In this document: piece by piece, positions 1-27,150 of the stretch
Numbering within the stretch: position 1 is the first letter of the stretch
Layout: each line of letters opens with the position of its first letter
Assembly: GCA_028711925.1 (NCBI GenBank)
Contig: JAQTRH010000001.1
Location: forward strand, 1 to 27,150
Reading direction: 5' to 3'
Source of the DNA: Candidatus Nanoarchaeia archaeon
Lineage (GTDB): Archaea > Nanobdellota > Nanobdellia > Woesearchaeales > CG1-02-33-12
DNA length: 27,150 nucleotides
Notes under the pieces: model-generated
Database searches by the model: none
What the model saw: the letters and a program-made list of their open reading frames with translations, nothing else
Told to the model about the DNA's origin: nothing
Position numbers and translations under genes: made by a program

Positions 1-1
1 G

Positions 2-541
2 GAGGAAGGTAATCTCCTTGTAAATCTTGCCAGAGAGTCTATTTCTTGCTGTTTTAACAACAAAAATCCTAATATAAGCAAAGTTGAAAAATTTTCTGAT
101 AACCAAGGCGTTTTTGTTACACTAACTAAAAACAATCAGCTAAGAGGGTGCATTGGTTTTCCAGAGCCGGTATTTCCTTTATACAAGGCAGTGATAAAGG
201 CAGCTACAGCAGCAGCATTTGAAGACCCAAGGTTTCCTCCTTTGCAAAAACAGGAGTTTAAAGATATAAGCATAGAGATTTCTGTTCTTACTGTTCCCAG
301 GCTTATCAAGGTTAACAATCCAGAGGATTACCTGAAAAAAATAAAGATAGGAAGAGATGGATTGATAATAAGATCTGGCCTTGGGTCTGGCCTATTATTA
401 CCCCAAGTTGCAACAGAATACAAATGGGATGTGAAAACATTTTTAGAGAATTTATGCCAGAAGGCATGGCTAAGCTCAGATGCATGGAAAGATATCACTA
501 ATAAGCTATACAAGTTCCAAGCCCAGATTTTTAGAGAATAA
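2..541 (+). CDS. AMMECR1-domain protein (AmmeMemoRadiSam protein A family), 5' partial
   Basis: Frame is open from position 2 (EEGNLLVNLARESI...), well upstream of the ORF-track start at 191. Contains GVFVTL, LRGCIG, AAFEDPRF, GRDGLII, GLLLPQVA and LCQKA motifs. Confidence 0.92.
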   Translation, partial: EEGNLLVNLARESISCCFNNKNPNISKVEKFSDNQGVFVTLTKNNQLRGCIGFPEPVFPLYKAVIKAATAAAFEDPRFPPLQKQEFKDISIEISVLTVPRLIKVNNPEDYLKKIKIGRDGLIIRSGLGSGLLLPQVATEYKWDVKTFLENLCQKAWLSSDAWKDITNKLYKFQAQIFRE

Positions 542-543
542 TA

Positions 544-551
544 TTTAAATA
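544..551 (+). promoter_or_regulatory. TATA box of the idsA-ispG-ispH operon (probably leaderless)
   Basis: TTTAAATA ends 22 nt before the ATG at 574; no SD in between. Confidence 0.55.
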
Positions 552-573
552 TATAATACAAATAATCTTTAGA

Positions 574-1626
574 ATGGAAACACGAGACCTATTAAAACAG
601 TATAAAGACAAGGTTAACTCAAAAATTAATGATTTTTTTGATTCTGAAATAAAAAACTGCCAGAATAAAGATGAAAAAATCATCAACCTTATTGATAATC
701 TAAAAGAGTTTAATCTTAGAGGGGGAAAGAGAATAAGGGCAATTCTTGCCTTGGTTTCTTATGAGTTATTTGATGGAAAAGATTTTAATTCTATGCTCGA
801 TATTGCTGTTTCAGTTGAGTTGATGCAGTCATTCTTTCTTATCCATGATGATATCATTGACAATGACAGTTTCAGAAGAGGGGGCCCAACATTCCACAAA
901 ATTTATGAGAACAGCAATGAAAATCTTGGACAAAGACAATCAGAGGGAATAGCAATAGTTGCAGGAGACATTCTTGAGTCATTAAGCAAAAAAATGATTT
1001 TACAATCATGCTTTAATGAACAAATTAAAATAAAGATTCTTGAAAAATTCAATGAAATCATAGAAAATACCTGTTATGGGGAATTTCTGGACATCTTATC
1101 AGCAAAACAACAAAACATGGATGAAGAGGATATAATCAAAATCCATAAGTTTAAGACAGCTAAATACACAATTGAGGGCCCTTTGCAACTTGGGGCCATA
1201 ACAGCTGGCGCTGATGATAAGCAGCTTAAAATATTAAGCGATTATGCAATTCCCCTTGGAATAGCATTTCAAATAAAAGATGATATAATGGGTCTTTTTG
1301 GGGACAATGAAAAGATTGGAAAGCCGGCTGGCTCTGATGTCAGAGAGGGAAAAATTACGCTTTTGATTTTAAAGGCAATTGAAAAATGCTCTGAAGATGA
1401 CAAAAACCTTATAAAAAGTTGCCTTGGGAATGAAGATATAACTGAAGATGAGCTTTCAAAATTAAGAAAAATAATAGTGAAAACAGGCTCCTTAGACTAT
1501 TCTGAAAAGCTTTCTGAGAAGTTAATATTTCAAGCAAAAGATGCATTGAAAAAATCAAGCTTAAGCGAACAATCAAAACATCTTCTTTTTGAAATCGCGG
1601 ATTTAATTCTTAAAAGGGATTGCTAG
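574..1626 (+). CDS. idsA: Short-chain trans-polyprenyl diphosphate synthase (FPP/GGPP synthase)
   Basis: GGKRIR, FARM IHDDIIDNDSFRRG, GDIL, KTAKYT, SARM FQIKDDIMG, GSDVREGKITL. Confidence 0.93.
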   Translation: METRDLLKQYKDKVNSKINDFFDSEIKNCQNKDEKIINLIDNLKEFNLRGGKRIRAILALVSYELFDGKDFNSMLDIAVSVELMQSFFLIHDDIIDNDSFRRGGPTFHKIYENSNENLGQRQSEGIAIVAGDILESLSKKMILQSCFNEQIKIKILEKFNEIIENTCYGEFLDILSAKQQNMDEEDIIKIHKFKTAKYTIEGPLQLGAITAGADDKQLKILSDYAIPLGIAFQIKDDIMGLFGDNEKIGKPAGSDVREGKITLLILKAIEKCSEDDKNLIKSCLGNEDITEDELSKLRKIIVKTGSLDYSEKLSEKLIFQAKDALKKSSLSEQSKHLLFEIADLILKRDC

Positions 1627-1628
1627 AA

Positions 1629-2669
1629 ATGAAAACAAAAAAAACAAGGCTTATCAAGGTTGGAAATGTAAACATAGGAGGCAATTCTGAAATAACAATA
1701 CAATCAATGTGCAACACCAAAACAAAAGACACAGAACAAACAATAAATCAGATAAAAGAACTTGAAAAAGCTGGATGCGATATAGTGAGGGTTGCTGTGG
1801 AGGATATGGATGATGCGCTTGCATTGAAAAAGATAAAGGAAAACATAAATATCCCTTTGGTTGCAGATATACATTTTGATTACAAACTTGCTTTGGAATC
1901 AGCTAAGTATGCTGATAAATTAAGAATAAACCCTGGAAATATTGGCTCAAAAGATAAAGTAAAAATGGTTGTTAATGCAGCAAAAGAGCGCTCTGTTCCA
2001 ATAAGAATCGGTGTTAATCTTGGCTCTATTGAAAAAGAATTCAAGGAAAAATTTGGATTAACAAGCAAGGCAATGGTCGAGTCTGCAATGAAGCATATAA
2101 AGATTCTTGAATATCTTGATTTTTATGATATCATTGTTTCCTTAAAGGCATCTGACATAAAAAGAACTGTTGATGCTTACAGGATGATATCTGAAAAGAT
2201 TGATTATCCTTTGCATCTTGGAATAACAGAAGCAGGAACTGCTTACTCAGGCACAATAAAATCATCTATTGGAATTGGCTCTTTATTATTAGATGGAATT
2301 GGAGACACAATAAGAGTATCACTTACATCAAATCCTGTTGATGAGGTTAGAGCAGGAATTGAGATATTGAAATCCTTGGAATTAAGAAACGGCCCAATAA
2401 TAATATCCTGCCCTGGATGCGGAAGGACAAAGATTAATCTAGAAAAAATCACAAAAGATGTTGAAAATTCTGTTTGTCATTTAAAAAAGCCATTAAAGAT
2501 AGCTGTGATGGGCTGCGAAGTTAATGGTCCTGGCGAGGCCTCTGAAGCAGATATTGGGATTGCAGGAGCAACTGATTGCGCTGTTTTGTTTAAGAAAGGC
2601 AAATTCATCAGAAAAATTGAAAAAAGCAGCATCACAGAATGTTTGCTTAAAGAAATAGAAAAGTTGTGA
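1629..2669 (+). CDS. ispG: (E)-4-hydroxy-3-methylbut-2-enyl diphosphate synthase IspG (short two-domain form)
   Basis: IQSMCNT, GCDIVRVAV, PLVADIHF, RINPGN, IRIGVNLGS, YPLHLGITEAG, GIGDTIRVSLT; Fe-S motifs CPGCGRT and GCEVNGPGEA. ATG at 1629 preferred over TTG at 1620. Confidence 0.97.
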   Translation: MKTKKTRLIKVGNVNIGGNSEITIQSMCNTKTKDTEQTINQIKELEKAGCDIVRVAVEDMDDALALKKIKENINIPLVADIHFDYKLALESAKYADKLRINPGNIGSKDKVKMVVNAAKERSVPIRIGVNLGSIEKEFKEKFGLTSKAMVESAMKHIKILEYLDFYDIIVSLKASDIKRTVDAYRMISEKIDYPLHLGITEAGTAYSGTIKSSIGIGSLLLDGIGDTIRVSLTSNPVDEVRAGIEILKSLELRNGPIIISCPGCGRTKINLEKITKDVENSVCHLKKPLKIAVMGCEVNGPGEASEADIGIAGATDCAVLFKKGKFIRKIEKSSITECLLKEIEKL

Positions 2670-3481
2670 AAATGAAGGTTATATGCGCTGAAAACATGGG
2701 ATTCTGTTCAGGGGTTAAAAGAGCTGTTGATATGGCTTTAAAGCAGAAAGATGCTTTTGTCCTTGGCCAGCTTATACACAATCCACAAGTGGTTGAAATG
2801 CTTGACAAGAAAGGAATAAAGGAAATAAGCTCAGTTGATGATATTGAAAAGGGAAGTTTGATTATAACGGCGCATGGAACAACAAAATCAAATGTTGAAA
2901 AAGCTAAGATAAAAGGTTTAAAAATTATAGACACAACTTGCCCCCTTGTTAAAAAAGTGCAGGACCTTGCAAAAGAGTTCAGCAGTAAAGGTTATGATAT
3001 CATTCTTTTTGGGGATAAAGGGCATTCTGAGGTAAAGGGTATTGTAAGCAATGCAGAAAATATCATTGTTATTTCAAGCAAAGAAGACGCAAAAAATGTT
3101 TTTGTTAAAAAGGCATGCCTATTATCGCAAACAACTCAGTCCATTGAAAAATTTAATGAAATTTCCAAGGTTCTTAAAAGTAATGTAAATGAATTAAAAA
3201 TAATAAATACTATATGCAATGCCACAAAGAAAAGGCAGGATTCTGCAATGAACATAGCAAAGAAGGTTGATATAATGATTGTTATTGGCGGCTATAACAG
3301 CGCGAACACAAAAAGATTAAATGAAATATGCAGCAAAATAACAGAAACTAAACACATTGAAACAACCAGGGAAATAAAAAAAGAATGGTTTCAAGGAAAA
3401 AAATCAGTTGGAATAACAGCAGGAGCGTCAACGCCTGATTTTGTTATAAAAGAAATTAAGAAAAAGATAGAAAGCCTTTAA
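2666..3481 (+). CDS. ispH: 4-hydroxy-3-methylbut-2-enyl diphosphate reductase IspH
   Basis: GFCSGVKRA, IHNPQVV, AHG, DTTCPLV, GHSEV, TICNATKKRQ, SANTKRL, GITAGASTP. GTGA overlap with the ispG stop; alternative ATG at 2672. Confidence 0.97.
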   Translation: MKMKVICAENMGFCSGVKRAVDMALKQKDAFVLGQLIHNPQVVEMLDKKGIKEISSVDDIEKGSLIITAHGTTKSNVEKAKIKGLKIIDTTCPLVKKVQDLAKEFSSKGYDIILFGDKGHSEVKGIVSNAENIIVISSKEDAKNVFVKKACLLSQTTQSIEKFNEISKVLKSNVNELKIINTICNATKKRQDSAMNIAKKVDIMIVIGGYNSANTKRLNEICSKITETKHIETTREIKKEWFQGKKSVGITAGASTPDFVIKEIKKKIESL

Positions 3482-3482
3482 T

Positions 3483-4181
3483 TTATTTTCCGAAGCGCCT
3501 TTCTCTTTTTTTGTATTCTTCAATAACATCTATTAAATCTTGTTTTTCAAATTCCGGCCACATCTTTTCAATAAAGAACCATTCAGAATAAATCGACTGC
3601 CATGTAAGGAAATTGCTTGTTCTTTTATCCCCTCCTGTCCTTATTATCAAATCAGGCTCGCTGCCAAGATCAAGGTTTTCCAATATAATCTTTTCATTTA
3701 TCTCTTCAGGATTAAGTTTGTTTTCTTTTATTTTCTCAGCAATCCTTTTCACAGCATCAACAATTTCTTCCCTTCCGCCGTAGGCAAGGGCAATGTTTAT
3801 CTTGTAATTATCATAATTTTTAGTCTTATCCATTATTTTATGAATTTCATCATTTATATAATCAGAAAAAAGATTATATCTTCCAATAAAATTAATTTTT
3901 ATTTTGTATTTGTCAATATCTTTATTTTCCATTAATTCCTTGAAAGATTCATCAAATATTTTCATAAGGTAATCAAATTCCTTTTTTGGCCTGTTAAAAT
4001 TCTGCATTGAAAAGCAGTATAATGTAAGCTCTTTTATTTTAAGCTCTCTGCACCAAACAAGAAGGTCTTTTAGCTTTTTAGAGCCGTATTCATGCCCTTT
4101 CCAGGGATTAAGATTAAGTTTTTTGGCAAACCGCCTGTTGCCGTCAAGAATAATTCCAATGTGGTTAGGTATTATGCTCAT
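3483..4181 (-). CDS. uppS: cis-prenyltransferase (undecaprenyl/polyprenyl diphosphate synthase)
   Basis: IILDGNRR, FSMQNFNR, NIALAYGGREEI, DLIIRTGGDKRTSNFL, WPEF, RRFGK. Tail-to-tail with ispH, 1-bp gap. Confidence 0.96.
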   Translation of the reverse strand: MSIIPNHIGIILDGNRRFAKKLNLNPWKGHEYGSKKLKDLLVWCRELKIKELTLYCFSMQNFNRPKKEFDYLMKIFDESFKELMENKDIDKYKIKINFIGRYNLFSDYINDEIHKIMDKTKNYDNYKINIALAYGGREEIVDAVKRIAEKIKENKLNPEEINEKIILENLDLGSEPDLIIRTGGDKRTSNFLTWQSIYSEWFFIEKMWPEFEKQDLIDVIEEYKKRERRFGK

Positions 4182-4203
4182 ATAAGAACGCTAAAACAAG
4201 CAC

Positions 4204-4211
4204 TTTATAAA
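4204..4211 (-). promoter_or_regulatory. TATA box (with A-rich BRE-like upstream) for uppS
   Basis: Minus strand CAAAAAGA-TTTATAAA, 22 nt before the ATG at 4181. Confidence 0.6.
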
Positions 4212-4223
4212 TCTTTTTGATAA

Positions 4224-6284
4224 TTAAGGCATTAGAAGTCTATCTATACTACTTATCAATGTTTGTACTTTGTTTATACCTTGGTTGTTTTCAAGTATGT
4301 AATACTTATTCTTAAGTACAACAAGTTCGTTTTCCATTATATACTCAAGTCTTTTATAATCGTTTTTATTCATCCATTTACCTTCTATACAAGAAACCTC
4401 TTCATAAAGATTATTAAAATAACTGTCCAAAACGCCTAATTCATATTCAAATTTTTTATTTGCAATGTAAACGGCATTTTCCTTCTTAGTTTTATACTGA
4501 TTTATAAATGCTTTTAGAGAATCCTCTTTGCTCCAAAAAATATAGTTCTGCAATGAATCTGCCTTATCTTTTAATTTTTTAATTAATCCTAATTCATTTT
4601 TGTATACTTCATTTTTCATTAATCCGTTAACATTTTCTATTATTTCTTCTGCAATATTTGTTTTATTTTTGATGTCTTGCTCAACTCTCTTTATAAGTGA
4701 TTCATATTCCTTTTTACATGTTTTAACATAATCAGACGCCTTTTTTATTTCTGAAATCATGTTATCATCCGAAAAAGAAAAATAAAAATTTTCTAAATCA
4801 GAAAGCTTTAAGTTAATCTGTTCAAGAGATTCGTCTGTTCCCGGGTTATCCCATTTATTATTATAAATAGTCTTTTTCAATTTCAAAAAATCCGACTCGG
4901 CCTTTCTTTTTTTCTCATCGGTTTGATCTATTAAAGTATAACGAAGTTTTTTTATTTTATCTTCAATCTGTTCATTTCCATCAAAAAACACATTATTTTT
5001 AATTATAGAGTAAAGTTCAGTATAATCATTTAATTTATAAATATAGTTGTTAATGTGGTCCACCTTATCCTTTGTAATATTTTCAAAAATTGCATCATAT
5101 TCGTAAGAAAATTCCTCTATTTCTTTTAGTTTAGTGTCTATATTTTTAAAGGCAAAAAGAAAATTTTCATTTAATATATTGTTTAATTTACTGACCTCTG
5201 TTTTATAAGCATTAACCTCAGTTTTCAGAAGTATTTCATCCATAAATTTATCATAATTATCGAAACATTGCGAATCTATTGAAATTAAATTTAAATAATT
5301 TAATTCTTCATTTTTTATCCCGTTTTGAAAGAGAGAATATGCCCTCCCAGTCAATTTTTCTATATCTTTTATTTTGCCTTCTATGGTTTTCCTTGTATTG
5401 TCAATTGTATCCATATACTTGCTTTTTATTCCTGATATGTTTTCTTTTATCTTTTCGGTATTTTTTGCTTTATCATAAACTCCTAAAGATAAATAGCAAT
5501 TTTCTATTTCATCGCTTTTTAAAATAAACTTTTCAAGTTTTTCTGAAGATGCTATCTTACTAAAACTATTTGATTTTATTATATCAACCAACTTTTCAAG
5601 ATTTTTATCAATTTCTGCCTCCTTGACATTCAATTTTCTGTTTATATAATCCCTCAATGAATGAAGTTCAGCAATTATTAATGAAGAACCCTGCTTGAAA
5701 TTTTTATTGTAAACAAGACCAGAAAACATTTTAATTTCATCATCAATATTGTCAAGTGTTTGGTGGATTATTCCTATTTTTTCTTTAAAATTTTCAAATG
5801 TTAAAGTATCAACAGCATTTTTTCTATCATAAATCTTTGACAGGATTATTTTTTTTTCATTTTCAAACTCTTTTAGCAATTCCTTATTTCTGACGAATTT
5901 CAAAGGAAAATGAACTATTTCGTTTTTTTCAATGTTTAAATCAAAATAATCATCAAATTTTAAATTTAAGTTTATTATTTTCTCTAAATCATAATTATCA
6001 ATGCAGACTTTATCTGCTACTTCTTCAAGTTTTTCATTTTCAGTTGATTGATAGTACATAGATTTCTGAAAATTAATGTCTTGAATTTTTTTAAGATGAT
6101 TGTATGAATATGAAGAAAATCCTATTAAGGATGCAATTATCAGTGCCGTAGCTGATTTCAATACTCTGTGTTTAAATCCTTTTACTGTTTCTTGTTCATT
6201 GCTTATTCTTTCATCAATTATTCTATTTGTATCAATAAAATTCAATTCTGCTTCTTTGATTATTTGTTTGTATTCTTCATTCAT
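4224..6284 (-). CDS. Hypothetical 686-aa protein: one N-proximal TM helix and a long alpha-helical K/E/N-rich region
   Basis: Long ORF; hydrophobic SATALIIASLIGFSSYSY at about residues 44-61; ATGA overlap with the upstream gene. No family recognised. Confidence 0.8.
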   Translation of the reverse strand: MNEEYKQIIKEAELNFIDTNRIIDERISNEQETVKGFKHRVLKSATALIIASLIGFSSYSYNHLKKIQDINFQKSMYYQSTENEKLEEVADKVCIDNYDLEKIINLNLKFDDYFDLNIEKNEIVHFPLKFVRNKELLKEFENEKKIILSKIYDRKNAVDTLTFENFKEKIGIIHQTLDNIDDEIKMFSGLVYNKNFKQGSSLIIAELHSLRDYINRKLNVKEAEIDKNLEKLVDIIKSNSFSKIASSEKLEKFILKSDEIENCYLSLGVYDKAKNTEKIKENISGIKSKYMDTIDNTRKTIEGKIKDIEKLTGRAYSLFQNGIKNEELNYLNLISIDSQCFDNYDKFMDEILLKTEVNAYKTEVSKLNNILNENFLFAFKNIDTKLKEIEEFSYEYDAIFENITKDKVDHINNYIYKLNDYTELYSIIKNNVFFDGNEQIEDKIKKLRYTLIDQTDEKKRKAESDFLKLKKTIYNNKWDNPGTDESLEQINLKLSDLENFYFSFSDDNMISEIKKASDYVKTCKKEYESLIKRVEQDIKNKTNIAEEIIENVNGLMKNEVYKNELGLIKKLKDKADSLQNYIFWSKEDSLKAFINQYKTKKENAVYIANKKFEYELGVLDSYFNNLYEEVSCIEGKWMNKNDYKRLEYIMENELVVLKNKYYILENNQGINKVQTLISSIDRLLMP

Positions 6285-6712
6285 TTTTCAAGAATTTGTT
6301 TTATCTTTTTGAATTTATTGTAATAATCAGAAAATTTTTCCTCATTAATTCGAAATTCATTTAATCTTTTTAATGAATTTTTATAGCCTTGATATTTTTC
6401 TTCTTTTAAAAAAAAATCTTTTATTGAATTGCTATTCTCATTTAAAATATGAATTGCACTTGAAACTTTTTCTTGAAAAAGCTTTTCAGTTTTACCTTTT
6501 TTTAAGTTATATTCTTTTAACAAGTCATTGTTTTCACTATAATTAGAAACACAATAATCCAAAAGGATTTTTTTTACATCATCAAATAGAGATATATCAT
6601 CATCAGAAATATTTTCAAAAACAGATAATTCAAGGAGTTGGTGGTTATAGTCAATCTTTTGGATCTTGTTTTGTATCTTATTTTTTTCTCTTTGAATTAT
6701 TTCTTCTTCCAT
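6281..6712 (-). CDS. Hypothetical 143-aa helical protein
   Basis: ORF packed in the operon (12-nt gap upstream, ATGA overlap downstream). Confidence 0.75.
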   Translation of the reverse strand: MEEEIIQREKNKIQNKIQKIDYNHQLLELSVFENISDDDISLFDDVKKILLDYCVSNYSENNDLLKEYNLKKGKTEKLFQEKVSSAIHILNENSNSIKDFFLKEEKYQGYKNSLKRLNEFRINEEKFSDYYNKFKKIKQILEK

Positions 6713-6724
6713 TTTAAAAACCTT

Positions 6725-7813
6725 TTAACTGTAAAATATTCTGTTAAATTCAGATTCAATTTCAGGCGTAAGGTTTTTTATTGAATTTGAAAAATTTTGG
6801 TCAATCCTCAAAGCTAAACTGTTATTTATCCTATACTGAAAACCTATTTTGTAAGATTCTAATTTTCCTTTTCCTATATTATTTAAAAATTCCATGCCGT
6901 ATTTTTCTGCGAATTTTCGAATTTTGTTTTGTCTCAAAATCTCATTTTTTGTATTTCCCTGTGTTTCATTTGATGCATACAAAAACTCCCAGAGATTAGG
7001 ATTTGCATTATTTTTTTCCATTATACTCCATAAACTATCCCCTCTCTTAAGAAAATAATCCTCTTGTATTTCCTGTTCTTGATTCAATCGTTGTGCATAG
7101 TACAACTTTTTATCAAACTCAGAAATTGTATTTTTTTCTTCTAAAAGATAAGAATAAAAATTTTTATCTCTATTCCCGCTTGCTATAACATAATAACTAT
7201 TTTTTGGATTATCATTTTCATTTAACTCAATTTTATCCTCAATCGTCTGTTCAAGTCTTTTACTTGGATTGATCTGGTCTGCATTTTCTTTTAAATCATT
7301 TCCATATCCGAAACCAACAAAAAAAGATAAAGCGCCAATAAGAGTGTATCTTACCATGCTTTTTATATTTTTTTTAAAAAAATCTTTTGTTTTATTGTAA
7401 TCCTTGGTAATAACTGCGCCTAAATATTGTTTTGGTTTTTTATACAACAAAGAAACATTTTGTATCTTGTTTTTTATTTTATTTTTAATATGTTCATCTT
7501 GTTTTACTAATCCATAATTAAAATTTTTTCTCTTTTTACTTTTTCTCCATTCAATATTTCTTCCGTTTTGATGATATTCCCTAAGTACTCTGTATAAGGT
7601 GGATACACTGAAATTGCTTTTTTTGCTGTCATCTCTTCCTTCGTTTAGTTTGTTGCATATTTCATTAACTCTTACATCATTGTTGTTGTAAATACTAATT
7701 ACTTTTTCTTTGTCATGATAACCTATTTTTCTTCCATATTTGAAACCTTTTTTTTTAGGTTCTGCATTTCCATTGCTGATTATATAGTCTATTGTTTTTT
7801 TGTCTTTCATCAT
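6725..7813 (-). CDS. Membrane protein with N-terminal HTH-like region, one TM helix and C-terminal LysM-like motif
   Basis: DKEKVISIY...VNEICNKL...FSVSTLYRVLREY (HTH-like); YTLIGALSFFVGFGYG (TM); YFLKRGDSLWSIMEK...LWEFLYASN (LysM-like). ORF is secure, domain calls are by eye. Confidence 0.65.
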   Translation of the reverse strand: MMKDKKTIDYIISNGNAEPKKKGFKYGRKIGYHDKEKVISIYNNNDVRVNEICNKLNEGRDDSKKSNFSVSTLYRVLREYHQNGRNIEWRKSKKRKNFNYGLVKQDEHIKNKIKNKIQNVSLLYKKPKQYLGAVITKDYNKTKDFFKKNIKSMVRYTLIGALSFFVGFGYGNDLKENADQINPSKRLEQTIEDKIELNENDNPKNSYYVIASGNRDKNFYSYLLEEKNTISEFDKKLYYAQRLNQEQEIQEDYFLKRGDSLWSIMEKNNANPNLWEFLYASNETQGNTKNEILRQNKIRKFAEKYGMEFLNNIGKGKLESYKIGFQYRINNSLALRIDQNFSNSIKNLTPEIESEFNRIFYS

Positions 7814-8892
7814 AAATTAAAAAGAGATTTATTAAATTTCTCATTTGTGTTAATCAGCCTGCGGTCATACACATTGGATATATCATTAAATATTGAATAG
7901 AGGATAGGATTTGAATCTCTATACTGGTTCGCCAGTTCTCTGGGATTTTTCTCAACACCAATTGCTTTTCTTATCCCTTTACCTACTATGTTCTGCACAT
8001 TGTAAGTGTAGTTTTCTATTTGGTTCACACTGTTGAACAAGGAATCTATAGCATAACTCTGCTTGTTTAGTGGATCATAAATCGGTTTTGTTATCCTGAT
8101 AAAATCAAGTATTCTCTTTGTTTTATCTATAAGTTCCTCAGAAGTAAAGGTATAAATTGATATTATCTTCTCTATTTTTTCAAGTTTTGGATCAATTTTT
8201 AGGTAATCAATAAAATTTTCTTCATTTAAGTGTAAATTGTGCACTAGCCTATCTCTTTTTCTCTCTGAGTCTTCAATTAGATTTTTTATCCTAAAATATC
8301 CATTTTCAGAAGCCTTCATTGAACCAAACTTTCTCTTTGCTAGATTATAATCTCTTATAACTTTCTCAAGTTTTTCATTTAGATAATTATGTACAGTAAT
8401 TCTTTTATCCATATCGGATGTCTTTCTTCTTCTATTATTAACCAGGCCTTTATACCTCTTGTTTAACTCAGTTGTCATTGAAAGAAGGGTTAAATTTATC
8501 TCTGAAAGATGGTTCTCTCCCAAAGTCATTATTTCATCAATTGTGTAATTTTTTCCAAAGACATTAATTTTAAAAAAATCAATTACACCATAACCTGCTT
8601 TATGAAATACTGACTTTCCTCTTATTAATTGTCTTTTGAATGCATAATTTATATTCTTAAGTTCTTTTGCTTGTCCAATTATATAAACCAAGTTTCCATC
8701 TGAATTCTTGGAAACTAAATTATTGTTTGCACTAATGGCTTGTCTTTTTTCATTTAGTAATTCTTCCATTTTAGATGTTTCGTTTGGTTCTGAATAAGCT
8801 TTTTGTTCATTTTCATTGTCCTCAACTAATTTCCATATATCTGATTCAGCTTCCTGCCTTCCATTATCATTTTCCTCTGAACTTGTTTTCAT
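7810..8892 (-). CDS. Hypothetical 360-aa soluble helical/coiled-coil protein
   Basis: ORF with SD GGAGGT 7 nt upstream; no hydrophobic segment; acidic low-complexity N-terminus. Confidence 0.8.
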   Translation of the reverse strand: MKTSSEENDNGRQEAESDIWKLVEDNENEQKAYSEPNETSKMEELLNEKRQAISANNNLVSKNSDGNLVYIIGQAKELKNINYAFKRQLIRGKSVFHKAGYGVIDFFKINVFGKNYTIDEIMTLGENHLSEINLTLLSMTTELNKRYKGLVNNRRRKTSDMDKRITVHNYLNEKLEKVIRDYNLAKRKFGSMKASENGYFRIKNLIEDSERKRDRLVHNLHLNEENFIDYLKIDPKLEKIEKIISIYTFTSEELIDKTKRILDFIRITKPIYDPLNKQSYAIDSLFNSVNQIENYTYNVQNIVGKGIRKAIGVEKNPRELANQYRDSNPILYSIFNDISNVYDRRLINTNEKFNKSLFNL

Positions 8893-8905
8893 TTTTCATA
8901 CCTCC

Positions 8906-9124
8906 TCATTTATAATCAAGATTATTATACATTATTTTTTCAATTCCTTTTTGTTTTTCTATACTCTTGGTTACCCTTTCATCAATGGTTTGATAATAAG
9001 CGTGGTTTGCATAATTTGAAATCTTAATCTCAGATTCAATAGTTTTGTTTTCACATCCTCCACCCATGTAATAACCAAGACTAAAACAGATAAAGCCAAA
9101 GAGAAATTTTCTAATAAGACTCAT
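8906..9124 (-). CDS. Small exported or membrane-anchored protein (72 aa)
   Basis: SD GGGAGG 8 nt upstream; RK followed by hydrophobic FLFGFICFSLGYYM, then GGGC. Confidence 0.75.
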   Translation of the reverse strand: MSLIRKFLFGFICFSLGYYMGGGCENKTIESEIKISNYANHAYYQTIDERVTKSIEKQKGIEKIMYNNLDYK

Positions 9125-9629
9125 TTGAATTGCCTCCCTTGTCTAAATAATTATTAATTTTTTTTTCTAGGTTTTTGTAAAAGCTGTCAACCCTGGGTTT
9201 TTGCTTATCAAGAAAATCAAGAATTTTGCTGTACTTATTTTTTAGCTCGTCCTTTATTAAAGGTTCTATTATCTTTATCTTTCTTTCATAAGGCATTTCA
9301 TTGATTCTTTCTTCAATAGTTTCATCATTCATCATGTTTATTATTTCTTTTCCATAACCATTTTCAATTCCGATCTTGCTTATTTTTATGATGTAATCCG
9401 GATAATAATTTGGATTTTTGTTTATTATTTCAAGACTGTGCTCTAAAAGCTCACTGATATCATTACCTGTTTTTCCATAAGCTGGACATTCTTCTTCTGC
9501 CACATAAATCACCTTTTCTTGTATTATTGGCTTTGCATAATTTTTGTCTGTATTTTCTGCAAAAAAACAACCTGTTAAGCCAATTGCTCCTGCCAAAAAA
9601 AATGTTGATATTGTCGTTTTGATACCCAT
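9111..9629 (-). CDS. Putative lipoprotein (172 aa)
   Basis: MGIKTTISTFFLAGAIG-LTGC: signal peptide ending in a lipobox-conforming LTGC. First gene of the operon. Confidence 0.7.
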   Translation of the reverse strand: MGIKTTISTFFLAGAIGLTGCFFAENTDKNYAKPIIQEKVIYVAEEECPAYGKTGNDISELLEHSLEIINKNPNYYPDYIIKISKIGIENGYGKEIINMMNDETIEERINEMPYERKIKIIEPLIKDELKNKYSKILDFLDKQKPRVDSFYKNLEKKINNYLDKGGNSNESY

Positions 9630-9652
9630 ATTAATTAGGTTATAGCAATAAG

Positions 9653-9660
9653 TTTTAATA
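9653..9660 (-). promoter_or_regulatory. Candidate TATA box for the six-gene accessory operon
   Basis: Minus strand TATTAAAA, 23 nt before the ATG at 9629. Confidence 0.45.
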
Positions 9661-9739
9661 AGAATTGCTGAAAAAAAACTTGATAATTTCCGCTTTTTTT
9701 GAATTTAATTGATATTTTATTGAAAGTTATTCAGAAAGA

Positions 9740-9747
9740 TATAAAAA
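9740..9747 (+). promoter_or_regulatory. BRE/TATA for the DUF357 gene
   Basis: CAGAAAGA-TATAAAAA, 23 nt before the ATG at 9771. Confidence 0.55.
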
Positions 9748-9770
9748 CTAGTTTGTTCAATTAATAGAAT

Positions 9771-10058
9771 ATGAGAACAATAACTGAAGAAAAGCTGAAT
9801 CATTATTTTGATATTACAGGCCAGGCCTTAAAAAAAGCCAAGCAAAACATAACAAAAGACTTATCCAAAAAAGGTTTTGCTAATGACTTTCTTGATATGG
9901 CCCAGAGGTATTATGATGATGCAAACTACTTCAAGGAAAAAAATGATTATGTTAACGCCTTTGCAGCGTTAAGCTACGCACACGGATGGTTAGATGCAGG
10001 CGCAAGAATTAAATTATTCAACGTGAATGATTCTAGACTATTCACTGTGGATGATTAA
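9771..10058 (+). CDS. DUF357 family protein
   Basis: DFLDMAQRYYDDANYF...DYVNAFAALSYAHGWLDAGARIKLF matches the archaeal DUF357 pattern. Confidence 0.9.
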   Translation: MRTITEEKLNHYFDITGQALKKAKQNITKDLSKKGFANDFLDMAQRYYDDANYFKEKNDYVNAFAALSYAHGWLDAGARIKLFNVNDSRLFTVDD

Positions 10059-10620
10059 TAACCATAGATATAAGATGAATGATTAATGCAATAAACACTG
10101 ATAAAGCAATAGTTGCGATAAAAAAATTCTGAAAAAAAGACTGCTGATAAACCTGGATCATCAGAGAACTGGGTAAAAATTGCCAGTTGCCCTGCGGAAA
10201 AAAAATTAAATGAAATAATTTAAAAAACGTGTTAAAAAATAGTGATGTGATAATACATAAAAAACCAATAAAGAAAATTATTAAAGTGGATTTCTTAATG
10301 TGATTAATTTTTATTTTTCTTTTGTAAACCAAAACAAAAAATGCAATTGAAAAAATAATAAAAATAAACTCCTCAAGCAGGATAAGATTTCTTACATCTT
10401 TCATGTGAGATTTTTCATCATCACTGAAATCAACATCCAGCTCTGAACTGAGCCCAGTTATATATTTAGTGACATTCTTATTAATTTCAAGAAAATAAGG
10501 GTTATCATTGTATTCTTCTATGAGTTTTTTATGAAAGTGATTACAATTCAAAAGAATATTGAATGAAAGAAGTATCAAAAAAAACGCAATCAAAAGCCCT
10601 ATTAAAAAATCTTTTTTCAT
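10042..10620 (-). CDS. DUF1461/TIGR01906 membrane protein, Lit (lipoprotein intramolecular transacylase)-like
   Basis: Four hydrophobic segments; FSDDEKSHMKDVRNL (H72) and FFKLFHLIFFPQGNWQF (H137). TAATG overlap with the cbf5 stop. Confidence 0.8.
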   Translation of the reverse strand: MKKDFLIGLLIAFFLILLSFNILLNCNHFHKKLIEEYNDNPYFLEINKNVTKYITGLSSELDVDFSDDEKSHMKDVRNLILLEEFIFIIFSIAFFVLVYKRKIKINHIKKSTLIIFFIGFLCIITSLFFNTFFKLFHLIFFPQGNWQFLPSSLMIQVYQQSFFQNFFIATIALSVFIALIIHLISMVINHPQ

Positions 10621-11618
10621 TATGATTTCTCAATCTTAGGATATGTTCCTGGAAGCATAAAAACCTTGTCTGTCTTAACAGCAAGCCCTTTCTCACCAAG
10701 CATCTCTTTTGAGCTCATCTTTGCAATTCCATAACAAATAAGCTCTTTTTTCAAAGTCATAACTGCAACAATATCCTGCTTTTCTATTCCTGAATCTAAC
10801 TGAGATATTCCTGGAAGATTAAGGTTTGCCCCATGGCATAAGCTGTCTACGGCGCTGTCAAGAACATAAATCTTTAAAAGATGCTCTACTGCCTCTTCAA
10901 TTGGCTGTATGCAATATCTGATATATTTTTCATTTTTTTCTTCGTTAAAATAATAAAATGCATCTGTCAAGTCCTGCATTGTAACAAGGTTAGTTAATTC
11001 ATTGAATGGCCCGGCCTTTGTTCTTCTAAGCTCTACCATATGCGCTCCGCATCCAAGCTGCTTTCCTATATCATGTATCAGTTTTCTTATGTATGTTCCT
11101 GCCTCGCATCCAACTTTAAAAAGAACATCCCTTTCATTAATCTCCATTATATCAATATAATAAACGCTTCTCTGCCTTTTCCTTCTTTTTACAGCGCTTT
11201 TTATAGGAGGAATCTGGTCTATCCTGCCAACAAATTTGCTGCACACTTCAGTTATCTTGTTTTCAGAGACATCTTTATGAACATGCATTAAAGCAATGTA
11301 CTCTTTTCCTGCTGTAAGGAGCAACTGAACAACACGTGTTGCTCTCCCAATTGCCAATGGAAGCACGCCTGTAACTCCTGGATCAAGAGTTCCTGAATGC
11401 CCTGCCTTGGATATGCTGAGAATTTTTTGCACATAATCGCTTACCTGGTGGCTTGTAGGGCCAGATGGCTTGTCTATATTGACTATTCCATAATTTATCA
11501 GCTCTTTGACAGGCATGTTCTCTGGAATACAACCAAATTTATCGCTTGTTTCAGCTTTTTTCCTGATTAGAATTTGTCTTTTATGCTTTTCAAAAGGCAA
11601 AAGGTTATTTTTTTCCAT
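10620..11618 (-). CDS. cbf5: H/ACA RNA-guided pseudouridine synthase Cbf5 (TruB family, PUA domain)
   Basis: GIVNIDKPSGPTSHQV, GHSGTLDPGVTGVL, KEYIALM, GCEAGTYIRKLIHDIG, ELRRTKAGPF. ATG at 11618 preferred over TTG at 11636 because TTATTAAATA (11638-11647) lies about 20 nt upstream of it. Confidence 0.96.
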   Translation of the reverse strand: MEKNNLLPFEKHKRQILIRKKAETSDKFGCIPENMPVKELINYGIVNIDKPSGPTSHQVSDYVQKILSISKAGHSGTLDPGVTGVLPLAIGRATRVVQLLLTAGKEYIALMHVHKDVSENKITEVCSKFVGRIDQIPPIKSAVKRRKRQRSVYYIDIMEINERDVLFKVGCEAGTYIRKLIHDIGKQLGCGAHMVELRRTKAGPFNELTNLVTMQDLTDAFYYFNEEKNEKYIRYCIQPIEEAVEHLLKIYVLDSAVDSLCHGANLNLPGISQLDSGIEKQDIVAVMTLKKELICYGIAKMSSKEMLGEKGLAVKTDKVFMLPGTYPKIEKS

Positions 11619-11655
11619 AAAAAAAAGATTATTCAATTATTTAATAAGGTTTTGA

Positions 11656-12234
11656 TTATTTAGAATTAGTTTTTGGCTTTTCCACCTTTTCCTTGGTTTC
11701 TTTTTTAATTACATCAGTTGCAGTTTCTGTTTTTTCTTCTTTTTTTGGTTTATCTTGTTTTTCAGGTTCTTCTTTTAATTTATTTTCAGCTGGTTTGTTT
11801 TCCTGCTCTTTTGCTTCTTTCTTTTGCTCTGTTTTATCTTCAGGTTGTTTTTTATCTTCCTTCTTTGCTGTTTTGTCTTTATCTTCTTTCTTTTCCTCAG
11901 GTTTTTCTGTTTTTTTTGCATTCTTTTTCTCTTTTTCTGGCTTTTCAACAGGAGCTCCTACCAGCTCTGCTTTAACCAATCCATCATCATACTTTTCAAC
12001 CTTTACCTTTACCTTATGCGGCGGGTTTTTAATGCCATTCTCCCACACTTTTAAGTTTAAATATTTCCCTAATTTGACGTTGTCTGACTTCATATGTTTG
12101 ATTAGAAATTCTTTTACAGCAGAGATTGTTTTTTTTGCTCTCTTGTATTTGGGAGTCTTCTGAAACTCTTTTCTAAGAGGGATAACATACTCCCTTTCAA
12201 TTACTATTTTTGACTTTTCCTCTTTCTTTGCCAT
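11656..12234 (-). CDS. rpl31e: 50S ribosomal protein L31e with long K/E-rich C-terminal tail
   Basis: EREYVIPLR, KRAKKTISAVKEFLIKHMK, LNLKVWENGIKNPPHKVKV. ATG at 12234; the track start at 12264 lies inside rpl39e. Confidence 0.95.
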   Translation of the reverse strand: MAKKEEKSKIVIEREYVIPLRKEFQKTPKYKRAKKTISAVKEFLIKHMKSDNVKLGKYLNLKVWENGIKNPPHKVKVKVEKYDDGLVKAELVGAPVEKPEKEKKNAKKTEKPEEKKEDKDKTAKKEDKKQPEDKTEQKKEAKEQENKPAENKLKEEPEKQDKPKKEEKTETATDVIKKETKEKVEKPKTNSK

Positions 12235-12236
12235 TT

Positions 12237-12410
12237 TTATGCCTTTGTCTTTGTTCTTCTCCAAGAGCGCTTAATCTCAGTATGCCTTCCTGGATGAACT
12301 TTCCTTCCCTTTCCATAAATTTTCATAACAGTCCAAAAAGGGGCCCACCTGGTTTGCTTATTGAGTTTAGCTAATCTCAGCTTTCTGCTTAAATGCTTGT
12401 ATTTTGCCAT
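12237..12410 (-). CDS. rpl39e: 50S ribosomal protein L39e (57 aa, absent from the ORF track)
   Basis: Manual translation: MAKYKHLSRKLRLAKLNKQTRWAPFWTVMKIYGKGRKVHPGRHTEIKRSWRRTKTKA*. Canonical position between PDCD5 and rpl31e. Confidence 0.93.
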   Translation of the reverse strand: MAKYKHLSRKLRLAKLNKQTRWAPFWTVMKIYGKGRKVHPGRHTEIKRSWRRTKTKA

Positions 12411-12411
12411 T

Positions 12412-12729
12412 TTATTTCCTTATAATCTTGAATCTGTCTTTTTTTGGTTGTATTCTCTTAAGCAGGTTTTTCAGTGCCTCATCATCAACTTTATTTATCC
12501 TTCCTGTGCTGATTGCCTGCCCTAAAAGTGTAATGAGCTGAATTGCAAGCTCTGGATGAGCTGTTTTTATGTTTCCATACCTTTCAAGCGCTTTTTTGGT
12601 AAGTGCTCTTTTTACCATTGATTCCAGCTGCATTATCTGTTGCTGAAATTGATAGTCATCCGAGCTGTTTTGCTGTTGTTTTTTAAGTTCCTCAAGTTTT
12701 TTTCTTTTTATCTCCTCGATATCATTCAT
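12412..12729 (-). CDS. PDCD5-like DNA-binding protein
   Basis: IEEIKRKKLEELKKQ, ALTKKALERYGNIK, KVDDEALKNLLKRI, FKIIRK; conserved position after rps19e. Confidence 0.92.
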   Translation of the reverse strand: MNDIEEIKRKKLEELKKQQQNSSDDYQFQQQIMQLESMVKRALTKKALERYGNIKTAHPELAIQLITLLGQAISTGRINKVDDEALKNLLKRIQPKKDRFKIIRK

Positions 12730-13301
12730 TTTTGCTTTGATTTATCATCAATTTTATCTTCCTTTGATGCTTTTTCAGCTGTTTTATCTTTATCTTGCTG
12801 GCTTTTTTTCTTATCAATAGTTTCAGTTTGCTTTATTTCTTTTTCTTTTTTTGTTTCTGGTTGTTTTTCAGGTTTCTTGCCTGCAATTTTAGCCGCAACT
12901 TTGTCGAGAAGAGATACTCCCTTGGGAGATATTATTCTGCCCTTATGGATTCCTTTTTCTTCTTTCTTTACAAGCTCTGCCTGCTCAAGCTGCTGGAATA
13001 TCAGCCTTATTATTTTTCCAGAAGCGCGGCAAAACTTTTCTGGCTTCACTCCCCTGTTCTTTTTACCGCCATACTTCTGCCTTAATTTTGATACTCCTAC
13101 AGGCCCATTTTTTTTTATTGTTCTTAATATAGCAGCAGCTCTTACATACCACCAGTCATCCCTTGCTGGGGGTCTCTCCTTATGAGCGCCTGTTTTAACA
13201 AACTCTGCCCATTGGGGTGGCTTTATAAACTCAATTTTTTTCAATTCTAAGGCAGTTTCCTCTATTAAATCATTTTGAGGAACATTATAAATGTTTTTCA
13301 T
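12726..13301 (-). CDS. rps19e: 30S ribosomal protein S19e with K/E-rich C-terminal tail
   Basis: PPQWAEFVKTGAHKERPP, WWYVRAAAILR, GPVGVSKLRQKYGG, ASGKIIRLIFQQLEQA. SD GGAGGT is 6 nt before the ATG at 13301 but abuts the ATG at 13307. Confidence 0.96.
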   Translation of the reverse strand: MKNIYNVPQNDLIEETALELKKIEFIKPPQWAEFVKTGAHKERPPARDDWWYVRAAAILRTIKKNGPVGVSKLRQKYGGKKNRGVKPEKFCRASGKIIRLIFQQLEQAELVKKEEKGIHKGRIISPKGVSLLDKVAAKIAGKKPEKQPETKKEKEIKQTETIDKKKSQQDKDKTAEKASKEDKIDDKSKQK

Positions 13302-13549
13302 CAGCATACCTCCGTTATTTTGCCTTTCTAAGCTAAAATAAAGGCTTAAAAGCTCTTAAAAGTTTTTTTAAATGATTTAGTTTAAAAAAGAACTTTTAAA
13401 CCTGTTAAATAAACTTCATTTAATCTTGATATATAAAATACAGGGAAAAAACAGTTATTTAAAAAGCTTTTTATTTGTAACCGTATAATTTGGTTTATTT
13501 GATCTTTTAAGAAGGTTAAAATTATTAAAAAATAAATTAAAAAGAATCC

Positions 13550-14215
13550 TTATCTTAAATCACCTATATTGATTATTGACCTTTCTAGTTTAATTGAATC
13601 GTCCATTGCTATCCTGGGACAGGCAGTATTTATGAAACACTCAATAAAAGGAAAATTTTCAAGCTGGGTGAAATCGATTGTATCAAATAATATAAAGTAA
13701 AAGTTTTTTTCTTTAAAGCTTTTTTTCAGTTCAAAGGCCTTCTCAAGATTTTTTTGGCCGGGCTTTGTTGTTAATATAACTCCTATTTCATTTGAACTGA
13801 AGAACCTAATCAAAGCGCCCTTCTTTTTTTTGTTAATCTTTTCTGCTTCCTTAAAATCAATTTTTTTAAGATTTTTTGTTATTGGATTAAAAACAAAAAC
13901 ATCTTTTTTTGTGTCCAGAGAAATTGCTATCGGGTGAAAATCGCCCGTTCCAATATAAAGGAATGCATCAACTCTCTCTTTAACTGAAGATGCTGCCAAT
14001 ACATCGCACCCAAGAACCTGCCCAGGATAAGCTGTATGACTTCCCTTCCCAACAAAAACTGTTTTTTTATGTTTTTCAAGCTCTTTTTTTATATTTTTTA
14101 AATGTTCAATGAACTGAATTGTTGCAACTAAGCCGATTTTTTCTGGAAGTTTAGAAGCAGTCTTTTCAATAAAAATAGGCTTATTGTATCTTGCTTCAAC
14201 AAACATTAATTTCAT
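13550..14215 (-). CDS. dph2: Dph2-family diphthamide synthesis protein lacking the N-terminal domain
   Basis: KIGLVATIQF, GQVLGCD, FLYIGTGDFHP, GVILTTKPGQ, FINTACPRI; 221 aa versus about 340 aa for typical archaeal Dph2. TATA TTTAAAAA (14238-14245) is 22 nt upstream. Confidence 0.85.
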   Translation of the reverse strand: MKLMFVEARYNKPIFIEKTASKLPEKIGLVATIQFIEHLKNIKKELEKHKKTVFVGKGSHTAYPGQVLGCDVLAASSVKERVDAFLYIGTGDFHPIAISLDTKKDVFVFNPITKNLKKIDFKEAEKINKKKKGALIRFFSSNEIGVILTTKPGQKNLEKAFELKKSFKEKNFYFILFDTIDFTQLENFPFIECFINTACPRIAMDDSIKLERSIINIGDLR

Positions 14216-14250
14216 TTCAATAGAGATATCTTAATGATTTTTAAATTGTT

Positions 14251-15099
14251 CTATTTTAGTATATCATAGAATGAATCAAAAATTGGCTTATCTGTGGTAA
14301 CTAAGTAAAAATCAACGCCAATTTCATCGCAAATTTTTGCTATCTTTGATATATGGTTTTCTAGCATCTGTTTGTAATTAACCTTTAATCTCGGGCTTAT
14401 GTCTGTTCTCATGATATCCTTTGTCTCAGAATCTTTTAGTTTAAAATCACCATTCAATGATAAATCCCTTTCAATGGGATCAAGCAACATTATTATTTTC
14501 ATATCGTGGTCTCCAAGCATAAAAAGAGAATTCTCTATATCTTCTGTATTAAAAAGAAAATCTGATATTATGACCACCATTGACCTTGAGTCAATCATTT
14601 TTTTGTATTTAATTATTGCATCCTTAAAATTAGAATGGCCTGTTAGTTTTATATTATTCAAGTGGTCAATCATATCAGCCAGATGTTTCATTCCCCTCCA
14701 TGACTTAAATGTTTCAAGGTTTTCAGCAAATGTTGAGAACTGAAACCTTTCATTTTCCTTCATGCAGATAAAGGCCATTCCAACCCCGAGCATTGAAGCA
14801 TAATCAAATTTAGTTGTTGTTTTTCCATAATTCATGCTTGCGCTGTGGTCAACGATTATATGTGTTGTAAGGCTTTTGTCTTCCTCATATCTCTTTATGT
14901 AAAGGTCGTCGGTTCTTGCAAATATCCTCCAGTCAATTGACCTAAAATCATCTCCTGGCGTATATATACGGTGGTCTTTTATATTCATTCCTCTTCCGCG
15001 CATCATAGAGCGTCTAGCTCCAGTATAACTTGAGGTAACTCTTTTTCTAATGACTAGGTTAAACCTGGAAAGCTGAGACAAAAACTCGCTTGTTATCAT
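14251..15099 (-). CDS. DUF58 family vWA-like protein
   Basis: DHRIYTPGDDFRSIDWRIFART, LYIKRYEE, IIVDHSASM, VVIISDF; follows moxR with ATGA overlap. Confidence 0.92.
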   Translation of the reverse strand: MITSEFLSQLSRFNLVIRKRVTSSYTGARRSMMRGRGMNIKDHRIYTPGDDFRSIDWRIFARTDDLYIKRYEEDKSLTTHIIVDHSASMNYGKTTTKFDYASMLGVGMAFICMKENERFQFSTFAENLETFKSWRGMKHLADMIDHLNNIKLTGHSNFKDAIIKYKKMIDSRSMVVIISDFLFNTEDIENSLFMLGDHDMKIIMLLDPIERDLSLNGDFKLKDSETKDIMRTDISPRLKVNYKQMLENHISKIAKICDEIGVDFYLVTTDKPIFDSFYDILK

Positions 15100-16028
15100 T
15101 TTACCTTGTTGAGAATTTCCTTTATTGCATCATCTGTCTTCATTCCTTTTCTCTCTGCTTCAAAATTTAAAATTATCCTGTGCCTTAACACTGGATAAGC
15201 CATTGCATCTATGTCTTCCTTGCTTACATATTTTCTTCCTTTTACAATAGCCCTTGCTTTTGACGCCAAAACAAGCCCTATGGATGCTCTTGGTGATGCC
15301 CCATATTCTATAAGGTTAGGGTTCTTCCTTGTTTCTGAAACTATCTTTACTATTCTCCTTTTCAAATCATTTGCAATAGGAACCTGTCTTACTAAAGACT
15401 GCATCCTAATCAAATCAGGTTTGTTGAGGATGGTTTTAACATTCTTCTCAATATTCTGAAATGCGTATTTGTCAACTATTTCCACTTCTTCATCATAGCT
15501 GGGATAGCTTACATTAATCTTAAGCAAAAACCTGTCTGACTGCGCTTCAGGCAAGGGATAAGTTCCTTCCTGCTCTATGGGGTTTTGTGTTGCAAGTACA
15601 AAGAAGGGCTTGTCGAGCTCAAAAGTTTTGTTTCCAACTGTAACTTGCTTCTCCTGCATGGCTTCTAATAATGCAGATTGTGTTTTCGGAGTTGCTCTGT
15701 TTATTTCATCTGCCAATACAATATTAGCGAATATGGGGCCTGGCTGAAACTTAAAGCTTCTTTTTCCAGAAACCTCTTCAATAATATAAGTTCCTGTGAT
15801 GTCAGATGGCATTAAATCGGGCGTATTCTGTATCCTGCTGAACTTAAGGTCCATAAGGTCTGACATTGTTTTTATTGCCAGTGTTTTTGCAAGTCCCGGA
15901 TATCCTTCCAATAATGCATTTGCATCGCAAAGTATTGTAATCAGAATTTGCTCGACAACATCTTTTTGGCCAACAACAACCTTCCCAACCTCTTTGTATA
16001 AATTGTCAAATGTTTCTTTTTTTATCAT
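15096..16028 (-). CDS. moxR: MoxR-family AAA+ ATPase
   Basis: Walker A LEGYPGLAKT, RIQNTPDLMPSDITG, Walker B VLADEINRATPKTQSALLEAMQE, ATQNPIEQEGTYPLPEAQSDRF, GASPRA, LRHRI. ATG at 16028 with SD GAGGTG 6 nt upstream; the track's GTG is part of the SD. Confidence 0.96.
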   Translation of the reverse strand: MIKKETFDNLYKEVGKVVVGQKDVVEQILITILCDANALLEGYPGLAKTLAIKTMSDLMDLKFSRIQNTPDLMPSDITGTYIIEEVSGKRSFKFQPGPIFANIVLADEINRATPKTQSALLEAMQEKQVTVGNKTFELDKPFFVLATQNPIEQEGTYPLPEAQSDRFLLKINVSYPSYDEEVEIVDKYAFQNIEKNVKTILNKPDLIRMQSLVRQVPIANDLKRRIVKIVSETRKNPNLIEYGASPRASIGLVLASKARAIVKGRKYVSKEDIDAMAYPVLRHRIILNFEAERKGMKTDDAIKEILNKVK

Positions 16029-16048
16029 TTTATGCACCTCTTATATTA

Positions 16049-16837
16049 TCAATTTTCTGCCAACTTCAAAAAATAATTTTTTACTATTTCCTGTTTTTCT
16101 TTTTGTATATTTTCCTGATAAACCTCAGCTGATTCAACAAAAACTTCATCAGGAAATAACTGGTCAAAATCTCTTCTTTCAGGTTCTTTAACCTTATCAA
16201 GGTTTATTTCATACCCTGCTGGTTTTATTATCAGGTCAAGTTTTTCATCTCCCATCTGAGCAATGCTTGGGTCGTCAAAAAGGCTCTCGCCTATCCCAGA
16301 CCCAGCAATCTTCTGCAGACCTTGAATCCCTCCTTCTGTGTTATTCCCACCTATCCCATATATAAAATCTATAGTGTCTATTGCTGTGTCTTTAAGGTTA
16401 AATGATAGGTCAAATTGTGATGTGAAAACCAATAAAAAACAAAGAACTACAGCAACCAATATCTTATATGATATTTCTTTTTCATTTATGAAAGATGAAA
16501 CATTAACATATTTCATATCATTCATTATGTCTGATTTCAAGCTATCGACAATGGGGTTCTCCATTTTTATGTTGTCTCTTGCTGTCCTAAGCCTTTCATT
16601 TAAAAAAGGATATTTTCTTTCAACTGTAAGCAAATGTTTTTCAGTTATCCCTTTTATTGAAAATAAAAAAAAGTAAAGTAATGCAGGAACCAATGCATAC
16701 TCTTTATAAAAGTTAAATAATGACAAAACTATATACGAAGAAAGGAATATCAAGACTGATATAAGAAAAACATTAAACATTATTATGTTGTTAAATGTAA
16801 AGTTGATTTCCCTTAAAACTTTTTTGAATTTTTTCAT
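16049..16837 (-). CDS. Hypothetical membrane protein of the MoxR/vWA operon
   Basis: About three hydrophobic segments and an acidic C-terminal region. Start at 16837 (MKKFKK) avoids a 44-nt overlap with the upstream gene. Confidence 0.75.
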   Translation of the reverse strand: MKKFKKVLREINFTFNNIIMFNVFLISVLIFLSSYIVLSLFNFYKEYALVPALLYFFLFSIKGITEKHLLTVERKYPFLNERLRTARDNIKMENPIVDSLKSDIMNDMKYVNVSSFINEKEISYKILVAVVLCFLLVFTSQFDLSFNLKDTAIDTIDFIYGIGGNNTEGGIQGLQKIAGSGIGESLFDDPSIAQMGDEKLDLIIKPAGYEINLDKVKEPERRDFDQLFPDEVFVESAEVYQENIQKEKQEIVKNYFLKLAEN

Positions 16838-16859
16838 TTTGTATCTTTTGATAGATCTT

Positions 16860-17348
16860 CTATTCTTCAGAAGTGCAATTGCATAATTGCAGTTCACGTT
16901 CAAGATCTATTATTTCTTTATTTGCATCTTCAAGTTGATATTGTGTTGATAACAAATCAGCTTGTGCTGCAGCAAGTTTTTTTTGTGTTGTGGCAAGCTC
17001 TGCCTTTTTCTGATTTAATTCAGCTGTTTTTGATGACAACTGACTTTGAAGGTTTGATTTTTCTGCCTCAACTTTATCTTTTTCTTCTTTTAGGCCGCTA
17101 TACTGAGTGCTTAATTCCTCTTCCCTTTCTTCTTTTACCAGGAGCTGGTAGCTTGTCTGGTTAAGCCTGCTTCTCTCGTTTATTAATGTAGAAGAAAGAT
17201 TATCCATTTTATCTATAGTTTCTTTATAATCAAGATAAAGGCCTTTAAATGTTGTCTGGTAGTAAATGCTTACTCCGACAATGCATATAATGCTGGCTGC
17301 CAATAATAAAAAAAGCCCAAAATTAACATTTCTTTTCATATATGCCAT
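16860..17348 (-). CDS. N-terminally anchored coiled-coil protein
   Basis: TM FGLFLLLAASIICIVGVSIYY followed by a heptad-rich region (LKEEKDKVEAEKSNLQSQLSSKTAELNQKKAELATTQKKLAAAQ). Confidence 0.85.
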   Translation of the reverse strand: MAYMKRNVNFGLFLLLAASIICIVGVSIYYQTTFKGLYLDYKETIDKMDNLSSTLINERSRLNQTSYQLLVKEEREEELSTQYSGLKEEKDKVEAEKSNLQSQLSSKTAELNQKKAELATTQKKLAAAQADLLSTQYQLEDANKEIIDLERELQLCNCTSEE

Positions 17349-17374
17349 GATATCATCCTGTTATTGATTATTAT

Positions 17375-19774
17375 TTATATAGATTTCCTATTTTCAGCAA
17401 TCCTCCTTGCGCAAACCTCTATTAAAAACAGCAATAATGCGCAAAGCATGAAAATCCATCCATAATTCTTTTTATCAACCTTGGTTCTTTTTGATTTTTC
17501 TTTAATAAAATCAACAATCAATGAAGTATTTTTTGCGCTGAACATTCTCCCGTTTGTTATGCTAACTAGATTAATAAGCTCTGGATTTATTCCAAGTTCT
17601 TGGTATTCTAACTTGTAATTCACTGCCATTGATGCATCAAAAAAATCATTAAATCCTAATTTTTTTGGAACAAATGTTGTTTTGTAGAGATTTTCATCCA
17701 CCTTTGAGAATACAAATCCAGAAAGATAAGGTTCAGTTGCAGATGATACAAATATCTCTGCAGTATCATCTAACCTAGAATCCTTTAGTTTTACGCTGAA
17801 CTGCTCTTTTCTGTTTGGGTCACCTATTGCCCAGTTAACTGTTCTTGTTATGAGTTTTGAATTTTCTCTTCCTAAAAGGTCTCCTGCCCAATTTTGTGGA
17901 TTAGTTGTCAGCGCAGCAACTCTCCCTAAACCAAAACGCCATACAGTTGCTATGGGGTTTGTATTGTAAGTTGAAACAAGCATCCTTGCAGAGCTCTTTG
18001 GAACTACCTGGTTATATCCCGTTACTCTTGCATTAAGTTCAAGGTTTTGCGTTATAAAATGGTTTGTATCAATTAAAATCAAGCCCATCTTATCTTTCTC
18101 CTCATCTTCATATTCCCTATTAAAAATTATATTGATTTTTTGGGCTTCTGTAGGCTCAAAATAAGATCCCCCTCCGGCAAGAGCAAGGCTTTGCATAAAA
18201 GCGCTGTTTGTATCAAATCCAACCCCTACTGCATATGTTTTTATTCCCTGCGATTTCATAATCCTTGCCCTGGAAATCGCATCTTCAGAGTATTGTGTTA
18301 TTCCATCTGATATGATAATCACATTCTTGCTTCCCTTTGCAGACCTCAAAATCTGCTCTGCCCTCACAAGACCTGATGAAGCAAAAGTTCCAGCATTGTA
18401 TCCTCCTCCTTTTATAGTGGATATGATATAGTTTAAATCCGGTTTTTCTGACACCAATAAAAGAGGAGATATAAGATAAGAATTAAAGTCAAAGGTTAAC
18501 ACTGCAACCCTATCATCCTGCCTTAACCCATTTATTACTTGGGTTGCAACTGCTTTTTCAACATCTAATTTTGAGTTTAAACTCCCGCTTCCAAATTTAT
18601 AGTCAACCGAGCCTGAAACATCAAGTATAATCACAACATTCATGCCGCTTTCTTCTTGTTTTTCTGCCAATCCAACTTTTACAGGAAGAATTGTCTCAAA
18701 AATAGAATCTTCATAATCACCATAATCAAAAGAATTATCTCCTCCTATCACTACAAGCCCATTTCCATCAATAACATAATTACTCAGCAATTCATTTTTT
18801 TCCTGTATCCAGCTATTCTCTATATTGTAGATTATAACTGCAGAATATGGATTTAGGTTATCTGGAACATAGCTCTTTTTTTCAACATCATACAAAGCAT
18901 CAAAAATATCTGTTATTCTTGCGTCTTTTTGCGAGATAAATAACACTTTGGGCTTTGGAAGCACATGTATAGTCTTATAGTAAACATTATTTTCAGTAAA
19001 ATGGTCATTTGCTGTTATCGATGCCTTTATCTTATGATAGCCTGTATTAAGCTTTTCTTTAATTTCAAATGTTTTTTCTTCAGATACACTTTCCTCTATT
19101 AATAGATTGTCATCTAGAGAAACTTCTATATTGTAATTAAGTTTAGATGGCCCTGTATGCCTTATATCAATGTATATTTCAGCATTGTTTCCGTATATAA
19201 CTTCATCAGGGGCGTCTATTATAACTGCAAGGTCTGATTTAATGGGCTCAAGATTAACTGAACTTATTGTTGTGTTAAGAGATGAAGCAAGCATCATCAC
19301 ATTTCCCAAAGATGATCCCTTGTTGTTATTTCCATCACTAATCAGAAGCAGATTATCATTTCCTTTCATGTTGTTCAGTATAGAATCCCCTATTGGTGAA
19401 TGGTCTCCAAAGCATATATACTTTAATTGGGTAGGTATTTCCTTTTCAAGAGAAGACTTCAGCTCGTTTACTATGCTATTGTCAAATATGCTGAATGATG
19501 TTGAGTTATCAACAAGAATCATTACTGAAGGGTCTCCCTCAACAACTCTCTCATTAAGAGTAAAAGGAGAAGCAATTGCAATAATAAGAAGAATAAATAT
19601 TATTGACCTTGATAAAGCAATTAAAATCCTCTGCACTTTTTTACTTTTTTTATATTCTTTTTCCTGCTCATCATTTGTAAACTTTATAAAATTTTTTCTG
19701 ATTAGAATTATCAATATTATTATGGCTATAGGAATTAATGCAATAACTAAAGGATGCTTAAAATAAAAGATTAT
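17375..19774 (-). CDS. Membrane-anchored vWA / GATase-like multidomain protein (799 aa if started at ATA 19774)
   Basis: VMILVDNSTSF; Ig-like segment; YSAVIIYN...GNGLVVIGG...ETILPV; VVIILDVSGSV...VIIISDGI...YAVGVG; WRFGLGRVAALTT; C-terminal TM. Frame stays open 60 nt beyond the track start to an ATA preceded by GAGGTGAT. Confidence 0.85.
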   Translation of the reverse strand: MIFYFKHPLVIALIPIAIIILIILIRKNFIKFTNDEQEKEYKKSKKVQRILIALSRSIIFILLIIAIASPFTLNERVVEGDPSVMILVDNSTSFSIFDNSIVNELKSSLEKEIPTQLKYICFGDHSPIGDSILNNMKGNDNLLLISDGNNNKGSSLGNVMMLASSLNTTISSVNLEPIKSDLAVIIDAPDEVIYGNNAEIYIDIRHTGPSKLNYNIEVSLDDNLLIEESVSEEKTFEIKEKLNTGYHKIKASITANDHFTENNVYYKTIHVLPKPKVLFISQKDARITDIFDALYDVEKKSYVPDNLNPYSAVIIYNIENSWIQEKNELLSNYVIDGNGLVVIGGDNSFDYGDYEDSIFETILPVKVGLAEKQEESGMNVVIILDVSGSVDYKFGSGSLNSKLDVEKAVATQVINGLRQDDRVAVLTFDFNSYLISPLLLVSEKPDLNYIISTIKGGGYNAGTFASSGLVRAEQILRSAKGSKNVIIISDGITQYSEDAISRARIMKSQGIKTYAVGVGFDTNSAFMQSLALAGGGSYFEPTEAQKINIIFNREYEDEEKDKMGLILIDTNHFITQNLELNARVTGYNQVVPKSSARMLVSTYNTNPIATVWRFGLGRVAALTTNPQNWAGDLLGRENSKLITRTVNWAIGDPNRKEQFSVKLKDSRLDDTAEIFVSSATEPYLSGFVFSKVDENLYKTTFVPKKLGFNDFFDASMAVNYKLEYQELGINPELINLVSITNGRMFSAKNTSLIVDFIKEKSKRTKVDKKNYGWIFMLCALLLFLIEVCARRIAENRKSI

Positions 19775-21537
19775 AAATCACCTCTTGATTTTATGTATAA
19801 TATCTCAAAAAACATCAGTAATATTGCTATTGTTATAAGGTACAAATCAAGGTCTAAAGCAACATTTTCTTGGGATATGCCTGGGACAAATTCACTGTTT
19901 TCAAATGGCATTATTTCTATTCCAACATCAGACTCAAGTTCATTGATTAGGTTTACTGCAATTTTATCTTTATTTTCATTTTCATAAAAACCCACTTTTT
20001 TAATTTTGGGTTTTTGCTGTATCATAAAGTTGTAATCATTGATATCTCCTACGCCTGCAAGGTAGTTTAATAAATCATTCCAAAATATAGGGTATGATGT
20101 TTGTGTGTTAAAATCGCTTTGCTCATCAAGAATTCCATAATATACAATTTTGCCTTCTCCCCTGCTTCCAATTGCAAATAAAGGACTTGAATCATCTGCC
20201 TCTATTAAGGATATTGAATCCTGTTTTATACTCGATTTAAAGTACTTTTTTGCTGTGGTAAAGCATCTATCATTATCAAACTGATTTGTTATCTCATTTA
20301 TCAGCTTTACACATGCTTTTGTATTATTTCCCCTGCCATTAATCTCAACCGGGAGAAGCCATGAAATGCCCATATCCTCAATACCCTCCTGAGTGTTTAT
20401 TATAAGGCTCTTTCCATTACCTACTTCCCTAGATATCTCTTCAAATGTCCCGGGAAGTATCAAATCTATATCTATATCTGCAATTATTATAATGTCATTT
20501 GATTCTATACCGCGAACTATAGGGGGTTGGACTATTTCAAGGTTCACATCTTTGAATGACTCAAGAGCTTTCATAATATAGCTTGTTTCTGAGTTGGTTA
20601 TAAGCAAAACATTTATGTGTTTTTTTTCAGGAGCGCTTATGTAGACAATATCATCTAATTTGAAATCATCATTTGAATTAATAACAATCTGGCTTATCCC
20701 GGTAGGAGTCTCAAAATCAAATTTTTCCTTGGATTTTGCGCTGATTTTTTTTGATTTCCTGTCTAATGCAATTTCATCCTTGATAACTGCTGCAGTAATT
20801 TCAACCTCTTCATCATTAAAGTTTTTCACATCAACAACAACATTGTATTTGTTGACATCAAGTCCCACGATTCCGACATTTTCTGCATCACTCCATGTAC
20901 TTACAAATTCAACATCTATTCCTTTTGAGGATATTATTCTTTTTGCTTTGAAAAGTTCATTTATATCCTCTACTAAAAAATCGCTTATAACAACAATTCT
21001 TCCTTTCTTTTCTTGGAGTATAGACTCTGCTTCATAAAGAGAGCTCTCTATATTAGTAGGAGTATCTTTTGGTTTTATTGCATTTATTATTGCTGTAGCT
21101 TGATTCCTTGTTCCATCCTCTAACATTGTCTCAGGGGCATCCGATGCGGATATTATGCTTATTCTGCCCTGAAAGTAATCTTTGGCAATATCAATAGATT
21201 TTTCAAACCTTGTTGCTCCATTAGTTAAAGCCTGGGAACTTGCGCTTGTGTCTATTATGATTACAGTATTTTCAGATGTTGCTTTTTCAGAGGTTATCAA
21301 ATAAGGAGATGCTATTGATAATGCGATAAGGCAGATAACCAAAATTTGGATAAGAAACAGAAGGTTTCTAAGGATTTTCTTGAAAAATGAGTCTTCTGCT
21401 GCATGTTTCTGGCCTTTCATGAAGAACATGAGAGAGGGAATTACCTTTTCAAGAGGCTTTGGCCTCCTAAGATAGATTATTATAAGTGGTATAAGGGCAA
21501 GGAAAGCAAAAAGCCCCAGTGTATTAGCTATTGGCAT
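19771..21537 (-). CDS. BatA-like N-terminal domain plus vWA membrane protein
   Basis: LFAFLALIPLIIIYLRRPKP...IPSLMFF, LLFLIQILVICLIALSIASP, VIIIDTSASS, IVVISDF, C-terminal TM. SD GAGGTG 4 nt upstream; TATA-like TATTTATA at 21582-21589. Confidence 0.88.
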   Translation of the reverse strand: MPIANTLGLFAFLALIPLIIIYLRRPKPLEKVIPSLMFFMKGQKHAAEDSFFKKILRNLLFLIQILVICLIALSIASPYLITSEKATSENTVIIIDTSASSQALTNGATRFEKSIDIAKDYFQGRISIISASDAPETMLEDGTRNQATAIINAIKPKDTPTNIESSLYEAESILQEKKGRIVVISDFLVEDINELFKAKRIISSKGIDVEFVSTWSDAENVGIVGLDVNKYNVVVDVKNFNDEEVEITAAVIKDEIALDRKSKKISAKSKEKFDFETPTGISQIVINSNDDFKLDDIVYISAPEKKHINVLLITNSETSYIMKALESFKDVNLEIVQPPIVRGIESNDIIIIADIDIDLILPGTFEEISREVGNGKSLIINTQEGIEDMGISWLLPVEINGRGNNTKACVKLINEITNQFDNDRCFTTAKKYFKSSIKQDSISLIEADDSSPLFAIGSRGEGKIVYYGILDEQSDFNTQTSYPIFWNDLLNYLAGVGDINDYNFMIQQKPKIKKVGFYENENKDKIAVNLINELESDVGIEIMPFENSEFVPGISQENVALDLDLYLITIAILLMFFEILYIKSRGDL

Positions 21538-21597
21538 TAAGCACCTCTTTCATAAATTACTTATTAGAACAAAATCACAATATAAATATTTTGCCTT

Positions 21598-22170
21598 TTA
21601 GCTAACAGAAACAAGGCTATATTTTATCTTTATCCATCCGGAATTGATCTTTTTATAGTTATTAATTTTTTCAAAGTCATCAATGCTCATACCTTCTGGT
21701 TTTGTGTAATCAGATGTTGCCTGCCCCATATTCTGCATCATTATTACCTTTCCAAGGAATTTATCAAGATCTTTGTTTTCAACAATCGGCGCATCATATT
21801 CTTTTTTTTCCTTATTTTTCTTAGTTGATTCCCAATTAGAATTCTGAAAATTTAATTGTTTTTTATTGATATTATCCATAGAGTAATCATCATAATTAAA
21901 TCTGCTGTTGCTTTGCCCATAAAACAATTTTTCATGCATAATCCTTTGCATAAGCAGAAAGTAGCTGTTATTAATACTCTCACTGGTTTTTTTATCTTTA
22001 GTTTTTTGGTTTTTGTTTTTTGGATGCAATAATACAATTGAATCAAGGGTATTAGACTTTTTAAATTTGGGATTATCCTTGAATTTCTTCACACTATTCA
22101 TCACTTCAATAGTGCTATTCTGAATTAATATGTTATTTATTTCTTGATGATTTTCTTTATTGGATACCAT
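21598..22170 (-). CDS. Hypothetical N/K-rich protein (about 190 aa)
   Basis: ORF with ATG at 22170 and TTTATATA 23 nt upstream; no family recognised. Confidence 0.7.
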   Translation of the reverse strand: MVSNKENHQEINNILIQNSTIEVMNSVKKFKDNPKFKKSNTLDSIVLLHPKNKNQKTKDKKTSESINNSYFLLMQRIMHEKLFYGQSNSRFNYDDYSMDNINKKQLNFQNSNWESTKKNKEKKEYDAPIVENKDLDKFLGKVIMMQNMGQATSDYTKPEGMSIDDFEKINNYKKINSGWIKIKYSLVSVS

Positions 22171-22184
22171 ATCCAACAGAAAAC

Positions 22185-22201
22185 TATAAATAATATATAA
22201 A
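22185..22201. promoter_or_regulatory. Interleaved divergent TATA boxes
   Basis: Plus-strand CAGAAAAC-TATAAATA (22185-22192) is 22 nt before ATG 22215; minus-strand TTTATATA (22194-22201) is 23 nt before ATG 22170. Confidence 0.55.
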
Positions 22202-22214
22202 CCTGTTGTTTGTT

Positions 22215-22808
22215 ATGCCTGGAAACAAACCCAATTACTCAAGAATAGATGTTCTCAGAACCTTATTATTGATTAACAAAAATACAAGCAGGATAGAACT
22301 TGTGAAAAAACTAAATCTTGGTGAAGGCACAATAAGAACTATACTTGATTCAATCAAAAACAAAAAACTGATTGTGTCAACAAATAAGGGGCATTCTTTA
22401 ACAAAAAAAGGCATTGATTTAATTAAAAAAATAGAGTCAATAATTGAAATCAAGAATATAAAGCTTAACGAAATCTATCCTGATATGGACAAATCAGTTG
22501 TTTTGATTAAAACAAAACAAGAAGAGGAAATAAATTTTCAGCAGAGGGATATTGCAGTAAGGCATGGGGCAAATGGCGCAATTATATCTGAATTCAACGG
22601 AAAACTTGTTATTCCCTGCCCGAATATGGATTTCAAAAAAACCTATACAGAGGATTACAAGAAAATTACTTCCTCATTTAAATTTATAAAAGGAAATGTC
22701 TTATTGATTTGTTTTGCATACAGAAAGTCAGATGCAGAAAAAGGTGCTTTAGCAATATCATTAAACCTTTCAAAAGAATTAGATAATATTTTTAATAAGA
22801 TTTGCTGA
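22215..22808 (+). CDS. Winged-helix protein, DUF4443-like archaeal family
   Basis: SRIELVKKLNLGEGTIRTILDSI...GHSLTKKG (wHTH); QQRDIAVRHGANGAII; AEKGALAI. Confidence 0.75.
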   Translation: MPGNKPNYSRIDVLRTLLLINKNTSRIELVKKLNLGEGTIRTILDSIKNKKLIVSTNKGHSLTKKGIDLIKKIESIIEIKNIKLNEIYPDMDKSVVLIKTKQEEEINFQQRDIAVRHGANGAIISEFNGKLVIPCPNMDFKKTYTEDYKKITSSFKFIKGNVLLICFAYRKSDAEKGALAISLNLSKELDNIFNKIC

Positions 22809-24237
22809 AATATATTTTATACTCTGCCGGTTTTCCGCATTTTATGCACTTGCCTTTCTGCTTTCTTTCATCAAAGGTTATGCATCTTTATGTTGCACCG
22901 TCTGACTCTGATTTTATTAATTCCTCGCATTCTTTTTTGCCGCAGAAAAATGCCTTTACTATATTCTTTTTCTTGATTTGTTTAACAAAGTCATCCCATT
23001 TTTCAACTTCAATAATATTATCATCAATAAGTTTTCTTGCCTTTTCAAAAAGATTTTTCTGTATTTTATCAAGAGTTTCTTTTAGCTTTTTGTTTATATC
23101 ATTAAAATTAACTGCTTCTTTCTCACCAGTATCCCTTCTAACCATCACAACCTGTTTTTTCTCTATATCTTTTGGACCAATCTCTATTCTCACTGGAATT
23201 CCTTTCAGCTCCCATTCGTTGAATTTCCATCCTGGGCTGTACTCATCTCTTTCATCAACTTCCACACTGTAATCTTTTAGGGATTTTTTTATTTCATATG
23301 TTTTTTTCAGTATTTTTTCCTTAGATTCCTCTTTGATTATTGGTATTATAACAGCATGTACAGGAGCAATTTTTGGAGGGATTACAAGCCCTTTATCATC
23401 CCCATGAAGCATTATAACTGCTCCAATCATTCGTGTGCTTATTCCCCATGATGTCTGCCATGGCCTGTGGTATTTCTCATCCCTTCCAAGGAATTTTATA
23501 TCAAATGCCTTTGCAAAGCTCTGCCCGAGCATATGCGATGTTCCCATCTGCAGTGCTTTTCCATCAGGCATAAAAGCCTCAAGTGTTGTGGTATAGTCGG
23601 CTCCTGCAAACTTTTCTTTTTCTGTTTTCTTTCCTGTCAATACAGGAACTGCAAGATAGTTTTCCATCAAATCCTTGTACATATAAAGAATATCAATTAC
23701 TTCCTTGTCTGCTTCCTCTTTTGTTGCATGAACAGTATGGCCTTCCTGCCATAAAAACTCCCTTGTCCTTAAAAAAGGCTTTGGATATTTGAACTCCCAT
23801 CTTACAACATTGCACCATTGGTTTATCAATAAAGGCAAATCCCTCCATGACCTTATCCATTTTGCATAAGACTCGTACATTATTGTTTCAGATGTCGGCC
23901 TTATTGCAAGCCTTTCAGACATCTTTGTGTTTCCACCGTGTGTCACCCATGCAACCTCTGGGGCAAAACCCTCAACGTGCTCCTTCTCTTTCATTAAAAG
24001 GCTTTCTGGTATTAGAAGGGGAAAATAGGCGTTTTTATGCCCTGTATTTTTAATCATTTCATCAAATATCTTTTGTATATTCTCCCAGATTGAATATGCA
24101 TTTGGCCTTAAAACCATGCATCCTGAGACAGAAGTATAATCAGCTAATTCTGCCTTTTGAACAACCTGAGTATACCATTCGCTTAAATTCTCGGATTTTT
24201 TTACTGTGATTCCAATATTTTCTTTTTTCTTTGCCAT
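22792..24237 (-). CDS. proS: Prolyl-tRNA synthetase, archaeal/eukaryotic type, interrupted by an in-frame TAA at 22888-22890
   Basis: LAIRPTSET, WIRSWRDLP, NQWCNVVRWE, PFLRTREFLWQEGHT, FAGA, QMGTSH, SWGISTR, GDDKGL, WELKGIPVRIEIGP. After the stop the same frame reads RCITFDERKQKGKCIKCGKPAEYKIYFSKSY*. Confidence 0.96.
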
Positions 24238-24258
24238 ACCAATAATAATTTATGTTTT

Positions 24259-24266
24259 TATTTAAA
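24259..24266 (-). promoter_or_regulatory. TATA box for proS (probably leaderless)
   Basis: Minus strand AACAAAATA-TTTAAATA, 21 nt before the ATG at 24237. Confidence 0.55.
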
Positions 24267-24287
24267 TATTTTGTTTATTGAAAGACC

Positions 24288-24300
24288 TGGGCCGCTGAGA
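24288..24300 (-). repeat. Duplicated tRNA-Pro 3' exon (one C short)
   Basis: TCTCAGCGGCCCA versus TCTCAGCGGCCCCA of the tRNA; both are preceded by TTGAAA(A/G). Confidence 0.9.
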
Positions 24301-24395
24301 CTTTCAAGCATTTGCTTCTATTTGCTTTTTTTGCGAGAGCGAGCGAGCGAGTCCAGCTTTATGCTGGACCTGCGTGCCAGCTTAGCAAGAAGCTG
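24301..24395 (-). repeat. Second copy of the intron-like structured element
   Basis: 25-nt identity to the intron (24345-24369 = 24448-24472), shared TCGCAAAAAA, and an equivalent 6-bp hairpin at 24378-24395. Confidence 0.88.
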
Positions 24396-24397
24396 AA

Positions 24398-24554
24398 TGG
24401 GGCCGCTGAGATTTTCAAAAACGATTACTCTTTTTTGCGAACGAAGTGAGCGAGTCCAGCTTTATGCTGGACAGCGTATCAAATGAGCAACCATTTGTTC
24501 GAACTCAGGTCGCCACGTCCCGAACGTGGGATTCTACCACTATACTACGGCCCC
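24398..24554 (-). tRNA. tRNA-Pro(CGG) with an 86-nt intron at 59/60 (exons 24498-24554 and 24398-24411); CCA not encoded
   Basis: Spliced: GGGGCCG TA GTAT AGTGGTA GAAT C CCACG TTCGGGA CGTGG CGAC CTGAG TTCGAA^T CTCAG CGGCCCC A. Acceptor, anticodon and T stems pair perfectly; the D stem is weak. BHB motif at the junctions. Confidence 0.92.
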
Positions 24555-24578
24555 TTAAAAACATAGAAACTCAATAAG

Positions 24579-24585
24579 TTTTAAA
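24579..24585 (-). promoter_or_regulatory. TATA box for tRNA-Pro
   Basis: Minus strand TTTAAAA, 24 nt before G1. Confidence 0.55.
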
Positions 24586-24605
24586 TATCTTACTTATCCT
24601 GAAAA

Positions 24606-26036
24606 TTACCCTATTATCTGTTTTTCTGCTTCAGACTTGATAATTACTTCTTTAACCTTAACCTTTTCTGCTGTTATTCCTTTTTTTAGCTTAAGATAAA
24701 GGATGTATGTTAAAATAAGCCCAAAAATCATCATTGTAGGATAAGACCACCAGACTCCTATTGCTCCAAGATTAAAAACAAAAGCGAGAATATAGACTCC
24801 TGCTAGCCTGAAAACAAAATTATCCACTATGCTTATTATCATTGCAACATCTGTTCTTTTTATCCCCCTAAAAAATCCTATGAATAAATGCCTTCCAAAC
24901 CCAAATACAATAAAAGGAGACATTATCCTTAAAAATGCAGTGCCTAAATTTATTACATCAATATCTGTTGTAAATGCAGACATGATGTATCTTGAAAATA
25001 TGAATGTGATAAAACTTATAGGGAGGATTATGGGCAGGCCAACCTTTGCAGATTCTTTTAAGGATAAAAACATCCTTTTTATATTTCCTGCTCCAAAGTT
25101 TTGTGCAACAACAGTTGATACAGCAACAGATATTCCTAGAGAGGGTATCATAAAAAAACTGAAAAGCCTTGTCACTATTCCAAATGCTGCAAGCGTTACA
25201 GTTCCAAGCGAGCTTACCAACGAAGTAAGCACAAAAATACTTAATGACATTGAGCTCATTTCCAAAGATGTAGGTATTCCAAGTTTAAGAAGCTCTTTTA
25301 TTATCTTCAATCTTGGCTTTACAAAACTGAAATCTATTCTTATTCCATAGGTATTTTTTATTAAATGGTATATTGCAATAAAGCTCACAATCGCTCTTGA
25401 TATAACTGTTGCTAGAGCAGCGCCAAACACTCCCATTTCAGGGAATGGCCCTATTCCAAAAATCATTAATGGGTCAAGTATCACATTTATTAAAACAGAA
25501 ATGAAAACAAATTTCATAGGCGTTTTTGTATTGCCAATCGCCCTTAATGCTGCCTCAAAAATAAAATAGGGAATCATAAGAACAAGCCCGATAAATATTG
25601 TTCTAAGGTAAATAACTGCATTTGAATAAACTTCTGCATCAGAGCTTAATAACGATACAATATTTGGCGCGAAAATAAATCCTAGAATAGAAATAATCGT
25701 CAACATTAAAAATAAAACAACAAATGCCTGAGTCACTATGATATCAACCTTTTTTCTGTCTTTTTCGTTTTTTGTCTTAAATGCTTTTCCTATTGCGTGG
25801 GCTATTAGTATTGAGCCTCCGACACCTATACCCATTGACAGGGATATTATAAGAAAAACAATAGGAAAGCTTACTGTCACAGCAGCAATCGCATAGCTTC
25901 CAAGCCTGCCAACCCAGAATGTATCAGTTATATTGTAGGTTGACTGCAATAAGTTTGATATCATGACAGGAAGAGAAAGATTCATTATCACTTTTTTTAA
26001 GTCGCCATTCAGAATGTCTTTTGTTTCTTTCATCAT
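24606..26036 (-). CDS. MATE family efflux transporter
   Basis: LSLPVMISNLLQSTYNITDTFWVGRLG, LRAIGNTKTPM, NVILDPLMIFG, MGVFGAALAT, QNFGAG, GAIGVWW; about 12 hydrophobic segments. Confidence 0.95.
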   Translation of the reverse strand: MMKETKDILNGDLKKVIMNLSLPVMISNLLQSTYNITDTFWVGRLGSYAIAAVTVSFPIVFLIISLSMGIGVGGSILIAHAIGKAFKTKNEKDRKKVDIIVTQAFVVLFLMLTIISILGFIFAPNIVSLLSSDAEVYSNAVIYLRTIFIGLVLMIPYFIFEAALRAIGNTKTPMKFVFISVLINVILDPLMIFGIGPFPEMGVFGAALATVISRAIVSFIAIYHLIKNTYGIRIDFSFVKPRLKIIKELLKLGIPTSLEMSSMSLSIFVLTSLVSSLGTVTLAAFGIVTRLFSFFMIPSLGISVAVSTVVAQNFGAGNIKRMFLSLKESAKVGLPIILPISFITFIFSRYIMSAFTTDIDVINLGTAFLRIMSPFIVFGFGRHLFIGFFRGIKRTDVAMIISIVDNFVFRLAGVYILAFVFNLGAIGVWWSYPTMMIFGLILTYILYLKLKKGITAEKVKVKEVIIKSEAEKQIIG

Positions 26037-26125
26037 ATTTTGGGAAAACGGCTTGTTTAAAAGCTTTGCTGTGATTATAGCAAAATATAAAAACTCTGAA
26101 AATAATAATAAGATGGGGTGATTCG

Positions 26126-26560
26126 ATGGCTGATGAATTAAGTATAGCTGATATGATGATAAGGCATCATTATAATGTTGAGAATATTATAACAGAATTT
26201 AATGAAAAACAAAAAAACGATGGAAAATCTGTTTTTGAAGTTTTTCAAAGAATGAAATGGGAGCTTGAAAAACATTTCTTTCTTGAGGAAAATGCAATAT
26301 TCATTTTTTATGACCCAAAATCAAAAGAGGACAGCAGGATAGTAAATCATATTTTGGTTGAGCATGAAACTATGCTCAAAAAACTAAATGAGATTGAAAA
26401 AAAACTGAAAAACAATGAAACAGTAGATATATCAAAATTCACGAAAAGACTTATACAACATAAAGAGCTTGAGGATAATGTATTCTATCCAATGCTTGAT
26501 AACCAACTTGATGAAAAGCAGAAATTGCAAATAACAGAAAAAATAAAAAAGCTTTCTTAG
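26126..26560 (+). CDS. Hemerythrin/HHE cation-binding domain protein
   Basis: H...HFFLEENAIF...EH...HKELEDNVFYP pattern; SD GGGGTGA 4 nt upstream. Confidence 0.88.
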   Translation: MADELSIADMMIRHHYNVENIITEFNEKQKNDGKSVFEVFQRMKWELEKHFFLEENAIFIFYDPKSKEDSRIVNHILVEHETMLKKLNEIEKKLKNNETVDISKFTKRLIQHKELEDNVFYPMLDNQLDEKQKLQITEKIKKLS

Positions 26561-26586
26561 CTTATTTTTTCATTTAGGTTTCTATT

Positions 26587-27150
26587 TTATAAACTATTTT
26601 TAAGGTGCTTGTCGCAATTGAATTCATCAACAAAAACATCATTTTCTTCTATGTTAAAAATTGAAACGGATGTGTTGTTATATTTGTGTTTTTTTATTTC
26701 ATCATAAGATTTTTTCATCAGATTCTTGAAGAAAAGTATATTTAACGTTCCATGTGCGACTATTATTGAGTCTTTTTTTGTTTTCAAAACCTTATCAAGC
26801 ATCTTGATTGCCCTTTTTTCAACATCAGCAAGGCTTTCTCCTTCTGGAGACCTGTAATTAAACTTATCTTTTTCTCTTTCTTCATACATTTCAGCATATT
26901 TTTTCTTTATTTCTTCCTTTGATAATCCCTCAAAGATTCCAAAATTAATTTCTTTCAGGTCTTCATCAATGATAACCTTTGCCTTAGGATGAAATTTTTT
27001 TATTTGCTCAGCAGTCTGCATTGACCTTTTTAATGGGCTTACAAACATAATTTCTATATTATGGTTTTTCAGCCTTTCGGCAAGTTTTTTTGCCTGTTTT
27101 TTTCCTTCATCATTAAGCTCTATGTCTAAAAATCCCTGCAGAAGCCTTTT
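26587..27150 (-). CDS. Histidine phosphatase (phosphoglycerate mutase-like) family protein, 5' partial
   Basis: Frame open to the window end (KRLLQGFLDIELNDEGKKQA...); SPLKRSMQTA, LKEINFGIFEG, PEGES, IIVAHG, NTSVS. The RHG motif would lie outside the window. Confidence 0.92.
   Translation of the reverse strand, partial: KRLLQGFLDIELNDEGKKQAKKLAERLKNHNIEIMFVSPLKRSMQTAEQIKKFHPKAKVIIDEDLKEINFGIFEGLSKEEIKKKYAEMYEEREKDKFNYRSPEGESLADVEKRAIKMLDKVLKTKKDSIIVAHGTLNILFFKNLMKKSYDEIKKHKYNNTSVSIFNIEENDVFVDEFNCDKHLKNSL

What the first reader, a model, noticed from the sequence alone, without database searches (positions are those of the whole stretch)
574..4181. Bacterial-type MEP genes ispG/ispH embedded in an archaeal isoprenoid cluster
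Seen: idsA-ispG-ispH are tightly coupled (2-nt gap, GTGA overlap) behind an archaeal-style TATA box, uppS converges on them with a 1-bp gap, and the same contig carries archaeal-only genes. Established: archaea normally use the mevalonate pathway, and MEP genes have been reported in some Woesearchaeota genomes, so this is rare but not unprecedented. Inference: a compact HMBPP to IPP to FPP to polyprenyl-PP module. dxs, dxr, ispD, ispE and ispF are not in this window; if absent genome-wide, the cell may scavenge MEcPP/HMBPP from a bacterial partner.
Basis: partly seen in the sequence, partly recalled or inferred. Interest (0 to 1): 0.7.

Follow-up and report, generated by a model that had tools for sequence, protein, structure and literature searches.

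The report
Eroded MEP operon remnant in DPANN archaeon
A tiny symbiont-type archaeon (Woesearchaeota) keeps only the last two genes of a bacterial-type isoprenoid-precursor pathway that its relatives carry whole, so it either feeds on a partner's intermediates or is caught in the middle of losing the pathway.

Summary
idsA, ispG and ispH are tightly coupled, uppS converges on them with a 1-bp gap, and the contig is archaeal (Cbf5, L31e, S19e, Dph2). It is not a chimera: the same gene frame recurs in more than 10 independently assembled relatives.

MEP genes in Woesearchaeota are already published (Castelle 2018/2021; Huang 2021), so their mere presence is not new.

What the comparison adds is context. 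The ancestral layout in this order is one operon, dxs-ispG-dxr-ispD-ispF-ispE-ispH-idsA(-uppS). The window's family has no dxs or dxr in any of 13 genomes. Its members then show at least eight different deletion states at the same locus.

The window has the G-H state. The deletion runs from the ispG stop codon to just before the ispH start.

IspG and IspH keep all catalytic residues. They show dN/dS of 0.11-0.23, like their flanking genes, and no rate acceleration.

The 89%-complete genome has no dxs, dxr, ispE, ispF, mevalonate genes, IPK or IDI2. A stray ispD on another contig belongs to a different lineage.

Salvage of MEcPP/HMBPP is plausible but unproven. A recently orphaned relic is a serious rival: the sister species has a broken ispG, and one relative has lost both genes yet keeps idsA and uppS.

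The parts
2..541 (+). AMMECR1-family gene (5' end cut by the contig start), directly upstream of idsA on the same strand
   Evidence: PF01871, 185 bits. AMMECR1-idsA adjacency is conserved in the f1 genomes whose locus includes it.
544..551 (+). TATA-like motif TTTAAATA, 23-30 nt upstream of the idsA ATG
   Evidence: Sequence. The same motif is present in sister genome G001. It is not enriched over chance in the window.
574..1626 (+). idsA, short-chain trans-isoprenyl diphosphate synthase (FPP/GGPP class)
   Evidence: PF00348, 215 bits. Best NCBIfam hits are IdsA/GGPPS types, all below their equivalog cut-offs. The first Asp-rich motif reads FFLIHDDIID and the second DDIMG; this DDxxG form is conserved family-wide.
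1629..2669 (+). ispG (gcpE), HMBPP synthase, 346 aa
   Evidence: NF001540, 479 bits against 345. 338 bits to A. aeolicus IspG 3NOY, with the CPxCGR...GC...GE cluster ligands aligned. Falls in the archaeal IspG clade, sister to the family's copies.
2666..3481 (+). ispH (lytB), HMBPP reductase; starts at GTG 2666 (overlapping the ispG stop) or at ATG 2672
   Evidence: TIGR00216, 282 bits against 188. The three cluster Cys and the His/Glu/Thr/Ser/Asn substrate residues align with 3DNF and E. coli IspH.
2661..2674 (+). Deletion scar: the ispG stop is joined to the ispH start (AAGTTGTGAAAATG), where relatives carry ispD-ispF-ispE (with or without one extra gene)
   Evidence: Comparison with G006, G004, G005, L139 and G011 junctions. 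The shared motif (T/G)GTGA at gene boundaries suggests microhomology.
3483..4181 (-). uppS, cis-prenyl (polyprenyl) diphosphate synthase, convergent with a 1-bp gap
   Evidence: TIGR00055, 256 bits against 110. Sequence. Found in the same position in every f1 locus that reaches it.

Best explanation
The window holds a genuine archaeal (Woesearchaeota/DPANN) operon, idsA-ispG-ispH, facing uppS. It is the terminal remnant of a bacterial-type MEP operon, dxs-ispG-dxr-ispD-ispF-ispE-ispH-idsA(-uppS), that this archaeal order acquired once and passes on vertically.

The window's family lost dxs and dxr. This species then lost ispD-ispF-ispE through a deletion from the ispG stop codon to just before the ispH start.

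Most likely (inferred) the two remaining iron-sulfur enzymes still work. IspG would convert MEcPP to HMBPP. IspH would convert HMBPP to IPP plus DMAPP, so no isomerase is needed. IdsA and UppS would build polyprenyl diphosphate for glycan carriers rather than membrane lipids.

No enzyme that makes MEcPP is encoded, so the substrate would have to come from a MEP-using (bacterial) partner or from the environment. The module is probably useful but dispensable, which would explain why relatives have lost different parts of it.
For: Shown:
- Gene identities and intact catalytic residues.
- Archaeal context and conserved synteny in independent MAGs.
- Source-run contigs tile positions 6-10974 with no mismatches at an even depth of about 5-7x.
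- All 19 archaeal IspG sequences form one clade (SH-aLRT 98) inside the bacterial sequences. G000 is sister to its family's copies and has an ordinary branch length.
- dxs and dxr were found in 0 of 13 family genomes, while five members keep ispG-D-F-E-H intact with dN/dS of about 0.15 among themselves. The dxs/dxr-less pathway was therefore maintained by selection.
- G000 IspG and IspH have dN/dS of 0.11-0.23, like AMMECR1, idsA and uppS. Tajima relative-rate tests show no acceleration.
- No HMGR, MVK, IPK (the only AA-kinase is PyrH), IDI2 or GGGPS was found. A UbiA-like polyprenyl-phosphate transferase and a PAP2 phosphatase are present.
- tblastn with family IspE and IspF finds nothing in G000 even at E<1.
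Against: - The relatives form a mosaic: every lower-pathway gene is missing in at least one of them.
- G001, in the same genus, has ispG fused in-frame to a frameshifted ispE remnant.
- G011 has lost ispG and ispH yet keeps idsA and uppS, so IPP can evidently be obtained without them.
- The G001 ispG fragment still shows dN/dS of 0.18. Losses in this genus are therefore recent, and the absence of rate acceleration in G000 cannot show selection after the deletion.
- The clean junction can be explained by microhomology at a repeated inter-gene motif, so it is not evidence of selection.
- No transporter or partner is identified.
- The genome is 89% complete and was assembled from only about 5-7x depth.
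Confidence: 0.45

Rival explanations
1. Recently orphaned relic. After ispD-F-E were deleted, ispG (and perhaps ispH) have no substrate and are simply not yet degraded. The cell obtains IPP, prenyl diphosphates or finished polyprenols from its host, as relatives without these genes must.
For: - At least eight different deletion states occur at one locus in one family: G-D-F-E-H, D-F-E-X-H with a 25-codon ispG stub, E only, E-X-H', G'::'E'-X-H, G-H, G-E, and AMMECR1-E.
- G001's ispG is destroyed and G011 lacks both ispG and ispH, yet both keep idsA and uppS.
- Losses in this genus are recent, so intact reading frames and normal rates are expected even for a relic.
- Incomplete MEP sets in ultra-reduced bacterial genomes are a known pattern (PMC13001223, PMC10663253).
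Against: - Both ORFs (346 and 269 aa) are intact in a 33% GC genome, with every catalytic residue kept.
- ispH has dN/dS of 0.23 within the genus, even in G001, which lacks ispG. At least IspH therefore appears to be kept for its own sake.
- IspH is the only recognisable source of DMAPP, because no IDI2 was found.
Confidence: 0.33
2. The lower pathway is complete. ispE and ispF (and perhaps more) lie in the unassembled 11% of the genome, having moved away from the operon as an ispD did.
For: Completeness is 89% over 108 contigs at about 5-7x depth. An IspD scoring above its cut-off sits on a separate 5.4-kb contig, C73.
Against: - The ancestral position of ispD-F-E is fully assembled and empty.
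- The C73 IspD is only 44-45% identical to the family's operon IspD, is equally distant from order-level copies, and is no closer than 49% to any of 200 genomes of the order. It is not a relocated operon copy, and neither ispF nor ispE flanks it.
- The 97%-complete sister genome G001 also lacks ispF and ispD and has only a pseudogenised ispE.
Confidence: 0.1
3. Upstream steps are carried out by unrecognised, non-orthologous enzymes, so the pathway is self-sufficient and nothing is scavenged.
For: Many bacteria lack Dxs yet keep the rest of the pathway, and alternatives to Dxs and Dxr are known (PMC10663253). Five family members keep a selected dxs/dxr-less five-gene pathway. Some relatives have an extra gene between ispE and ispH; in G001 it is an AP_endonuc_2 TIM-barrel protein.
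Against: - For G000 this would require replacing five steps, not one or two.
- No DRL-type reductoisomerase was found in five family genomes, though that search had no positive control.
- G001's extra gene has only a marginal match in G000 (32% identity over 76 residues, E 0.003).
- The genome is 0.9 Mb with little biosynthetic capacity.
Confidence: 0.07
4. Assembly or binning artefact: the isp genes come from a bacterium and are wrongly joined to archaeal DNA.
For: The genes are of bacterial type. The closest non-archaeal homologues are mostly Bacillota, at 52-62% identity.
Against: - The same AMMECR1-idsA-[MEP genes]-uppS-orf686... frame occurs in 10 or more independently assembled genomes.
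- The archaeal IspG sequences form one clade.
- GC content and depth are uniform, and Logan contigs bridge idsA-ispG-ispH and ispH-uppS-orf686.
Confidence: 0.01

Closest known systems
MEP pathway clade of Woesearchaeota (Castelle & Banfield 2018, as cited in PMC8204110; Castelle et al. 2021, PMC8204110; Huang et al. 2021, PMC8421398)
   Same: Same archaeal lineage and the same bacterial-type genes. The genes are co-located, a bacterial (Firmicutes-like) origin is inferred, and GGGPS/DGGGPS are absent. G000's IspG falls inside this archaeal clade.
   Different: Those papers describe the pathway as present and co-located. In the text I could read, they do not describe a family that has lost dxs and dxr, the mosaic of deletion states, or a two-gene ispG-ispH remnant.
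Canonical bacterial IspG and IspH (A. aeolicus 3NOY and 3DNF; E. coli IspH 3F7T/3KE8)
   Same: Full-length matches (338 and 212 bits). All Fe-S ligands and substrate-binding residues are conserved.
   Different: Encoded in an archaeon, without the five upstream enzymes.
Incomplete MEP pathways in reduced or symbiotic bacteria, and Listeria's MEP pathway truncated at MEcPP (reviews PMC13001223, PMC10663253)
   Same: Partial gene sets in very small genomes, read as dependence on a partner or as non-isoprenoid roles.
   Different: Listeria keeps the upper part and lacks ispG and ispH. This genome is the mirror image, keeping only the last two steps. PMC10663253 reports IspG and IspH as the 'rigid' steps, which is consistent with their being retained last.
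Host-isoprenoid dependence of obligate intracellular bacteria (Rickettsia and Orientia, as summarised in PMC13001223)
   Same: No complete pathway, so precursors are taken from a host.
   Different: Those bacteria are described as taking up host isoprenoids. Here, uptake of a pathway intermediate (MEcPP or HMBPP) is only hypothesised, and it would imply a bacterial partner rather than an archaeal one.

Membership tests
IspG / GcpE (HMBPP synthase) | Full-length match above the curated equivalog cut-off | tested here: met
   NF001540, 479.1 bits against 345; TIGR00612, 421.5 against 280.25; PF04551 covers profile positions 1-343 of 343.
IspG / GcpE (HMBPP synthase) | Three Cys and one Glu that ligate the [4Fe-4S] cluster (CPxCGR ... 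GC ... GE) | tested here: met
   Aligned to A. aeolicus 3NOY: 'iiscpgcgrt' and 'vmgcevngpgea'. These columns are invariant in the alignment of 5 archaeal IspG sequences.
IspG / GcpE (HMBPP synthase) | Catalytic conversion of MEcPP to HMBPP with a reduced ferredoxin or flavodoxin | not testable with these tools
   Needs complementation or an enzyme assay.
IspH / LytB (HMBPP reductase) | Full-length match above the curated cut-off | tested here: met
   TIGR00216, 282.4 bits against 187.85; PF02401 covers profile positions 1-267 of 267.
IspH / LytB (HMBPP reductase) | Three cluster Cys plus the conserved His, Glu, Thr, Ser and Asn substrate-binding residues | tested here: met
   GFCsGV, TCPLV, ICNAT, IHN, AHG, GHsEV, QTT, NSaN and AGASTP align with 3DNF and E. 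coli IspH. The residue roles are from my own knowledge of the E. coli structure.
Complete MEP pathway | All seven enzymes (Dxs, Dxr, IspD, IspE, IspF, IspG, IspH) encoded | tested here: not met
   dxs, dxr, ispE and ispF were not found in the 89%-complete genome. The only ispD is a divergent copy on C73.
Woesearchaeal MEP clade (single bacterial acquisition) | IspG groups with the other archaeal copies rather than with any bacterium | tested here: met
   19 archaeal rows form one clade (SH-aLRT 98). G000 and its family's copies group with support of 97.
Mevalonate pathway (the usual archaeal route) | HMG-CoA reductase, mevalonate kinase, isopentenyl-phosphate kinase | tested here: not met
   HMGR and MVK were not found. 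HMGR was found in only 2 of 61 genomes of the order. The single AA-kinase is PyrH.
Short-chain trans-prenyl diphosphate synthase (IdsA, FPPS/GGPPS) | Two Asp-rich motifs; product length set by the residues before the first motif | tested here: inconclusive
   The first motif, DDIID, is present and preceded by FF at positions -5 and -4. The second motif is DDxxG, conserved across the family. All NCBIfam equivalog scores fall below their cut-offs, so the product could be C15 or C20.
UppS (cis-prenyltransferase) | Full-length match above the curated cut-off | tested here: met
   TIGR00055, 256.3 bits against 109.55.

The most novel reading that the evidence does not exclude
This Woesearchaeal family runs progressively shortened MEP pathways that are kept by selection without their entry enzymes. 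The five-gene form has neither dxs nor dxr, and this genome keeps only ispG and ispH. These archaea would therefore live on MEP-pathway intermediates (MEP, MEcPP, HMBPP) that only bacteria make. That would point to bacterial partners, rather than archaeal ones, for a DPANN lineage. It would also be a natural example of retrograde outsourcing of a pathway to a partner.
Probability: 0.3. Interest if true: 0.75.

Novelty: new variant of a known kind. Interest (0 to 1): 0.5.

Why it matters
The presence of MEP genes in Woesearchaeota is already known. What is of interest here is the evolutionary series. One family of DPANN archaea shows a horizontally acquired pathway being dismantled gene by gene at a single conserved locus, while the remaining genes stay under purifying selection.

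If the truncated forms are functional, they are a genomic signature of metabolite hand-over from bacteria to an archaeal symbiont. The hosts of Woesearchaeota are unknown, and this gives concrete, testable candidates for what is exchanged. If they are relics, the series is a clean natural record of the order and mechanism of pathway loss, through gene-precise deletions at repeated inter-gene motifs.

Tried and rejected
- **Chimera or contamination.** Rejected on conserved synteny, the tree, even depth and bridging contigs.
- **C73 ispD as the relocated operon gene.** Rejected. It is 44-45% identical to the family copies and equally distant from order-level copies. No genome in a 200-species sample of the order exceeds 49%.
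- **The clean ispG|ispH junction as evidence of selection.** Rejected. A shared (T/G)GTGA motif at gene boundaries can explain gene-precise deletions, and other relatives show similarly clean junctions.
- **The TATA box as statistical evidence.** The motif is not enriched.
- **Isopentenyl-phosphate kinase route.** The only AA-kinase is archaeal PyrH.
- **IDI2.** Only weak hits far below the cut-off. IDI type 1 was not searched.
- **DRL-type Dxr substitute.** No hits in five family genomes, but the control set also had none, so the result is weak.
- **More members of the window's genus.** A metagenome scan with IspG returned nothing closer than 69% identity, so long-term maintenance of the G-H junction could not be tested.
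- **C73 non-coding stretch.** Rfam and tRNA scans found nothing.
- **Read laying.** It returned contigs only, from the probable source sample, so it is neither independent nor read-pair evidence.
- **f23 genomes with neighbouring ispG and ispH.** These carry IspDF elsewhere, so they are not truncated.
Full report
**1. What is in the window**

Positions 2-4181 encode AMMECR1 (partial), idsA, ispG and ispH on the plus strand, and uppS on the minus strand. Every match is full length and, apart from idsA, every NCBIfam score is above its curated cut-off.

- idsA TAG, then 'AA', then the ispG ATG at 1629.
- The ispG TGA overlaps a GTG at 2666. An in-frame ATG at 2672 gives the same 'stop-AA-ATG' form.
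- A 1-bp gap separates the convergent stops of ispH and uppS.

A TTTAAATA motif lies 23-30 nt before the idsA ATG and is kept in the sister species. The motif is no more frequent in this AT-rich window than in shuffles (16 against 13.5).

The rest of the contig carries genes typical of archaea: Cbf5 with DKCLD and PUA domains, L31e, S19e, Dph2, a PDCD5-like protein and DUF357.

**2. It is not a chimera**

The genome (G000) is 0.92 Mb in 108 contigs, 89% complete with 3% contamination.

Three lines of evidence exclude a mis-join:
- The frame AMMECR1-idsA-[MEP genes]-uppS(convergent)-orf686-orf143-orf362 recurs in other members of the same family, assembled independently.
- Contigs of the probable source run, a landfill metagenome, tile positions 6-10974 with no mismatches. 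Depth is even at about 5-7x, and single pieces span idsA-ispG-ispH and ispH-uppS-orf686. This sample is not independent, but it shows no break.
- In an IspG tree, all 19 archaeal sequences of the order form one clade (SH-aLRT 98) nested among bacterial sequences, mostly Bacillota. G000 is sister to its family's copies (support 97), with a terminal branch of ordinary length.

**3. What is already known**

Castelle et al. 2021 (PMC8204110) report the MEP pathway in a monophyletic clade of 52 Woesearchaeota genomes with co-located genes, citing Castelle & Banfield 2018. Huang et al. 2021 (PMC8421398) report it in subgroups F and J, with IspDF fusions, Firmicutes-like Dxr and IspG, and no GGGPS or DGGGPS. 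The bare presence of ispG and ispH in such an archaeon is therefore not new.

One relative in my panel, G034, is deposited as 'Nanoarchaeota archaeon'. Earlier notes of this scan also call the genome Woesearchaeota.

**4. The rest of the pathway**

In G000, profile searches find no dxs, dxr, ispE or ispF. tblastn with the family's own IspE and IspF finds nothing even at E<1.

The mevalonate route is also missing. HMGR and MVK were not found. The only amino-acid-kinase-fold protein is archaeal UMP kinase, not isopentenyl-phosphate kinase. IDI2 was not found either.

GGGPS is not found in G000 and gives only marginal hits across the order. A UbiA-family protein most like decaprenyl-phosphate phosphoribosyltransferase sits next to a PAP2-type polyprenyl-diphosphate phosphatase. 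The isoprenoid demand therefore looks like polyprenyl-phosphate glycan carriers rather than membrane lipids.

An IspD scoring above its cut-off lies on contig C73. However:
- It is only 44-45% identical to the family's operon IspD and equally distant from order-level copies.
- No genome in a 200-species sample of the order has a closer copy; the best is 49%.
- It is about 50% identical to Thermoanaerobacterium IspD, and it has unnamed metagenomic relatives at 81% and about 60% identity.
- Neither ispF nor ispE flanks it.

It is a separate lineage, not the gene deleted from the operon.

**5. The comparative picture**

I searched a panel of 60 relatives for all seven genes. I then annotated the ispG neighbourhoods of about 60 genomes of the order.

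The common layout is a single operon, dxs-ispG-dxr-ispD-ispF-ispE-ispH, often followed by idsA and a convergent uppS. Examples are G038, G076, G086, G107, G308, G146 and G384. The link between the MEP genes and idsA/uppS is therefore ancestral.

In the window's family (f1, 13 genomes) dxr was found in none and dxs above the cut-off in none.

Five members (G004, G005, G006, G009, G010) keep idsA-ispG-ispD-ispF-ispE-ispH-uppS. G004, G005 and G006 share the same ispG|ispD junction sequence. Among G004 and G006, dN/dS is about 0.15 at dS of 0.5-1.1. A pathway without its two entry enzymes has therefore been maintained by purifying selection. That requires either an outside supply of an intermediate or unrecognised replacement enzymes. 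A DRL-type reductoisomerase was not found, but that search had no positive control.

**6. The mosaic of deletion states**

The same locus shows a different state in each of the other members:

| Genome | State at the locus |
|---|---|
| G002 | ispG reduced to a 25-codon in-frame stub (N-terminus joined to C-terminus), then ispD-F-E, an extra gene, and ispH |
| G011 | idsA-ispE-uppS only, with the last codons of ispG still visible before ispE |
| G007 | idsA-ispE, an extra gene, and a fragmentary ispH at the contig end |
| G003 | AMMECR1-ispE |
| L139 (metagenome contig) | idsA-ispG-ispE |
| G001 (same genus as the window, 97% complete) | A 153-aa chimeric ORF joining IspG residues 1 to about 77 in-frame to the middle of IspE (GcpE plus GHMP_kinases_N domains), then a frameshifted ispE tail, an AP_endonuc_2 TIM-barrel gene, and an intact ispH |
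| G000 (the window) | idsA-ispG-ispH-uppS |

The window's ispG ends AAG TTG TGA, as in L139 and in the G011 remnant. It is followed by 'AA' and then the ispH ATG. Gene boundaries in this operon share a (T/G)GTGA motif, so microhomology can account for such gene-precise deletions. The neat junction is therefore not evidence of selection in itself.

**7. Are ispG and ispH still functional?**

Evidence for function:
- Both reading frames are intact. IspG keeps CPxCGR...GC...GE. IspH keeps its three cluster cysteines and the conserved His, Glu, Thr, Ser and Asn positions.
- dN/dS is 0.12 for ispG (G000 against G006). For ispH it is 0.11 (against G006) and 0.23 (against G001). The flanking genes AMMECR1, idsA and uppS range from 0.05 to 0.20.
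- Tajima relative-rate tests show no excess change on the G000 lineage. Counts are 30 against 27 and 24 against 32 for IspG, 17 against 18 for IspH, and 12 against 12 for G000 against G001.
- ispH is conserved within the genus even though G001 has no working ispG. This suggests IspH is kept for its own sake. It is also the only recognisable source of DMAPP.

Evidence against function:
- The IspG fragment in G001 still has dN/dS of 0.18. Losses in this genus are therefore recent, and the tests above mostly reflect the time before the deletion.
- Every gene of the lower pathway is dispensable in some relative.
- G011 keeps idsA and uppS without ispG or ispH.

**8. Weighing the readings**

It is well supported (about 0.95) that this is a genuine archaeal remnant of the vertically inherited Woesearchaeal MEP operon.

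What the remnant now does is open:
- About 0.45: it is still functional and fed from outside with MEcPP or HMBPP, and it is probably dispensable.
- About 0.33: it is a recently orphaned relic.
- About 0.10: ispE and ispF are hiding in the unassembled part of a low-coverage bin.
- About 0.07: unrecognised enzymes supply the substrate.
- About 0.01: it is an artefact.

The scavenging step, the identity of any partner and any transporter are all inferences. Nothing in the sequence shows them.

**9. A possible second case, and the limits of this work**

G382 is in another family and is 93% complete. It has ispG and ispH 687 nt apart, in an archaeal context of TrmB, Lhr helicase and PCNA genes, and shows no IspD or IspF with an IspDF query. 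I had no searches left to test it for dxs, dxr and ispE.

The tallies include four unpublished genomes (G143, G218, G220, G323). I did not fetch or analyse them, and no specific claim rests on them beyond those counts.

Noticed in passing
L269:6058-7692 (G034:C112; public record JAGLMD010000033.1): A single 544-aa ORF carries the IspE domains (GHMP kinase N and C) followed by a full IspH (LytB) domain, a natural IspE-IspH fusion. ORF lengths of 548-768 aa at the ispE/ispH hits in G021, G050, G052 and G053 suggest the same fusion there.
   Followed up: partly
L026:3731-4192 (G001:C15): A 153-aa chimeric ORF joins the first ~77 residues of IspG in-frame to the middle of IspE (GcpE plus GHMP_kinases_N domains). 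A frameshifted ispE tail follows. This is a fresh deletion pseudogene in the window's sister species.
   Followed up: yes
L029:4642-4720 (G002:C46, between idsA and ispD): A 25-codon mini-ORF (MERRKTRGMKVGKIFEALLNKIRKL) is the N-terminus of IspG joined in-frame to its C-terminus. This internal deletion keeps the start, the stop and the junction with ispD.
   Followed up: partly
L033 (G011:C18), L032 (G007:C72), L034 (G003:C56), L139: ispE is the gene most often retained without ispD and ispF, next to idsA. It was found in 10 of the 12 other family genomes, which suggests an independent role. From my own memory, IspE orthologues have a reported isopentenyl-monophosphate kinase side activity; I did not check this here.
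   Followed up: no
L026:4585-5343 (G001); gaps of about 1 kb between ispE and ispH in G002, G005 and G007: An extra gene sits between ispE and ispH in some family members. In G001 it is an AP_endonuc_2 (xylose-isomerase-like TIM barrel) protein. The ORF at the same place in G002 has no Pfam match. Its role, if any, in feeding the dxs/dxr-less pathway is unknown.
   Followed up: partly
L035 (G000:C73) 2013-2538: A stretch with no long ORFs matches several places in each of three family genomes at 74-85% nucleotide identity, far above the 66-68% of the neighbouring coding DNA. No tRNA or Rfam match. It looks like a multi-copy conserved element.
   Followed up: partly
L136 (G000:C57) 1384-2711, minus strand: A UbiA-family protein most like decaprenyl-phosphate phosphoribosyltransferase (198 bits, below the cut-off of 234) lies next to a PAP2-type undecaprenyl-diphosphatase-like protein. 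These are likely users of the UppS product.
   Followed up: partly
L242 (G382:C13) 8998-11556: In a different family of the order, ispG and ispH lie 687 nt apart among archaeal genes (TrmB, Lhr helicase, PCNA). No IspD or IspF was found with an IspDF query. This may be a second, independent genome with only ispG and ispH.
   Followed up: partly
window 2-541 and 574-1626; relatives' loci: AMMECR1 lies directly upstream of idsA in the window and in eight other f1 genomes, and next to uppS in G114. This conserved association of AMMECR1 with isoprenoid genes may be worth a look.
   Followed up: no

What the first reader, a model, noticed from the sequence alone, without database searches (positions are those of the whole stretch)
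4224..9629. Six-gene, very AT-rich orphan operon of surface and membrane proteins
Seen: six co-directional ORFs with two ATGA overlaps, a 14-nt overlap, 12-13 nt gaps, strong SDs and one upstream TATA. Four of six have a signal or TM segment. Spot GC counts: 9/60 at 4981-5040, 9/60 at 6361-6420 and 14/60 at 5701-5760, versus 23/60 in ispG (2221-2280). I recognise no whole-protein family. Inference: an uncharacterised envelope complex (two anchored small proteins, a soluble helical protein, a membrane-bound sensor, a long stalk), possibly for host contact in a symbiotic archaeon.
Basis: partly seen in the sequence, partly recalled or inferred. Interest (0 to 1): 0.65.

Follow-up and report, generated by a model that had tools for sequence, protein, structure and literature searches.

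The report
Enzyme-less membrane module of DPANN tagging system
Six tightly packed genes of a tiny Woesearchaeota (DPANN) archaeon encode a conserved membrane-spanning set of unnamed proteins, two with sugar-binding LysM-like domains. In sister species the same operon also carries a ubiquitin-like protein-tagging cassette, so this copy is the enzyme-free form of that larger, undescribed system.

Summary
Six co-directional minus-strand ORFs (4224-9629) have the stated overlaps and gaps. The block is the lowest-GC 5.4-kb stretch of the 918-kb assembly (26.6% against 34.1%). None of the six reaches the cut-off of any Pfam, NCBIfam, PHROG or PADLOC family.

"Orphan" is too strong. The block sits between uppS and DUF357 in the other family genomes whose flanks are assembled, and its gene-3 family was found in 12 of 13. 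dN/dS is 0.13-0.39 for all six genes. The helical protein g3 belongs to a family with 94 representative clusters, found in 21 of 401 Woesearchaeales genomes sampled.

New points:
- g6, not only g4, carries a LysM-like domain just after its membrane helix.
- g5 is a weak paralogue of the g6 helical module.
- In six family genomes a Bil-ordered cassette (GG-ended tag, HP..C protein, JAB, ThiF E1) lies between g3 and g4, and a second JAB is fused to the cytoplasmic end of g4.
- g3 homologues in other families also sit next to E1, JAB and transglutaminase-like genes.
- This genome has no ThiF or Prok-JAB match.

Best reading, held at moderate confidence: a glycan-docked trans-membrane sensing platform of a conflict or interface system. 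Function is untested. This scan had already found DPANN Ubl cassettes on other DNA.

The parts
9630..9770 (-). Intergenic region upstream of g1, divergent from the DUF357 gene. It holds an AT-rich TATA-like stretch about 30 nt before the g1 ATG and is the presumed operon promoter.
   Evidence: Sequence read. The sigma-70 consensus scan is not informative for an archaeon. The promoter is inferred, not shown.
9111..9629 (-). g1: 172-aa lipobox lipoprotein. It has a signal peptide ending L-T-G-C21, followed by a conserved, probably helical ectodomain.
   Evidence: Hydrophobic segment at residues 6-24 (KD19 1.66). Alignment A7 of 12 family members has 73% mean column identity; the lipobox Cys (AGC or TGC) is conserved, and G165 near the C-terminus is invariant. 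dN/dS is 0.17-0.26.
8906..9124 (-). g2: 72-aa small anchored protein. It has an N-terminal hydrophobic segment ending G-G-G-C24 (lipobox-like) and a tail of about 45 aa.
   Evidence: Alignment A8: Cys24 and the motif GYYMGGGCE are nearly invariant in 12 genomes. The gene overlaps g1 by 14 nt and is preceded by GGGAGG.
7810..8892 (-). g3: 360-aa protein with no signal peptide. It has a disordered N-terminus and then a long antiparallel helical bundle. It founds a DPANN-wide unnamed family and is the member most often found next to Ubl/E1/JAB genes.
   Evidence: AlphaFold model: pLDDT 67.8, helices 118-190, 199-276, 279-313 and 329-358. PDB searches gave only generic helical-bundle matches. The family profile finds 94 representative clusters and 21 of 401 genomes of the order. 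No Pfam family is shared by more than 2 of the 85 members scanned, and the few scattered hits are coiled-coil families.
6725..7813 (-). g4: 362-aa single-pass membrane protein. Cytoplasmic HTH-like domain at about residues 37-95 (DNA 7529-7705), membrane helix at about 153-174 (7292-7357), outside LysM-like domain at about 249-300 (6914-7069), and a conserved tail ending ESEFNRIFYS.
   Evidence: Alignment A2. Weak HTH matches: phrog_125 invertase HTH at E 2.5e-4; HTH_28 at E 0.0075 in the G204 homologue. LysM is the top Pfam family for the C-terminal part in 5 of 10 members, best E 0.0054, and 0.11 for the window copy. It is the only LysM-like match in the whole genome. In G204, G202, G208 and G206 an intact JAB domain (E...HSH...S..D) is fused to its N-terminus.
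6281..6712 (-). g5: 143-aa helical protein with no signal peptide. It corresponds to the C-terminal part of a 298-500-aa protein in relatives and is a weak paralogue of the g6 helical module.
   Evidence: Alignment A9. BLAST between long g5 forms and g6 gives E 4.6e-6. hhalign of A9 against A3 gives E 6e-5, probability 65%.
4224..6284 (-). g6: 686-aa single-pass protein. An N-terminal helix runs into the membrane segment (about residues 44-62, DNA 6099-6155). A LysM-like beta-alpha-alpha-beta domain follows (75-127, DNA 5904-6062), then two copies of a helical module of about 237 aa.
   Evidence: AlphaFold model: pLDDT 82.3. No PDB fold match for the whole protein. LysM is the top Pfam family for residues 65-135 in 3 of 8 family members, best E 3.4e-4. 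The G204 homologue scores 18.6 bits against a cut-off of 20.9. The profile aligns with the LysM domain of Kbp at E 0.13. The internal duplication is shown.
3483..4181 (-). uppS (cis-prenyltransferase). It is co-directional and lies 42 nt downstream of g6. It is the constant right-hand neighbour of the block and may be co-transcribed.
   Evidence: Pfam Prenyltransf, E 2.6e-73. The g6-uppS adjacency holds in all family loci where that flank is assembled.

Best explanation
SHOWN. The six genes are a single, vertically inherited operon of one family of Woesearchaeales (DPANN) archaea.

INFERRED FROM SEQUENCE FEATURES. They encode a complex built around the cell membrane.
- Outside: two lipobox-anchored small proteins (g1, g2) and the LysM-like domains of two single-pass proteins (g4, g6). 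g6 also carries a long all-helical part, placed outside with about 65% confidence.
- Inside: the HTH-like head of g4 and two helical proteins without signal peptides (g3, g5).

SHOWN. This is the enzyme-free form of a larger system. In six sister species the same operon carries, between g3 and g4, a cassette in the Bil gene order: a GG-ended tag protein, an HP..C protein, a JAB protease and a ThiF-type E1. In those species a second JAB is fused to the cytoplasmic end of g4, a transglutaminase-like protein follows, and g5 is longer. g3 homologues in other families again sit beside E1, JAB and transglutaminase-like genes.

PROPOSED MECHANISM (inferred, not shown). The LysM-like domains dock g4 and g6 on a glycan layer at the cell surface. 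Together with g1 and g2 they report a change there, such as virus attachment, host contact or wall damage. g4 relays the signal across the membrane to its HTH head, which changes transcription, and to the helical partners g3 and g5. In relatives the same platform holds the ubiquitin-like tagging and untagging enzymes at the membrane. In this genome only the sensing and scaffold part remains.
For: Operon structure and coding reality: with dN/dS of 0.13-0.39.

Conserved synteny between uppS and DUF357-Lit-cbf5 in both genera. The g3 family was found in 12 of 13 family genomes.

Topology: lipoboxes in g1 and g2. g4 has five Lys in the 15 residues before its membrane helix. In relatives g4 carries a JAB domain on its N-terminus, which must reach products of the ATP-dependent E1, so the N-terminus is cytoplasmic.

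LysM-like domains: LysM is the top Pfam family in both g6 (3 of 8 members, best E 3.4e-4) and g4 (5 of 10 members, best E 0.0054). The g6 model shows a beta-alpha-alpha-beta unit at residues 75-127. In G131 the two genes after the g3 homologue match LysM above the cut-off, at 41.1 and 26.9 bits, the second over model positions 1-15 only.

Link to Ubl conjugation: ThiF at E 8e-41 and Prok-JAB at E 7.5e-10 inside the operon of G204. The same layout occurs in G202, G205, G206, G208 and G209. The tag candidate ends ...LDLEVHFMRKGG plus 9 residues. In Type II Bil tags a conserved Gly is followed by up to nine residues, and the operon order is Ubl-E2-DUB-E1 (bioRxiv 10.1101/2023.09.26.559546). G382 and G021, from other families, have g3 next to GG-ended proteins, an HP..C protein, E1 and JAB. 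G382 also has an 847-aa JAB protein with a weak LysM match at E 0.033.

The enzymes are not found in this genome: no ThiF and no Prok-JAB match in G000, which is 89% complete.
Against: No function has been tested.

The HTH and LysM assignments are below the family cut-offs for the window's own proteins. LysM scores E 0.11 for g4 and gives no hit for g6 itself.

The topology of g6 is ambiguous by charge: +4 before the membrane segment and +3 after it. Its paralogue g5 has no signal peptide, and the best solved LysM match (Kbp) is, from my own knowledge, a cytoplasmic protein. The helical part of g6 could therefore be inside the cell.

The E2 and Ubl identities of the cassette proteins rest on motifs and gene order only. 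They gave no Pfam, PADLOC or PDB sequence match.

Earlier notes of this scan report Ubl cassettes in unrelated gene contexts in other DPANN genomes (not checked here). If so, the cassette's presence here could be an insertion into a tolerant site.

Within closely related species pairs the block does not evolve faster than its neighbours. This weakens a simple arms-race reading.
Confidence: 0.45

Rival explanations
1. Host-attachment apparatus. The LysM domains and the long helical g6 stalk bind the cell wall of a host or partner cell, and g1 and g2 are surface adaptors. The Ubl cassette in relatives would be unrelated or only regulatory.
For: The genome is a small (0.92 Mb) Woesearchaeota/Nanoarchaeota-type genome. 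There are four envelope-located proteins and LysM-like domains. The distribution is patchy and lineage-specific. g3 comes in two very divergent types.
Against: In g6 the LysM-like domain lies next to the protein's own membrane anchor, not at the tip of the stalk. That position suits binding to the cell's own surface layer. Two of the six proteins, including the widest-spread one (g3), lack export signals. The JAB fusion to g4 and the recurrent E1/JAB neighbourhood point to intracellular signalling.
Confidence: 0.2
2. Housekeeping envelope scaffold. The operon is co-transcribed with uppS, the glycan-carrier lipid synthase, and organises synthesis or anchoring of a surface glycan layer or cell division. 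The LysM domains hold the complex to that layer.
For: uppS follows g6 on the same strand at 42-54 nt in every family locus with that flank. The position among housekeeping genes is fixed. All six genes are under purifying selection.
Against: At E <= 1e-4, g4 and g6 were found only in this one family among 401 genomes of the order, apart from three weak matches to g6's LysM-like stretch in other families. g3 was found in 21 of 401. An essential scaffold should be more widespread. Gene content also varies between congeneric species.
Confidence: 0.15
3. The link to ubiquitin-like tagging is coincidental. A mobile Ubl-E2-JAB-E1 cassette landed in a permissive, AT-rich operon in some species, and the six genes have an unrelated function.
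For: Earlier notes of this scan report similar cassettes in other DPANN genomes in unrelated contexts (not checked here). Compact and extended forms both occur within one genus.
Against: The JAB domain is fused in frame to g4 in at least four species, and a JAB...LysM protein recurs in another family. g3 homologues lie next to E1/JAB/transglutaminase-like genes in at least four further genomes of other families. g5 changes form together with the cassette.
Confidence: 0.12
4. Pore-forming or membrane-remodelling set. g3, perhaps with g5 and g6, would be a ClyA-like or ESCRT-III/PspA-like helical protein that inserts into or reshapes membranes.
For: The best Foldseek rows for g3 include AhlB/AhlC, SmhB, ClyA and YaxAB (E 0.014-0.1, TM 0.3-0.55). 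VIA-align rows include Vipp1, PspA, CHMP4B and an Asgard ESCRT-IIIB at Z 10-11. An AAA ATPase follows the g3 homologue in G021.
Against: All these scores lie within the range the tool gives for unrelated helical bundles. The top rows are designed four-helix bundles. g3 has no hydrophobic head (maximum KD19 0.74). None of the 85 family members matches Snf7, PspA or a ClyA-type family.
Confidence: 0.05
5. Remnant of an integrated virus or mobile element, which would explain the low GC.
For: The block is the lowest-GC window of the genome. No cellular family matches.
Against: It occupies the same chromosomal site in two genera. There are no flanking repeats, integrase or tRNA. There are no significant PHROG matches and no relatives in 2.9 million viral contigs with g3 or the g1 profile. 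The block is under purifying selection.
Confidence: 0.03

Closest known systems
BilABCD (bacterial ISG15-like) ubiquitination-type antiphage operons, Types I and II (Chambers et al., bioRxiv 10.1101/2023.09.26.559546; Hor et al., bioRxiv 10.1101/2023.09.04.556158)
   Same: In sister species the operon contains a cassette in the same order (tag, HP..C protein, JAB, E1). The tag candidate ends in GG followed by 9 residues, as described for Type II Bil tags.
   Different: The window's own operon has none of the four enzymes or tag, and the genome shows no ThiF or Prok-JAB match. Even in relatives the tag and E2 candidates match no Bil or other model. The set is archaeal and is joined to membrane and surface proteins. 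A second JAB is fused to a membrane protein. No such partners came up in the passages I read of the Bil paper, where the word 'transmembrane' does not occur.
Single-pass membrane-bound transcription regulators of the ToxR/CadC type (from my own knowledge)
   Same: g4 has the same layout: a cytoplasmic N-terminal HTH-like head, one membrane helix and an outside sensor domain. Small co-encoded envelope proteins could act as partners.
   Different: The head resembles transposase or invertase-type HTHs, and only weakly, not an OmpR-type winged helix. The sensor is LysM-like. The organism is an archaeon. DNA binding is untested.
LysM-domain envelope proteins (Pfam PF01476)
   Same: Both g4 and g6 carry the Y-x-[VI]-x-x-G-[DE]-[TS]-L start of the motif. 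g6 has a predicted beta-alpha-alpha-beta unit directly after the membrane anchor.
   Different: Scores are below the Pfam cut-off for all family members (best 18.6 bits against 20.9). The ligand in a DPANN archaeon is unknown.
DPANN Ubl-E2-JAB-E1 cassettes noted earlier by this scan on other genomes (e1-1162815, e1-712519, e1-5777178)
   Same: Same kind of cassette and same phylum.
   Different: This locus is the partner set without the cassette. The earlier notes are unchecked AI notes and are used here only as agreement, not as evidence.

Membership tests
BilABCD-type ubiquitin-like conjugation operon | E1 (ThiF-type adenylating enzyme) encoded in the operon | tested here: not met
   No ThiF match anywhere in G000, which is 89% complete, and none among the six proteins. 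The feature is met in relatives: ThiF at E 8e-41 in the G204 operon.
BilABCD-type ubiquitin-like conjugation operon | JAB/JAMM deubiquitinase | tested here: not met
   No Prok-JAB match in G000. In relatives there are two JAB proteins, one fused to g4 with an intact HSH...S..D motif.
BilABCD-type ubiquitin-like conjugation operon | Ubl with a conserved C-terminal Gly, and an E2 with a catalytic Cys | tested here: not met
   The window has no homologue of either cassette family: neither c5 nor c12 has a member in the window in the all-against-all clustering. In relatives the candidates are inferred from the ...RKGG+9 ending, the HP..(10-11)..C motif and the gene order only. They gave no database match.
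LysM domain (PF01476) | Sequence match at or above the Pfam gathering score | tested here: inconclusive
   g4 of the window scores 12.8 bits, E 0.11. The g6 region of the window gives no hit. LysM is the top family in 5 of 10 g4 homologues and 3 of 8 g6 homologues, best E 0.0054 and 3.4e-4. The G204 g6 homologue scores 18.6 bits against a cut-off of 20.9.
LysM domain (PF01476) | beta-alpha-alpha-beta fold | tested here: met
   Met for g6: strands 75-79 and 123-127 flank helices 86-93 and 100-108, with pLDDT about 67-82. g4 was not modelled here.
ToxR/CadC-type membrane-bound one-component regulator | Cytoplasmic N-terminal DNA-binding domain, single membrane helix, extracytoplasmic sensor | tested here: inconclusive
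   The layout is met. The HTH is supported only weakly: phrog_125 at E 2.5e-4, FUR at E 0.035, HTH_28 at E 0.0075 in a relative. It is not an OmpR-type winged helix, so g4 is not a family member in the strict sense.
Lipobox lipoprotein | Signal peptide ending [LVI][ASTVI][GAS]C | tested here: met
   g1 has L-T-G-C21 (A-G-C in most relatives). g2 has G-G-G-C24, which is nearly invariant but departs from the first two positions of the pattern. The lipid-attachment enzymes were not searched for.
ClyA-family alpha-pore-forming toxins | Elongated helical bundle with a hydrophobic head or tongue | tested here: not met
   Fold rows reach only E 0.014-0.1. g3 has no hydrophobic segment (maximum KD19 0.74).
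ESCRT-III / PspA / Vipp1 superfamily | Long alpha1-alpha2 hairpin with family-level sequence or fold match | tested here: inconclusive
   Z is 10-11 for Vipp1, PspA, CHMP4B and an Asgard ESCRT-IIIB, below the noise level of about 13 quoted for helical models. None of the 85 g3-family members hits Snf7 or PspA_IM30.

The most novel reading that the evidence does not exclude
The six proteins are the membrane receptor and substrate platform of an archaeal ubiquitin-like signalling pathway that reads the state of the cell surface. Glycan-bound LysM ectodomains would control, across the membrane, a DNA-binding head and, in relatives, membrane-tethered tagging and untagging enzymes. That would be a surface-sensing, membrane-anchored Ubl pathway outside eukaryotes, and this genome would show that the platform can work without the enzymes.
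Probability: 0.2. Interest if true: 0.8.

Novelty: new variant of a known kind. Interest (0 to 1): 0.55.

Why it matters
DPANN archaea have very small genomes, yet this family keeps 5.4 kb of unnamed genes at a fixed site. That suggests the genes do something the cells need.

The comparison with sister species gives these proteins their first functional context. They are the membrane and surface partners of a ubiquitin-like tagging cassette that resembles bacterial antiviral Bil systems.

If the link is functional, it offers a way to ask two questions: what prokaryotic ubiquitin-like systems tag and where, and how a symbiotic archaeon senses events at its surface. The natural pairs of enzyme-free and enzyme-bearing versions in congeneric species are a ready-made comparison.

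It also adds LysM-like domains on archaeal membrane proteins, whose ligand in such cells is unknown.

Tried and rejected
- Family scans of all six proteins in Pfam, NCBIfam, PHROGs and PADLOC: nothing at or near a cut-off.
- Paralogues in the genome: none for g4 or g6.
- g3 fold: Foldseek against the PDB gave best E 0.014. VIA-align against 48,161 chains put designed four-helix bundles on top. Profiles of 12 and 85 sequences against PDB sequences gave only coiled-coil noise. A Pfam scan of 85 family members found no shared family. The ESM Atlas gave only unnamed Nanobdellota clusters and a sub-threshold TelA lead at 0.87. ClyA-like, ESCRT-III/PspA-like and TelA-like readings were therefore not adopted.
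- g6 whole-model Foldseek: only alpha-solenoid noise, TM below 0.2.
- g3 is not related to g6 (hhalign probability 0.1%). The two LysM-like regions do not align with each other at profile level.
- Recent-insertion or virus origin: rejected on conserved synteny, no bordering repeats, and no viral relatives.
The one family genome without a g3 match (G210, 79% complete) has DUF357 at a contig end and no uppS match. In other families uppS and DUF357 are 5 kb to more than 200 kb apart, or on different contigs (G007).
- Import of type-B g3 from another family: not supported. Types A and B are sisters in a quick tree, with SH-aLRT 95 (the careful search did not finish).
A profile scan of genome contigs failed for lack of conserved columns.
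- The tally of 21 of 401 genomes includes one unpublished genome (G282). No other claim rests on it.

Full report
WHAT IS THERE

The window is contig 61 of a 918-kb, 108-contig assembly that is 89% complete. Close relatives are labelled Candidatus Woesearchaeota or Nanoarchaeota MAGs.

Six minus-strand ORFs fill 4224-9629:
- g1: 9111-9629, 172 aa
- g2: 8906-9124, 72 aa
- g3: 7810-8892, 360 aa
- g4: 6725-7813, 362 aa
- g5: 6281-6712, 143 aa
- g6: 4224-6284, 686 aa

Clear Shine-Dalgarno sequences precede only g2 and g3. uppS lies 42 nt further on, on the same strand.

The block has 26.6% GC against 34.1% for the genome. It is the lowest of 813 sliding windows of its size.

None of the six proteins reaches a curated cut-off in Pfam or NCBIfam, or gives a significant match in PHROGs or PADLOC. 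Neither g4 nor g6 has a paralogue in the genome.

NOT ORPHANS, AND NOT A RECENT INSERT

The g3 family was found in 12 of the 13 family genomes held. In every locus assembled far enough, the genes lie in the same order between uppS and DUF357-Lit-cbf5.

In the same-genus genome G010 the six proteins are 49-65% identical, against 77-93% for the flanking genes.

Nei-Gojobori dN/dS is 0.13-0.39 for all six genes in three independent species pairs. These are real genes under purifying selection. In two of the three pairs they are no more diverged than their neighbours. In five of seven relatives checked the block is also 2-4 points lower in GC than the rest of the locus; in the other two the difference is under 1 point.

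There are no bordering repeats and no viral relatives. The low GC is therefore a long-standing property of the operon and does not mark a new arrival.

THE SIX PROTEINS

g1 has a signal peptide ending L-T-G-C21 (A-G-C in most relatives) and a well-conserved body.

g2 has a hydrophobic start ending in a nearly invariant G-G-G-C.

g4 has three parts:
- a conserved HTH-like stretch, with weak matches to invertase and transposase HTHs;
- one membrane helix with a Lys-rich N-side;
- a C-terminal part that begins Y-x-[LI]-x-[KR]-G-D-[ST]-L-W.

g6 was modelled with mean pLDDT 82. One helix (residues 2-73) includes the membrane segment. A beta-alpha-alpha-beta unit follows at 75-127, then helical modules. 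The last module of about 237 aa is duplicated relative to the 450-aa form found in six relatives.

LysM is the top Pfam family for the g6 unit in 3 of 8 family members (best E 3.4e-4). It is also the top family for the g4 C-terminal part in 5 of 10 members (best E 0.0054). All scores are below the gathering score. The g4 site is the only LysM-like match in the whole genome.

g3 has no export signal. Its model (pLDDT 68) is a bundle of very long helices. No solved structure matches it better than designed helical bundles do.

g5 has no export signal either. It equals the C-terminal third of a longer protein in relatives and is weakly related to the g6 module.

THE WIDER FAMILY OF g3

A profile of the 12 g3 sequences finds 94 representative clusters among 1.84 billion proteins, nearly all 300-370 aa long. 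It also finds 21 of 401 sampled genomes of the order. Thirteen of these lie outside the family, and one of the thirteen (G282) is unpublished.

No Pfam family is shared by the members. At E <= 1e-4, the g4 C-terminal part was found only inside the family. So was g6, apart from three weak matches to its LysM-like stretch in other families.

THE LINK TO UBIQUITIN-LIKE TAGGING

In six family genomes (G202, G204, G205, G206, G208, G209) about 5.5 kb is present between g3 and g4. In G204 it reads as follows:
- a 146-aa protein;
- a 414-aa protein;
- a JAB protein (Prok-JAB, E 7.5e-10);
- a ThiF-type E1 (E 8e-41);
- a 761-aa protein that is a JAB domain fused to the N-terminus of g4, with the metal-binding motif HSH...S..D intact;
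- a transglutaminase-like protein;
- a 500-aa protein whose end is g5.

The 146-aa family ends ...LDLEVHFMRKGG plus nine residues. The 414-aa family has an H-P...C motif like E2 enzymes. Both assignments are inferred: neither family matches any Pfam, PADLOC or PDB sequence.

The order tag, E2-like, JAB, E1 is that of BilABCD operons. The Type II tags of those operons have a conserved Gly followed by up to nine residues (bioRxiv 10.1101/2023.09.26.559546, read).

Outside the family, g3 homologues have these neighbours:
- G382: a lipoprotein gene before g3; after it, two GG-ended proteins, an E2-like protein, an E1, an 847-aa JAB protein with a weak LysM match, and transglutaminase-like genes.
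- G021: an AAA ATPase and an E2-like/JAB/E1/JAB set.
- G100 and G056: a transglutaminase-like gene.
- G131: two proteins that match LysM above the Pfam cut-off (the second over only the first 15 model positions).
- G022, G167 and G295: only a gene of 165-179 aa immediately upstream; in G167 and G295 its product has an N-terminal membrane anchor, in G022 it shows none.

The window's genome has no ThiF and no Prok-JAB match. The window therefore holds the enzyme-free form of a system that elsewhere includes a complete tagging set.

Earlier notes of this scan had reported such cassettes in other DPANN genomes. I reached the link independently, and I treat those notes as agreement only.

AN UNEXPLAINED PATTERN

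g1, g2 and g6 follow the split between the two genera. g3 instead falls into two types that are only about 22% identical. Type A occurs in G000, G010, G142 and G207, and so crosses the genus boundary. Type B occurs in the rest.

In a quick tree the two types are sisters (SH-aLRT 95), and type A sits on a very long stem. Within a type, g3 is as conserved as the housekeeping genes. Possible causes are episodic divergence, old allelic types, or exchange between lineages. I cannot tell which.

HOW IT MOST LIKELY WORKS

Shown:
- one conserved operon;
- the enzymes are present in relatives and not found here.

Read from motifs, hydropathy and models, not shown by experiment:
- four proteins with membrane or lipid anchors;
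- two LysM-like domains next to membrane helices;
- an HTH-like head on g4, on the side where a JAB domain is fused in relatives.

Inferred:
- The g4 head is cytoplasmic and its LysM-like part is outside.
- g6 has the same orientation (about 65% confidence).
- The outside parts, together with g1 and g2, dock on a surface glycan and report changes there.
- g4 passes the signal to transcription and to g3 and g5.
- In relatives the same platform holds the tagging and untagging enzymes at the membrane.

Three things favour a conflict or interface role over housekeeping: the patchy spread, the variable gene content between congeneric species, and the Bil-like partner. The evidence does not decide between virus defence and host contact.

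RIVALS AND REJECTED READINGS

These are set out in their own sections.

LIMITS

No experiment has been done. The HTH and LysM calls are below threshold for the window's own proteins. The E2 and Ubl calls in relatives rest on motifs.

Noticed in passing
window 3483-4181 (uppS) and 4182-4223: uppS lies on the same strand only 42 nt downstream of g6, and 45-54 nt downstream in every family locus with that flank. No obvious TATA box lies between them. It may belong to the same transcript.
   Followed up: partly
window 4224-5093 against 5112-5800 (inside g6): g6 shows a length polymorphism. A helical module of about 237 aa is duplicated in G000, G010, G204 and G209 (656-693 aa; the G209 frame is cut by its contig end) but single in six other family genomes (about 450 aa). 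The DNA still shows a 711-nt-spaced repeat.
   Followed up: partly
g3 across family loci (window 7810-8892; L008, L021, L022-L029): There are two g3 types only about 22% identical. Their distribution cuts across the two genera, while g1, g2 and g6 follow the genus split. The cause is unexplained.
   Followed up: partly
L007 (G010) 3731-5300: ispG of the same-genus genome looks broken. Only residues 1-82 match, and the frame is split into pieces of 153 and 76 aa.
   Followed up: no
L008 12422-16292; L021 48-4700; L026 1136-5800: In G142, G207 and G205 a set of four genes (SAM methyltransferase, HAD hydrolase, TPP enzyme, radical SAM) lies between g1 and DUF357. The window has no such set.
   Followed up: no
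L056 (G021) 11044-14325: The g3 homologue is followed by a 258-aa protein, a classic AAA ATPase (516 aa; PF00004, E 8.6e-18) and a 329-aa protein. The E2-like/JAB/E1/JAB genes come after these.
   Followed up: no
L051 (G022) 9379-10854: In a different family the g3 homologue also lies next to the DUF357 gene, here convergent with it. The neighbourhood may be old.
   Followed up: no
window 10042-10620: A Lit-like (lipoprotein intramolecular transacylase) gene lies 400 nt from two lipobox-protein genes (g1, g2). A link between them was not examined.
   Followed up: no

What the first reader, a model, noticed from the sequence alone, without database searches (positions are those of the whole stretch)
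6725..7813. HTH-TM-LysM architecture: candidate glycan-sensing transmembrane regulator in an archaeon
Seen: HTH-like segment ending SVSTLYRVLREY (about 7574-7714), a basic linker, one TM, and YFLKRGDSLWSIMEK...LWEFLYASN (about 6968-7057), which fits the LysM start consensus Y-x-V/L-K-x-G-D-S/T-L-W-x-I. Established: LysM binds GlcNAc polymers such as peptidoglycan and chitin; most archaea have no peptidoglycan; DNA-binding domain-TM-sensor is the ToxR/CadC or RodZ layout. Inference: a one-component device coupling contact with a bacterial wall or host glycan to DNA binding. I know of no described archaeal example.
Basis: partly seen in the sequence, partly recalled or inferred. Interest (0 to 1): 0.75.

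Follow-up and report, generated by a model that had tools for sequence, protein, structure and literature searches.

The report
Membrane HTH protein with split LysM
A tiny symbiont-type archaeon (Woesearchaeota) encodes a membrane protein with a DNA-binding-type domain predicted inside the cell and an unusual, interrupted LysM-type domain predicted outside, so it may link the cell surface to gene control, but neither sugar binding nor DNA binding has been tested.

Summary
The ORF (6725-7813, minus strand, 362 aa) is a real gene. Its small family was found only in Woesearchaeota.

- a basic winged-HTH (res 30-93)
- one transmembrane helix (153-171), predicted N-in
- a C-terminal ectodomain (250-362) that begins as a LysM

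**LysM evidence.** The domain fails Pfam's LysM cut-off (11.6 vs 20.9 bits). However, phmmer reaches true LysM proteins (E down to 2e-6) and a profile comparison gives 97% probability. A confident AF2 model (pLDDT 86) matches almost only LysM structures. The fold is a split LysM: beta-alpha-alpha, a ~50-residue insertion, the closing strand, then two extra helices. The nearest structures are Kbp and phage/injection-system baseplate LysMs, which are not known for glycan binding.

**Context.** It is gene four of a six-gene operon conserved in at least 12 loci. The last gene of that operon also encodes a TM plus LysM-like protein. Some relatives fuse an intact JAB peptidase to the N-terminus and add a ThiF-type E1. 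One relative lacks the HTH.

**Novelty.** Transmembrane HTH regulators are already known to be common in archaea, so this is a new variant, not a new kind. Glycan and DNA binding remain untested. The scan had noted this operon before, on this same DNA.

The parts
6725..7813 (-). Whole gene (362 aa, P0001): HTH - basic linker - TM - stalk - split LysM-like domain
   Evidence: ORF; homologues; synteny
7535..7726 (-). Residues 30-93: three-helix winged-HTH with a ~12-residue insert between helix 2 and the recognition helix (SVSTLYRVLREY), followed by a basic wing/tail WRKSKKRK
   Evidence: AF2 local pLDDT about 80. VIA second look: LmrR Z 6.4, Pax6 6.2, Tc3 5.8, Fur family. PHROG 125 E 2.5e-4. 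An insert-free tandem copy in P0009/P0010 shows the canonical HTH spacing.
7358..7534 (-). Residues 94-152: strongly basic, low-confidence helical linker on the cytoplasmic side
   Evidence: Composition: 40 K+R vs 16 D+E in residues 1-155; AF2 pLDDT about 45
7301..7357 (-). Residues 153-171: single transmembrane helix MVRYTLIGALSFFVGFGYG with invariant S163 and G167
   Evidence: Only one hydrophobic peak in every family member, with K/R-rich N flank; invariant columns
7067..7300 (-). Residues 172-249: variable, disordered extracytoplasmic stalk
   Evidence: pLDDT 30-38; 6-36% identity across the family; deleted in P0008
6965..7066 (-). Residues 250-283: LysM beta1-alpha1-alpha2 (DYFLKRGDSLWSIMEK..NLWEFLYASNE)
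   Evidence: phmmer to true LysM proteins; hhalign 97.3%; AF2 E251-254, H261-269, H272-281
6815..6964 (-). Residues 284-333: conserved ~50-residue insertion (helix 289-305, GKGxLEPYxxGxQYKI) in place of the LysM alpha2-beta2 loop
   Evidence: AF2 pLDDT above 90 through most of it, lower at its end (about 74); invariant Q295, K304, L310, G314, G316, Y321, Q326, I329
6728..6814 (-). Residues 334-362: closing LysM strand (ALRI, 334-337) and two extra C-terminal helices ending in the near-invariant TPEIESEFNRIFY
   Evidence: AF2 domain model. LysM structures align across model residues 6 to about 100, i.e. beta1 through this strand.
4224..6284 (-). Last operon gene g686: short cytoplasmic N-terminus, TM (res 41-59, nt 6108-6164), full-length LysM-like domain (res 77-127, nt 5904-6056), then a long helical ectodomain
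   Evidence: hhalign vs LysM set: 92%, E 5.7e-7, 51 columns. Pfam LysM hits 2 of 9 orthologues, best E 0.0015. Atlas shape neighbours are all LysM proteins but with low TM-scores.
6281..6712 (-). g143: equals the C-terminal ~140 aa of a 517-aa protein in expanded relatives
   Evidence: blastp; tblastn
7810..8892 (-). g360: predicted soluble helical protein; its stop overlaps the target's start (ATGA)
   Evidence: ORF overlap; orthologues; weak TelA-like features 0.87
8906..9124 (-). g72: small, highly conserved protein with an N-terminal hydrophobic segment ending GYYMGGGC
   Evidence: Alignments
9111..9629 (-). g172: first operon gene, signal peptide with lipobox-like L-T-G-C (L-x-A-G-C in relatives)
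   Evidence: Alignments; hydrophobic N-terminus
9630..9681 (-). Conserved promoter block with TATA box CTTATTAAAA (9653-9662), flanked in most relatives by two copies of AAATGCT; candidate operator
   Evidence: 11-locus alignment, 81% mean column identity, TATA invariant. The degenerate pattern matches nowhere else in the 0.92-Mb genome.

Best explanation
The gene encodes a bitopic membrane protein of a Woesearchaeota archaeon. A basic winged-HTH domain lies in the cytoplasm. A single helix crosses the membrane. A flexible stalk then carries a LysM-derived domain on the cell surface.

The protein is one subunit of a six-gene, lineage-specific envelope operon. That operon also encodes a lipobox protein, a small membrane protein and a second TM-LysM-like protein.

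Most likely mechanism (inferred, not shown): the ectodomain engages a surface polymer or partner, and the cytoplasmic HTH converts that state into an output, most simply by binding the operon's own highly conserved promoter. The most plausible ligand is GlcNAc-type glycan such as the peptidoglycan of neighbouring bacteria. This would make it a transmembrane transcription regulator with a LysM-type sensor.

In relatives the same TM-LysM module carries other cytoplasmic heads: two HTH copies, JAB plus HTH, or JAB alone. That is the pattern of a constant sensor coupled to exchangeable outputs.
For: Architecture and topology:
- AF2 gives two confident domains.
- The N-domain matches only HTH/winged-helix DNA binders. 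Sequence hints agree.
- There is one TM in every member, with a positive N flank.
- An intact JAMM motif is fused on the HTH side in P0007, P0009 and P0011. A ThiF E1 is encoded next to them. This places the N-terminus in the cytoplasm.

LysM:
- phmmer E 2e-6 to proteins that Pfam confirms as LysM.
- hhalign 97.3%.
- An exhaustive structure comparison gives only 107 chains with Z of 2 or more, and most of the top 30 are LysM. Examples: Kbp Z 4.9, Thermus LysM rmsd 2.0, Volvox LysM 49 of 49 residues at rmsd 1.9.
- AFDB and Atlas neighbours are also LysM proteins.

Sensor logic:
- The C-domain is the best conserved part and the only part present in all members.
- The cytoplasmic head varies, and P0011 lacks the HTH.

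Plausible ligand: the 0.92-Mb genome encodes three SLT lytic-transglycosylase domains. Woesearchaeota murein transglycosylases are noted in PMC12352652.

Candidate DNA target: a promoter block conserved across 11 loci and unique in the genome.

Precedent: transmembrane HTH regulators are common in archaea (PMC10269533, PMC6396743).
Against: - No experiment or expression data exist. The only sequencing run holding the DNA is a landfill metagenome DNA run.
- The LysM fails Pfam's threshold.
- Its alpha2-beta2 loop, part of the canonical glycan groove, is replaced by a conserved 50-residue insertion.
- Its closest relatives (Kbp, P2 gpX, T4 gp53-like and injection-system baseplate LysMs) are not established glycan binders.
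- All HTH sequence hits are below curated cut-offs.
- One family member has no HTH.
- The HTH of RodZ binds protein, not DNA.
- Promoter conservation could reflect only the BRE/TATA and the 5' leader.
- The operon context suggests a multi-protein complex rather than a simple one-component switch.
Confidence: 0.45

Rival explanations
1. It is a structural subunit of a lineage-specific envelope complex, not a sensor. The LysM-like fold serves as a protein-protein or assembly module, as in phage and contractile-injection baseplates. The HTH docks a cytoplasmic partner (RodZ-like) or merely tethers DNA.
For: - Tight six-gene operon with overlapping genes, conserved in at least 12 loci.
- A second TM-LysM-like protein, a lipobox protein and a small membrane protein are in the same operon.
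- Best structural matches are baseplate LysM modules and Kbp.
- Invariant small residues S163 and G167 (an SxxxG pattern) in the TM could suit helix packing (the packing role is my inference).
- One member lacks the HTH.
Against: - A complex prediction of the ectodomain with the three other extracytoplasmic operon products gave no verdict, so no interaction is supported.
- The recognition helix and basic wing are strongly conserved and look like DNA binders.
- Exchangeable cytoplasmic heads fit signalling better than scaffolding.
Confidence: 0.3
2. It is primarily the membrane anchor or substrate adaptor of a ubiquitin-like conjugation module (ThiF E1, JAB peptidase, and possibly the proteins c158 and c428). 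This genome would keep a reduced remnant whose original partner enzymes were lost.
For: - In L003, L013-L015, L018 and L019 the orthologue is fused to a JAB domain with an intact HxHx8Sx2D motif.
- Those loci carry a ThiF E1 next to it. L003, L013-L015 and L019 also carry c158 and c428, and L013-L015 and L019 a free JAB paralogue.
- The window's genome has no ThiF at all (genome 89% complete).
- g143 is only the C-terminal quarter of the 517-aa protein of the expanded loci.
Against: - The six-gene core without E1/JAB is itself conserved, under apparent constraint, in several genera (window, L010, L011, L012, L016, L017). It is therefore functional on its own.
- No Ubl or E2 could be recognised.
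- The direction of evolution (gain or loss) is not established.
Confidence: 0.12
3. It is a remnant of a virus or mobile element. The evidence would be an AT-rich island, an invertase/transposase-type HTH and a phage-tail-type LysM.
For: - GC of 24-28% against 30-38% in the flanks.
- PHROG DNA-invertase hit.
- Similarity to the gpX/XkdP-type LysM.
Against: - Same chromosomal position beside the cis-prenyltransferase gene (Pfam Prenyltransf) in the window, L002 and L003.
- No integrase, capsid, terminase or tail genes were found.
- No defence-system matches for the core genes.
- No tRNA or flanking repeats were found.
Confidence: 0.05

Closest known systems
Transmembrane transcription regulators (TTRs; ToxR, CadC, TfoS; archaeal ArnR/ArnR1; survey of Demey et al. 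2023, PMC10269533)
   Same: A cytoplasmic DNA-binding-type domain, a single-pass TM (the commonest TTR form, 56%) and an extracytoplasmic domain. The class is already reported in 367 of 404 archaeal species.
   Different: - The HTH is not OmpR-type (ToxR/CadC).
- ArnR has its TMs at the C-terminus and a cytoplasmic sensor (PMC6396743).
- LysM does not occur in the main text of that survey; its supplementary tables were not checked.
- DNA binding is untested here.
- The gene sits in a six-gene envelope operon.
LysM domain (Pfam PF01476), especially the Kbp/YgaU - P2 gpX - XkdP - baseplate subtype (motif GDTLW.IA...W..IY.AN)
   Same: The beta1-alpha1-alpha2 sequence motif (GDSLW.IM...LWEFLYASN), and a predicted beta-alpha-alpha-beta core that superposes on solved LysMs at rmsd 1.9-2.5 Å.
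   Different: - Below Pfam's cut-off.
- A conserved ~50-residue insertion lies between alpha2 and the closing strand, and two extra helices follow it.
- Ligand unknown. Kbp binds K+ and baseplate LysMs are structural (my knowledge, plus the PDB titles).
Membrane-anchored LysM proteins such as B. subtilis YneA, and bacterial HTH-TM-LysM or LysM-TM-SARP proteins noted earlier in this scan (e1-1520910, e1-1990233, e1-907323)
   Same: N-terminal anchor with a LysM displayed outside. In the scan's bacterial examples this is combined with a cytoplasmic DNA-binding domain.
   Different: Those carry canonical, usually tandem LysMs and other HTH classes (LuxR, SARP). This protein has a single, split LysM in an archaeon. 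I did not re-test those notes.
RodZ (HTH - TM - periplasmic domain)
   Same: Same three-part layout. It shows that a membrane-tethered HTH can be a protein-binding module.
   Different: No sequence match to the RodZ HTH or to DUF4115. No MreB context.
Prokaryotic E1-JAB ubiquitin-like modules (CBASS Cap2/Cap3, Bil systems; Iyer et al. 2006, PMC1779556)
   Same: Relatives of the operon contain a ThiF E1 that matches PADLOC E1-E2 models (E 3e-18) and JAMM peptidases.
   Different: - No E2 or Ubl was recognised.
- The JAB is fused to a membrane HTH-LysM protein.
- The window's own genome lacks the module.

Membership tests
LysM (PF01476) | Score at or above Pfam's gathering cut-off (20.9 bits) | tested here: not met
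   No hit at E up to 10 in hmmscan. 11.6 bits, model positions 4-17 only, in the whole-genome search.
LysM (PF01476) | Sequence homology to bona fide LysM domains | tested here: met
   phmmer against 1.84 billion representatives hits P0012-P0017 (E 2e-6 to 1e-3) at query residues 241-291. Pfam confirms LysM in the five scanned, P0012-P0016 (E 1e-14 to 5e-68). hhalign gives 97.3% over beta1-alpha2. The LysM set was chosen from the query's own hits, which favours the match.
LysM (PF01476) | beta-alpha-alpha-beta fold | tested here: met
   Prediction only. The AF2 domain model has pLDDT 85.8 and pTM 0.81. Top structural matches are LysM domains. The fold is interrupted by a 50-residue insertion. 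Z is at most 5.2, as expected for a core of about 50 residues.
LysM (PF01476) | Binding of GlcNAc-containing glycans | not testable with these tools
   Needs pull-down or ITC. The insertion replaces the alpha2-beta2 loop that lines the groove.
Transmembrane transcription regulators (TTR, Demey 2023) | A recognised DNA-binding domain | tested here: inconclusive
   All Pfam HTH/FUR hits are below cut-off. PHROG 125 gives E 2.5e-4. The predicted fold matches wHTH DNA binders at Z 4.6-6.4.
Transmembrane transcription regulators (TTR, Demey 2023) | At least one transmembrane region | tested here: met
   One conserved hydrophobic segment per member. No dedicated TM predictor was available.
Transmembrane transcription regulators (TTR, Demey 2023) | Regulates transcription from the membrane | not testable with these tools
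   Only a conserved, genome-unique promoter block is available as a candidate target.
ToxR/CadC family | OmpR-type winged-helix (Trans_reg_C) DNA-binding domain | tested here: not met
   No such hit in any family member at E up to 10.
RodZ | RodZ-type Xre HTH plus C-terminal DUF4115 | tested here: not met
   Neither domain was hit. The C-domain is LysM-like.
JAB/JAMM peptidase fusion (relatives only) | HxHx(7-10)Sx2D metal site | tested here: met
   Present in P0007, P0009 and P0011, with weak Prok-JAB/JAB Pfam hits. The domain is absent from the window's protein.

The most novel reading that the evidence does not exclude
The conserved TM plus split-LysM module is a cell-surface sensor of a host or neighbour glycan (for example bacterial peptidoglycan). 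Its cytoplasmic output is exchangeable: an HTH that switches the operon in this genome, or a JAB peptidase working with an operon-encoded ThiF E1 in relatives. That would be a ubiquitin-like conjugation pathway wired directly to surface contact in DPANN archaea.
Probability: 0.12. Interest if true: 0.8.

Novelty: new variant of a known kind. Interest (0 to 1): 0.5.

Why it matters
DPANN archaea live attached to or dependent on other cells, and how they sense and hold their partners is largely unknown. This uncharacterised operon puts two LysM-type domains on the surface of a Woesearchaeote that also encodes three lytic transglycosylase domains. One of the two LysM domains is tied to a DNA-binding-type head. 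That gives a concrete, testable candidate for contact sensing of bacterial cell wall.

The split LysM with a conserved 50-residue insertion is also a new structural variant of a very widespread module. The JAB/E1-carrying relatives hint at a link between ubiquitin-like chemistry and the cell envelope.

If the domain binds no glycan, the finding reduces to an ordinary lineage-specific membrane protein family.

Tried and rejected
- **Complex prediction:** Complex prediction of the ectodomain with the mature parts of g172, g72 and g686 gave 'no answer' (score 0.00). This is neither support nor evidence against binding.
- **Neighbouring proteins:** Pfam, PHROG and PADLOC scans gave nothing above threshold, except ThiF/E1 in relatives. 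Profile searches of PDB sequences with the g360, c428 and c158 families found nothing.
- **g360 as a detached JAB domain:** rejected. It has no similarity to the N-terminus of P0007.
- **Ubiquitin-like hit:** the family profile hit RUB1 at residues 222-261 with E 1.8. I treat this as chance, because that stretch is variable and absent in P0008.
- **Full-length model searches:** the exhaustive structure search was dominated by the long low-confidence helix and was uninformative. Foldseek E-values against PDB were all above 0.7 for both models. I therefore rely on the make-up of the hit lists and the VIA Z-scores, not on Foldseek significance.
- **ESM Atlas:** the full-length protein gave only low TM-scores.
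- **Intergenic repeats:** repeats and palindromes in 9600-9800 were no better than expected for AT-rich DNA.
- **Second promoter-like match:** a match at 22790-22813 (3 mismatches) lies inside coding sequence and was dismissed.
- **RNA features and expression:** no tRNA or Rfam element in the window. No RNA run holds the locus, so expression could not be checked and read laying was not used.
- **Own cell wall:** the genome has a single Mur-ligase-domain hit. That is not enough to infer a murein-like wall of its own.
Full report
**The gene and its host.**
The window carries archaeal informational genes (L31e, S19e, Cbf5-type pseudouridine synthase, diphthamide synthase). It belongs to a 0.92-Mb assembly of 108 contigs, 89% complete. 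Close relatives are deposited as Candidatus Woesearchaeota. The only public run holding the DNA is a landfill metagenome.

The ORF 6725-7813 on the minus strand is open for 362 codons, in a stretch of only 24-28% GC. It is a real gene:
- The 5.8-billion-protein index holds three homologues of 43-54% identity.
- An exhaustive HMMER pass over 1.84 billion cluster representatives finds seven family representatives.
- The GTDB species genomes give ten loci. Six are labelled Woesearchaeota and four Methanosarcinales, a label I take to be wrong.
- In a sample of 401 genomes of the phylum, the family was found in three, all of the window's own family. Two further weak matches (E about 5e-4) covered only the TM/linker region.

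**N-terminal domain.**
Residues 1-155 are strongly basic (40 K+R, 16 D+E). Pfam gives only sub-threshold hits, but they are coherent:
- FUR in 3 of 4 close members (best E 0.0087).
- HTH_38, HTH_28, HTH_32, HTH_23 and F-93 winged helix.
- HTH_28 at E 3.8e-4 and HTH_10 at E 0.0036 in P0010.
- PHROG 125 (DNA invertase, C-terminal HTH region) matches residues 15-120 at E 2.5e-4.
- A family profile hits the 105-residue PDB chain 2lvs (annotated only as 'putative uncharacterized protein') at E 0.011, and Fur at E 0.26.

P0009 and P0010 carry a second, upstream copy of the module. That copy lacks the ~12-residue insert between helix 2 and the recognition helix, which reveals canonical HTH spacing.

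AF2 models residues 30-93 at pLDDT about 80 as three helices. A second-look structural alignment places this domain on winged-helix/HTH DNA binders only: LmrR Z 6.4, Pax6 paired domain 6.2, small terminase HTH 6.0, Tc3 transposase 5.8, Nur/PerR/Fur 4.6-5.8, AhrC, Lrp, MecI, RosR, DeoR. These Z values are modest, as expected for 65 residues. The fold assignment is likely, but DNA binding is inferred.

**Membrane segment and topology.**
Each of ten family members has exactly one outstanding hydrophobic segment, at the same position. The 17-residue Kyte-Doolittle mean is 1.39-1.91, and the next best segment scores 1.24 or lower. Each has 4-6 Lys/Arg in the 15 residues before it, against 1-4 after it. 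The window's own protein is at the weak end (1.42).

S163 and G167 are invariant among the four closest members.

Three relatives (P0007, P0009, P0011) carry an N-terminal JAB domain with an intact HxHx8Sx2D site on the same side as the HTH. They lie next to a ThiF-type E1. Such enzymes work in the cytoplasm. The topology is therefore N-in, C-out, and the HTH and the C-domain lie on opposite sides of the membrane.

Residues 172-249 are disordered in the model (pLDDT 30-38). They are the least conserved part and are deleted in P0008. This fits a stalk.

**C-terminal domain.**
Pfam's LysM model does not reach its threshold. hmmscan gives no hit, and the whole-genome search gives 11.6 bits against 20.9, covering model positions 4-17. 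That site is nevertheless the best LysM-like site in the genome.

Other evidence for homology:
- The exhaustive phmmer search reaches proteins aligned to query residues 241-291 with library-wide E-values of 2e-6 to 1e-3. Pfam confirms these as LysM proteins (E 1e-14 to 5e-68).
- They are of the subtype with the motif GDTLW.IA..YG...W..IY.AN, shared with Kbp/YgaU, P2 gpX and XkdP.
- A profile of the family's C-domain against 17 LysM domains cut from those proteins gives hhalign probability 97.3%, E 2.4e-11. The match covers 35 columns only: beta1, alpha1 and alpha2. Loosening the alignment adds only low-confidence columns. Because the LysM set came from the query's own hits, this figure is somewhat favoured.

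Structure prediction:
- A domain-only AF2 model (residues 243-362, 12 sequences) is confident (pLDDT 85.8, pTM 0.81).
- Its order of elements, in P0001 numbering, is: strand 251-254, helices 261-269 and 272-281, a long helix 289-305 with further short elements, strand 334-337, then helices 339-346 and 350-360.
- Aligned without prefilter to 48,161 PDB representatives, only 107 chains reach Z 2. Roughly two-thirds of the top thirty are LysM domains or LysM-type baseplate modules:
  - Streptomyces and Algoriphagus injection-system baseplates (Z 5.2 and 4.7)
  - phiCD508 (5.2)
  - Kbp (4.9, 24% identity)
  - Thermus NlpC/P60 LysM (4.3, rmsd 2.0)
  - Volvox chitinase LysM (4.2, all 49 residues at rmsd 1.9)
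  - also SleL, pyocin R2, intimin, Mg1LysM, Ecp6, LYK3, gpX, CEBiP, AtlA and MltD
- These alignments run from model residue 6-9 to about 100, taking about 50 residues. So the LysM core is closed by the distant strand 334-337.
- Foldseek against PDB gives the same kinds of hits without significance (best E 0.75). AFDB clusters (best E 0.027, mostly 'LysM domain-containing') and the ESM Atlas (TM by query up to 0.55) agree.

I conclude that this is a LysM-derived domain with a conserved ~50-residue insertion in place of the alpha2-beta2 loop, plus a two-helix C-terminal extension. That loop helps form the glycan groove in canonical LysMs (my knowledge). The nearest relatives are a potassium sensor and structural baseplate modules. 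Glycan binding is therefore possible but cannot be assumed.

**Genomic context.**
The gene is the fourth of six tightly packed minus-strand genes: g172, g72, g360, the target, g143 and g686. Two junctions are ATGA overlaps. The same six genes in the same order occur in L002/L010, again beside the cis-prenyltransferase gene (Pfam Prenyltransf). They also occur in L011 and L012, and in L016 and L017, where the g143 counterpart is longer.
- g172 has a signal peptide ending in a lipobox-like LTGC (LxAGC in relatives).
- g72 is a very conserved small protein with an N-terminal hydrophobic segment ending in GGGC.
- g686 has a TM at residues 41-59 followed by a full-length LysM-like domain at 77-127 (YYQ..E.E.L..IA.KVC....L.KII.FN......I..GEIIHFP). 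hhalign against the LysM set gives 92%, E 5.7e-7 over 51 columns. Pfam LysM hits two of nine orthologues at E 0.0015. Its Atlas shape neighbours are all LysM proteins, at low TM-score.

The operon therefore displays two LysM-type domains.

In L003, L013-L015 and L019 the cluster is expanded. It gains c158 (two copies in three loci), c428, a ThiF E1, a JAB domain fused to the target's N-terminus, and a longer form of g143. L013-L015 and L019 also carry a free JAB paralogue. The short contig L018 shows the E1 and the JAB fusion. The E1 matches PADLOC E1-E2 models at E 3e-18.

The window's genome has no ThiF gene.

P0011 has JAB, TM and the LysM-like domain but no detectable HTH. So the invariant core of the family is TM plus split LysM. 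The cytoplasmic head is modular.

**Promoter.**
The ~52 nt upstream of g172 are strikingly conserved across 11 loci whose proteins are as little as 46% identical. They include an invariant CTTATTAAAA, which I take to be the TATA box (window 9653-9662). In most loci two AAATGCT words flank it. A degenerate version of this block matches nowhere else in the genome. It is a candidate operator for the HTH, but the conservation may reflect only core promoter and leader.

**What it most likely does.**
Shown by computation: the gene is real and conserved, it has one TM, it has a predicted wHTH and a predicted split LysM, and it belongs to a conserved operon.

Inferred:
- N-in/C-out topology.
- The ectodomain engages a polymer or partner at the surface.
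- The HTH converts this into transcriptional control, probably of its own operon.

A constant ectodomain with exchangeable cytoplasmic heads (one or two HTH copies, JAB plus HTH, or JAB alone) is the usual signature of a sensor with alternative outputs. It is my main reason to rank the transducer reading (0.45) above a purely structural role (0.30).

A peptidoglycan ligand is plausible because this genome encodes three SLT lytic-transglycosylase domains. Murein transglycosylases of Woesearchaeota have been noted before (PMC12352652, citing Vigneron et al. 2022).

The other rivals are a relic adaptor of an E1/JAB conjugation system (0.12) and a mobile-element remnant (0.05).

**Comparison with what is known.**
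As a class, membrane-anchored HTH regulators are not new in archaea. Demey et al. counted 1,384 archaeal TTRs in 367 of 404 species, most of them single-pass (PMC10269533). ArnR/ArnR1 of Sulfolobus have been purified and shown to bind promoters (PMC6396743).

The protein is not a ToxR/CadC or RodZ family member, because the defining domains were tested and are absent. It fails Pfam's LysM threshold but meets the homology and predicted-fold criteria.

Literature searches for LysM with DPANN, with Woesearchaeota or with membrane-bound transcription factors found no description of this architecture in archaea. Earlier notes of this scan report bacterial HTH-TM-LysM and LysM-TM-SARP proteins and another Woesearchaeota LysM membrane protein. 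I did not re-test those.

**Verdict.**
- Observation: confirmed.
- Interpretation: partly supported.
- Novelty: a new variant of known kinds (transmembrane HTH regulator; LysM surface module).
- Interest: moderate, raised by the split LysM, the second LysM protein in the operon and the JAB/E1-bearing relatives. It is lowered by the complete lack of functional data and by the known abundance of archaeal TTRs.

Noticed in passing
window 4224-6284 (-), residues 77-127 = nt 5904-6056: The operon's last and largest protein (686 aa) has a TM followed by a complete, divergent LysM-like domain and a long helical ectodomain. hhalign 92% against LysM. Pfam LysM E 0.0015 in 2 of 9 orthologues.
   Followed up: partly
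L003 6751-12283; L013, L014, L015, L019 (and, on a short contig, L018) equivalents: Relatives of the operon insert a ThiF-type E1, two unknown conserved proteins (c158, c428) and, in L013-L015 and L019, a free JAB paralogue. They also fuse an intact JAB peptidase to the N-terminus of the HTH-TM-LysM protein. This looks like a ubiquitin-like conjugation module embedded in an envelope operon of DPANN archaea. No Ubl or E2 was recognised.
   Followed up: partly
window 9630-9681 (-), TATA at 9653-9662: The promoter and leader of the operon are about 81% identical across 11 loci although the proteins have diverged to 46% identity. Most loci have two AAATGCT words flanking an invariant CTTATTAAAA. 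The block is unique in the genome.
   Followed up: partly
window 9111-9629 (-) and 8906-9124 (-): g172 has a signal peptide with a lipobox-like L-T-G-C (L-x-A-G-C in relatives). g72 ends its hydrophobic segment in GGGC. A Lit-like (PF07314) gene lies 400 nt away at 10042-10620.
   Followed up: no
window 574-4181: Polyprenyl synthase, IspG (GcpE) and IspH (LytB) of the bacterial MEP pathway, plus a cis-prenyltransferase (Pfam Prenyltransf), in an archaeal genome. The same neighbourhood is kept in L002, and L003 keeps only the cis-prenyltransferase.
   Followed up: no
G000 contigs C83:909-1217, C32:4016-4393, C32:6345-6701 (L023-L025): There are three SLT lytic-transglycosylase domains in a 0.92-Mb archaeal genome, in open frames of 809, 606 and 200 aa. 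They suggest the organism acts on bacterial peptidoglycan.
   Followed up: no
window 14251-21537 (-): A MoxR AAA+ / DUF58 / vWA / BatA-like cluster with DUF7502, DUF7407 and DUF7408 proteins.
   Followed up: no
ESM Atlas rows 1-2: The closest shapes to the split-LysM domain (TM by query 0.54-0.55, 83 of 120 residues aligned) are Bacteroidota proteins that combine an HU DNA-binding domain with a LysM-named region. This may be a bacterial parallel of 'DNA-binding head plus extended LysM'. No identifiers were given, so it could not be pursued.
   Followed up: no
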